From: Bugula neritina
Lineage: Eukaryota > Animalia > Bryozoa
Direction of reading: 5' to 3'
Length of the DNA: 64,000 nucleotides
Assembly (NCBI GenBank): GCA_964035545.1
Contig: OZ037772.1
Coordinates: forward strand, 6,308,889-6,372,888
How positions within the stretch are numbered: the first letter of the stretch is position 1; the number at the start of each line of letters is the position of its first letter. Made by a program: the position numbers and the translations under genes. Below, in pieces: positions 1 through 64,000 of this stretch. The notes under the pieces are model-generated. The model worked only from the letters and a program-made list of their open reading frames with translations, ran no database searches and was not told where the DNA came from.

Positions 1-3000
1 TTTCAGATTCTGGAAGCAAGCTAAATGTTTATACCTTTACTCAATATTTATCTATTTGGCTAGTCTAATGAAATAATTATTGACAATAACTTTTGAAATG
101 ATAATGCAGATATTATTTAAATAACTTAGAATGCAGATGCAACAAATAGTTTAGAGAGGTGCTCTTTTCTCAAAACATAATGTTTTCAGGCTAGACTATT
201 TATATATATCTGCTCAATACTATTGACTGACCTTAAACCAATAATACCTTTATTATTAAAACCATTTTTAGTTGCACCAACTAAAAGCTAAAATTGACTT
301 CTTAGTGCTGACTCTTACTATCAGTTACAGACAGCCCAATAGCTTAGCATAGTAAAGAGACTTGTGTAGGTAAGATAGTTATGTGTGTGCGAATTTATTG
401 GTAGCTGTAAGGGGCATATATGCAGTATTTTGTGTGACTGCTTTGAGTTTGGGTAAAGGATTTGATTGCTGCAAGTTTCTAATAATGCTATAGTACTTGT
501 GTTGTCCCTTTGGCACTATAGTACAAGCATTAATCAACACTCATTGAAGTGAGTTGGAACTTATATATAAAAGGTTAAAACGTGAGCCTGTGCTATAAAT
601 ATTCTATTTGCTTCCTGTTGTATACAGTCTAAACTCTGAAGAGTCCAATCAAGCCTACATGGCTTCTAGCTGAATGTCCAAATTGACTATGAGCTATATC
701 TTGTTGCTCAACACTGGGCTACTGGGCACTGCTGGCAACTGCTAACGCAGTGTTCACTCAAGCATGATATCATGGACTTGTGTACCAACTCAGAGCCAAG
801 ATTATCAACTGTTTTATGTTTCTAAATTTAGCATCTAATAGAAAAAGCTGTGTCTAGTTAGAGTGTTAGACTGACTGACACCATTCTTGCCTGAGTTAAA
901 CAGTCAAGATGAAAAGTTTTAATCTTAGCTAGGCAAGTATTGAGATTTTGAAAAGAAAGCCTTCTTAAGATAAAATTAAAGATATCCATTGAGGATTCGG
1001 ATTTTTCCAGTCTTATAGGTGTCATTTAATTAGCTCAAATATTAGCAATGCATTAGCCTATCTGCCATATTTTGATACTGCAGATATAACATTCCATAAA
1101 AAGAATTGACTTAAGAATTTAGGCATGTGTAACAAATCAACCAGATTTATTTAAACACTGAATAGCCATTACTAAAGATCACAACAAAAATCAGTGTGGA
1201 TCTTAAAGCATAACATAATTATTTTATATCTGTATGATCAGGCATAGAAGTAACAAGTTCAATAAATAAATTGAACATGCAGAAGGTATAACAGCTGTGA
1301 ACTATTGTGAAGGAGCAAATCAGGTCTTTTTATAGAAATACATCCTATACGTATATTACAAACATGGAGGAAATAATAGGTTAGTATCCTAATTGTTTTT
1401 CTCAAACTTTAAATAATGAATAATGGCAAGACTGACTTTGTAAAGAAGCAGAATCTATAGAAAATCAAGCTGCAAAAGCCTAACCAAAAGACACATTGCT
1501 AGGGTGATTAGTCCTATCGATTATTTTAAGTTTAATTTTAGTTTTTATATCCTTTGATAAAAGTCCTATTTCCACAGGTAGAGTCTTGAGATATAGGTGT
1601 CAATTGTAGAGTATTATCCTTTTTGAATAAAAAAAGAGTAGAGTGGAGTAGAGAATCTAAAGATCCTATAAGAGCTGCAGCTGACATTATAGAAAGGATG
1701 TCCTGAGTAGACATACTAGCATTTCTTTGACAAAACCTGGTCATCTAGTAGTCCACTTCATCTAAAATACAAATACCAGTTTTCTCAATATATGCAAAAG
1801 TAATTTCCAACATTTTCAATTTGAATTAACATGCTCATATACACCACAGTTAGTACTATAATAGTCTATATTTTGTAACATCTACTTATACCGTAATTAC
1901 ATAAAAGCTGCTGGTAACTGTTTAAAAGACACAGCTCATAATTACAATTATTACGTTGAATGCTCCCTTAAGATTGCATTTTTCAAATAATTCCCCATTA
2001 TATATGACTGACATGATGACTATACAATTCTTTTGAAATATATGCATTGCTTATATTTTAAGTTGGTCACTCAATGTAAATGTAATTTGGTATGCTGCAA
2101 GTATAAGTACAATTATAATTACTAAACAGAAACTCTTCAGTGCAAAAATATATTTTCTATGTGACTATACTCAACCACAGAACTCTAAATAATTTGAAAA
2201 AAGTTATGGCCAGTAATAAATTTGGATAATTTTCTTAAAGTTAATTACATAATTATAATAATAAAACCAACTGACAATTTTGATCTAGTTTTACATCACT
2301 ATGACTATTACTATTAGTATTACTATGCATTTATTGAACATAAAACTCAAACTTGAAGTTTAGTGATACTGCACAATGCTAATAATAATACAGTTATAAT
2401 AGTAATAGTAATACACAGTATAGGCCTACTGTAATATACTAATAGTACAACTATACAAATACTATAAAATTAAGTATAATTGTTAAATTATTGCTTGCAA
2501 GCAATATAAAATAAAAATATGTGAATTTGCTGAAGGAGGCAGTTATAGTACTAGTACTCACTTACCCTTGAAGTTTAACTCCTAAAGTTAATCAAAGTAC
2601 ACACCTTCATCCTAGGTTCGAAAGGTAAGAGATATTCTTCACTCAATTTTATCATGATAATCCCATTGCCAGTTGGCACGTTCACTTTGCAGATTGTAAT
2701 TTAATTAATATCGAATATTTTATTTACTGGGCTAGCTTTTACTAGTAACATATCAATCTGGGCGAGATCACCAATGCTTATAGCTATGTATGATATTACA
2801 CAGGGCGGTTTATTTGAAGGCAGTGCACTGCAGCTGTGGAACGACTAGGGTAGCCTATCCAGGAGTGGATGTAAATTATAAACGTTCTACGTGCTTTTTG
2901 AAAGCATTAGTCCTATAGTGATAGCATGCGATTTAGTCATTTATATAAAATTAAAGTTATTGTTTTAAAAATAATGATTTACTTAAAAAAACAGTTATTT

Positions 3001-4997
3001 ATTTATTTTATTATTGCTTTTTTTTAAAAAAAATAATTAGTAAAGTTTTGAACATCCCTAATAATACCACAACTATACTCCACTCCTTTAGTTGTAACCT
3101 AATTAGATTAGAAGTCACATCTTCAATACAAACAAGCTAGGCTTAGTATTTCTGATGTCTGTATACTGCTGCATTAGCTTTAAAGTTTAAACTGTAGTGA
3201 AGCTCTTACTGAATTAGTAGACTGAAAGTGCAAAACCTAGTAAGCTACCAACACTATAAATTGTTATAAGCGAGTAAAGGAAATGAACAGTATATGTGTA
3301 CAGAAACTTGTACTTAAATACACAAACACCATAGTTATGGTTATTTGGGATGCAGTTGTATTAAAAAAAAATTGTGAATTGAATACTCATTATAGACATT
3401 ACAATTTACATCATGCTGAATCGGGTTACATATTTGACTATTTAAAGCTGTTTTTATAAAATAACTTAACTAAGTTACTTATAGGTGACAAGTAATATAT
3501 AATTTAAATTCAAACCATGAGCTCATTTCAGCTAAAAATAGCAGCACCTTGTCACTGCACATGAATGGCTGGCCACTGTTTGAGCCATTAGCAAAATGGC
3601 TTACAGCTATTGCAAGCCTGCTACATGCAAGAATTATGTATCAATCAGAAATTTCTTATTCAATTGCAAGCATACCAGAATTGTAATACCATGATATAAA
3701 AAGTTGCCTACATATATAGGTGCAATGGTAGAAAAGCTTAAACAGCCTAAATTTGTCAAAAGATGCTAATTTGAGAACAGGTTGAAATTCTCTCTAAACT
3801 TTTTTTGCTGCATCTCAACATAGGGTCTAATTTATCAATATCCTCATCACTACTGCACATACCTCATACTTGGTATACTCATGCACCTGGTAATAAGATT
3901 ACTTTTAAAATAAAGTTATGCAATTACTACTCAATTGATTAAAAATTCCCTCCAACAATTTTTGTAGACTCTGAAATTTTTTAATATTTTGCATTAAGAA
4001 TACAATAAGCTTGGTTACAAATAATATATTATTAATATAATTTAGATTGCTGTACAGAACCACAAAATAATGTGCTTTGAAATCACACACAAAAGCTATA
4101 AAACTCAGTGGCTATTACCTTTCATTAGCATTATAAGGTGCTTGGGCTCTCATGCAAGCTGTATAATTACTAAACTGTTTTGGACTAAAAATATATAGGA
4201 TATAAACTATAGAGTATACACTTGAACGCCACTAGCTTGGAAGCTCTGCTTCCTAGTTAGACTTCAGAAATTGCTTCATTTTAGTACAACTAATTAATCT
4301 AGATTCAAAGTAAACTACACATTGTACAGGGTATTGGCTGTAGGCAGTACAACAACATTGCTATCATCAAGATTCCAACTACTGTAGCTACTATAATATA
4401 TTAACCAGTCTCATACCGACTAATTATTTTACTGCAAAGGTGAACTTTAACCCTTTGGTTTAGCGCGCACAACATGAATCATAGGCCGCGTGAGCTCCCT
4501 GTAATCATTATGATGGCTACGATGCAGCGCAGCTCTACCGTGTTCAGCCAAGCATGCAGACTAAGTGAGAAGCAAAGTTTCTAATAAAATCAGTGTATAA
4601 ATTACATGTTTACACTTATTCTATTGAAGCTATGCAGAAAATTTGAAAAGGTTCCAATAGACAAATATCTTATCACGCCATAGGTCAATTTTCACAAAGA
4701 TATATCAATTAGGGATTGAATTATTTTTTGGGCACTGAGACCATGTTTTTTTGAGCAAAAATGGGCAAAATTTGGTAGTTTTTGGGGCATAAAAGTGCAA
4801 CAGATGACATAAATGAAAGTTTTAAAAAAGGTTCCAATAGAGCAGCAAGAGATATACAACATAGTTTTTGAATTTTGTTTCTAGACTCAAAATTGATTGA
4901 GTTATGAGTTGGGCACTGTTTCATATATAATTATAATGGAGCAATGAAATTACTGATTCAGTAGAAGGATGACCTTAATCAAGCTGTGTTGGTATAG

Positions 4998-6004
4998 GTG
5001 TTTCAAAGAAGAATGGATGGTTCAGTTGATTTCTACAGAAACTGGTACAGCTACAAACTGGGTTTTGGTAATTTGAATGGAGAGTTCTGGCTTGGAAATG
5101 ACAAGTTGGTAGCTGCTCTGCAAGCCAATTCTAAGAATGAGTTGAGATTTGATCTTGAAAGTACAACCAATGTACAAGCTTTTGCTGAATACAGCAGCTT
5201 CAATGTTGGTGATGTGTCTACTGGATATACTCTCTCAGTTTCTGGCTATACTGGGACAGCAGGTATGGATTTCAAACTCAGGATGCAAATCTCTGATCAA
5301 TGCCACCATTGCTATTGAGAAAGTAATGCTCTATCCTGTAGTTCATATATATACATAAATGTTACTAAACTGTCATTGAAAAAGTTTGATTAAAATATGT
5401 TTGTTGCAATAAACGGTTTTGAGGTATCATTTAGTTGCAATATATCAACTTTGTGTCAACGCTCCTATATATGATATATAACACATTACTTTATAGATAA
5501 GAAATTTTTGTTATAATTTGCTATTAAATTGTAAATAAATTGTTGCAAGATATTGATTGAGAAGTAATATTATTCTCCCAACTATAATAGTAATTTAGTT
5601 TACATTGAAACATTTCACACTAGGAAGCTACTCAAAGCCTATAGGCTAATATTCAACATTTATAGAAAATCTAAATATAAATTTTAATGAGTGATTGGTG
5701 GTGTTATTCACTCTGTGAAAGTAAGCTTTTGTACAAATGAAGGATTGAATTTTTAGGAGACAGTTTTGCTGCTAATCATAATGGCTTCAAGTTTTCAACA
5801 GCTGATAGAGACTATTCAAGCTCGTGTGCATTGAAATATGTTGGTGCTTGGTGGTATGGAGAAACCTGTCACCATTCTAACTTGAATGGCAAGTACCTGA
5901 ATGGCACTCATACTTCTTTTGCTGATGGTGTAAACTGGAAAACCTGGAAGGGATACCATAATTCTCTGAAGACCACAGAGATGAAATTCCGTGGATATTT
6001 GTAA
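4998..6004 (+). CDS. FReD/ficolin-like gene copy A, partial (exons 3-4 only: 4998-5262, 5757-6004)
   Basis: ag|GTG TTT CAA AGA AGA ATG GAT GGT encodes [29 protein letters not shown]; phase-1 intron gt 5263..ag 5756; last exon [55 protein letters not shown], open to TAA at 6002-6004. No exon 1 or 2 seen in 1-4997. Confidence 0.85.
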
Positions 6005-6553
6005 TTCCCCAAAGTTTGAATAATAGCAAAGCTCAAGCATTGTCATTCATAATTATATGACATAAACTTATTATTTTACTTGTTCATAAATGAATTAAAT
6101 TTTTTTTGTAAAATTGATGCGCCAAAATGTTGTCTGTGTGGCACTTTTGGGTAACATATCTTAAAAAAATAAATTACAAAGTAAACCAGAGGTGTAGTCA
6201 GTTTTAAAATTTACAAATTTAAACGTAAATAAAAGGTTTAAGAGTTGGTTTAGTAAACATAAACATTACAAATTTTTGTCCCAAAAGCCTTGCATGCAGT
6301 TCATCAAAATTGTAGTTTTCCTGCAAAATTTAATAATTAAGTGCTACAACTCTATGCTTATAACATATGTGCTTCTTTTGTCGGATCTTCTGAAAAACTT
6401 TCAGACCGTAACTATTAGATGTTGGAATGCTTATATACACAATGATATATGTATTAAATACATATCCAAAATTTAAACAGAAACAAAAAGAACACAATTA
6501 TTTATATTTAAGCAACAACATTTACTATATAACAGCATAAATAAATATATAGG

Positions 6554-6557
<4 letters not shown>

Positions 6558-6638
<81 letters not shown>
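6558..6638. repeat. (TA)n microsatellite
   Basis: Directly visible pure TA run. Confidence 0.97.
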
Positions 6639-6644
<6 letters not shown>

Positions 6645-7525
6645 GTCAAGCGCCTATCGTGAAAAAATGTGTAATAACCACCACACTTTTCGTGAACTTG
6701 AAAATTTAAAATTTTTCTAACAATCTGACATGAAATAAACTGATATTTACTATACAAAAAACTTTTTCAAAAAAAATACGATCAGACAGAAAAAACAGAA
6801 AATACACAATCATAGTAATGTTGTCAGAACTGATGCTTAGTGGGTTCTTTTGAAGTAAGATTACAAAACTTCTGTATGTTTCATGAAAAAAGTTTTTTAC
6901 ATATAGACAGAATTATAAATTTAACAATTAATGCAGTCAAATCTAATAAGCTGTATGAAGGACTTCTATTCGCTAATAGAAACTCTAGCACTGAACTTAG
7001 CTTAAGACCTTTGCTCATTCCCAAATAAATAGCTGCACTGTCTGCTTATATAACCAGCTGTTTTTCTGTTGAAGCTACAAAGTACTGATGGCCTTACAGA
7101 AAGCTGTAGCTTGTGAAACAACTTTGAGCTAACATATATTATGGTAGAATAACTCTATAAGCTGTGCAAAGTTGGGGATGGTTAAGTGGAGTAGTTTTAG
7201 GTTCAGGTTTGAAGTTGGAGGCATAAGTTAGAACTTTAAACCTCCACAGCAAATTCAAGATTTCCAAGCTATACTGCACTCAGTCACCCTACCTGAGACC
7301 TGCTAGATAAGATCAACATGGCACTGCCACATGAAGTCTAAATTGAAAAAAAATATGTGTTAGGAGTTACCTGCTCAATTTAATAGATTGACTGGGAGGA
7401 CAATACTGGAAAAGCCAATTGTACTCAGCCAGGATTTCACTAGTCCCTACATAATATATGTATATATTATATATTATATATATATATGTATATAGTAGAA
7501 GAAGTAAAAATGAGATTTGATTAAT

Positions 7526-7596
7526 ATAATGGCATTTATTACTAGTAGTTTCGTACACAAGAACGATGTGCACTCGTCAGATAAATTAGCCACTAT
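7526..7596 (-). ncRNA. Minimal type I hammerhead ribozyme (minus-strand arm of the palindrome)
   Basis: Reverse complement reads atagtggc-ta-atttat CTGACGA gtgcaca-tcgttct-tgtgtac GAAA ctactag TA ataaat-gccattat. Confidence 0.85.
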
Positions 7597-7665
7597 AGTG
7601 GCTAATTTATCTGATGAGTGCACATCGTTCTTGTGTACGAAACTACTAGTAATAAATGCCATTAT
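7595..7665 (+). ncRNA. Minimal type I hammerhead ribozyme
   Basis: Stem I atagtggc(ta)atttat / ataaatgccattat; core CTGATGA 7611-7617; stem II GTGCACA/TGTGTAC; GAAA 7639-7642; short stem III ACT-act-AGT; cleavage triplet GTA 7649-7651. Confidence 0.88.
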
Positions 7666-7756
7666 ATTAATCAAATCTCATTTTATTTCTTCTAATGTTT
7701 ATGCTCTAGATTTATTTCTATAGAGCACTCAAGTAACGTTTTATAAACACTCATTT

Positions 7757-7880
<124 letters not shown>

Positions 7881-8992
7881 TTTTTCTATTATGATATCTT
7901 GTGTTATATATTACAGTTATTTTATTGAAAAGAGTGTTTATAGATGCAGCGGATAAACATAAAAATCACACAGCACAATCTTCAAAATTGAGAATGAATT
8001 TGACTGAAACAAAGTTCTACAGATATAGTTTATTCACCATCAATCAAATATACAACAATATTATTAGTATAAAAGTAAAAGTTCCTTAAATATTAAGTAA
8101 TTTATACCTTATATATAGACTAAAATGAAACTAATTAATTTAAATGTCATCTACATTAATTTTATTCAATTTTTCAAATAGTTTATACACAAACGAACAT
8201 ACAAAATGCATGGTAATTATTGATTAATCAATTACAGAAAAGTGTATAGTTAAAAACTACTATATTATTTTACAGCAGATATAATGTAACCATACGCAAT
8301 GCTATAAGATAGTAACTCTGTGTTTATTTCATAAGACATATTTGTTTAAAAAGTTTGTTTAAAAAGATAAAACAGCTCAACAACTATCAGCAGGGAGTTG
8401 ACACAGCTTGATATTTCTCTTTTTAAATAGCATTAAAATTATTCATAATTTATGCCCTGTGAGCCGTTTCACTGGATTTGGTGATAAACAGCTTTTCACA
8501 GTTAAGAAACATTGTGAGTAATTGATTATAGCATTAATTTATTTTGTAAACATTTGATTTAAAATAGTTGCATTAATCCAAAACTGAAACATTGTTTAAT
8601 GTATTACAGTATATACCGAAGAAGTTACTATTTCAAAAAGAATATAAATACATGTGCTAGTTTACACTACATGTCAGAGGTCAGAGGTCAGAGGGCAGGC
8701 AACACTAATGCTCTTTTTTATAATATTATGAGAAAGACATTAGGTTATGCTGGAAAATGTGAACTGTTACTTCTTACAACTACTGACTAAAGAGTTGAGG
8801 GCTAAGGGAGTTGTCTACTCTGCTGCTGTACTATACAAGCAAACAATAGATGTTGTAGTCAGTTTTATTTGTGAAATAGTCAATAGGTCAATTAAACTTT
8901 CCAGATCAATGTTCAGTGTATACTGATATACAACACAGACAGAGGCACATGCATACACACAATACAATCTTACAATTTTATTGATGTTTTAG

Positions 8993-10713
8993 TTCACTCT
9001 GCTCTAGAATGTATGACTCAGTGCAGTGATCTCCACATTCAGTGTCTGTCTGGTATCTTTGAATCAGCAAACAGAACTTGTAGACTATTCAATGAACCTT
9101 TAGTAGAGCTGGAAGCAGAAAACTTAAAAGATATGGTTTACTTCATGAAGATATCTTCAGTGACAAGTAAAAATATACTTGTTCCTTAAATCCCAAATTG
9201 TAGCAACCCTTTTCATTCAAAAGATGATGCTTATAATTATAGTAACTTTAAATCACAATTTGTGCAGTAAATAAAACCTATTGGGAGTTGAACTACTTAA
9301 AAGTGAAAAAATTGTGGGCATCAATGTAGAATGTAACGTAGCTGCTTTCCAATTAGTTTTAGTCAATATTGGCAGCTTTTAATGGTTTTAGGTGAGAATA
9401 TTTTTCTAGGCCAGAACTTTTCTGATGTGCTAAAACATTACCAACAGAGAATCACTTCTAGTCCTGAGTTCTGTCTGTCTCTCTCTTTGCTCCTGTAACC
9501 AATCATGTGTTGCTGTGTTATATGACAAGAATACATCAACCTGTTTCCTGTCTGATAAACCAGAAGTTATCATCAACACTTGGGCCCCGCTCCTTGAATA
9601 GCTATGCTACTGAGCACATGGGCCCCCATCTTGACTTCGATTAATATTATATATAAATTGAATTTAGCTCTTTTTGTGTTACTGTTTTGTATTTTTTTTG
9701 TCTTTTTTTTGTGATGGAAATAAAGAAACAAACAAACAAACAAACAAACAAAGAGCAGACTAGCAGACTGTGTTCTGTTAAAAAGAAACACTCTGAAGAC
9801 TTGACTGTCTATAGTTTCTCTACCAATCTTGCTAAAGGTAAAAATAGCCAGTTGGTAATGCTATTTTGAGTTATGAGCTTTTTGAACATATATCAAGACT
9901 AAAAATAATGCTACAAAGTCAGTAAATTAGGTTAATCACATATGTGACATTATACCACAATACTTTACATGATGTCATATAAGCTTTAAAGAGTATTCAC
10001 TCTTTATATTGTATAAGCCTTGTAATTCATGTTATTCTGGTAAATTTTAGATAAAGTTGCTACATCAAGCAGCATATATGGAGCAAACTTGTCAGGGTTG
10101 AAAGCTATTGATGGCATTTATCTTCCCTCGGAAGCTGGCTTAGGAGAGCAAGGAAGTTTATTTGCTACTAATCAAGAATTGTCTCCGTGGCTGCAAGTAG
10201 ACTTAACCACTAGTCACTTTGTTGAAGGTGTCAAAATATGGGACAGATCTGAGCACAGTTTTCAAGGTCAGTGAATTGTTTGTGCATCTTTTGTATAATA
10301 TTGATATTTTATCTATTGCAATGGTGTCTGAACAGATTAGTGGTAAGTTATTTGTATTTAATGGTTATATACATAGATGTTTGTAATAGTATACTCGTAA
10401 TATTTTTACCTTCTCAAGGTTAAATTCAAGTCAATACAAAACTAGTTTTCAAATTTATAGATTACAATGATCGACTAGCTAATGTGAGAGTAGCAGTTAG
10501 TGAAACTGACACAAACTTTGATGATCCACCAGAAGATGAGATCTGTAATAACTTCCTGGACAACCACCTGCAGATATATTTCTGGTTACATGTCGTACTA
10601 GAATGTATGGTAGATACGTGAGAGTAACAGCTATTGAAGTAAATGAGCTTCTTAATATCTATGAGTTAGAAATTCATGGGTTAGAAATTGTTGAACAGCC
10701 AGCTAACGACTAA
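8993..10713 (+). pseudogene. PAN-PAN-F-type lectin gene copy P1 (exons 8993-9166, 9392-9837, 10051-10266, 10461-10713); signal-peptide exon absent
   Basis: Encodes ECMTQCSDLHIQCLSGIFESANRTCRL (PAN), CVAVLYDKNTSTCFL (PAN), NLAKDKVATSSSIY..AIDG..PWLQVDL..WDRSE and MYGRYVRV..IYELEIHG (F-type lectin fold). Lesions: 4-nt insertion near 9485, 172-bp insertion 9580-9751, 1-nt deletion near 10550. Confidence 0.85.
9580..9751 (+). mobile_element. 5'-truncated non-LTR retroelement 3' end (CR1/L2-like) inserted in P1 exon 3
   Basis: Interrupts atcaacac|agagcagac, which is contiguous in the paralog at ~31757; ends in AATAAA followed by an (AAAC)n tail; no clear TSD. Confidence 0.7.
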
Positions 10714-10770
10714 TGTGATACAATGTTATATGACAAACAAAACTCTGGCCAGCTACTACCATATGCCCGA

Positions 10771-10798
10771 GAGAGAGAGAGTGTGTGTGTGTGTGTTT

Positions 10799-10846
<48 letters not shown>

Positions 10847-10934
10847 GCGTGTGCGTGTGCGTGTGCGTGTGCGTGTGCGTGTGCGTGTGCGTGTGCGTGT
10901 GCGTGTGCGTGTGCGTGTGCGTGTGCGTGTGCGT

Positions 10935-11019
<85 letters not shown>
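10771..11019. repeat. Compound (GA)n/(GT)n/(GTGTGC)n microsatellite just 3' of P1
   Basis: Directly visible; explains the spurious VC/HT-repeat ORFs. Confidence 0.97.
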
Positions 11020-11021
<2 letters not shown>

Positions 11022-12384
11022 AAATTATATATAAGCATTACAGCTACAATGTATAGCAACATCATCTAATACATGCACACAAACAAATGATATGTGATAT
11101 AGTTATTGCAGTAGGAAGAAAGTCTGCATGTAAAATTAATGTTTCATGAAGTAGTACAAACAGCTGTTGTGACTTTGTGTTATTAAAGCTAGAATATATT
11201 GTGCCATTTAATTATTTGTTATTGTTTAATTTTATTAGGTAGACTTTGATAGTTTGATCAGATCAATAGTTTCAAAACAAATTCATAAAAGTAGGCTGAG
11301 TCATTAAACACATCTTATGAATAGTAACTTGGCCCTATAGTGTTACACACAACATAGATGCTAAATTTTATATAATTTTCATTCATAATATTTTAGTGAA
11401 TAGCATTTAAATACTATAACTTCTGTGTTGTTTTTGGCACCATTTTCTATTCTTTATTTAATTTTTAGCTTTTTTTCTTTTTTATGATACAGTTTATTTA
11501 TTATCAGTTTAACTTCATTGTAAAGTCTTCAGTCATATAACTTTATAAAATTTACTATCCTTTATAATAAAGAGTTTTTGTTGTTCTATAATTTATATGT
11601 TTTTATTGTCGCAGACTGAAAGAAAAGAGTAAAGTAATAAGAGATAAGTAATATGATATAAGTGAATGAATAACAGAAAATTATTGGTTTGTATACTAGT
11701 CTTATAAAAAGTAGCTATTCTGTGGTAGCCAAACTCATTGTATCACAATAGAAAAGACATAAGCTATGCTAATACGAGTAAAGTTGTAATTATTCAACAA
11801 GCTTCCAAGTTCATCTAATGGCGCCAACAGTTTTAATAAACATCACACTCTTCATGAATTAATTAGTTAGAAATTTATCTAACAATCTAACATCAACTTA
11901 GCATACGTAATATAGAATAAAACTTTCAAAAATAAAATTAAGTTCATCACTTAAAAACAGTAAAGACACACAATCACAATGATATTGTAGGAGCTGACAT
12001 GCATTTGCTAATTTTTTAAAATATCTCTAGTCTTTAGAAACACTCTTTGTGTATGTTTATGAGAATCTCTTAATTATGTATATAACAGAACTGAAGTAAT
12101 AATAATAGAAGTGCAGACATACAGTGGCATGGATGAGGAGCATCTTTTATAAAATATGCTCCACTTGCACGCATCTCTATGTTTTAATTAGTCAAATCCA
12201 CGTCAGCACTGAATTCAACTGAAAACCTTAACTTATAGTCCCAAGTGGATAGCTGCATTGATTGATTGCTCTCACCAGCTGTTTGTCTATTGAAGCTGCA
12301 GAGTAGTGGATGTCTTATGGCAAACCGTTATAAACTGTGAACAGTTTATAATAGCGTTGAGCTACCATAGTAGACTTATTCTGT

Positions 12385-12539
12385 AAGCGGCTCCGAGTTG
12401 GAAGTGACTGCATGAGTGCAGCAGTTTGGGGTTATTGAGTTTAGAGTTGAGGGTTTAGGTAGGAAGTTTGAATCCCCAACTCCAACCTTGAAACTTCAAA
12501 CTATTTACTCACGCAGTCACCCCTAACGCGGAGCTGCTT
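12385..12539. mobile_element. ~155-bp imperfect hairpin (MITE-like) carried in the duplicated intergenic block; copies near 7158, 19008, 34729 and 36314
   Basis: Ends aagc(a/g)gctcc ... ggagctgctt, with internal complementarity (gagtgcagtagtttg / caaactatttactc; gagttga / ccaactc). Confidence 0.55.
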
Positions 12540-13783
12540 TAAGAAACTTTTAATGTATAAATTCTAATGTAACCTGAGACTGCTGTGAAACAACATATTG
12601 CGGTACAATGGTTGTTCCAGATTTCAAAACCTGTATTTGGAGTTATGTGCCTATTTAATACATTGGCAAGAACTACTACACTGAAGAGACTAATTGTATT
12701 TATCATAATAAAGTTTCACTGTCCAATGTAATGAATCATTTCATCCTTCCTAGTGTTCAGTAATTTAAATACTTGACTAGAACAAAATCATGGAGGAAAG
12801 AGCAGAATAGCTAAAAAGTATGCAGCCAAAAGTGAAAGCTTCTTTAGTAATAATTTAAACTGTTTTCCACATATATAAAAGAATATTAGACAAGACATGT
12901 GATGAAATAGCAAATTTGGAGACATTGGTCAAAGTTGCTTGATTAAAATTAATTATAGACACCATAATAAAACCATTATAGATATGTAATTGTTAGTCTA
13001 GGTTCATTATTCTAGTTGACAAACCAAAAGGTGAAGCAGCCAATGAATTAAAATCTAGTGCTGAGAGAAACTTTAGGCCACAACCACTTTTTAATTCATG
13101 CTAGCATCAAAGCAGTCATGGTGTTTTTATGAAGATTGCGTATTTGAGTATATACTAACTGAACTGATTTTACTGGACACGAGTTATTTGAATTCTTGGG
13201 CATAGAATATAGAATTAGGCCTATGTGTCACTACATCTGTACTCTGCAAAAGAATTGTTGCAAAACTACTTAAACATTTTGCTATCATAATTTAAATATT
13301 GAGGTATTTAAGACAGGTATCATTACTACAGAAAATTATAATAGATGTGTTTTCTAAAAAGCATTTAATATGATTTGAAGTTTTATATCAAAACATAAAA
13401 ACCTCTTTTTTAATGAGTTAAAATCAAAAGTAATGTTGAAAATGCATTTACTAACTTGACTATATGTCATATTATAATCTTTGAATGAATTAATAATTAA
13501 TATAGAAAAAACAATTGCAGAATGTATAAAAATATTATATTATTTTTATTCATGACTTTACTTATATATCGATCTATATATTATAATAATCAATATTATA
13601 TATCACATTAGTTTGTTTAGATTTTGCCTTTATAATTAGATAGGCCTACTCTTTAATACAGAATTTAGCAGAAAAAATTTCCTGAAGAATTTATCCGAAT
13701 AAAGAAGCAAATAAAAATGTTCTAGTTTCGATGCAACGTAGCTTTATACTTTGCTTTTATATTGACAGAAAAACCTGTATTTG

Positions 13784-13840
13784 ATTGGCTGACATAAAAT
13801 ATAAAAGTCTTAAGAACTTCTCTTGTTCATCACTTCAGTT
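13784..13840 (+). promoter_or_regulatory. Putative core promoter of FReD copy B (inverted CCAAT, TATA box, Inr-like)
   Basis: ATTGG at 13784, TATAAAA at 13800-13806, TCACTTCAGTT about 30 nt downstream, ATG at 13897. Same layout upstream of copy E (TATAAAA at 37729) and copy C (TATAACA at 20431). Confidence 0.55.
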
Positions 13841-13896
13841 TGAACTATAGAACTAGATAGTACGAGGTACCCTGTTGTGTATTTCTAATCTGAAAC

Positions 13897-16732
<2,836 letters not shown>

Positions 16733-19700
16733 AGCTTCATGTTTATGCAGTTGCAAAGTGTTAATCTGCTTATTATGATATTATAGATGAATTGCATTAT
16801 TTTGTAAAATTGCTACAAATCAAATTGAATTTTATTTCATATTTTGGAATCAAATTTAATAAAACTATTTACAAAGTCAAACAAACGTTTGGTTAATTAT
16901 ATTTACTTCACAAATCTTTAAATAGAAGCTAACTCTATAGATGCTGTGTTGTCAGCATAAACATTACGACCTTTCAAACAGCAAAGAGTTATATGCAGTT
17001 CATCACTAATTTAGTTCATCTGCAAAATTGTGTTTAAACTGCATTGTAGATTGAATAGTGACAATCCTTTAGTAACTTTCACAAACTATCTATGCCTGCA
17101 TATTTTCTTGTCATATTTTGTGATATTTCAACACGTTTGCAAGACATTGTAACTTGAAGAGTTATAAAATGTTGGAGTACTCATACACAAAGATTCTACT
17201 TTTAACCTATCATATGTGCATATATAGCACTTGGTATTTCAGTTCTATGACAATAACAAACAATCTTATAAAACGTTCCATCAATTTATTATGTTAGTAA
17301 GACAACATTTATTGTTTTGTTTGATTGCAAGTAAATTATAGTTTTATGTAAGAGTCAAAATCAAAAAAATGTTTGCTTTTCATTTTTGAACAAGATGTTT
17401 CAAGGGCTGCCTACCAAACCGGACAAGAAATGAGGTTGTTATAAAATTCACAAACTTTCTAACTGAAAGGCTTATAAGGCTCTGTCTTGCAAACAGTATA
17501 ACTTTTTTGCATTGTAAAAAGTTGCATGCCAGTCAGATGACGTTAGACTGCAGCATAGCCTAACATTTTAGACTATATTATATAACTGCCTTGAAGTCAA
17601 ATGCTGAAGTTTTCTTTGTGATCTGTTTCTATGCATGCAAATGAAAGAAGATTAAATCTGCACTCAATAAAAAACAACATGATTTTACTAGCATTTTAAA
17701 GAACTAAATACCAACGCATGAACTTGAAAAAGATCGATTAAACAAATATCAAATAGATAATATATAGACACAATTGAATTTACGTCATAAAATGATAGCA
17801 CTATGCTGTGAACATACATGCATTCAGGAAGTTCCGTGTTGACTAAAAATCAATATTCACTAATTTAAGTAATATACTATATAATCAGCTGCTTGAATCT
17901 TGCATTGCACCCTTATTTTCAAATGCATGTTTTAGCCACAAATAAGTTTTGTATTTTGTTTATATTATGCTTGTTATTTTGATTGCGCAGCTTTAAAAAT
18001 GTCTGCAAGCTTAGAGACTATCATTGAAAACCTATTCACTTGGCGTTACAGCTACAATGTTGTAGCAACATCATCTAGTGCATGCACACAAACAAATGAT
18101 ATGTAATAGTTAATGCAGTAGGGAGACAGTGTGCATGTAAAATAAATATTTCATGAAGTAGTACAAACAGCTGTTGTGACTCTGTGTTATCACAGCTAGA
18201 ATACTTTGTGCCATTTGATTATTTCTTATTGTTTAATTTTATAACGTGTTTTGATCTATATGTTTTATTGGCGTAGACTGTAAGAAAAGAGCAAAGAGAG
18301 ATGAGTAATAAGTGACAAAAGATAAGGAAATGAATAACAGAAGTTATTAGCCAAAATCATTGTATCGCAATTTTGATAATACAAGTAAAGCTATATAACT
18401 ATCCAACAAGACTTCTAAGCTCATCTAATGGCCCAACTATTTTAATAACCATCACACCCTTCATGAATTTCATAGTTAGCAATTTATTTACCAATCTGAT
18501 ATCAACTTAGCACTATACCTAATATAGATTAAAATTTTCAAAAATAAAAGTAAGTTCGTCACCTAAAGACAGTGAAGACCTACAAACACCGTGATGTTAT
18601 AGGAACTGGCGTGCATTTGCTAATTGTTCAAAATAATTTATAAACAATTTTTGTAGACGAGTTCTTTTACTAAATTTGATATGAATATCTCTTGTCTTTA
18701 GAAGCACCCTTTGCATATGCTTTATGAGAATCTCTTTATTCTGTAACAGAACTGAAGTAATAGTTATGGAAGTGCAAAAATATAGCTGCTTGCATGAGGA
18801 ACATCTTTTAGTTAATCAAATCTACATCAGCACTGAATTTAACTGGAAACCTTAACTTATAGTCCCAAGTGAATAGCTGCACTGATTGTTTGCTCTCCCC
18901 AGCTGTTTGTCTATTGAACCTGCTGGGTAGTGGTTGTCTTGTGACAAACTGTTACAACCTGTGATTAGTGTAAAACAGCTTTAGGCTAAAATGATAGATT
19001 TATTCTATAAGCAGCTCTAAGTTGGGGATGACTGCATGAGTGCAGTAGTTTGGAGTTACTGAGTTTAGAGTCAAGAGTCTAAGTATAGGAACTTTGAATC
19101 CCCAACTCCAACCTTGACACCTCAAACTATTTACTCAGTCACCCCCAACACGGAGCTGCTTTAAGAAACTTCAAACATATAAATTTTAATGTAACCTGGG
19201 ACTGCTGTAAAACAACATAATATTGTGGTACAATGGTTGTATCACATAGAATCTAATTTCAAAAACTGTTTTGGGAGTTATGTACCCATTTAATACATTG
19301 GCAGGGACTACAACACTAAAGAAACTAATAGTATTCATCATAATACTATAGTTTCACTGTCCAATGTAATGTATCATTTCATCATTCATATAGTGTTCAG
19401 TAACTTAAGTACTGGACTAAAATGAAAGCATGGGGGAAAGGAGCAGAATGGCTATAAATAGTTTTCTGTCAAAATAAAAAACTTCTTCATTACCTATAAT
19501 AATTTACACTGCTGTCTACATATATAAAAGCATATTAGACATGTAATAAAATAGCAAAGTCAGAGATATTGTTCAAAGTTGCTCGATTAGAATTAATTAT
19601 AAATGCCACAAGAAAGCCATTAGATATATACTTGTTAGTCTAGGTTCATTATTCTAATTGACAAACCAAAAAAAAGGTGAAGCAGCCAATGAATTTAAAT

Positions 19701-20527
19701 CTAGTGCTAAGAGAAGCTTTAGGCCACACCCACTTTTCAACTCATGCTAACATCAAAGCAGTCCTGGTGCTCTTATAAATATTGTGTATTTGAATATATA
19801 CTAACTGAATTGATTTTTACTGGACACAAGTGGTTTGTATTCTTGGGCATAGAATATAGAATTAGGCCTATGTATATAGCTACACCTGTACTCTGCAAAA
19901 GAATTGTTACAAACTTACTTGATCATGTTGCTATTATAATCTAAATGTCGAGGTATCTAAGAGAGGTATCATTACTACAGAAAATTATAATGAATGTGTT
20001 TTCTAAAAAGCATTTAATATGATTTGAAGTTATATATATATAAAAACATAAAACCTATCTTTTCAAAAGTTACAATCAAAAGTAATGTTGAAAATGCATT
20101 TACTAACTTGACTATATGTCATATTATAATCTTTGGATGAGTTAATAATTAATATAGAAAAAACAATTGGAGAATGTATAAAAATACATTATTTTTATTC
20201 ATGACTATATATTATGATAATTAATATTATATTTCACATTAGTTTGTTTAGGTTTTGCCTTTTTATAATTAGATAGGCCTACTCTTCATTACAGAATTCA
20301 GCAGAAAAAATTTCCTGAAGAATTTATCCAAATAGAGAAGCAAATAAAAATGTTCTGGTTTCGATGCAACGTGGCTTTACTTTGATTTTATATTGACAGA
20401 ATTACTTGCATTTGATTGGCTGGCATAAAATATAACAGTCTTAAGATCTTCTCTTGTTCATCACTTCAGTTTGAACTGTAGAACTAGATAGTACAACGTA
20501 CCTCGTTGTGTATTTCTAATCTGAAAC

Positions 20528-21303
20528 ATGCATATGTATTTCCTCCTTATACTTTTGTTGGCAGTCCCTCTGCATGCAGTAAGTATACAAAAACTTCTAC
20601 TATAAGAACAATGATGTATACAGTAAAGAGTGAATTATTATATTGTTGTGTTATATGAATCATCATATTGAGCTTACAAACTACGCGTGTTTTATACTTA
20701 GTAAACAAGAATAGTTTTTATTTGAATAATTCAGCAAAATTTAATAAAGACTTTACTTGAGAGTAGAATTCTTTATAAAGATTTGCTAAAATGTTTTACT
20801 GACTTTTAGAGCTTACGTATTTTTTTAAAAACGCTTTAAAAAAAGAAATAAATTTATTATCATTCAGATATTTTTTAATTTATAGTAATTCCCTCTCAAC
20901 AAATTACCAACATGGTAATTTTCTATTATGCAACATTTAATTGCCATAAATAGTTTTAGACAGCATTGCTATTGGCTTTGTATGCTCCAGCTATTATATT
21001 CTCACTTCTTTGCATCCTGGACTTATTGAACATCGACAAAGTGCTAATTGTGCTAAATTTACAGGGCTAATATTATATTCAAATAAAATAATATCTAACC
21101 AGTGTTCCAATAACTACTAGATACAATACTGTAGGACATTGTGTTTGTAGCACCGTGATGTAGAGGAATATTGTTTGGAGAGAATAAAGACAAAACCATA
21201 TGACAAACCCAGAACATGTTTAGACCACAGAGATGAAATTCCGTGGATATTTTTAATTTCCAAAGTTTATATAATAGCAAAGCTTAAGCATTGTCGTTTA
21301 TAA
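20528..21303 (+). pseudogene. FReD copy C with internal deletion (exon 1 20528-20578; exon 2 from 21151 fused to the end of exon 4)
   Basis: MHMYFLLILLLAVPLHA|gt..ag|[25 protein letters not shown], then jumps at AGACC (21222-21226) into acagagatgaaattccgtggata from the exon-4 tail, out of frame; stop at 21301-21303. Confidence 0.9.
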
Positions 21304-23712
21304 TTAGACATAAACTTATCATTTTACTTGTTCATATAAAATAAATTACATTTTTTGTAAAATTAATGCGCCAAAATATTGTCTGTGTGGCACTTTTGGG
21401 TAATATATCTTATAATACTAAATTACAAAATAAACCAGAGATGTATAATCAATTTTAAAATCTACAAATGTAAACGTAAATACAAGGTTTTAGAGTTGGT
21501 TTAGTAAACATAAACATTACAATTTTTTGTCCCAAAAGCCTTGCATGCTGTTTATCAAAATTGTAGAGCTTTCCTGCAAAATTTTGCATAACCCGCATTG
21601 TTACAGATTGGATGGTGAAATTTATTAAGCGAGTGCTACAAATCTATGCTTATAACATATGTACTTGTTTTGTCGGGTTTTTTGTAAAACTTTCATACCG
21701 TAACTATTACATACGTAACATTGTAACAAAAAATTACAAGATGTTGGAGTGCTCATACACAATGATATATACAGGATATACATATCCAAAAATTAGACAC
21801 AAACAACAAGAATATATTTATATTCAAGCCACAACATTTACTATAACAGCATAAATGAATATATAGTCTACATATATAAATAGCAACTTGGTTATTAATA
21901 TATTATAATACAGCCTATAATACTCAAATACATAATAGACTACAGTTAATGTAAATATAATATAGACTCTACAAACAGTGACTCATCAACCTGCATCCTG
22001 ATAGAGATAGTATATAGGCACTTAAATACCAAGTTAGATCTGAGCTGTTCATATTTAAAAATATGTTAAATCAGTTGTAACAGGCTTCTGCCAATCTAAG
22101 TTTTAGTGTAATGACAGAAAATGTATCTTAAAGTATTTCACCAGCTTTTTATGTTAGTAAATCAACATTCATTGTTTTATTTGCTTAGAAACAAATTACA
22201 GCTTTTGTATAAGAATCAAACATCAAAATTATTTTTGTTTTATATTTTTGGGCAAGATTATGTATGTTAACTGTTTACTATAAACCAAACAAGAAGGTAG
22301 TTTGTTGCAAACTTTAAACAAATGCACGTCTAACTGAAAGTGATTACATGAAGCCTTCAACTTGCAAACATAAACTTTAAAACGTTTTGTATTGAAAACA
22401 GTTACATACGTGTTGTCATTACACTAAAAGACCAAGTGTGATATTGGCCTATTATATATAGGTGCAAGCTTTAAAGCTAAATTAGCAGATACCTCTAGCA
22501 ACTGCTCCAATATCTTTTCAATGGGCCTTATTTAATTTGGTATTGAAGTACCTAATATTATATTGCCTATGTATGAGGACCCATGCAAGGTGGCGTGTCA
22601 CTATTTATTGTGCACAGGCTAGTCATATAATTTTAGGCAATTTAATAACAAATTAAATAAAGATCATTGAAAACATATTGGAGCAGTTGTAACAAATTTC
22701 TGCTATTTTAGCTTTTAATCTTAAAATTTAAACTTGTTGTTTAGTGGAATAGATGAGATGCAGATTTAGTTGTTAATATAATAAATTTATATGCATGTTA
22801 GCTTGCGTTTTAACCATTTTATAGAAATATCAGTTTTACTATAGCAGCCATCTTAAACTTGAATATGGAAGCATGCAAATGAGAGAAGATTAAATTGCAC
22901 TCAATAAAATGGAAGGTATGTATTTGTATTAGCATTCAAAAAACCAAATTTTCAAATGAACAAGAAAAGTTTAGAGATAAAATAGATAACATCTGAACAC
23001 AAAGGATTTGATGTTCAAAATGTAAGCTGTGTGCTAGATGTGAACATAATTATATTTGGAATGTTATATAGAACTTAGTATTCACTAACATAATCATGGC
23101 TGCTTGGATTTCGATTGAACTCCTTTCAATGGCCCGTCTGGGTCACAAATTTGCTTTGAATTAAACCTATAAATGCTATCTATTGTGATTATATATCTCT
23201 ACATTCTTTCCTAAGCTGAGACCTCATCACTGCTGACTTTTTCAACTCGCAATTTATCTAACAATCGCCTTAAGAAATCACAATTTTGTAATCTATTTTA
23301 ATGCATGCAAGTAAAAGAAGATGAAATCTGCACTTAAAAAGATGCAAGATACTTTTATTAAGGTCTGAAAAGCTAAATACCAGCACATGAACTTAGAAAA
23401 AAAATGACTAAGCAAAGATCAAATAGATAATATATATGGAAACAAATGAATTGAGGTCAACAAATGATAGCACTATGCTGTGAACATATTATATACATGA
23501 GTTTGAAAAGTCATTGAAATACTAAATATTTTAATGTTAGACAACAGCAAAGCAGACTCTTGACTTGGCAGTTTGATAATGGATATATTTTACTGAAATA
23601 AAACAAGACTATATTTATTTGCACGATATCAAAACTTGCCGGTTATACTTACAGAATAATAGATATAAGAATATATTATATAATATAGTTGTGTTATAAT
23701 GGTATATGTATA

Positions 23713-23915
23713 GGAAGCAGCTGTGGTAAAGGGGTTAGAGTGGTGCCTAGTAAACATGAAGTCATGGGTTTGAACCCTGACAAAGGCCATTTGGAAGAGC
23801 ATTCAGTCATAATTGCACCTGCAGTGCCTTATCTAGACAAGTTATTAGCCCGATCTAACAAAATGGTTTTCTATCAGGGTTTCACACAGGGATGGTGACT
23901 ATAAACTTGCGTGAG
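23713..23915 (+). mobile_element. tRNA-derived SINE family member; other copies ~24946-25077(+, 5'-truncated), ~42936-43147(+), ~45496-45855(+), ~48922-49114(-), ~49860-50074(+), ~53628-54001(-), ~56341-56548(-)
   Basis: A-box-like tggtaaaggggttagag, B-box-like gggtttgaaccc, shared core ggaagagcat(t/c)cagtcataattgc and shared 3' end cacagggatggtgactataaactt. Confidence 0.75.
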
Positions 23916-24264
23916 TTATTTTATACTAGTATCTGTAATGATGTGTGACAAGATGGTGCTGACTTATCATGCTTTACATTGTGCATTTATTTGGTACAAC
24001 TATACTGAGAATATAAACTGATAACACTGTAGAATCTAGCAACTAACTAACTGCTTAACAATAACTACACGTAGACAACCATTCATATAGATGCTGACTT
24101 TAACAATAATAAGGAAATGCATGATTCACATAGAAGTCATTGGTCTATTAACTATTAAGCTATAGCATGATCTGAACTCTATGTGGCATTATAACAACTT
24201 GCAACAAGCATGCATTTAGCTGTGGATGTATATAAGTATCGAGTGCCAAATGGTCAAAAATTGC

Positions 24265-24564
24265 TTATTATTGCATCTCATATGCTTATAATAAAGTATC
24301 TAACCATTATTCTCTCTCATATGCTCACAAAACGCTCTCACTGGTCTATAATTTGCTCTCATACCCTTATTATTTGTGCTCTTAGGTCTATTATTTGGTC
24401 TCACACTGTCATTATTCATTCCCATACCCTTATTTCTCTTCCTTTTATGCTCATTATTATTCAGTCTCATACCTCTATTATGCACTCTCATACCCCTATT
24501 ATTTGCTCTGTTATAGACATTATTCATTCTCTTATGCTTATTATTCTCTCTCATACCCCTATTA
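24265..24564. repeat. Degenerate ~21-bp minisatellite (tattattc/tgctctcataccc)n
   Basis: Recurring units such as tattatgcactctcatacccc and tattattctctctcatacccc; the 21-nt period explains the 7-aa periodic ORFs on both strands. Confidence 0.85.
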
Positions 24565-24650
24565 CTGTCTTGCTTTTGCGCCTGAATCTGACTCACTAGT
24601 ATTTGTGTACACGTCACAATAGTTGAGTATATGCCAGTCTATTCGGTTTT

Positions 24651-24699
24651 ATTGTGCTACTAATAGTTTCATGCCTCTTCGGCACTCCTCAAGCACAAT
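24651..24699 (-). ncRNA. Variant minimal type I hammerhead ribozyme (C3U), second sequence family
   Basis: Reverse complement: ATTGTGC TTGAGGA GTGCC-gaaga-GGCAT GAAA ctattag TA GCACAAT, overlapping an AATAAA at its 3' end. Confidence 0.65.
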
Positions 24700-25408
24700 A
24701 TTGACAAATTTAAATTTTTACATTAAGAAAATCAACATGTTAAACACAAGGTAAAACGTAACGAACACATAGCAGTGGCTGTGTTGTATAGGTTTGTAGG
24801 TGTAAATTAATATATAAAAAAACATAATGTAATGTAAAAACACAATTTATAGCAGATGCATGGAGTTTTTGTTGAGTGACTATTCTATATGGGTATTTGT
24901 ATATTATTTACTATAGTACTTAAAATATAAATGCCTGTCAATTAAGGCCATTGGGAAAAGCATCCAGTCATGATTGCTCCTGCAGTGCCTTATCTAAACG
25001 AGTTCTTAGCCTGATTTAACAAAAATATTTTCTTTCAGGATTTTGCACAGGGATAGTGAATATAAACTTGCGCGAGTATTTTATTATGGTATTTGTAATG
25101 ATGTGTGACAAGATGGTGCTGAATTGCAATACTTTACATTGTGGATTTATTTGGTACAACTACTGAGAATATAAAATGATAACACTGTGGAATCTAGCAA
25201 CTAACTAACTTTTTAGTTTATAATAACTACACAAGCATTATATGTAAATGCTGACTTTGACAATAATAAGGAACTGCTTGATGCACATATAAGTCATTGA
25301 TCTACTAAAACTATAAAGCTATATATAGTAACATCTGAACTCTATTTGCCAATATAACAATTCGCAACAAGCATGCATTTAGCTGTGGAAGTATATATAG
25401 AGAGTACA

Positions 25409-25410
<2 letters not shown>

Positions 25411-25499
<89 letters not shown>
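25411..25499. repeat. (TA)n microsatellite
   Basis: Directly visible. Confidence 0.97.
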
Positions 25500-25502
<3 letters not shown>

Positions 25503-25523
25503 ATTCTATAAATATCACTTGCA

Positions 25524-25777
25524 TCAAGTGGTGCTTATTGATTTGATTAAATCCATGAAATTCCAAATTAAGTTATAGGTTTCAAGTGGTTCATCAATCT
25601 CTACAGCTGTTATTCTCACATATCTACCATACATTCTAGTCTGACATGTAACCAGAAATATATCTGCAGGTGGTTGTCCAGGAAGGTAGTCACAGATCGC
25701 ATCTTCTGGTGAATCATCAAAGTTAGTGTCAGTTTTACTAACTGTTATTCTCACAATGGCCAGTCTGTTATTGACAG
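25524..25777 (-). pseudogene. Isolated last exon of a PAN-PAN-F-type lectin gene (P5), frameshifted
   Basis: ag|..VNNRLAIVRITVSKTDTNFDDSPEDAICDYLPGQPPADIFLVTCQTRMYGRYVRITAVE; a small insertion near 25570 shifts the terminal LEFHG motif out of frame; upstream exons absent. Confidence 0.82.
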
Positions 25778-25902
25778 CTATAAATATAAATGATAGAATT
25801 GAATTATTGTATATCTAATGAAAGAAAGAAAGAAAGAAAGAAAGACAATATAATAATCATAATCTTTAAACATAATGATCTAACACTTTATTTAACTGTA
25901 AC

Positions 25903-26465
25903 TGTAAAGTTAGCACTGAACATAATCAATTCAAGCAGTAAAAGTAATGTAGTGTAATGAATACATAATAGTTAATCTAGCATTCAGCGTTGCGTTTAGC
26001 ACAACGTACGTTCCACTCAAATAGGTTATCCCATCACGTGATTCTTGCCTACGCAACGGCTGCTAGTTGTAAATTCATTAATTAGATAACAGCACGCTTT
26101 CGCTCATTGGCTGTGGCGTTACGCTTAGGCAGCCCGGATGTTTGAGTGCAGACGTTGACCCTACAGTTAGTAGAATAGTAGCGCGCTAGCAATGCGCTAT
26201 TTCCTTTTATGTTTTGGTCACCTTTCTGTTGCTGCCTCACTAGGTACTTATTCAGTGTTTTCTTTTTTTTACTGTTTCCAGTACGTTTGTATCTCTGTCA
26301 CACTGAATACACTATCATATACACTTATTTGCTGTAATAAAAATTAAACTGATAAACTAGCAACCATGTCAACGCACTCAGAAAATGGCACTGGAGCAAC
26401 CAGAAAGAGTATTAGGCCTAAAGCGCTGACACAAAAGGCTCAGGAAACTCTAGTGCAGAAACATG
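25903..26465 (+). mobile_element. Truncated LTR retrotransposon 5' end (LTR plus putative gag start at 26366), BEL/Pao-like by inference
   Basis: Starts TGTAAAG; the first ~290 bp match in reverse complement the end of the solo LTR (28709-28997); short ORF MSTHSENGTGATRKSIRPKALTQKAQETL abuts FReD exon 3. Confidence 0.65.
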
Positions 26466-27436
26466 TGGAAATGACAAGTTGGTAGCTGCTCTGCAAGCTA
26501 ATCCTAAGAATGAGTTGAGAATTGACCTTGAAAGTACAACCAATGAACAAGCATATGCTAAATACAGCAGCTTCAATGTTGGTGATGAGTCAACTGACTA
26601 TATTCTCTCGGTGTCTGGCTATAATGGAACAGAAGGTATGGATTTCTAACAGAATGCAAATATCTGATTAAAGACCCTGACTCAATAGCTTGATGGACTT
26701 TAATTTTTAATATTTGTTCATCATCTGTAAAATTTAAAGTTTCATCTTGCACCATATCCTGTAGCATGTAATCTAAATGTTTTTAATTTGTTGGTTATGA
26801 CTTTAAATAAGTTGGATTGAGGCATTTTGTGTTGCATTAACAAGTGTTAAGTTATTTACTTGCAATCTATCGAGCTTTTGAAACTCTATAGCTATCTTAT
26901 TTGTTTTATTGATTTTTTGTTAAAATTTTGATTATACTTGAATATTTTCAGAATCTGCAGTTAACTAGTAGCAAGATACTGTTTGAAAGGCGGTCTTTTG
27001 TTCAACTAGAGTAACTAGTTTATTTTAAAACATTTTACTCAAAAAAGCTACTTAAAGGCTAAGCTAATTGAAATTGATTTTTTACTGAGCATCAAAATAT
27101 GAATTTTAAATGAGCAATTAAAGGAACTTTATTTACGTTATATATAAAAATAGTTCATTCTAAAAACAAAATATTTATTTTTCAGGAGACAGCTTTTCTG
27201 CTCACAATGGAATGAAATTTTCAACACGAGATAGAGACAATGATGTGCACTTTGGCAATTGTGCGGTTCAATTCCATGGTGCTTGGTGGTATATCAAGTG
27301 TCATGCTTCAAATTTGAATGGCAAATACTTGAATGGTACTTATACCTCTTACGCTACTGGCATAGATTGGTCATCCTGGAAAGGGCATTACTATTCTATA
27401 AAAACCACAGAAATAAAATTTCGTGGGTATTTGTAA
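26466..27436 (+). pseudogene. FReD copy D, 5'-truncated (partial exon 3 26466-26635; exon 4 27186-27436)
   Basis: Begins mid-exon at [22 protein letters not shown]; intact last exon [52 protein letters not shown]. Confidence 0.85.
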
Positions 27437-27924
27437 TTGCTTAAGTTAACAAAGTAATTACAAAGTTTGAACCATTCAATTTACTAAACAAACATGTTTT
27501 GTTGTGTTGTTTGTTTATATATAAATTACGTACAATTTTTGTAAAATTTAGGCAGCAAAATTGTGTCTGTTTAATATTTTTGAGTAATATGTTATAAAAC
27601 TAAACCACGTTTGTAGATATTATAAAATTTACAAATGTTTAAATGAAAGGCTTTATACTCTTTCTTGCTAACATAAGCACTAAAACCCTTTGCACTGAAG
27701 ATCACAGTATGCAGTTTATTGCTAATTTTGTTTATTTGCATTATTTTTCAAAAACTGCATTGTAGATTAAATGGCGGCAATTATTAAGAAAAATATCACA
27801 TATCTATGCCAGCATATGCATTTATTTTCTCATGTTCTTTTTTGCTAAATTTCAATATCTATACAGAACATTGTAACAAAGGATTATAAAATGTTAGTGT
27901 GTTTGTACACAATAATATGCTGTA

Positions 27925-28997
27925 TGTAGCGTCGTCACTAACTATAGATGAAGTGTTCTGGTGTTGGTTTTCGTAACTTTATTTTTACCTATTTCAACTG
28001 TCGTAAGAAACTGTAAAAGTAGGTTATTAATATATGCAACTATAACAGGTTTTTAAAATAAAACAAACAGAAATCATTTGTGAAATTATAAAATATTCAA
28101 ACACATATTATACAGATCTTGAATTAATCACCTCTTGCCTTCTTTTAGTGGCTAGCTAGGGTGAGTTTGTTTCTATAAAACGGTATTACAGGTCTACTAA
28201 AAATATCAAACTATAACAAAAATGACATTAAGTGATAACTGCAATTAGACAAATGTTAAGACAATTAGAGACATAGATTAAAACTTATATTCAATGTTCA
28301 CTTGAATTAGTATAGCTGCATTAAAATACTGCAAGTGTAAAAATAAGGCTTTAACTGCCAATTAGAATACTATCCAGTGACAAACTAATCAATCACTGGA
28401 GAGCCTGCCTTAAGAATTTGTAATTTTATGAGAAATCTATTATGAAGTAAACACATAGCCATAAATTCTATCATGCACTGACCACACTGGCATTCTAAAA
28501 ATTGTCAAACTTATAACCATGTTTAATAAACCAAATAGTTATTCTTTTAGTTGAAATAGATAATAAAATACTTAAGGAAAGCTTCAAATTATTACAAATA
28601 CTGAAAGGCAAAACTAACCTGTGCCTCTTCAAGTTAATTCCAATTTAAATTCACTTGTATTTTGTTAAATATATCATTTAAAATTGATGTTATTGATGTG
28701 ATAAGCTTGCATCGCTAGTGCGCTACTATTCTACTAACTGTAGGTTCAACGTCTGCACTCAAACATCCGGGCTGCCAAAGCTTAAAGCCACAGCCAGTGG
28801 GCGAGAGCGTGCTGTTATCCAATTAATGAATTTACAACTAGCAATCGGTGCGTAGGCGGGAATCACGTGATGCAATAACCTATTTGAGTGGAACGTTATG
28901 CTAAACGCAAAGCTGAATGCTCGATTAACTATTATGTATTTATTACACTACATTACTTTTACTGCTTGAATTAATTATGTTCAGTGCTAATTTTACA
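27925..28997 (-). mobile_element. Solo LTR (1073 bp) with 5-bp TSD CTGTA
   Basis: TGTA...TACA termini; CTGTA at 27920-27924 and 28998-29002; AATAAA near the 3' end on the minus strand; related to the element at 25903. Confidence 0.85.
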
Positions 28998-30248
28998 CTG
29001 TACATAGTTTAATATTTCAAATATATTATAGAGAACAAAAACATATCTGCACTTTATAGACCACATTAGCACATTCAAACCTTCACCACTAACTAAATGA
29101 AAATATGCTACAGTATATTTCCATTTATAGATTACAGTAAAGTTGAATACAGAATCTAGTAAATATTTGCACTGAAAAAACTAGACTTAATTCATTGTAA
29201 AAATTATCAAATAGAATGATCAAAAGGCATTATAACTTATTTGAATAAAAACTTGCCTTAATCAGATAATTTATGCTATTCACAAGGGAATAATGCTAAT
29301 AATATAGTGCTGGTATATATTGAAACAAATGACAACACATAAACCATTACACAAGTAGATAGCTGTTCTAATATTTTGCTCTAGCTAAGTCTTTTAGCAA
29401 ACATGAAGCTACTTTTAGCATGCATACTGTTGATGTCTGAATTTTCATCAATTTCAGCCTTGAATTTGACAGAAGAATATTATTGTACACAGCATATATC
29501 AGCATTCAACAGCTCAGAATCTCAGCTACAGGAGTCTACCCTTCAAGATTCCAGACAAGGTAAATATCTTTTACGTTGTATTAGGTCATCGAGCTAAAAT
29601 TAAAGTAGGTGAGAATTGAAAAGGTAAATGTATGTCATAAATTATTTTACCCTAATCATCAGTGGTTATAAAGGAGTTCACAGGGTTCGATTGGCTACAA
29701 TTAATATGTTCTGTTTGCAATTTTCTCAATGCTACAGAGAGGAATTACTAGAATGAGTTTTTTTATTATGAGATCTTGTGTTATATATTAGTTATTTCAT
29801 TGAAATGAGGGTTTGTAAATGCAGTGGACAAACATAAAAATCACACAGCACAATCTTCAGAAATGAGCATGAATTTGACTGAAACAAAGTTGTACATACA
29901 CAGTTTATTTGACAAGAAATGAAATGAACAATAATAATAGTATAAAAAAAGAACTCCTCTGATACTGAATATTTTAAACCTTATGTGAACTAAAACAACA
30001 TTAATTAAAAAAAACACGTAATGATTTTATTTAGTTTTTAAAATTATTTATACACAAGAAAACTAACAAAATGCATAGTATTTAATTGCCGGATTTTGGA
30101 AAAAATAGCATAATTTTTAGCGGATATACTGTAAGCATACACAATACTATCTGATTGCAATTGTGCATATATTTATAATAACACAAGCTTGTTTAAAAAA
30201 GATAAAACAGCTAAAACAACCACTAGCACTTGACACAGTTACACTATT

Positions 30249-30898
30249 TGTAGAAATTCAGAGACTCTGGAAATGAAGTTCACTGATGATGTATTACTAT
30301 TAAATTTATTATTTTAAACACCAACGTGAAGTCTAAAAGATAGACAACACTGGTAAAACTTAATTGACAACAAAACTTATATATACAGAACAAAAACTTA
30401 TGTTAATAACATTGATAATATCTATAACTAAAACTGATATAAATTGATGGCATTTATTACTAAAAACAATTTAATCTATTCAAGTACTCAAATTGACAAG
30501 ATATTCGAATTATTTTATAAGAAAAAACATACCTTTAGTTCTCTTTAATCTCGTGAAATGCTAACTATTTGTGTAACTTTAAAATGAATATAACTATCTG
30601 TTTGATTGATTGATTGATTGATAAATACAAATGTCTATTAAAATACAACTTTATAATGACTGATTGTCATCTACTGCTCTATTACTGCCGGTGACTCGAT
30701 TACTTTGCTGCGCGCGAGTTACAAAAACAAAAAGTGCGGGAAATCATCAGACCGAGTCAACTAAGCCAATCAAATCGCACCGGACCTGGATGCAATGTCA
30801 CCGCAACCAAAATAACCGCAGCACTGCACAGCGGGTCAGCCAATTATAAAATACACTGTAATGCAAGGTGTTATTGACAGTTGCTTCAATTGTTTACA
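30249..30898. mobile_element. Solo LTR (650 bp) with 5-bp TSD CTATT in P2 intron 1
   Basis: TGTA...TACA termini; CTATT at 30244-30248 and 30899-30903; absent from the homologous P1 intron (~8400). Confidence 0.8.
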
Positions 30899-32290
30899 CT
30901 ATTCATTATAAGGCTAGCATTGATATTTCTCTGTGCAAATAACTTTAAAATCATTTATTATTAATGCCCAGAGAGCTTTTTTACTGGACTTGTTGATAAA
31001 CAAGTTTGCACCGTAGAAAATTTGCTATAAAAGCTATACTATCTACAATAGTTTGGAAATAATTGACTAAAAGTAGGGGCATTAATCTAAAACCGAAACA
31101 TATATATATATTTATATATGTATAAATATACACTATTTACATATATATACACTATTTACATATATATACACTATTTACATATGTAACTTTATTGATTTTA
31201 GCTCGATCTAGTCTAGACTGTATGACTCAATGCAATGATCTCCACAGTCAGTGTCAGTCTGGTGTCTTTGAATCAGCAAACAGAATTTGTAGACTATTCA
31301 ATGAACCTTTAGTAGAGCTGGTAGAAGGAAACTTAAAGAAGATGTTCTATTTCGAGAAGCTATCTTTACTGACAAGTAAACATCATTCTTCTTCAAATCC
31401 CAAATTAAAATAACTTCTTTCATTTATAAAAATCAATGCTAGTAACTTTAAACATGATGTGTGCAGATTTTAAAATCTATTAGGACTTTAACTAATTAAA
31501 AGTGAAATAATTGGGTGTAATGATAGAATATAGGGTTTTCAAATTGATTTTGGCTGATACTGACAGTCTTTTAATTTTAGGAGAGAATATTTTCTTGGAC
31601 AAAGCATTTTCTGATGTGACAACACATTACCAGCAGAGAATCACTTCTAGTCCTGAGTTCTGTCTGTCTCTCTGCTCCTGTAACCAGTCATGTGTTGCTG
31701 TGTCATATGACAAGAATACATCAACCTGTTTCCTGTCTGATAAACCAGAAGTGATAATCAACACAGAGCAGACTAGTAGACTGTGTTCTGTTAAGAAGAT
31801 CTACTCAGAAGAGTTGGTTGTCTATAGCTTCTCTACCAATCTTGCTAAAGGTAAAGATAGCCAAATGCTAATTCTAACACTTATGCGACAAAGTCAGTAA
31901 ATTAGGTTAATGACATATGCGACATTATACCACAATACTTTACATGATATTATTAAAGTTTAGAAAGTCCTAGCTCTTTATATTGTAAAAGTCCTGTAAT
32001 TCATGTTGTTCTGGTAACTTTTAGATAAAGTTGCTTCATCAAGCAGCATATATAGATCCGATTTCTCAGAGGTCAAGGCTATTGATGGAATTTATCTTCC
32101 CTCTGAATCTGGGATAGGGGAGCAAGAAAGCCTTTTTGTTACAAGTCAAGAACTGTCTCCATGGCTGCAAATAGACTTAACCATCAGTCACTTTGTTGAT
32201 GGTGTCAAAATATGAGACAGATCTGAAAGTAATCAAGGTGATTTAGTTTACATATTCGGGCAGCTGTTGTGTTGTGACGTTTTATATAAA

Positions 32291-32501
32291 TTGCAGAAGT
32301 TTATAGTTGCCATCTCTGTGAGAAACCTTGATGGAAGAGGGTAATATTTTGTTTATTCGGGCTAAGAATTTATTCAGATGAGGCACGGAAGCAATTATGA
32401 CTGGATGCTCTCCCTAACATCACCAATGGCTTTTGTTGGGTTCGAACCCATGACACTGTGTCTATTAAGCAAATGCTCTAACCCCTTGACCAAAGCTGCC
32501 C
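32291..32501 (-). mobile_element. tRNA-derived SINE in P2 intron 4 (best-preserved copy)
   Basis: Reverse complement has A box TGGTCAAGGGG and B box GGTTCGAACCC, then the family core gttagggagagcatccagtcataattgc. Confidence 0.8.
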
Positions 32502-33223
32502 TGTTATAATGTTTTATCTGTTGCTGACAAACTACTATATTCTTGTAATTTCTGTGTATTTAGTGGTAATCTGAATGTTTACAGTATATATTGTATGCTA
32601 TTTAAACATAGTCAAATGGTAGTGTTTTAAGTTAAATATTTAAGCTTTTTGCTGACATCTTATTATGTCAATTGACATTTTAGCTGTAAATGACCTGTTG
32701 GCAAATGTGAGAGTAACAGTTGGTGCAAGTTTTTAGTAAGCACAAAGTCTGTAGTGCTAACACACTTTATTCCAACATGCTACCAAGTTCTCTAGATAAA
32801 AAGTCTTATCATATTTCTGCATTAAAACAATGTAAAACAGCATACAGCCAACATTCTGCTCTGGTTGTTTAATAAGAATTATTTGAAAGAAGGAAAACTT
32901 TTTTACAGAGAACAATGACAGGCTGGCTAATGTGAGAGTAACAGTTGGTGAAACTGACACCAACTTTGATGATTCACCACAAGATGAAATCTGTGATTAC
33001 TTTCCTGGACAACCGCCAGCAGATATATTTCTGGTTACATGTCATACTAGAATGTATGGTAGATACGTGAGAGTAACAGCTGTAGAAGTGAATGAGATTT
33101 TTAATATCTATGAGTTGGAAATTTACGGACTAGAGATTATGTTGATATTTATGCTATAGACTAATGTCATTCACATTCAGTTGCCAAAATACTGGCCCAT
33201 AATTGTAAACCCTTGCATGCATA

Positions 33224-33398
33224 TGTGTGTGTGCTGTGTGTGTTGTGTGCATGTGTGTGTGTTTGCGTGTGCGTGCATGTGTGTGCGTGTGCGTGTGTGT
33301 TCTGTGTTTGCGTGTGAGTGTGCGTGTGCGTGTTTGTGTGCGTGCGTGTGTGTGCATGTGTGTGTGTGTGTGTGTGTATGTGTGTGTGCGTGTGCGTG

Positions 33399-33449
<51 letters not shown>

Positions 33450-33454
33450 GCGTG

Positions 33455-33510
<56 letters not shown>

Positions 33511-33543
33511 TGCGTGTGTGTGTGTGTGTGTGTGCGTGCGTGC

Positions 33544-33594
<51 letters not shown>
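33224..33594. repeat. Compound (GT)n/(GTGC)n microsatellite just 3' of P2
   Basis: Directly visible. Confidence 0.97.
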
Positions 33595-33596
<2 letters not shown>

Positions 33597-36500
33597 GATA
33601 TTCAAATTTAATTATAAGCGTTAGAGCCAAGTTGTTGTAGCAACATCACCCAATGTATGCATTCAAACAAATTATAGGATAGTTAATGCAGTATGGGAAT
33701 AGTTGAATCAATAAAACTTTGAACTGAACAGTCAGTAAAATAAATATTTTATTATACGGTATAGACACCTGTTGTGACTCTGTGTTATTACAGCTTCAAT
33801 ATATTGTGCCATTTGTTAATTGCTGTTGTTTATATTTATTAGGTAGACTGTGGTAATTTGGTCAAACAAATAGTTTCAAAACATCCATAAAAGTTATAGG
33901 CTCTTGGTCTAAGTAGAAATCTGGCCATTGACTATTATACAAACTACATATGACAAAATTTACATTGCATTCTATACATTTTTGCTTCATAATACTTTTG
34001 CAGATATATAGCATTGAAATACTATGTAGCCTGCTGTGTTGTTTTTGGGGCCATATTTTAATCTCTATGCTTTTGTTTTTTTTTATCAAACAGTTTAGTT
34101 ATCACCAGTTCAACTTCGTTGTAAACTCATCAGTCACGCTGTAGTAAAATATACTATCAATTATGATAAATGTGTTTAATAACTATAATACCACAATTTT
34201 TATGAGTTTATTAGTTATCAATTTTATTTAACAATCTGACATAAACTTAGCAGATGTAATAAACAATTACAGTATTCAGAAATATAAGTAAGTTAAGCAC
34301 TTGAAAAAAGTGGCGAGATACAGTCACAATGTTGTTATCGGAACTGTGTATTGGCTTTTTTCTAAATATATTGAAAACAATTTTTGTACATGAGTTTTTT
34401 TGAAAAAAATTTAGTGTTTAAATTTTTGTTCTTTACTAACACATTTTGCATATATTTTATAAAAAACTCTCAACACACAGCGGAGCTGAAGCAATAGTTA
34501 TAAACGTGCAGACATTGGCTGCTTGAGAAGCATCATTTAGTTAATCGATTCCACAGCACGCACTGAACTCAACTGATGACATTAACTTAGTCCCTTGTGA
34601 TTCGCTGCACTGATTTCTCTTTCCAGCTATTTGTTTATTGAACCTTTAAAGTAGTGATTGCCTTGTGACAAACTGTAGCCTGTGGTTAGTGTAAAACAGC
34701 ATTGAGCTAACATAGTAGACTCATTCTGTAAGCAGCTCTCAGTTGGAGTGACCGAGTGCAGTAGTTTTGGGTTATTGAGTTTGGAGTTGAGGGTTTAGGT
34801 AGGATCTTTGAATCCCTAACTTCAAACTTGAGACCTCAAGCTACTTACTCAGTCACCCCTAACATGGAGCTGCTTTAAGAAACTTGTAACATATAAGCTC
34901 TTATGTAAGATGGGACTACTGCTGTAAAACAACATTGTGGTACAATAGTTGTCTCACATAGAATCTAATTTCAAACCCTGTATTGGGAGTTATGTCCCCA
35001 TTTAATACATTAGCAGATACAACACTGAAGAGACTAATTGTATTTGGCCATGGTTTAACTGTCTCATATATTAAATCACTTGATTATTTCCATATAGTGT
35101 ACAGTGTTCAGGCTAAAGAGTATGCAGCCAAAAGAGAAAACATCTTTATACTAATAATTTAAAAAGCTGTTCACATATATGAAAGCATATTCGACAAGAC
35201 ATGTGATGAAATAGCAAAGGTATGAGATATAGCTCAAAGTTGATGGCTTATAATTAATGGTAGATGTCATAATAAAACTATTAGATATTTACTTGTTAGC
35301 CTAGGGTCATTAGTCTAGTTGACAAATCTAAAGACGAAGCAGCCAATGAATTTGAATCTAGCACCAAGAGAAGCTTGAGGCCACCCCACTTTTCAATTCA
35401 TGCTAACATCAAAGCAGTCATGGTGCTTTTATAAATATTGCGTATTTGAGTATATACTAACTGAATTGCTTTTACTGAACACAAGTGGTTTGCATTCTTG
35501 AGCATTGAATATACGAATATACGAATGATATGAAATAAGTAATAAGAGATAAGTGAATGAATAACCGAAAATTATGAGTTTATATACCAGTCTAAAAAAT
35601 AGCTATTATATGTGGTAGACAAACTCATTGTATCACAATAGAAAAGACATAAGCTATGCTAATACGAGTAAAGTTGTAATTATTCAACAAGCTTTTCAAG
35701 TTCATCTAATGGCGGCCAACAGTTTTAATAACCATCACACTCTTCATGAATTAATTAGTTAGAATTTTATCTAACAATCTAACATCTACTTAGCATACCT
35801 AATATAGAATAAAATTTTCAAAAATAAAATTAAGTTCATCACTTAAAAACAGTAAAGACACACAATCACAGTGATGTCATAGGAACTGGTGCATTTGCTA
35901 ACTTTTTAAAACAAATTATAAACAATTTTTGTGAATAGTTCTTTTACTAAATTTAGTACAAATATCTCTAGTCTTTAAAAACATTCTTTGCTTATATTTT
36001 TTATAAGAATCTCTTTATTCTGTAACAGAACTGAAGTAACAGTTATGGGAGTGCAAACTTTTATAAATTTTTTTATAAAATATGCTCCTCTTGCATGCAG
36101 CTATATGTTATAGTTGGTCAAATTCACATCAGCACTGAATTCAACTGAAAACCTTAACTTATAGTCCCAAGTGAATAGCTGCACTGATTGATTGCTCTCC
36201 CCAGCTGTGTGTTTGTCTATTGAACCTGCAGAGTAGTGGTTGTCTTGTGACAAGCTGTTATAACCTGTGATTAGTGTAAAACAGCTTTGGGCTAAAATAT
36301 TATACTTGTTCTATAAGCAGCTCCAAGTTGGAAGTTACTGCATGAGTGCAGTAGTTTGGGTTTATTGAGTTTAGAGTCGAGGGTCTAAGCAAAAACTTTG
36401 AATCTCCAACTTCAACCTTGAGACCTCAAACTATTTACTCAGTCACCCCCAACACGGAGCTGCTTTAAGAAATTTTTAACATATAAGTTCTTATGTAACA

Positions 36501-37825
36501 TGGGACTACTGCTGTAAAATAACATTGTGGTCGCCTACAACAGTTGTCTCACATAGAATCTAATTTCAATACCTGTATTGGGAGTTATGTACCCATTTAA
36601 TACATTGACAGGGCCTACAACACCGAAGAGAATAATTGTATGTATCATAACGTAGTTTCACTGTCTTATGTAATGAATCATTTCATCATCCATAGTGTTC
36701 AGTAACTTAAGTACTTGACTGAAACAAAAGCATGAGGGAAAGAGCAGAATGGCTAAATAGTATTCGGTCAAAAGAATGAACTTCTATATTACCTATAATG
36801 ATTTAAAATGTTTTCCACATATATGAAAGCATATTAGACATGTAATAAAATAGCAAACTCAGAGATAGTTTTCAAAGTTGCTGGATTAGATTTAATTATA
36901 ATTGCCACAAGAAAGCCATTAGATAGATACTTGTTACTCTAGGTTCATTACTCTAGTTGACAAACCTAAAGGTGAAGCAGCCAATGAAGTTAAATCTAGT
37001 GTTGAGAGAAACTTTAGGCCACACCCACTTTTCAATTCATGCTAACATCAAAGCAGTCATGGTGCTTTTATAAATATTGTGTATTTGAGTATATACTAAC
37101 TGAATTGTTTTACTGGACACAAGTGGTTTGTATTCTTGAGCATAGAATATAGAATCAGGCCTATGTATAATTACACCTACTCTGCAAAAGAATTGTTACA
37201 AAACTACTTAAACATGTTGCTATCATAGTTTAAATATTGAGGTATCTAAGAAAGGTATCATTACTACAGAGAGTTATAATAAATGTGTTTTCTAAAAAGC
37301 CTTTAATATGATTTAAAGTTATATATAAAAACATGAAATTTCCTTTTTAAAGAGTTAAAAATCAAAAGTAATATTGAACATGCATTTACTAATGTCACTA
37401 TATGTCATATTATAATCTTTGGACGGATGAATAATTAATATAGACAAAATGAATTGAAGGATCTATGTATAAAAATATTATTGTTTTTAACAATGACATT
37501 ACTTATGTATAGATTTATATATTAATTAGTATAATATTTCACATTAGTTTGCTTAGATTTTGCCTTCATAATTAGATAGGCCTACTCCTTATTACGTATT
37601 TGGCAGAAAAATTTCTTAAAAGAATTTATACAAATAAAGAAGCAAATAGAAATATTCTAGTTCAGATGTAGTGGCTTTACTTTGCTCTTATTGACAGAAT
37701 TACTTGAATTTGATTGGCTGACATAAAATATAAAAGTCTTAAGAACTTCTCTTGTTCATCACTTCAGTTTGAACTGTAGAACTAGATAGTACGAGGTACC
37801 TTGTTGTGTATTTCTAACCTGAAAC

Positions 37826-39993
37826 ATGCGGATGTATTTCCTCTTTACACTTTTGTTGGCAGTCCCTCTGAATGCAGTAAGTATACAAGAACTTCTACTA
37901 CAAGAACAATAATGTATACAATAATGAGTGAACTATTATATTGTTGTGTTATATGAGTCATCATATTGAACTTAAAAACTATGTGTGTTATAATATATAT
38001 AATATAATATATAATGTATTTAATAAACAAGATAGTTTTTATTTGAATAATTCAGCAAAGTAATAAAGATTTTACTTAAAAGTAGAATTCTTTATAAAGA
38101 TTTGCTAAAATGTTTTACTGACTTTTAGAGCATACGTAATTTTTTTAAAAGGGTTTCAAAAAAAAAAATTGTTTGATTATCACTCCGGAGTTTTTCAATT
38201 TATAGTAATCCTCTCCAAAAAATTACCAACATACTAATTTTCTATTATGCAACATTTAATTGCTATAAATAGTCTTAGACAGACAGCATTGCTATTGGCT
38301 TTGTATGCTCCAGCTATTATATTCTCACTTCTTTGCATCCTGGACATATTGAACATCGACAAAGTGCTAATTGTACTAAATTTACAGAGCTAATATCATA
38401 TTCAAATAAAATAATATCTAACCAGTGTTCCTATAACTACTAGATGCAATACTGTGGGACATTGTGTTTGTAGCACCGTGATGTGGAGGAATATTGTTTG
38501 GAAAGAATAAAGACAAAACCATCTGACAAACCCAGAACATGTTTAGACCTACTGTGTCTTGGATATGGTGGTGCTAGCGGTGTATACAAGATCTACCCAA
38601 CAGGGCAGGAACAGTACTCGTTTGATGTCTTCTGTGACCAGAAAATTGATGAAGGTGGATGGACTGTTAGTATATCAATATTCTATTGTTGTTATATTAT
38701 ATAGCTGTTGTTTAAAAATATGTTTGTTTTGATTTTCAGAATTTATAGCATTCACTCATCCCTATTACCATTTTCTGATATATATATATATATATTTATA
38801 TCATACGTTGGATTATCTTTTAACCAGGAAAATATTAAAAGCAAACTTGCATAGCAAATATCAAACCTGAGACTGCATAATAGAGATACAGTTCTGCTAA
38901 CTAATAAAATTAATTTTCCTTTTCACTAAATGTTAGGTGTTTCAAAGAAGAATGGATGGTTCAGTTGATTTCTACAGAAACTGGTACAGTTACAAACTGG
39001 GTTTTGGTGATTTGAATGGAGAGTTCTGGCTTGGAAATGACAAGTTGGTAGCTGCTCTGCAAGCTAATCCTAAAAATGAGTTGAGATTTGACCTTGAAAG
39101 TACAACCAATGAACAAGCATATGCTAAATACAGCAGCTTCAATGTTGGTGATGAGTCAACTGGATATACACTTTCAGTTTCTGGCTATACCGGGACAGCA
39201 GGTATAAGTTTCTAATAGAACGGAAATATCTGATTACAGCAATTGAATCAATTGCCCAATATAGGCTTACATTTCCAATTTTTGTTCACAATTTTTATAG
39301 CAATAATGCTCCATGTAATGGCTTAAAAATTACCTTTACCAAACTGCTGGTAACGCTTTTAGAGAATTTTGGTTCAAATATGTTTTGTTGTAATAAAAAG
39401 CTTAAAAATTATATAGTTGCAGTGCAAGGCGTTTGCTTAAACGCAACTATATAACGCTTTACTGCAAAGACAAATGACAATCAAGACAATGTTTGGTCAT
39501 TAAAATATTTTGGTTAAATTGATGCATTATATTGATTGAGAAGTGATAGTTATCCAAGTAGAGTACTTAGTTTATTTTAGGAAATTTTACTCTGAAAAGC
39601 TACATTAAAAGCTAGGCCAACTGTAATTGGTTGTCACAAAATATTAAAATATGGATTTTACATGAGTAGTGCCAATAATTTTATTCACTTTATAAAAATA
39701 GCTCATTATAATTAAAAAAGTGAAGTATTAATTCTTTAGGTGACGCCCTTTCATATCATGGCAATGGACGAAAGTTTTCAACACGTGATAGAGACAATGA
39801 TATTTACCCTCATTCCTGTGCAACCATATTTAATGGTGCTTGGTGGTATGGCGGGTGTCATGATTCCAATTTGAATGGCAAGTACTTGAATGGAAGTCAT
39901 ACTTCTTTTGCTAATGGTGTTAATTGGAGATATTGGAAAGGTTATTATTATTCTCTAAAAACCACAGAGATGAAATTCCGTGGATATTTGTAA
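37826..39993 (+). CDS. Complete secreted FReD protein copy E, 253 aa; exons 37826-37876, 38474-38665, 38937-39201, 39740-39993
   Basis: [17 protein letters not shown] signal exon; all GT-AG with the same phases as copy B; last exon [53 protein letters not shown]. Confidence 0.92.
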
Positions 39994-40731
39994 ACCTTTA
40001 TGTTTACACAATTGCAAAGTGTGAATCTTTAAGTTTACTATTCTATTCATCTATATAAATAAATGAAAAAAAATTTTGTAAGAGCCAAACAGCAAAATTA
40101 TTTGTTTTTTAATTTTGAATTAGATTTTGTAAAACTATTTGCGAAGCCAGAAATGAGTGTGATCAACTATGTAATTTACAAATATTTCAATTCAAAACAC
40201 CCTCTTGTAAGCATAAACATTACAACTATGTGTATACCAAACGCATTGTAGGCAGTTTATATCAATAATTTAGCTTGATTGAAAGATTTCGTATAAACTG
40301 CATTGTAGATTTAACGATAAAAATTAATTTTTAGGTCTTGCAAATCTATCCCTATACACATATGTATACTTCTTTGTCATGTTTTGCAAAATTTCAACAA
40401 CTTTAGGAGACATTGTAGAACAAAAACTATAAAATGTTTGAGTGTTCATGCATGTATACAGAAAGAATATATATTATACAAAATATATATCAAACATATA
40501 TATATGATGAAAAAAACAAAAACAAAACCATATTTATATATAGACCACAGCGCATCAAACATACACTAGTTATTCTAAATGACTATATACTACACAGAAC
40601 ATCTATAATAATCTGTAAATCACAGCAACATTGAATATAGAATACAGCCTACTCAAATATATACTAGAGCTAATGTAAATAAAAACTCCACAAATGTGAC
40701 TCACTCGTTGACATCCTGACAGTCACATTGG

Positions 40732-43700
40732 ACACTTGAATCCAGTGTGGCCGGCTCATATTTGAAGAGATCTTAGATTATGCAGTTGTAACAGCTTGCT
40801 GCCTTTCTAGTTTTTATACTGTAGGTCAACATCATTTTTATTATTTCCGTATAATGACAATGCAAATGTGTGGTAAAATATTTCATCAATTTATTATGTT
40901 AGTAAACCAACATTTGTTGTTTTGTTTGCTTGCAAAGAAATTATAGTTTTTGGAAAAGTCAAATATCATAATTACGTTTGCTTTACATTTTCTGACAAGG
41001 TTTAGAAAAGAATTCTACAATCGCAGACATGAAGGTAGTTTGTTATGAAAGTTACAAATGTCTCATTGTAAAATTACAAACAGAAGCAGTATCACTTGTA
41101 TGGGAAGAGCTGAATGCAACTCGGATAAAATTAGACTGCAGCATAGCCTAATCTTTTAAACTACATTCTATCCACAAGTTGATCTAAATGACACACTCCT
41201 TTGCGTACTGATGGCCATTTTAGACACTTGAATACAAAATTGGATGCAATTCATTTTTGTTTGAAGAGATCATAAAGCATTTGTGACACATTTCAGTCAT
41301 TCTAGTTTTTAATTTGTAAGTTACCATATTATGCATGGTATTTAAATGTACTAGCAATGCAGATGCCTTCTATAATTCGAATTTAATGCAAGTCTAATAG
41401 AATAAATGCTATGCAGATTTAAGTTTTAGATTTGCGTTAGCATGTGTTTGAAAATATCTTTATAAATATCAGTTTTACTAAAGTTTTCTTAAAATTTCAA
41501 TTTTAAAGCTCCTTTTGTCATATTTTTCTTATCATGACAATAAAAGAAGATTAACTCTGAACTCAATAAGGTAGAAGATCTATTTTTATTAGCATTTAAA
41601 AACCTAAACATACCAAAGCGTGAACATCATAAGATATAGGCTGAAGAAAATAAAAAAGGTAATTATATAATATGTAGATACAAATAAAATAATACAATAG
41701 GGGCACTGTGCTAATATATAGCATACGTATAATTAGGAATTTCCTTGTTGGCTAAAAGTCAATCTTCACTAACATGATAAGATTCTTGAAATTTCTCCTG
41801 AACTCACATTTTCAAAAGCATTGATGGATCACAAATTGCTTTGCACTGAAGATAAACTTGCTATCTATTATGGTTATATAATTTTGTATAATCTATCTCT
41901 ACATCAGACCCAATCACTGTTGACCTTCTTAATTTGCATTTCACTTATATAACAACCGCCTTGAAATCAAAATGCATCAGCTTTTTGAAGTTTTCCTTTT
42001 AATATAATTCTATGAAAGCAAATGAAAGAAGATTAAATCTGCACTCAACAAAATAAACGACATAATTTTATAAGCATTTTAAAGAACTAACTACCAAAGC
42101 ATGAACTTGAAAAAAACCGATTAAACAAAGATCAAATAGATAATATATAGACACAATTGAATTTACGTCATAAGATGATAGCACTATGCTGGGAACATAC
42201 ATGCATTCAGGAAGTTCCGTGTTGACTAAAAATCAATATTCACTAATTTAAGTAATATACTATATAATCAGCTGCTTGAATTTTGCATTGCGCCCCAATT
42301 TTTAAATGCATGTTTTGACCACAACTAAGTTTTACATTTTGTTTATATGCTTGTTATATTGATTGCGCATTTTTGAAAGCATCTGCAAACTTGCTATATA
42401 GAGACCGTCATTGAAAACCTATTTTCTTGGCAGGACCACAAAGGTGAAAGATAACCAAAGGAGACCAATCGGCCGATTTAAGAATAACAATCAATATCGC
42501 TTGTAGGTATCAGTATAGTTATGTTATAATTATATCAACTGCTTTTCTAAATTATTGTCTTTATGCTGTCAACTTGACTAATCCGATGCATTTTCAAAGG
42601 GCATCATGCAAGTAGTGATAAGGAAAGTTATATTTAATATTAGTAAATGAGCTTCTGCTTCAATTTGACTTTAGCAAGTTGCAGTAAAACAATAAAGGGA
42701 GTACTCGGACGAGTGAGATTAACTGAAACTCGGTACTTTTTTCAGTCAAGGTAAAAATGCGATTTGAATGTTTTAATTTTAAACCAAAGCAGAGCAGACT
42801 CTTGACTTGGCAGTTTGATTATTGACATTTTACTCAAATAAAACCAGCCTATATTGTACAATATTGGAAAGTACTCTTTATGCAAAATAATAAATACAAT
42901 TACAAACTATATTTGCTTTATACTGGTATGTGTAGTCAGCAGCTGTGGTCTCAAGGCTAGTGTGTTTGCTTAGCAAAGATGTAGTCATGGGTTTGAACCT
43001 TTGGTCATTGGTGACGTTAGAAAGAGCATTCAGTCATAATTTTTCCTGCAAGCATGTGCCTCATCTGAACAAGTCCTTAGCCTGATCTATTAAAAACCTT
43101 TTTTATTAAGGTCTCTCACAGGGATGGTGAATATAAACTTGCGTGCGTTTTTTTATAATGGTATCTATAGTGGTGTGTGGCAAGATGGTACTGATTTGTA
43201 ATGTATTACATTGTAGATTTATTTTGTACAACTACTGAGAATATAAAATAACATTGTAAAATCTAGCAACTAACCAACTCCTAACTAACTCACTTGAATA
43301 CCGAGTCCAGTGTGGCCTGCTCATATTTTAAGAGATATTGGATCATGCAGTTGTAACAGATCACTGCCTTTCTAGTTTTTAAACTGTAGGTCAACATCAT
43401 GCTTGTTGTTTCCGTATAATGACAATGCAAATGCATCGTAAAATATTTCATCAAGTAATTTATTATGTTAGTAAACCAACATTCGTTGTTTTGTTTGCTT
43501 GCAAACAAATTACAGTTTTTTGTACAAGTCAAATATCAAAGTTATGTTTGCTTTACATTTTCGACAAGGTTTTGGAAATAATTCTACGACCACAGACATG
43601 AAAGTAGTTCGTTATGAAAGTTACAAATGTCTAATTGAAAAATTACAAACACAAGCAGTATCACTTGTATGGGAAAAAGGTGAATGCAACTCGGATACAG

Positions 43701-45996
43701 TTAGACTGCAGCATAGCCTAATATTTTGAACTACATCCTATCCACAAGCTATCTAAGTGACACATCCTTTTGCGTACTGATGGCCACTTTAGACACTTGA
43801 ATACAAAATTGGATGCAATTCATTTCTGTTTGAAGAGATCATAGAGTATTTGTACAAACACTTTGGTCATTCTAGTTTTTAATTTGTAGGTCACCATTAT
43901 GCTTGGTAGAATTTAAGTGTACTAGCAATGCAGATACATGTTATAATTTGAATTTTAGGTCGAAAAAATAAATGCTATGCAGATTTCAGTTTTAGACTTG
44001 CGTTGGCATGTGTTTGAAAATTTCTTTATAAATATCAGTTTTACTAAAGTTATTATCTTAGAATTTTAATTTTAAAGCTCTTTTTGTCATATTTTTCTTA
44101 TCATGACAATAAAAGAAGATTAACTCTGAACTCAATAAGGTGGAAGATGTGTTTTTATTAGCATTTAAAAACCTAAATATACCAAATCGTGAACATCATA
44201 AGATATAGGCTGAAAAAAAAATCACAAAAGGTAATTATTTAATATGTAGATACAAATGAATTGATACAAAAGAGGCACTGTGCTAATATAGCATACTATA
44301 TAGTTAGAAAGTTCCTTGTTGGCTGAAAGTCAATCTTCACTAACATAATTAGCTTCTTGAAATTTCTATTGAACTCACATTAATTCAAAAGCATTTATAG
44401 ATCACAAATTTGCTTTGCACTAAGGATATATTTGCTATCTATTATGGTTATATAATTCTGTATAATCAATCTCTACATCAGACCCAATCACTGTTGACTT
44501 TCTTAATTTGCATTTCACTTATATAGCAATCGACTGGAAATCAAAATGCTGAAGTTTTCCTTGTAATCTATTTCTATGCATGCAAATGAAAGAAGATTAA
44601 GTTTGCACTCAATAAAAAACGACATGATTTTATAAGCATTTGAAAGAACTAAGTACCAACCCATAAACTTGAAAAAAATTGATTAAACAAAGATCAAATA
44701 GATAATATATAGACACAATTGAATTTGCGTCATAAAATGATAGCACTATGCTGTGAACATACAAACATTCAGGAAGTTCCGTGTTGACTAAAAATCAATA
44801 TTCACTAATTTAAGTAATATACCATATAATCAGCTGCCTAAATTTGGTGTTGAGCCCCTACTTTCAAATGCACGTTTAGACCGCAAATACATTAAGAATT
44901 TTGTTTATATGCTTTTGGTTTTGATTGCGCAGTTTTAAAAGCATCTGCAAACTTAGACATTTTCATTGAAAACATATTCACTTTGCAGGACCACGGCGGT
45001 GAAAGGTCACCGAATGTGCATGAACAATCAACCAATTTTAGAATAACAATTATTGGGAAGGATTATTTCTTGTAGATATCGGTATTTATGTTATAATTAT
45101 ATTGGCTGCTTTTCCCAATTATTGCTTTTAGGCTGTCAACTTACCTAACTAATTCGTTACATTTTTAAAGGACATCAAGTAGCGATTAGGAAGTGAGTTT
45201 CTACCTTAATATAATTTTAAAAATTTGTAGAACATTCTATAGTGATATAAAGGTATTTGGACAAGTGAGATTAATTGAAACTCGGGACTTTTTTCAGATG
45301 AGGTATAAATGCGACTTCAATATTTTAATTTTCTAAATCAAAGCAGAGCAAACTCTTGACTTGGCAGTTTGATAATTGACATTTCACTCAAATAAAACAA
45401 GACTACATTGTACAATCTTGTAAAGTACTTTTATACAGGATATATAATAGATACAATAACCAACTATGCTTGTGTTATAATGGTATGTGTAGAACGCAGC
45501 TGTGGTCTAGTGGCTACTGGCTAGTGCGTTTATTTAGTGAACACGAAGTCATGGGTTCAAAAAATTGGTCATGGGTGATGTTAAGAGGAGCATCCAGTCA
45601 AAATTGCTCCTGAATGCATGTGCCTTATTTGAATAAAGGCCTCGTCGATTGTGATTTTTTGTCCATCGTCATCATTGTGTACACCCAACGATTATGAATT
45701 TGTTTGAATTCCCTCAAATAAATTTTGGTGTCAAATAGGAGATTTCGTGTTATTCTCACTATCGTGAGGCCAGGCCTTAACTGTCCTTAGCCTGATGCAC
45801 CAAAAACTTTCTTATCAGGGTTTCTCACAGGGATGGTGACTATAAACTTGTTTGAGTTTCTCATAATGCAGTCTCTGTAATGGTGTGTGACAAAATGGTA
45901 CTGACTTGTAATACTTTGCATTGTGGATTTATTTGGTGCAATTACCTACTGAGAATATAAAATGATAACACTGTGGAATCTAGACACTAACTAACT
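40732..45996 (+). repeat. Tandem duplication of a ~2.6-kb non-coding unit (40732-43290, 43291-~45996), mirrored at ~53520-58796
   Basis: Both units start cacttgaa..tccagtgtggcc.gctcatattt and end with SINE plus ..ctaactaact. Confidence 0.88.
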
Positions 45997-46915
45997 TTTT
46001 AGTTTAATAACTACACAGGCATTATATATAAATTCTGACTTTAACAATAATAAGGAAATGCATGCTGCACATAGAAATCATTGATCTACTAACTATAGAG
46101 CTATAGTAAGATCTGAACTCTATTTGCCAATATAACAATTTGCAACAAGTCTATGCATTTAGCTGTGGAAGTATATAAGGAGTATACCTATATAATTATA
46201 CTATATATATTAGTTGAGTTATATTTTCAAGTCAATCATAAATTAACGCTTTCTAATTTTAAAATTTGCCCACAGGACTAAATCTAACATGTATTGCTAT
46301 ATAATATTCGGCACACATGGTAATTGTAATAAACAAGGAATGCTGTAGCAAAAGAGATAAAAAACATTCCGACAGTTGATTTTATTCAGTTTTATTACAA
46401 GCAAACAAAACATTTTTATTGAATGAGTGAACCAGATGATTCAATGTACTGATGTATACATCCACACAAACAGGTTCTATTTATATCCCACAGATTGCGG
46501 TTTCCTAGGAGAAGATAACTCTTGAGACTAGTAATTATGCCGATGCTCTCTTTTCAATTATTATTCAAGTTAGACAGTGCTGTCATGTAACAACTCATAA
46601 ATCATATAACATGATATATATATATAAAATATCTCCCAGCACATAGAGTTGGCTATAAACTAGTCTATTAGAGTTGAGTCCAGTTGATTATCATAAACTA
46701 TTATAAGCAGTTGTTCAGCTAGATGCATTGGCATTGCTTTACAGAAAACATATTTATAATTATTATGTTTGTACAGTATATACTAAAATATTTAATATAG
46801 CAAATATAAATACAAAAAGTCACATATTTTAGTGCAATGTATTGTTATTGATTTGTTTTTTTAAATAGATTATGCATGCAGTTTAAAGATAGCAATAGCA
46901 TTGATGATGTTTCAG

Positions 46916-48501
46916 TTCGCTCTCGTCTTGAATGTATGACTCACTGCGATGATCTCCACAACAAGTGTCTGTCTGGCGTCTTTGAGTCAGCAAACAGAAT
47001 TTGTAGACTATTCAATGAACCTTTAGTAAAGCTGATAGAAGGAGACTGAGAAGAGATGGTTTACTTTATGAAGATATCTGCGATGACTAGTAAATATATA
47101 ACTATCTGTAAATAAAACTCAAACATCACTTATGATACAAATATATAACTCCAACATAAATCTAATGTACAAGCAAATTTTTTTTTATATGATTCTAATA
47201 AAAAAGCTTTATAACTGGTAGAATATCAGTGTTTAATAAAAAAATATTGGCAATTAAACTGAAAAATAAATGGGTGGGGCAATAGTTTAGTGCTCCTGCT
47301 AATATTACCAATTATTTGTTTTAGGAGAGAAAGTTTTACCAAATGAAACATTTTCTGATTTGACAACATATTACCAACAGAGAATCACTTCTAGTCATGA
47401 GTTTTGTCTGTCTCTCTGTTTCTGTAACAAGTCATGTGTTGCTGTGTCATATGACAAGAATACATCAACCTGCTTCCTGTCTGATAAACCAGAAGCGATA
47501 ATTAACACAGAGCAGACTAGTAGACTGTGTTCTGTTAACAATATCTACTCAGAAGAGTTGATTGTCTATGGCCTTTCTACCAATCTTACCAAGGGTAAGG
47601 GCGATTATCTGTAAATATTTTTACAATATACGAACTCTATAATCAATTGACGGCCAAAAGTTAATTATGTTTGGCAATGAATTAAATAAAACTGGCTGGA
47701 TATCTTCCAAATTTTTTAGGCCGGAAAACCTTCTTTTAAAATTTTTCTATGATCAAACTAATTGTCCAAAATATTGCAGTCTGACTATAATTTATACATC
47801 ATCTGCATAAATTCTAGATGCAGTAGTGAGCATGAGCAGTGTGTTGGGATATCCAAGTTTCGCAGGGTTCAAGGCAGTTGATGGAATTTACCTCCCTTCA
47901 GATTCTGGGTTGGAAGAGCTTGCAAGTTTGGCACAGAGCCAAAAAGAGCTGTCTCCATAGATACAAGTGGATCTGACCACCAACCACTATGTTGAAGGTG
48001 TCAAGATATGGAACAGATCAGAGAACCCAAATCACAGTGAGTCAATAAAAGCATTTTCTCAGGTGTGTTTGCTGTTCTAGGATTTGTCTATATCTTACTG
48101 TGAAAACGCATTTCATGCAGACAATTTGATTTGCAGTTTAAATATGACATTGCTATGAAGATTGTCAATTTCTTATTTTCAAATAATTTCATATTCCTTT
48201 TTATTAGCTTATCTCTACTTTTTCATTGATATCTGTTTATATCATAGCCCCCAGCACCAGACTAGCTAATGTGAGAATAACAGTTGGTGAAACTGACACT
48301 AACTTTGATGATCCAGTAGAAAATGAGATATGTGACTACCTTCCTGGACAACCACCTGCAGATATATTTCTGGTTACATGTCGTACTAGAATGTATGGTA
48401 GATACGTGAGAGTAACAGCTGTTGAAGTGAATGACTATTTTAATATTTATGAGCTTGAAATCCATGGGTTAGAAATTGTTGAACAGCCTGCTAACAACTA
48501 G
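46916..48501 (+). pseudogene. PAN-PAN-F-type lectin gene copy P3 (exons 46916-47089, 47325-47594, 47818-48036, 48248-48501)
   Basis: Same domains and intron phases as P2; premature TGA at 47047-47049 and TAG at 47958-47960 (the W of the PW motif); no P2-type signal exon found upstream. Confidence 0.87.
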
Positions 48502-48609
48502 TGTGATGCAATCTTACTTGCCAAAAACCTGGCCTACTACCATATGTCTGCATGTGTGTGTGTCTTCATGTTTGTGTCGGTGTTTGTGTGCGTGTTTGTC
48601 TGCGTGTTG

Positions 48610-48641
<32 letters not shown>

Positions 48642-49608
48642 TTGCGCTAGTGTTTTTTGTGCATCTGCTGTCTCAAAGGAAATTATATGTGGTTATTTAA
48701 TGCTCGAATTCGATTGGTCTATTTCTGCTGACCGTATGAAATCAGTGACTTTTGTATAACAAATTGTTTGGCTGTAGTTAGCTACTTACGTAGATTAATT
48801 TATTAAAGGTCTGTTCATGGTTTCACTTTACAATAGAAACAGTGGTGGATATAAACAGCGTATATATGCTTATTTGACTAATTTCAACAGCTGTTTGTAT
48901 TTATATATAATTAACTAACTCAAGCAAGTTTAGAGTCGCCATTCCTGTAAATCGGGCTAAGAACTCATCCAGTTGGGGCGCAAGAGCTCAATTATGACTG
49001 GATGCTCTTCCTAACATACCCAATGACCTTTGTCGGCTCAAACCCATAACTTTGCGCCTAACTACTATAAGGCTTACTAAACGCCCTATAGGTCCCTATA
49101 AGACCACGACTGCCCTCTACTTAAAGATTTATTGATCCATAGTCTTTTTCAAGAAATACAAATAAATACATAGCAAAACACTGTTCCTGGGTTTGTGAAG
49201 GTTGTCAGAATGTAAGAGTTAAATATTACTGTTTCATTTACAAAACGTGTCAGCCCGCTTTATGTACAACTAAATAATTTATTAGAGGCTTGATGCATCT
49301 GAATAAAAACTTGTGAAGGGATTGATTTGCTATTATGTTCAGTTATAATTTATTGATATTCAGCTGTAATTTATTGATATGTTGTATATCACATAAGCAT
49401 ATAGTTTAGGCATCCATATGTATTTGTTCCGATTATGATGTTGCATCACTTAGGTTTTCATTTATATATACTAAAATATACAACACTTTCTGTTATAAAA
49501 GTTTTCTAACTATCAAATACATACTGTAAGACACTGATGCATTTTTAGAGCTATATAAAAGTTCAGTCTAAACAGAAAGAAGCTGACATTAGCGATAGTT
49601 TATCTTTT

Positions 49609-49710
49609 GCTGCTGTGTCATATGACAAAAACACAACTGCCTGTTTCTTGACTTATGAATCAATGGTTTTGATCAACACAGAGTAGAGTATTTATAGGCT
49701 GTGCTCTGTA
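49609..49710 (+). pseudogene. Degenerate fragment of the second PAN exon
   Basis: Reads AAVSYDKNTTACFLTYESMVLINTE*..RLCS versus VAVSYDKNTSTCFLSDKPEVIINTEQTSRLCS in P2. Confidence 0.7.
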
Positions 49711-50330
49711 TTAGTAAAATATTTTGTTAAAAGTTTGATACCGTCTCTAACAGCGTCTATCATTTATGCTAAATTATGTCACCGCTATGCTTTGCAGAAA
49801 AAGTTTTATAAATTAAGCTTCATTCATTATTCATTAGTCACATAGAACAAACCATTCAAGGGAGCAGCCGTAGTCTAGAGATTATAGCATTTGCCTAATA
49901 TAAACGCAAAGTCATGGGTTTGAACCCCAACAAAGGTAATTGGTGATGTTAGGAAGAGCATCTAGTTATAATTGGGTCAATGTGTCATCTAAACAATTCC
50001 TTATAGCATGGTTTAACAAAAGACCTTTTTATCAAGGTTTTTCACAGGGATATGTGACTATAAACTTACACGAGTTTTTTTTATAGCATGAACTATTCAA
50101 TATATTCAGATTTTGAGTAAATCATTATTATTATGCTATATATAAAAATCATTATATATGACAAAAAGGCTTCTAAAATATTACTTTGTTAAAAAAACAT
50201 AACTTTATCTGTCATCAAAAATTTTGTGTGATAATCAACAGTTTTACAATATTGTGTTGCCGTATAACTTCTGCTTGTCTCGGGCCATTTTTTTGTTACT
50301 TTAGCAACAACTTTCTATTTGCATTGTTTT

Positions 50331-50333
<3 letters not shown>

Positions 50334-50390
<57 letters not shown>
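50334..50390. repeat. (TA)n microsatellite
   Basis: Directly visible. Confidence 0.97.
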
Positions 50391-50391
<1 letters not shown>

Positions 50392-51256
50392 TTTCTCATT
50401 TTCTATTGTTATGGGCAAAATGGCTGCATACCAACACTAAGAGATTTGCCTAATGCACAAAGATATAATTTTTTAAAAAAAAATTATTTTTGTAATCTTG
50501 AAGAATTAGCGAAGACTTTCTACGTGATATAATAACTTATATTTTTTCATAAAAACGGAAAGGAAAGCTAAAGACATGCGTTAGTTGATATAAAGGAAAC
50601 ATAAAGCATGAGGAGTAAAAAAGCAAAGATATAAAAGTGAATATTCCAATCAGTGAAGAAATTGAATTTTAAGATGATAAATTTTACAAGTAAACATATA
50701 AAATAATGCAACATAAAGTATTCAGTTTAAGGTTGTAGTATTCGACAACATATGAACAATCAGTATAATCAATCTCAAGCAAATAAATGGCCTTGAGAAA
50801 ATCACATCAATTTCTTGAACAAAATTTATAGTCATGCGTTGTTGATTGATTTAGGAGAACAGATCATTATAATTATTATAGTTGGCTTTATTTGATAAAA
50901 AAGTTAATTTACTACTAAATATGCTAATGAAATTAAAGTATGTCTATAACTTAAATGTGCTCCCTGTACAGCTGCAATTTCAGTCAAAGACATTCATAAC
51001 ATGCCTAAACCAGGACTTGAATTCGTAGCAATATTTGGCTATTTGCTGAATGTGTGCGTGTGTGTGCGTGTGTGTGCGTGCGTGCGTGTAATCATGTGTA
51101 ATCATGTAAATAATTGTCACATTGTGCTATATAAGCAAGAGTGCCCTAATTTTGTTATAATTCTCCATCAGTAGAATTACTGTTTAGCCTCTCTCTTTGT
51201 TTAAAAAGATATATATATAGCTTAACATAGTGTTGAGAACTGCCTAGAATCCTCAC

Positions 51257-51932
51257 CTCTAGCAAGATTGATAGAAGGGCCGTATACAAGCAGCTCCTCA
51301 GAGTATATCTTCTTAACAGGATACAGTCTGCTAGTCTGTTCTGTGTTGATTATCACTTCTGGTTTATCAGACAGGAAGCAGGTTGATGTATTCTTGTCAT
51401 ATGACACAGCAACACATGACTGGTTACAGGAGCAGAAAGACAGACAGAACTCATGACTAGAAGTGATTCTCTGCTGGTAGTTTGTTGTCAAATCAGAAAA
51501 TGTTTCATTTAGAAAAAATTCACCTCCTAAAACATATAATTAGTAATATTAGCAGGAGCACTAAACTATTGCTGCACCCATTTTTATTTATTATTTGCCA
51601 ATATTCTTTTATTAAACACTGATATTCTACCAGTTATAAAGCTTTTTTATTAGAATCATATAAAAAAAAATTTGTTTGTACATTAGATTTATGTTGGAGT
51701 TATATATTTGTATCATAAGTGATGTTTGAGTTTTATTTACAGATAGTTATATATTTACTAGTCATCGCAGATATCTTCATAAAGTAAACCATCTCTTCTA
51801 AGTTTCCTTCTTCCAGCTCCACTAAAGGTTCATTGAATAGTCTACAAGTTCTGTTTGCTGATTCAAAGACGCCAGACAGACACTTGTTGTGGAGATCATC
51901 GCAGTGAGTCATACATTCAAGACGAGAGCGAA
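51257..51932 (-). pseudogene. Copy P4: the two PAN exons only (51932-51759, 51526-51257), both open; F-lectin exons absent
   Basis: RSRLECMTHCDDLHNKCLSGVFESANRTCRL and FCLSFCSCNQSCVAVSYDKNTSTCFL..NLAR|gt; no exon 4 or 5 seen on the minus strand in 47600-51250. Confidence 0.78.
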
Positions 51933-52225
51933 CTGAAACATCATCAATGCTATTGCTATCTTTAAACTGCATGCATAATCTATTTAAAAAAACAAATCAA
52001 TAACAATACATTGCACTAAAATATGTGACTTTTTGTATTTATATTTGCTATATTAAATATTTTAGTATATACTGTACAAACATAATAATTATAAATATGT
52101 TTTCTGTAAAGCAATGCCAATGCATCTAGCTGAACAACTGCTTATAATAGTTTATAAATATTCAACTGGACTCAACTCTAATAAACTAGTTTATAGCCAA
52201 CTCTATGTGCTGGGAGATATATGTA

Positions 52226-52300
<75 letters not shown>

Positions 52301-52440
52301 GACAGAGTAGTAAATTTCTACTCAAGAATGCTGTAACATAGCCAATTACTTCCAATACTACCTCTTTGTTATATTTTGATCTTCTATAGCTTTATTCTGT
52401 GTATATTTACATATTACATTATTTATTGTTGTAAGCAATC

Positions 52441-52511
52441 ATAGTGGCAAATTTATCTGACGAGTGCACATCATTTTTGTGTACGAAACTACTAGTAATA
52501 AATGTCATTAT
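52441..52511 (+). ncRNA. Minimal type I hammerhead ribozyme, same family as 7595-7665, within a ~240-bp insert (52298-52540) between two (TA)n runs
   Basis: atagtggc-aa-atttat CTGACGA gtgcaca-tcatttt-tgtgtac GAAA ctactag TA ataaat-gtcattat; differences from the 7595 copy fall in the bulge, the loop, N7, or give a G-U pair. Confidence 0.88.
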
Positions 52512-52535
52512 AATAATCAAATCTCATTTTATTTC

Positions 52536-52631
<96 letters not shown>

Positions 52632-55600
52632 CTCAGTGTTTCCACATGTTATATGATTTATGAGTTATTATAAATTGTCTGTGGTGTTTTTGACATGACA
52701 GCAGTGTCTAACTTGAATATTAATTGAAAAGAGAGCATCGGCATAATTACTAGTCTCAAGAGTTATCTTCTCTACGGAAACCGCAATCTGTGAGTTATAA
52801 ATAGAAAATGGTTTTGTGGATGTATACACCAGCAGCCGAAGTTGAATCATATGGTTCACTCAATCAATGGAAATGTTTGCTTGAAATAAAACTGAATAGA
52901 ACCAATTGTCAAAATGATTTTATCTCTTTTGATACAGCATTCCTTGTTCATTACAATTACCATGTGTGCCGAATATTATATAGCAATACATGTTAGATTC
53001 AGTCCTGTAGGCAAATTTTAAAATTAGAAAGCGTTTATTTATTATTGACTTAAAAAGTATAAAATAATATCACAATAATATAGCAAAACAGTTTAATAGC
53101 TCCCATCTGCCTATATAGTCTCTGTTCCTGTGAACCCCTGATGGCAAAGTTTTTAAGTAGAATTGGAATTTTAGTTTTCATAGTGACACGTAACTAGCTA
53201 CAGGAGTGATCATGGATTCTGTTCTTTCTGGCACTACGTTCGATAGACACTCAACACCATGATTTCATACTTATAGCTCAGCCGGGCTCTAGCTTGACTA
53301 CTATATAGACTATATATAGGTATACTCCCTATATACTTCCACAGCTAAATGCATGCTTGTTGCAAATCGTTATATTTGCAAATAGAGTTCAGATTTTACT
53401 ATAGCTCTATAATTTTAGTAGATATATGACTTCTATATGTGAATCATGCATTGCCTTATTATTGGTAAAGTCAGCAACTAAATGAATGCTTGTGCACGTG
53501 TATTTACTGCTAAAAAGTTAGTTAGTGTCTAGATTCCACAGTGTTATCATTTTATATTCTCAGTAGTTATACCAAATAAATCCACAATGTAAAGTATTAC
53601 AAGTCAGTACTATCTTGTCACATATCGCGCACGTTTATAGTCCCCATGCCTGTGAGATACACTGATAAAAATTTTTTCGGTGGATCAGGCTAAGGACAAT
53701 TAATGCCTGGCCTCACGATCGTGAGAATCACACCAAATCGTCTATTTGACACAAAAAATTATTCGTACAAGAAAATTTGAGGGAATTCAAACAAAATCAT
53801 CATCGTTGGGTGTACACAATGATGACGATAGACGAAAAATCACAATCGACGAGGCTTTTATTCAGATGAGGCACATGCATGCAGGAGCAATTTTGACTGA
53901 ATGCTCTTCGTAACATCACCCATGACCAACATTTCAAACCCATGACTTCGTGTTCATTAAGTAAACGCACTAGCCAGTAGCCACTAGACCACAGCTGCTT
54001 CCTACACATACCATTATAACACAAGCATAGTTGATTATTGTATCTATTATATATTCCATATAAGAGTACTTTAAAATATCGTACAGTATAGCCTTGTTTT
54101 ATTTGAGTAAAATGTCAGTTATCAAATTGCCAAGTCAAGAGTCTGCTCTGCTTTGGTTTAGAAAATTGAAATATTGAAGTCACTTTTATACCTCATCTGA
54201 AAAAAGTACCGAGTTTCAGTTGATCTCACTTGTACAAATACCTCTCTATATCACTATAGAATGTTCTACAAATTTTTTAAAATTATAATAATGTAGAAAC
54301 TCACTTCCTAATCGCTACTTAATGTGCTTTAAAAATGTAACAAATTAGTTAGGTAAGTTGACAGCCTAAGAGTTAGGTATAATTGGGAAAAGCAGCCAAT
54401 ACAATTATAACACAAATACCGATATCTACAAGAAAATATCCTTCCCAATAATTGTTATTCTAAAATTGGCTGATTGCTCATGCACCTTTGGTTACTTTTC
54501 ACCGCCGTGGTCCTGCAAAGTGAATATGTTTTCAATGAAAGTGTCTAAACTTGCAAATGCTTTTAAAACTGCGCAATCAAAACAACAAGCATATAAACAA
54601 AATCCTTAACGTATTTTTGGTCTAAACATGCATTTAAAAATATGGACGCGATGCATAATTTAAGCAGCTGATTATATATTATATTACTTATATTAGTGAA
54701 TATTGATTTTTAGTCAACACGGAACTTCCTGAATGCATGCATGTTTACAGCATAGTGCTATCATTTTATGACGTAAATTCAATTGTGTCTATATATTATC
54801 TATTTGATCTTTGTTTAATCAATTTTTTTCAAGTTCATGCGTTGGTATTTAGTTCTTTCAAATGCTTATAAAATTATGTCGTTTAATTTGTTGAGTGCAG
54901 ATTTAATCTTCTTTCATTTGCTTTCATAGAACTATATTAAAAGAAAACTTGAAAATGCTGCAGCATTTTGATTTCAAAGCGATTGTTATATAACTGAAAT
55001 GGAAATTAAGAAAGTCAACAGTGATTGGGTCTGACGTAAAAATATAGATTATACAGAATCTTTAGTGCAAAGCAAATTTGTGATCTATAAATGCTTTTGA
55101 GAATGTGAGTTCAGTAGAAATTCCAAGAATCTTATTGTGTTGGTAAAGATTGACCTTTAGTCAACAAAGAAATTCCTAACTATACGTATGCTATATATTA
55201 GCACAGTGCCCCTTTTGTATTAATTCATTTGTATCTACATATTATATAATTACCTTTTTGATTTTTTTCAGCCTATATCTTATGATGTTTACGCTTTGGT
55301 ATATTTAGGTTTTTAAATGCTAATAAAAACACATCTTCTACCTTATTGAGTTCAGAGTTAATCTTCTTTTATTGTCATGATAAGAAAAATATGACAAAAG
55401 GAGCTTTAAAATTAAAATTTTAAGATAACTTTAGTAAAACTGATATTTATAAAGAAATTTTCAAACACATGCCAACGCAAGTCTAAAACCTAAATCTGCA
55501 TAGCATTCATTCTATTAGACTTGCATCAAATTCAAATTATAAAATGCATCTGCATTGTTATTACATTTAAATACCAAGCATAATATGGTAACTTACAAAT

Positions 55601-58600
55601 TAAAAACTGAAATGACTGAAATGTGTCACAAATGCTTTATGATTTCTTCAAAGAGAAATGAATTGCATCCAATTTTGTATTCAAGTGTCTAAAATGGCCA
55701 TCAGTACGCAAAGAGGTGTGTCACTTAGATCAGCTTGATGATAGGATGTAGTTTAAAAGATTAGGCTATGCTGCATTCTAACTTTATCCGAGTTGCATTC
55801 AATTCTTTCCCATACAAGTGAAACTGCTTCTGTTTGTAATTTTTCAATGAGACATTTGTAACTTTCATAACAAACTACCTTTATGTCTGCGATTGTAGAA
55901 TTCTTTCCAAAACCTTGTCAAAAATGTAAAGCAAACATAACTTTGATATTTGACTTTTACAAAAAATTATAATTTGTTTGCAAGCAAACAAAACAATGAA
56001 TAATATGTTGGTTTACTAACATAATAAATTAATTGATGAAATATTTTACGATGCATTTGCATTGTCATTATACGGAAACAACAAGCATGATGTTGACCTA
56101 CAGTATAAAAACTAGAAAAACAGTGATCTGTTACAACTGCATGATCTAATATCTCTTCAAATATGAGCAGGCCACACTGGACTCGGTATTCAAGTGAGTT
56201 AGTTAGGAGTTAGTTAGTTGCTAGATTCTACAGTGTTATTTTATATTCTCAGTATTTGTACCCAATAAATCTACAATGTAATACACTACAAATCAACACC
56301 ATCTTGTCACACACCACTATAGATACCATTATGAGAAACTTACGCAAGTTTATATTTACCATCCCTGTGAGAAACCCTGTTAAAAAAGGTTTTAATACAT
56401 CAGGCTGAGGACTTGTTCAGATGAGGTACATGCTTGCAGGAAAAATTATGACTGAATGCTCTTTCTAACGTCACCAATGACCAAAGGTTCGAACCCATGA
56501 CTTCATCTTTGCTAAGCAAACACACTAGCCGCTAGAACACAGCTGCTGACTATACATACTAGTGTAAAGCAAATACAGTTTGTCATTGTATTTATTATTC
56601 TGCATAAAGACTACTTTCCAATATTGTACAATATAGTCTTGTTTTATTTGAGTGAAATGTCAATAATCAAACTGCCAAGTCAAGAGTCTGCTCTGCTTTG
56701 CTTTGGTTTAAAATTAAAATATTTAAATCACATTTTTACTTCGACTGAAAAAATACCGAGTTTCAGTTAGTCTCACTCGTCAGAGTACCCCTTTACAGTT
56801 TTACTGCAAATCACTAAAGTCAAATAGAAGCAGAAGCTCACTTACTAATATTAAATATAACTTGTCTAATTACTACTTGCATGATGCCCTTTGAAAATGT
56901 AGCGAATTAGTTAAGTTGACAGCATAAAACCGTTAATTTGGAAAAGCAGTTGATATAATTATAACAGAACTATACTGATACCTACAAGGAATATTGATTG
57001 TTATTCTTAAATCGGTCGATTGGATTCTTTTGGTTACCTTTCACCTTCGTGGTCCTGCCAAGAGAATAGGTTTTCAATAAAAGTCTCTAAGTTTGCAGAT
57101 GCTTTCAAAAATGCGCAATCAAAATAACAAGAACATAAACAAAATGCAAAACTTATTTGTGGTCAAAACATGCATTTAAAAATAGGGGCGCAACACAAAT
57201 TTGAAGCAGCTGATTATATAGTATATTACTTAAATTGGTGAATATTGATTTTTAGTCAACACGGAACTTCCTCAATGCTTGTCTGTTCCCAGCATAGCGC
57301 TATCATTTTATGACGCAAATTCAATTTTGTCTATATATTATCTATTTGATCTTTGTTTAATCAATTTTTTTTCAAGTTCATGCGTTGGTATTTAGTTCTT
57401 TCAAATGCTAGTGAAATCATTTCGTTTTTTATTGAGTGCAGATTTAATCTTCTTTCATTTGCATGCTTAGAAATAGATTACAAGGAAAACTTCAGCATTT
57501 TGATTTCAAGGTGATTGTTATATAAGTGAAATGCAAATTAAGAAAGTCAACAGCAATTAGGTCTGATGTAGAGATAGATTATGCATAATTATATAACCAT
57601 AATAGATAGCAAGTATATCCTTAGTGCAAAGCAAATTTGTGATCTATAAATGGTTTTAAATTAATGCGAGTTCAATAGAAATTCCAAGAAGCTAATTATG
57701 TTAGTGAAGATTGACTTTCAGCTCCAACAAGGAACTTTCTAACTATATAGTCCACTGTATATTAGCATAGTGCCTCTTTTGTATCAATTTATTTGTATCT
57801 ACATATATGGTTGTTATCTTTTCAGTCCATCTTATGACATTTAATTTTTGGTATATGATTATTAACTTTTTGATTTTTTTCAGCTTACATCTTTTGATGT
57901 TCACGCTTTGGTATATATTTAGATTTTCAAATGCTAATAAAAACACATCTTCTACATTATTGAGTTCAGATTTAATCTTCTTTTATTGTCATAATATGGA
58001 AAATATAACAAAAGGAGTTTTAAAATTACAATTTAAGATAACTTCGGCAAAACTGATATTTATAAAGAACTTTTCAAACACATGCCAACGCAAATCTAAA
58101 ATTTAAATCTACACAGCATTTATTATATTAGACATCAAGTTCAATTTATAAAATGCATCTGCATTGTTATTACATTTAAGTACCAAGCATAATATGGTGA
58201 CCTACAAATTAAAAACTGGAATGACCAAAGTGTGCCACAAATGCGCTATGAACTTTTCAAACAGAAATGAATTGCATCCAATTTTGTATTCAAGTGTCTA
58301 AAATGGCCATCAGTACGCAAAGAGGTGTGTCACTTAGATCAGCTTGTATAGACAGTATGTAGTCTAAAATATTATGCAATGCTGCAGTCCAACTTTATCT
58401 GAGTCGCATTCAACAAGTGATACTGCTTGTGTTTGTAATTTTTTAATTAGGCATTTGTAACTTTCATAAAAAAATTACTTTCATGTCTGTGGTTGTAGAA
58501 TTCTTTCCAAAACCTTGTCAAAAACGTAAAGCAAACGTAATTTTGATATTTGACTTGTCCAAAAGCTTTAATTTGTTTGCAAGCAAACAAAACAACGAAT

Positions 58601-59533
58601 GTTGGTTTACTAACATAATAAATTAATTGATGAAATATTTTACGATGCATTTGCATTGTAATTATACGGAAACAACAAGCATGATGTTGACCTATACAGC
58701 TTAACAACTAGAAAAAACAGTGATCTGTTACAACTGCATGATCTAATATCTCTTGGAATATAAGCAGGCCACACTGGTTTTAGTATTCAAGTGTCCAATG
58801 TGGCTGCCAGGATGTCAACTATAGTGAGTCACATTTGTGTAGTTTATATTCACATTAGCTCTAGTATATGTTTGAGTATAGGCTGTATTCTATATTCAAT
58901 GTTGCTGTGATTTACAAATTATAAATATTTTGTAGTATATAATTATAGTCATTTAGAATAACTAGTGCATATGTTTAGATGTGCCGTGGTTTATATATAG
59001 ATATGTTTTTGTTTTTTCATCCTATATATATTTGATATATTTTGTATTTATCTTTGGGTATACATGCATGAACACTCCAACATCTTATAATTTTTGTTAT
59101 ACAATGTCTCCTAAAGTAGTTTAAATTTTTCAAAACATGACAAAGAAGTATACGTATGTGTATAGGGATATATTTGCAAGACTTAAAAATCAATTTTCAT
59201 CGTTTAATCTACAATTCAGTTTATACAAAATCTTGCAATCAAGCTAAATAATTATTGATATGCTGTATACAATGTGTTTGGTATACACAAAGTTGTAATG
59301 TTTAATCTTACAAGAGGGAGTTTAGAGCCTTGAATTAAAACATTTGTAAATTACATTATTGATCACACTCTTTTTTGTCTTTGCAAATAGTTTTACAAAA
59401 TTTAACTCAAAACTAAAAATCAAGTCACTTTTATTTTGGCTCAAAAGCTTATTTATTTATTTATATAAATGAATGAAACAGTATAAACTTATAGATTCAA
59501 GCTTTGCAATTGCATATATATAAACATAAGGGA

Positions 59534-61046
59534 TTACAAATATCCACGGAATTTTATTTCTGTGGTTTTTAAAGAGTCATTTTGACCTTTCCAGTTTGAC
59601 CAGTTTACGCCATTAGCGTAGGAAGTATGCTTTCCATTCAAGTACTTGCCATTCAAATTGGAAGAATGACACGCGCCATACCACCAAGCACCATTAAATA
59701 TGGTTGCACAGGAGTGAGGGTAATTATCATTGTCTCTATCACGTGTTGAAAACTTTCGTCCATTGCCATGATATGAAAGGCCATCACCTAAAGATTAAAT
59801 ACTTCACTTTCTGAATAATAATGAGCTATTTTCATAAAGTAAATAAAGTTATTGTAATTACTCATGTAAAATCCATATTTTAATATTTTGTGACAATCAA
59901 TTACAGTTGGCCTAGCTAATTTTAAGTAGCTTTTCAGAGTAAAATTTCCTAAAATAAACTAAGTACTCTACTTGGGTAACTATCACCTCTCAATCAATAT
60001 AATGCATCAATTTAGCCATAATATTTTAATGACCAAACATTGTTTTTATTGTCGTTTGTCTTTGCAGTAAAGCGTTATATAGTTGCGAGTTTAAGCAAAC
60101 GTTTTGCACTGCAACTATATAATTTTTGAGCTTTTTAATACAACAAAAGATGTTTAAACCAAAAGTCTTTAAAAGCGTTACCAGCAGTTTAGTAAAAGTA
60201 ATTTTTAAGCCAATAAATGGAGCATTATTGCTATAAAAATTGTGAACAAAAATTAGAAATGTAAGCCTAATTTGGGCAATTGATTCAGTTGCTGTAATCA
60301 GATATTTGCATTCTGTTAGAAATTTATACCTGCTGTCCCGGTATAGCCAGAAACTGAAAGTGTATATCCAGTTGACTCATCACCAACATTGAAGCTGCTG
60401 TACTCAGCATAAGCTTGTTCATTGGTTGTACTTTCAAGGTCAAATCTCAACTCATTCTTAGGATTGGCTTGCAGAAGGGCTACCAATTTGTCATTTCCAA
60501 GCCAGAACTCTCCATTCAAGTCACCAAAACCCAGTTTGTAGTTGTACCAGTTTCTGTAGAAATCAACTGAACCATCCATTCTTCTTTGAAACACCTAACA
60601 ATTAGGTAAAAAGAAAATTTAATTTTATTGGTTAACAGAACTGTATCTCTATTATGCAGTCTCAGGTTCGATATTTGCTATGCAAGTTTGCTTTTATTAT
60701 TCTCCTGGTTGAAAACTAATCTAACGAGTAATATAAATATATGTATCAGAATATGGTAGTAGGGATGAGTGAATGCTATATAATCTGAAAATCAAAACAA
60801 ACATCTTTTTAAACAACCGCTATAATATAACAACAACAGAATATTGATACTAACAGTCCATCCACCTCCATCAGTTTTCTGGTCACAGAAGACATCAAAT
60901 GAGTAGTGTTCCTGCCCTGTTGGGTAGATCTTGTATACACCGCTAGCACCACCATATCCAAGACACAGTAGGTCTAAACATGTTCTGGGTTTGTCATATG
61001 GTTTTGTCTTCATTCTCTCCAAACAATATTCCTCTACATCGCCTTG
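59534..61046 (-). CDS. FReD copy F (exons 61046-60855, 60594-60330, 59787-59534), open; signal exon not in window
   Basis: [35 protein letters not shown]|VFQRRMDGS..|[53 protein letters not shown]; intron-1 homology with copy E stops at 61533. Confidence 0.88.
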
Positions 61047-64000
61047 CTACAAACACAATGTCCTACAGTATTGTATCTAGTAGTTATAGGTATGCTGGTT
61101 AGATGTTGTTTTATTTGAATATATTTTAGGTCTGTAAATTTAGCACAACTAGCACTTTTTCAATGTTCAATATGTCAAGGATGCAAAGAACTGAGAATAT
61201 ATTAGCTGGAGAATACAAAGCCAATGACAATGCTGTCTAAGACTATTTATAGCAATTAAATGTTGCATAATAGAAACTTACTATGTTGGTAATTTCTTGG
61301 AAGGAATTACTATACATTGAAAAATTTTCGAGTGATAATAAATTAATTTTTTTTAAACGCTTTTAACAAAAATACGTAAGCTCTAAAAGTCAGTAAAGCA
61401 TTTTAGCAAATTTTTATAAAGAATTCTACGTTTAAGTAAAATCTCTTTTACTTTGCTGATTTATTCAAATAAAAACTTTTGTTTTTTACTAAATATATAG
61501 CACACATATTTTGCAAGCTCAATACGATGACTCCAGTATATATTTTCCTAGAATGTTGTTTAGAGACATAAAAAAACTGCCTATGCACAACATACTTTGC
61601 ATCTGTTTAGTATCTCGTAATTAGACATAAAAAAATCAAAGCCAATTATAAGGCAAAAGACCATAATACTGTACTATCATTGGATAGTTCTTCATCAATA
61701 AACAGGTAGTTGCCAGTGGTGGATATGAACCCCTCCTAGATGTTTCTCGTACTTCTTCCTCAAAAAACATTTTCATTAAGCCAAAAAGAAATAACAATAC
61801 ACCTTTTTAGTTGACACTTTTTAATTTCTGACTGATATTTCACCTTATTTCCAATTATAATTAACTTTTAACCGGCACTTTTCTTTGTAGTAATTCCTAC
61901 CCTTTAGACTGTGTACTTTGAAATGAGTCTGTTTTACTCGTTACATAAAGTATAGTTGTACTGGCTACAGGTTGACACAAAAGCAAGCCTATCTTGATAA
62001 AATCATGCGCAAATGTAGAAACTACCGAGGAGTTTGTTCCTCATAATTAGAAATTGACAAATTATTTTTAATCCGTTTAAAAGCATCTGGTTAGGGAAGC
62101 ATATGCCGTGTTCAATTTGTTATTCTAGCATTAACAATAACAGAATGCAATAATTATAAGTTTATGAAAGTAATTTGTTTTCTTTCTAATTACAAATATA
62201 ATATTTTAGTATATATTGTAAATTCATAAGGCTTGCATTAGGAATATAACGCAGCTAAAACATCATTTTCCTTAAAGTCTTAAAAATATATAAGTATAAC
62301 ATAATACACTATGCCAATAAACTTATTAAAGTACCAAGCAAGCTTAGCTAGTTTAAGAAAAATTACACTAGGTAAATTCCCATTATTTATGGAATGCTTG
62401 CTGATATTAGCTTTTGATGTAATTAAAGTAAATTATTATTTATCTTTCTAGCTAAGGATTTCTTGCCGTAGGTTTTGCTTTTATGCATGGAGAAATGTCG
62501 TAACAAACGAGTTAAATTTTTGTAGCACATAAAAATGTAATCTATAAGTCGAAGATATTTAAACTTAGCCATTAACTCATTTTAATTAGCAATGTAGCCT
62601 AAATCTAATACAATACAAAATATATACCAGTATATATAATATATTTTTACCATGCTGTTAATTACAGTATTTGTAAAACAAATTTTATGCTCATTAATTA
62701 AATTCAACAAATATTTATAAAATACTAATAATGTTGAATAAATAAATTCAGTAATTCCTTTTCTATTTAAATGGCTGCATAATTTCTTGCAAGGTTGTAT
62801 AAAGGAGTTGTGGCCTACAACTTATTATGTGTTCAATTGCCACATATGTCTTAGGAAGAAGAAAACTCCCCAAAAATTCTTAGTTTGAAAATTCTAGTAT
62901 AATTAAAATCACTTAATATATGTCTTTGAAATGCATTTTGCCACTCTGCAATATTGCAGGAACAAATATTGCATGAAGTAATAAATGATTTATGAAGTAA
63001 TTAACAAACCAACGTAAAAACTGTTGTTGTATATAGAACACAACATATTGATTTTCTTCAATTTCCACATCAAATCTATATATTCAATTATATCTAACCG
63101 ATGCTAATAAACTAAACATGCATGCATACAAATATTTGCATCATATGCAAGTAATATTAGCTAATTAGCAACTATAGCATTTTTTTCATTATCTTTATTG
63201 CTTGCATATGTCTAAGTATTATTAAAATAAGGTTTTTATTTGCAACTTTGCACCACAAATTACATAAAATCTAAAAACTTGAGTTGTGACATGCATTAGG
63301 GCTACCTATACACAAATAGACCTTCATAAAACTTTCAATGATTTTATTCAACTCATGTATGCAAAAGTTTTGCATTAAAACAATTCTTCTAAATCACCCT
63401 AGAGCAGGAAATTATTACAAAAACAGCTTCTCATATATAATCTTTCTTCAGATTAATTTTTTTTCCTGTATTTAAACTAACTCAGCAAGTGAAGATTGTG
63501 ATATCACTCAGGTAATCACATATATATTATTCATAGCTGTAATACTTTAGCAATGAATAGATCATGTTTAATTTCCACTCTACCTATAGCAGTTTTTCAG
63601 AATTATAGAGCTATGTATATGGAATAGCCTAATAGTTTTACATGTGTTTATAGCTAGACAAATTAACTTAAAAAGCTTACAATAATTAGATGATATTTGC
63701 ATTCTTTTGAAGGTTATGGTGAAGCTACTGCAAAACTGGCCATTAGTTTAGCATAATATGCAATGCCACGCAAAAGCATGCCAAACAAGCAATGTTTATT
63801 TACCTTACCAGTGCAATTTTATCACCTTAAACACAAAAGCAAGTATAAAATACACATCCATATTAGATTAACTGTCAAGTTAAAAAAAGACAACATATAT
63901 TCATGAGCTGGTTCTGTTTGCACAAGTACAATTTAGACCAGCTTATTATTTAGATTGCCACAAAAATATGACGTAAAATATGTCTTTAATCATTATTTTG

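Follow-up and report, generated by a model that had tools for sequence, protein, structure and literature searches.

The window analysed here, a 64,000-nucleotide stretch of Bugula neritina DNA, contains a palindrome at positions 7496-7694. Its central arms (7507-7595 and 7596-7684) comprise 89 nt each, are 99% complementary and meet with zero spacer. Each arm of the palindrome contains a SpeI site (ACTAGT). Arm homology extends outward to 7496 and 7694, the left arm carrying one substitution and one extra base close to its outer end, and self-comparison gave 97% identity over 200 nt for the whole palindrome. The predicted fold of the 199-nt palindrome (7496-7694) reaches -155.7 kcal/mol with a z-score of -31.6 against shuffles, and that of the hairpin at 7504-7694 reaches -145.1 kcal/mol. 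The sole mismatch of the central 89 bp falls on hammerhead position N7, with T at 7615 on the plus strand (CUGAUGA) and G at 7576, i.e., C on the minus strand (CUGACGA). The palindrome reported in a preliminary description of this DNA is thus real, and the statement made there that the central ~85 bp of the arms differ only at N7 was accurate.

The left arm (7496-7595, minus strand) corresponds to an inverted copy, truncated at its 5' end, of the final ~99 nt that precede the tail of a Penelope-like element (PLE) (arm positions 99 to 1), with 95% identity to the family unit; it is tail-less, and other copies of the family likewise terminate straight into (TA)n. The right arm (7596-7694, plus strand) is a 5'-truncated PLE 3' end in sense orientation (arm positions 1-99) with at least 53 copies in the genome at 93-100% identity, and is followed on this side only by a 65-nt PLE tail (7695-7759, plus strand), which equals the 65 nt after the upstream arm in full copies of the element. 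An imperfect TA-rich microsatellite at 7447-7495, the left remnant of the target, abuts the left end of the element, and the right part of the (TA)n target, interrupted by GGG at 7802-7804, occupies 7760-7877, where the paralogue homology of the neighbouring gene begins (7876-7878). Both the tail and the TA microsatellite on either side had been overlooked in the preliminary description. The flanks of the palindrome are not mirror images, with different unique DNA on either side besides the one-sided tail, and the site lies inside a 13-Mb contig and not at its end. Lectin-type genes neighbour the locus on both sides.

Each strand encodes a complete type I hammerhead, as had been proposed, with all core positions (C3 U4 G5 A6 N7 G8 A9, G12 A13 A14, A15.1-U16.1 and H17) and helices I-III present in both arms, and with G10.1-C11.1 closing helix II in both. 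In the plus-strand motif (7596-7664), helix I is formed by 7596-7610, including a UA bulge, and 7652-7664, the core CUGAUGA occupies 7611-7617, the 7-bp helix II pairs 7618-7624 with 7632-7638, and the GAA lies at 7639-7641 (GAAA at 7639-7642). The pairs of helix III are A15.1-U16.1 at 7642/7650 and C-G at 7643/7649; this short helix lies within the self-complementary UACUAGUA (7644-7651), and the GUA triplet of the cleavage site ends at 7651, after which cleavage is predicted (arm position 56). In the minus-strand motif (7527-7595), the core CUGACGA is the complement of 7574-7580 with C3 at 7580, and A17 is the complement of 7540, placing the predicted cleavage between 7540 and 7539. The bulged stem I of 14 bp given earlier is refined to 13 bp in total (6 bp, a 2-nt bulge and 7 bp). 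For the isolated arm, the hammerhead fold (-14.5 kcal/mol) comes within 2 kcal/mol of the MFE (-16.5 kcal/mol).

A local model used to scan the window (R1) scored the plus-strand motif with 70 bits and the minus-strand motif with 69.1 bits. A covariance model built from three other PLE families of the same genome, with the family of the window excluded (R2), gave 28.4 bits (E 3.5e-5) and 27.6 bits (E 6e-5), respectively, and its scan of the 64 kb returned four matches, namely the two palindrome arms and two other PLE hammerheads. Rfam at its gathering score had no match anywhere in the 64-kb window; the cut-off for Hammerhead_1 (RF00163) is 34 bits, and both arms fall short of it, the minus-strand arm with 28.3 bits (E 5.5e-5) in a permissive scan and the plus-strand arm unreported, so that the refuting outcome named in the preliminary description, no covariance-model match, holds with Rfam for one arm only. 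Since Rfam recovered just 1 out of 20 hammerhead motifs from sister families, RF00163 appears poorly suited to PLE variants with a short helix III.

The genome holds seven PLE families in which the hammerhead core is common while the helix sequences differ with compensatory changes, and of 20 sister-family 3' regions, 19 contain a sense hammerhead. In an alignment of 20 distinct sequences from the seven families, which had been fitted to the hammerhead model, 86.9% of cells pair vs 16-52% with the structure slid, compensatory changes occur in five out of six helix I pairs, and the covariation score of 0.414, vs 0.157 in shuffles, is reached by none of 500 shuffles. The plus-strand motif of the window is backed by this covariation, and the hammerheads are the putative ribozyme motif of the element itself. 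The cleavage site is not overrepresented as an end point of genomic copies (293 outer segments vs 261 cores), and run-off of cDNA at this site was rejected as an origin of the arms, since arms that start at position 57 are not enriched and no pairs are joined there.

At least 261 copies of the family hammerhead core are present in the 216-Mb genome, with 0 in the reversed control, and the insertion sites of the family are always (TA)n. Full copies consist of the arm with tail, an ORF of 714 codons and again the arm with tail, forming a unit of 2,428 bp (~2.43 kb), in which the 65-nt tail trails the upstream arm and stops ~22 nt ahead of the ORF, while the hammerhead lies in sense orientation ~100 nt past the ORF stop within the pseudo-LTR. 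Copies occur in tandem (L047, L048) as well as head to head (L049, L031). Copies of the family are 97-100% identical and several of the 714-codon frames are uninterrupted; the PLE family is apparently young and looks recently active. The AlphaFold model of the ORF (pLDDT 90.2) has its best Foldseek matches among telomerase reverse transcriptases (6zdq, 3du5, 7lma, 7trd; E about 1e-9), and the model of the C-terminal 150 aa matches I-TevI with Z 8.6 and an rmsd of 2.3 Å over 89 of 92 residues, as well as T4 EndoII (Z 7.5) and UvrC (Z about 6), the best 12 matches all being GIY-YIG proteins. These models point to a PLE-type reverse transcriptase (RT) related to telomerase RT and fused with a GIY-YIG endonuclease. 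The earlier classification as a PLE remnant with inverted terminal copies is thereby supported, as is the expected presence of copies next to RT and GIY-YIG ORFs, because the arm and tail form the direct pseudo-LTR on both sides of this ORF in full copies.

Sequence profiles recovered little of this protein: Pfam searches of six ORFs gave no RT family (RVT_1 without match) and GIY-YIG (PF01541) only with E 0.011, below the cut-off, and a profile search against PDB sequences returned nothing relevant. Among named homologues, the closest are proteins from a bivalve and a bryozoan that lack annotation, and thousands of homologous public proteins carry no RT annotation, an annotation gap that arises because Pfam RVT_1 misses the Hydra-type clade. 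YRDD is invariant, and the Cys columns are unchanged across 38 homologues. The family of the window (family A) has YRDD and the Hydra-type motifs CNCRNVKTC (CxCX5C), CQLC (CxxC) and CRH (CxH), has no Cys between IVYQ and YIG and lacks the CCHH. The published description of the Hydra clade (Craig, Yushenova, Rodriguez & Arkhipova 2021, PMC8557442) lists CxCX5C, the absence of CCHH, YRDD, RWK and a change of DKG to DKT, and matching of motifs to this description, as distinct from a phylogeny, suggests that the element is a Hydra-clade PLE. The Hydra PLEs share with it a length below 3 kb, a single ORF, a C-terminal GIY-YIG domain without CCHH, the CxCX5C linker, CxxC, CxH, insertion into (TA)n, a canonical hammerhead and aquatic invertebrate hosts, but have DKT and RWK (PMC8557442) where family A has DKS and RWA; sister families carry YRDD, and B, C, D and E again have DKT, with RWK or RWR in three of them.

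This kind of element is already known, and the hammerhead palindrome is not a new device. Pseudo-LTRs of PLEs in direct or inverted orientation, adjacent inverted 5'-truncated copies, one-sided tails and (TA)n targets have all been described (PMC8557442), and these published signatures, namely the (TA)n target, the inverted 5'-truncated copies and the one-sided tail, are likewise present at our locus, although its tail of 65 nt exceeds the 30-40 nt quoted for PLEs generally. Cervera & De la Peña (2014, PMC4209133) had already noted dual motifs on opposite strands, separated by 100-700 bp, together with numerous solo motifs left by truncated PLEs. As in those PLE hammerheads, the motif here is of type I, lies in the pseudo-LTR and has a long helix II of 7 bp and a very short helix III embedded in a palindromic stretch, a feature suggestive of dimeric action; in contrast, the motifs here stand back to back without a spacer, and helix I of the putative ribozyme has 13 bp with a bulge compared with 4-5 bp in the min-HHR (PMC4209133).

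The palindrome is the smallest head-to-head form of PLE insertion, tailed on one side, and it belongs to a recurrent class of minimal palindromes. The tail stands on exactly one side, with (TA)n on the other, in 24 out of 25 minimal palindromes of family A and in all 14 of family B (38/39), and their centres show a self-complementary overlap of 0-8 nt. Minimal forms account for 18 of the 33 head-to-head pairs, none of which has a gap of 48-274 nt, and insert lengths are bimodal. Among the 25 loci of family A we found at least 14 junction types, some retaining 1-8 extra native upstream bases, and several types recur at unrelated loci (the 31-nt type five times, 38-nt four times, 40-nt three times and 20-nt twice). 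The junctions sit on native self-complementary motifs, e.g., CAATATTG in family B, and in two families with helices I of unequal length the inner ends concentrate at the 5' edge of that helix. Palindrome-free solo arms and forms consisting of an arm with a tail fragment share the start position (L023, L024, L003, L018, L025). That the arm start is the transcription start, in which case full copies would be expected to begin there, was considered and found unsupported, as the upstream pseudo-LTRs of two tandem full copies continue into 3' UTR sequence; the TATA-like TATTTATAG found ~22 nt ahead of the arm start carries little weight in a genome with 31% GC.

Taken together, positions 7496-7759 very probably represent a 264-bp dead-on-arrival insertion of a Hydra-clade PLE into (TA)n, composed of two head-to-head 3' ends, one of them tailed, with the hammerheads of the element. 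Each 3'-end copy is reduced to ~99 nt, starting at the 5' edge of the hammerhead. In the route that we propose, the endonuclease would nick both strands of the TA target, each nicked strand would prime reverse transcription at one of two internal RNA sites, the arm end or the tail end, and the 3' end of one short cDNA would switch onto the other cDNA at a few self-complementary bases, here the central AT/TA, which would leave symmetric arms and a single-sided tail. We favour the joining of two cDNAs because of the anatomy of the junctions; a self-primed (snap-back) second strand or the copying of a palindromic master could give similar products. The C/T mix at N7 had been considered as proof of two separate templates and proved indecisive: the difference between the arms is a C/T at a CpG, the tail of the window copy carries a second CpG-to-TpG change, and one palindrome of the family has T in both arms at N7. 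Ordinary CpG decay would account for the N7 difference as well as tolerance of this position does.

In L1 twin priming, reverse transcription is primed from both nicked strands and microhomology links the two cDNAs, resulting in an inversion within the insertion; two different parts of one RNA are copied, and neither a palindrome nor a duplication of the 3' end arises. The palindrome described here, unlike such products, holds the identical 3' end twice. A biochemical parallel is the Poseidon element PAc of Anolis carolinensis, whose purified protein cleaves and extends both target strands in vitro (Frangieh et al. 2024, PMC11167929), with reverse transcription starting at two internal sites on either side of the tail, the interval between which equals the genomic tail, on an AT-rich target and with insertion independent of the hammerhead (PMC11167929). 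The genomic pattern observed here agrees with this, as the copy on one side stops where the tail would begin and the copy on the other side includes the tail in full. However, PAc belongs to a different clade, and its start sites lie inside the ORF with the hammerhead overlapping the start codon (PMC11167929), whereas in our family the putative start sites and the hammerhead are located downstream of the ORF stop, before the next ORF. The one-sided tails, the symmetric arms joined by microhomology and the bimodal lengths are the genomic counterpart of this two-strand, two-start extension in vitro. Going further, we tentatively consider the minimal palindromes as a discrete and recurrent record of PLE integration in vivo, in which a dimeric RNP would prime one nicked strand of a TA target at the arm end and the other at the tail end, and after only ~70-130 nt one cDNA would switch onto the other at a short self-complementary motif just upstream of the hammerhead, a reading that we put forward as possible but doubtful. 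If true, the clustering of inner ends would mark either a defined 5' end of the RNA, set by the start of transcription or by resistance to decay at the base of the ribozyme, or a favoured switch point, and the hammerhead would acquire, apart from cleavage, a structural function in retrotransposition. The insertions of this PLE family preserve every junction, and the regularities listed above could guide work on the completion of integration and on the purpose of the hammerhead.

Fresh joining at each locus has to be weighed against the minimal palindrome being itself a replicating non-autonomous unit, a mini-PLE, with the window copy reverse-transcribed whole from a palindromic master. The recurrence of equal junction types at unrelated loci would agree with such propagation, as would copy L079 with its identical C3-to-T change in both arms, the copy with T/T at N7 and the discreteness of the minimal class (18/33 pairs and the empty range of 48-274 nt). 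However, the diversity of at least 14 junction types at 25 loci includes extra native bases (1-8) beyond the reach of a shorter master, the location of the junctions on native self-complementary motifs is what repeated fresh joining predicts, the start position is shared by solo arms and arm/tail-fragment forms that have no palindrome, and a hairpin RNA of -145 kcal/mol would be a poor template, which together render the mini-PLE unlikely. A fold-back chimera of long reads carried into the contig, for which a perfect palindrome with zero spacer is the typical signature, is highly improbable given the unmirrored flanks with distinct unique DNA per side, the 65-nt tail on one side only, the position internal to the 13-Mb contig, the one-base difference between the arms, and an asymmetric architecture that recurs with varied junctions on different contigs (at least 25 loci of family A and 14 of family B).

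We also considered a MITE, foldback or Helentron-like DNA transposon with merely hammerhead-like terminal repeats, as ~99-nt terminal inverted repeats surround 0-2.9 kb, TA-rich targets would fit a TA duplication, and one end has a subterminal repeat and a hairpin-containing extension in the fashion of Helentrons. The internal ORF led to rejection of this explanation, as it encodes RT and GIY-YIG and not a transposase or Rep/helicase; moreover, tandem partial copies carry the repeat as direct pseudo-LTRs, the arms are retro-copies truncated at the 5' end to differing extents and the hammerhead is conserved with covariation across families that share little sequence, leaving practically no room for a DNA transposon. 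Finally, the palindrome might serve the host as a source of hairpin RNA, with a read-through transcript forming 89 bp of perfect dsRNA and dicing of this dsRNA supplying small RNAs against the active PLE family. The high stability of the structure (-155.7 kcal/mol for 7496-7694 and -145.1 kcal/mol for 7504-7694), the recently active look of the family with its 97-100% identity and several uninterrupted 714-codon frames, and the dozens of such loci in the genome speak for this role, but a by-product of insertion fully explains the structure, no conservation beyond neutrality was seen and the window copy carries private mutations, and we regard co-option as quite improbable.

For the PLE insertion as reconstructed above, a transcript of the whole palindrome would, according to the folding models, adopt the hairpin and not an active ribozyme. 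The earlier suggestion that the hammerheads cleave read-through transcripts in either direction is unlikely, as the hairpin exceeds every hammerhead-retaining fold in stability by ~96 kcal/mol; formation of dsRNA from the palindrome would be the plausible outcome. In addition, a transcript spanning the palindrome contains one sense and one antisense ribozyme, and since the two motifs lie on opposite strands, the cis dimer called for by the weak helix III is impossible. Animal non-LTR retrozymes likewise derive from PLE pseudo-LTRs and are short, non-coding and equipped with hammerheads (preprint 10.64898/2026.07.22.740005); being direct tandem repeats, they can yield unit-length circularisable RNAs, which the inverted pair of the palindrome cannot. 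The locus is an ordinary transposon remnant, with nothing pointing to a host function. A possible link between the insertion and the loss of exon 1 of the neighbouring gene P1 had also been raised, and the homology with the paralogue (7876-11996 with 29753-35888) indeed begins immediately behind the TA tract, yet the TA repeat is present on both sides of the element. The locus thus looks like a clean insertion into a pre-existing microsatellite, and the family inserts into (TA)n throughout.

The palindrome consists of two arms of 89 nt each (7507-7595 and 7596-7684) that, by inverted-repeat scan, are 99% complementary with zero spacer, and arm homology extends outwards as far as 7496 and 7694, interrupted by a single substitution and a single extra base. 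As proposed in the preliminary description, each arm holds a complete type I hammerhead, one per strand, whose core, helices I-III, GAAA and GUA can be read directly: on the + strand the core CUGAUGA (7611-7617) is followed by helix II of 7 bp with a 7-nt loop (7618-7638), GAAA (7639-7642), a helix III of 2-3 bp inside the self-complementary UACUAGUA and a GUA cleavage triplet ending at 7651, and the left arm carries the mirror-image hammerhead on the - strand with the core CUGACGA. Helix I (7596-7610 with 7652-7664) has the bulge described earlier, but it comprises 6 bp, a UA bulge and then 7 bp instead of 14 bp. The sole mismatch within the central 89 bp is the variable core position N7 (7615 T vs 7576 G), which bears out the earlier observation that the central arms differ there alone. 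An isolated arm is predicted to form the hammerhead at -14.5 kcal/mol, compared with -16.5 kcal/mol for its minimum-free-energy fold, and the predicted RNA fold of all 199 nt (7496-7694) is a single hairpin of -155.7 kcal/mol (z = -31.6 vs shuffles).

At its gathering score Rfam gave no hammerhead match in the whole window, and a permissive scan reported the - strand arm alone (28.3 bits, cut-off 34), so that the suggested check with Hammerhead_1 succeeded permissively for this arm, left the + strand arm unreported and failed at the gathering score. Among related Penelope-like elements (PLEs), the motif CUGANGA...GAAA is present in sense in 19 of 20 3' regions of sister-family copies and almost never in antisense, the helix sequences vary from one family to another, and in full copies the hammerhead lies in sense orientation, ~100 nt past the ORF stop codon. 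In an alignment guided by the model, which covers 20 distinct sequences of 7 PLE families and leans towards the structure, 86.9% of cells pair, compared with 16-52% when partners are slid; helix I shows two-sided changes at 5 of 6 pairs and as many as four pair types at a position, and the covariation score of 0.414 (0.157 in shuffles) was reached by none of 500 shuffles. To control for this leaning, a second model was built from three other PLE families only, and it found exactly four sites in the 64-kb window, including both arms (28.4 and 27.6 bits; E ~4e-5); the other two are 52451-52513, in a copy of the window's own PLE family (family A), and 24642-24706, a sister-family motif. The hammerhead is thus, on sequence evidence, a conserved part of these PLEs with predicted cleavage, and it has been described as part of the element in canonical PLEs including the Hydra clade (PMC8557442). 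Furthermore, helix III is weak, the sequence around it forms an 8-nt palindrome, and two sense arm copies are predicted to pair (-42.4 vs 2 x -16.5 kcal/mol), consistent with a model in which PLE hammerheads act as dimers (PMC4209133).

With one arm as query, at least 53 copies of 93-100% identity were found in the 216-Mb assembly, many of them as inverted pairs 0-2.9 kb apart, and a 35-nt ribozyme piece, the core counted genome-wide, occurs 261 times (0 for the reversed control). Beyond the outer end of the arm, copies show either (TA)n at once or a conserved 65 nt and then (TA)n; since this 65-nt tail corresponds to 7695-7759, the insertion spans 7496-7759 and is flanked by TA repeat on either side. 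The longer inverted pairs enclose coding sequence, and full copies (unit length 2,428 bp) run in the order arm + 65 nt, ~22 nt, a 714-codon open frame, ~100 nt and again arm + 65 nt, which is therefore a direct terminal repeat there and an inverted repeat in other copies. A DNA transposon, first suggested by the inverted pairs, was ruled out by the ORF that such pairs enclose and by the copies with direct repeats. The proposed genome-wide search for copies beside ORFs for reverse transcriptase (RT) and GIY-YIG nuclease found such copies, with the 714-codon frame flanked by arm and tail, and the earlier reading of the palindrome as a PLE remnant stands. In the tandem full copy L048, the upstream pseudo-LTR is ~95% identical to arm + tail and the downstream one ~99% in the arm (2384-2547 vs 4813-4975), so the two repeats may not stem from one event.

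The window holds a further family A copy at 52294-52542 (+ strand), a 249-nt 5'-truncated 3' end (ORF end, 3' UTR and arm) with a CUGACGA hammerhead, which is ~92% identical to the unit, single, tailless and followed by (TA)n to ~52629, and which looks older than the palindrome. The motif at 24642-24706 (- strand) is a hammerhead of the sister family B with core position C3 changed to U (UUGAGGA), and because a family B 3' UTR precedes it, it is a related PLE remnant. Two sites are polymorphic among family A copies, both CpG/TpG: arm position 20 (7615/7576), the N7 position, which most copies have as C and a few as T, and tail position 8 (7702), with the variants TACGCT and TATGCT. That both are T on one and the same strand of the window copy suggests CpG decay, and hence cytosine methylation in this genome.

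Pfam placed GIY-YIG in the ORF below threshold (E 0.011) and did not find the RT family, RVT_1 missing it despite a telomerase-like fold, and a profile search against PDB sequences gave nothing relevant. Public data contain more than 2,500 homologues of ~700 aa, nearly all unnamed and on contigs of ~2.3-2.8 kb (query, the protein of PLE locus L047, 2632-4752, + strand; listed homologues P0001-P0120); their labels are merely HTH_animal (PF26215), DUF8422 (PF28514) or, in one listed protein, GIY-YIG, and the nearest named ones belong to Solemya velum (a bivalve) and Watersipora subatra (a bryozoan). A structure model built on 38 homologues (pLDDT 90.2) best matched telomerase reverse transcriptases and then other RTs, and the last 150 residues modelled alone matched the I-TevI GIY-YIG domain (Z 8.6, rmsd 2.3 Å, 89/92 residues) as well as T4 EndoII and UvrC, the top twelve rows all being GIY-YIG. 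Structure prediction thus resolves the ORF as a predicted telomerase-like RT with a C-terminal GIY-YIG nuclease. This fusion defines EN+ Penelope-like elements. As Craig et al. 2021 (PMC8557442) describe for the Hydra clade, family A is shorter than 3 kb with one ORF, has a CxCX5C linker (CNCRNVKTC), lacks the Cys pair inside GIY-YIG, has CxxC and CxH near the end, inserts into (TA)n and bears a canonical hammerhead; unlike that description it has DKS and RWA, whereas sister families (45-52% identity) have DKT and RWK as in the Hydra clade. Judged by sequence, the finer features of family A match this clade. Family A is a new family of a known clade, and its host is new as well.

Among the first 100 listed cores we counted 33 head-to-head pairs, 18 of which have 20-47 nt between cores (40 in the window), none 48-274 nt and the remaining 15 275-2,910 nt. 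Of the 25 minimal palindromes of family A (including the window copy and L064, which is nested beside another element), 24 have the tail on one side and (TA)n directly on the other, the single exception abutting another element; in family B, which has a different ribozyme, 14/14 are built this way. Family A centres comprise at least 14 junction types, some with up to 8 extra native bases, and centres lie on self-complementary native motifs with an overlap of 0-8 nt (AATT in family A, CAATATTG in family B), the overlap being AT (2 nt) in the window copy. In both families, which differ in helix I length, the 5' edge of helix I is where inner ends cluster; candidate causes are an RNA 5' end and a point at which template switching is preferred. 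Example head-to-head loci are L072-L091 (family A) and L097-L110 (family B). A recurrent form at L003, L018 and L025 (contig positions C1:16876352, C4:11444363 and C3:18975056) joins to a full arm an inverted tail fragment of ~40 nt, from the tail end to an internal hairpin, with a slightly different junction per locus; solo arms with the same start position occur at L023 and L024. At C2:29065900-29067650 (L082, L083) at least three head-to-head family A pairs are nested in each other's TA tracts within 1.7 kb, and L064 is a family A palindrome inside the TA tract ending an element of sister family F.

This pattern agrees closely with published features of PLE integration, namely partial tandem copies, an adjacent inverted 5'-truncated copy and a 30-40-bp one-sided tail (PMC8557442), and a purified PLE protein that cleaves and extends both target strands and initiates reverse transcription at a pair of internal RNA sites bracketing the tail (PMC11167929). 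Because the one-sided tail and the junctions fit these features, we infer that two short cDNAs gave rise to the window copy: priming would have occurred at the arm end for one strand and at the tail end for the opposite strand, and one cDNA would then have been joined to the other by switching onto it. Self-priming of the second strand is a possible alternative, as is copying from a palindromic master, which is favoured by recurrent junction types and by a copy whose two arms share a mutation but is at odds with the variety of junctions and with solo arms starting at the same place. Several observations speak against a fold-back artefact: the flanks are unmirrored, only one side has the tail, the two arms differ by a base, the site lies in the interior of a 13-Mb contig, and dozens of loci share this architecture with differing junctions.

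With regard to its present role, the palindrome probably has no current function. The preliminary description envisaged cleavage of read-through transcripts in either direction, yet a spanning RNA contains one sense and one antisense ribozyme, and for the transcript of 7504-7694 the hairpin (-145.1 kcal/mol) is ~96 kcal/mol more stable than the best hammerhead-keeping fold (-49.2 kcal/mol), making such cleavage unlikely; as the motifs lie on different strands, no cis dimer can form. The predicted RNA product is likely a dsRNA hairpin, conceivably diced into small RNAs against the PLE family.

PLE pseudo-LTR hammerheads, inverted truncated copies, the tail and TA targeting are already published (PMC8557442, PMC4209133), and hammerheads close together on opposite strands were known before (PMC4209133). 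Any novelty may be quantitative, in that minimal head-to-head insertions form a discrete, frequent class, with inner ends that in both families cluster at helix I's 5' edge and with a strictly one-sided tail. This class is a useful lead on how PLEs complete integration; the quantitative pattern does not make the locus itself remarkable.

The preliminary description also suggested a possible link between the palindrome and the loss of exon 1 of the neighbouring gene region P1. This region (7876-11996) is paralogous to 29753-35888, with homology ending at the TA tract. In the paralogue, an exon-like stretch with a GT donor at its end lies ~190 nt upstream of the homology start and is without counterpart at the palindrome side, so something upstream is missing in the 7876-11996 copy. 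Since TA repeat lies on both sides and the family targets (TA)n everywhere, the simplest reading of the sequence is that the PLE inserted into a microsatellite already at the breakpoint. The tandemly duplicated gene segments (6009-6567 with 21260-21882, and 7876-11996 with 29753-35888) share 72-92% identity, and ~6.5 kb between the paralogous blocks at 21.9-29.7 kb have no counterpart at 6.6-7.9 kb. Additionally, an exon-like ORF at 4998-5318 (+ strand) carries a fibrinogen-related domain signature.
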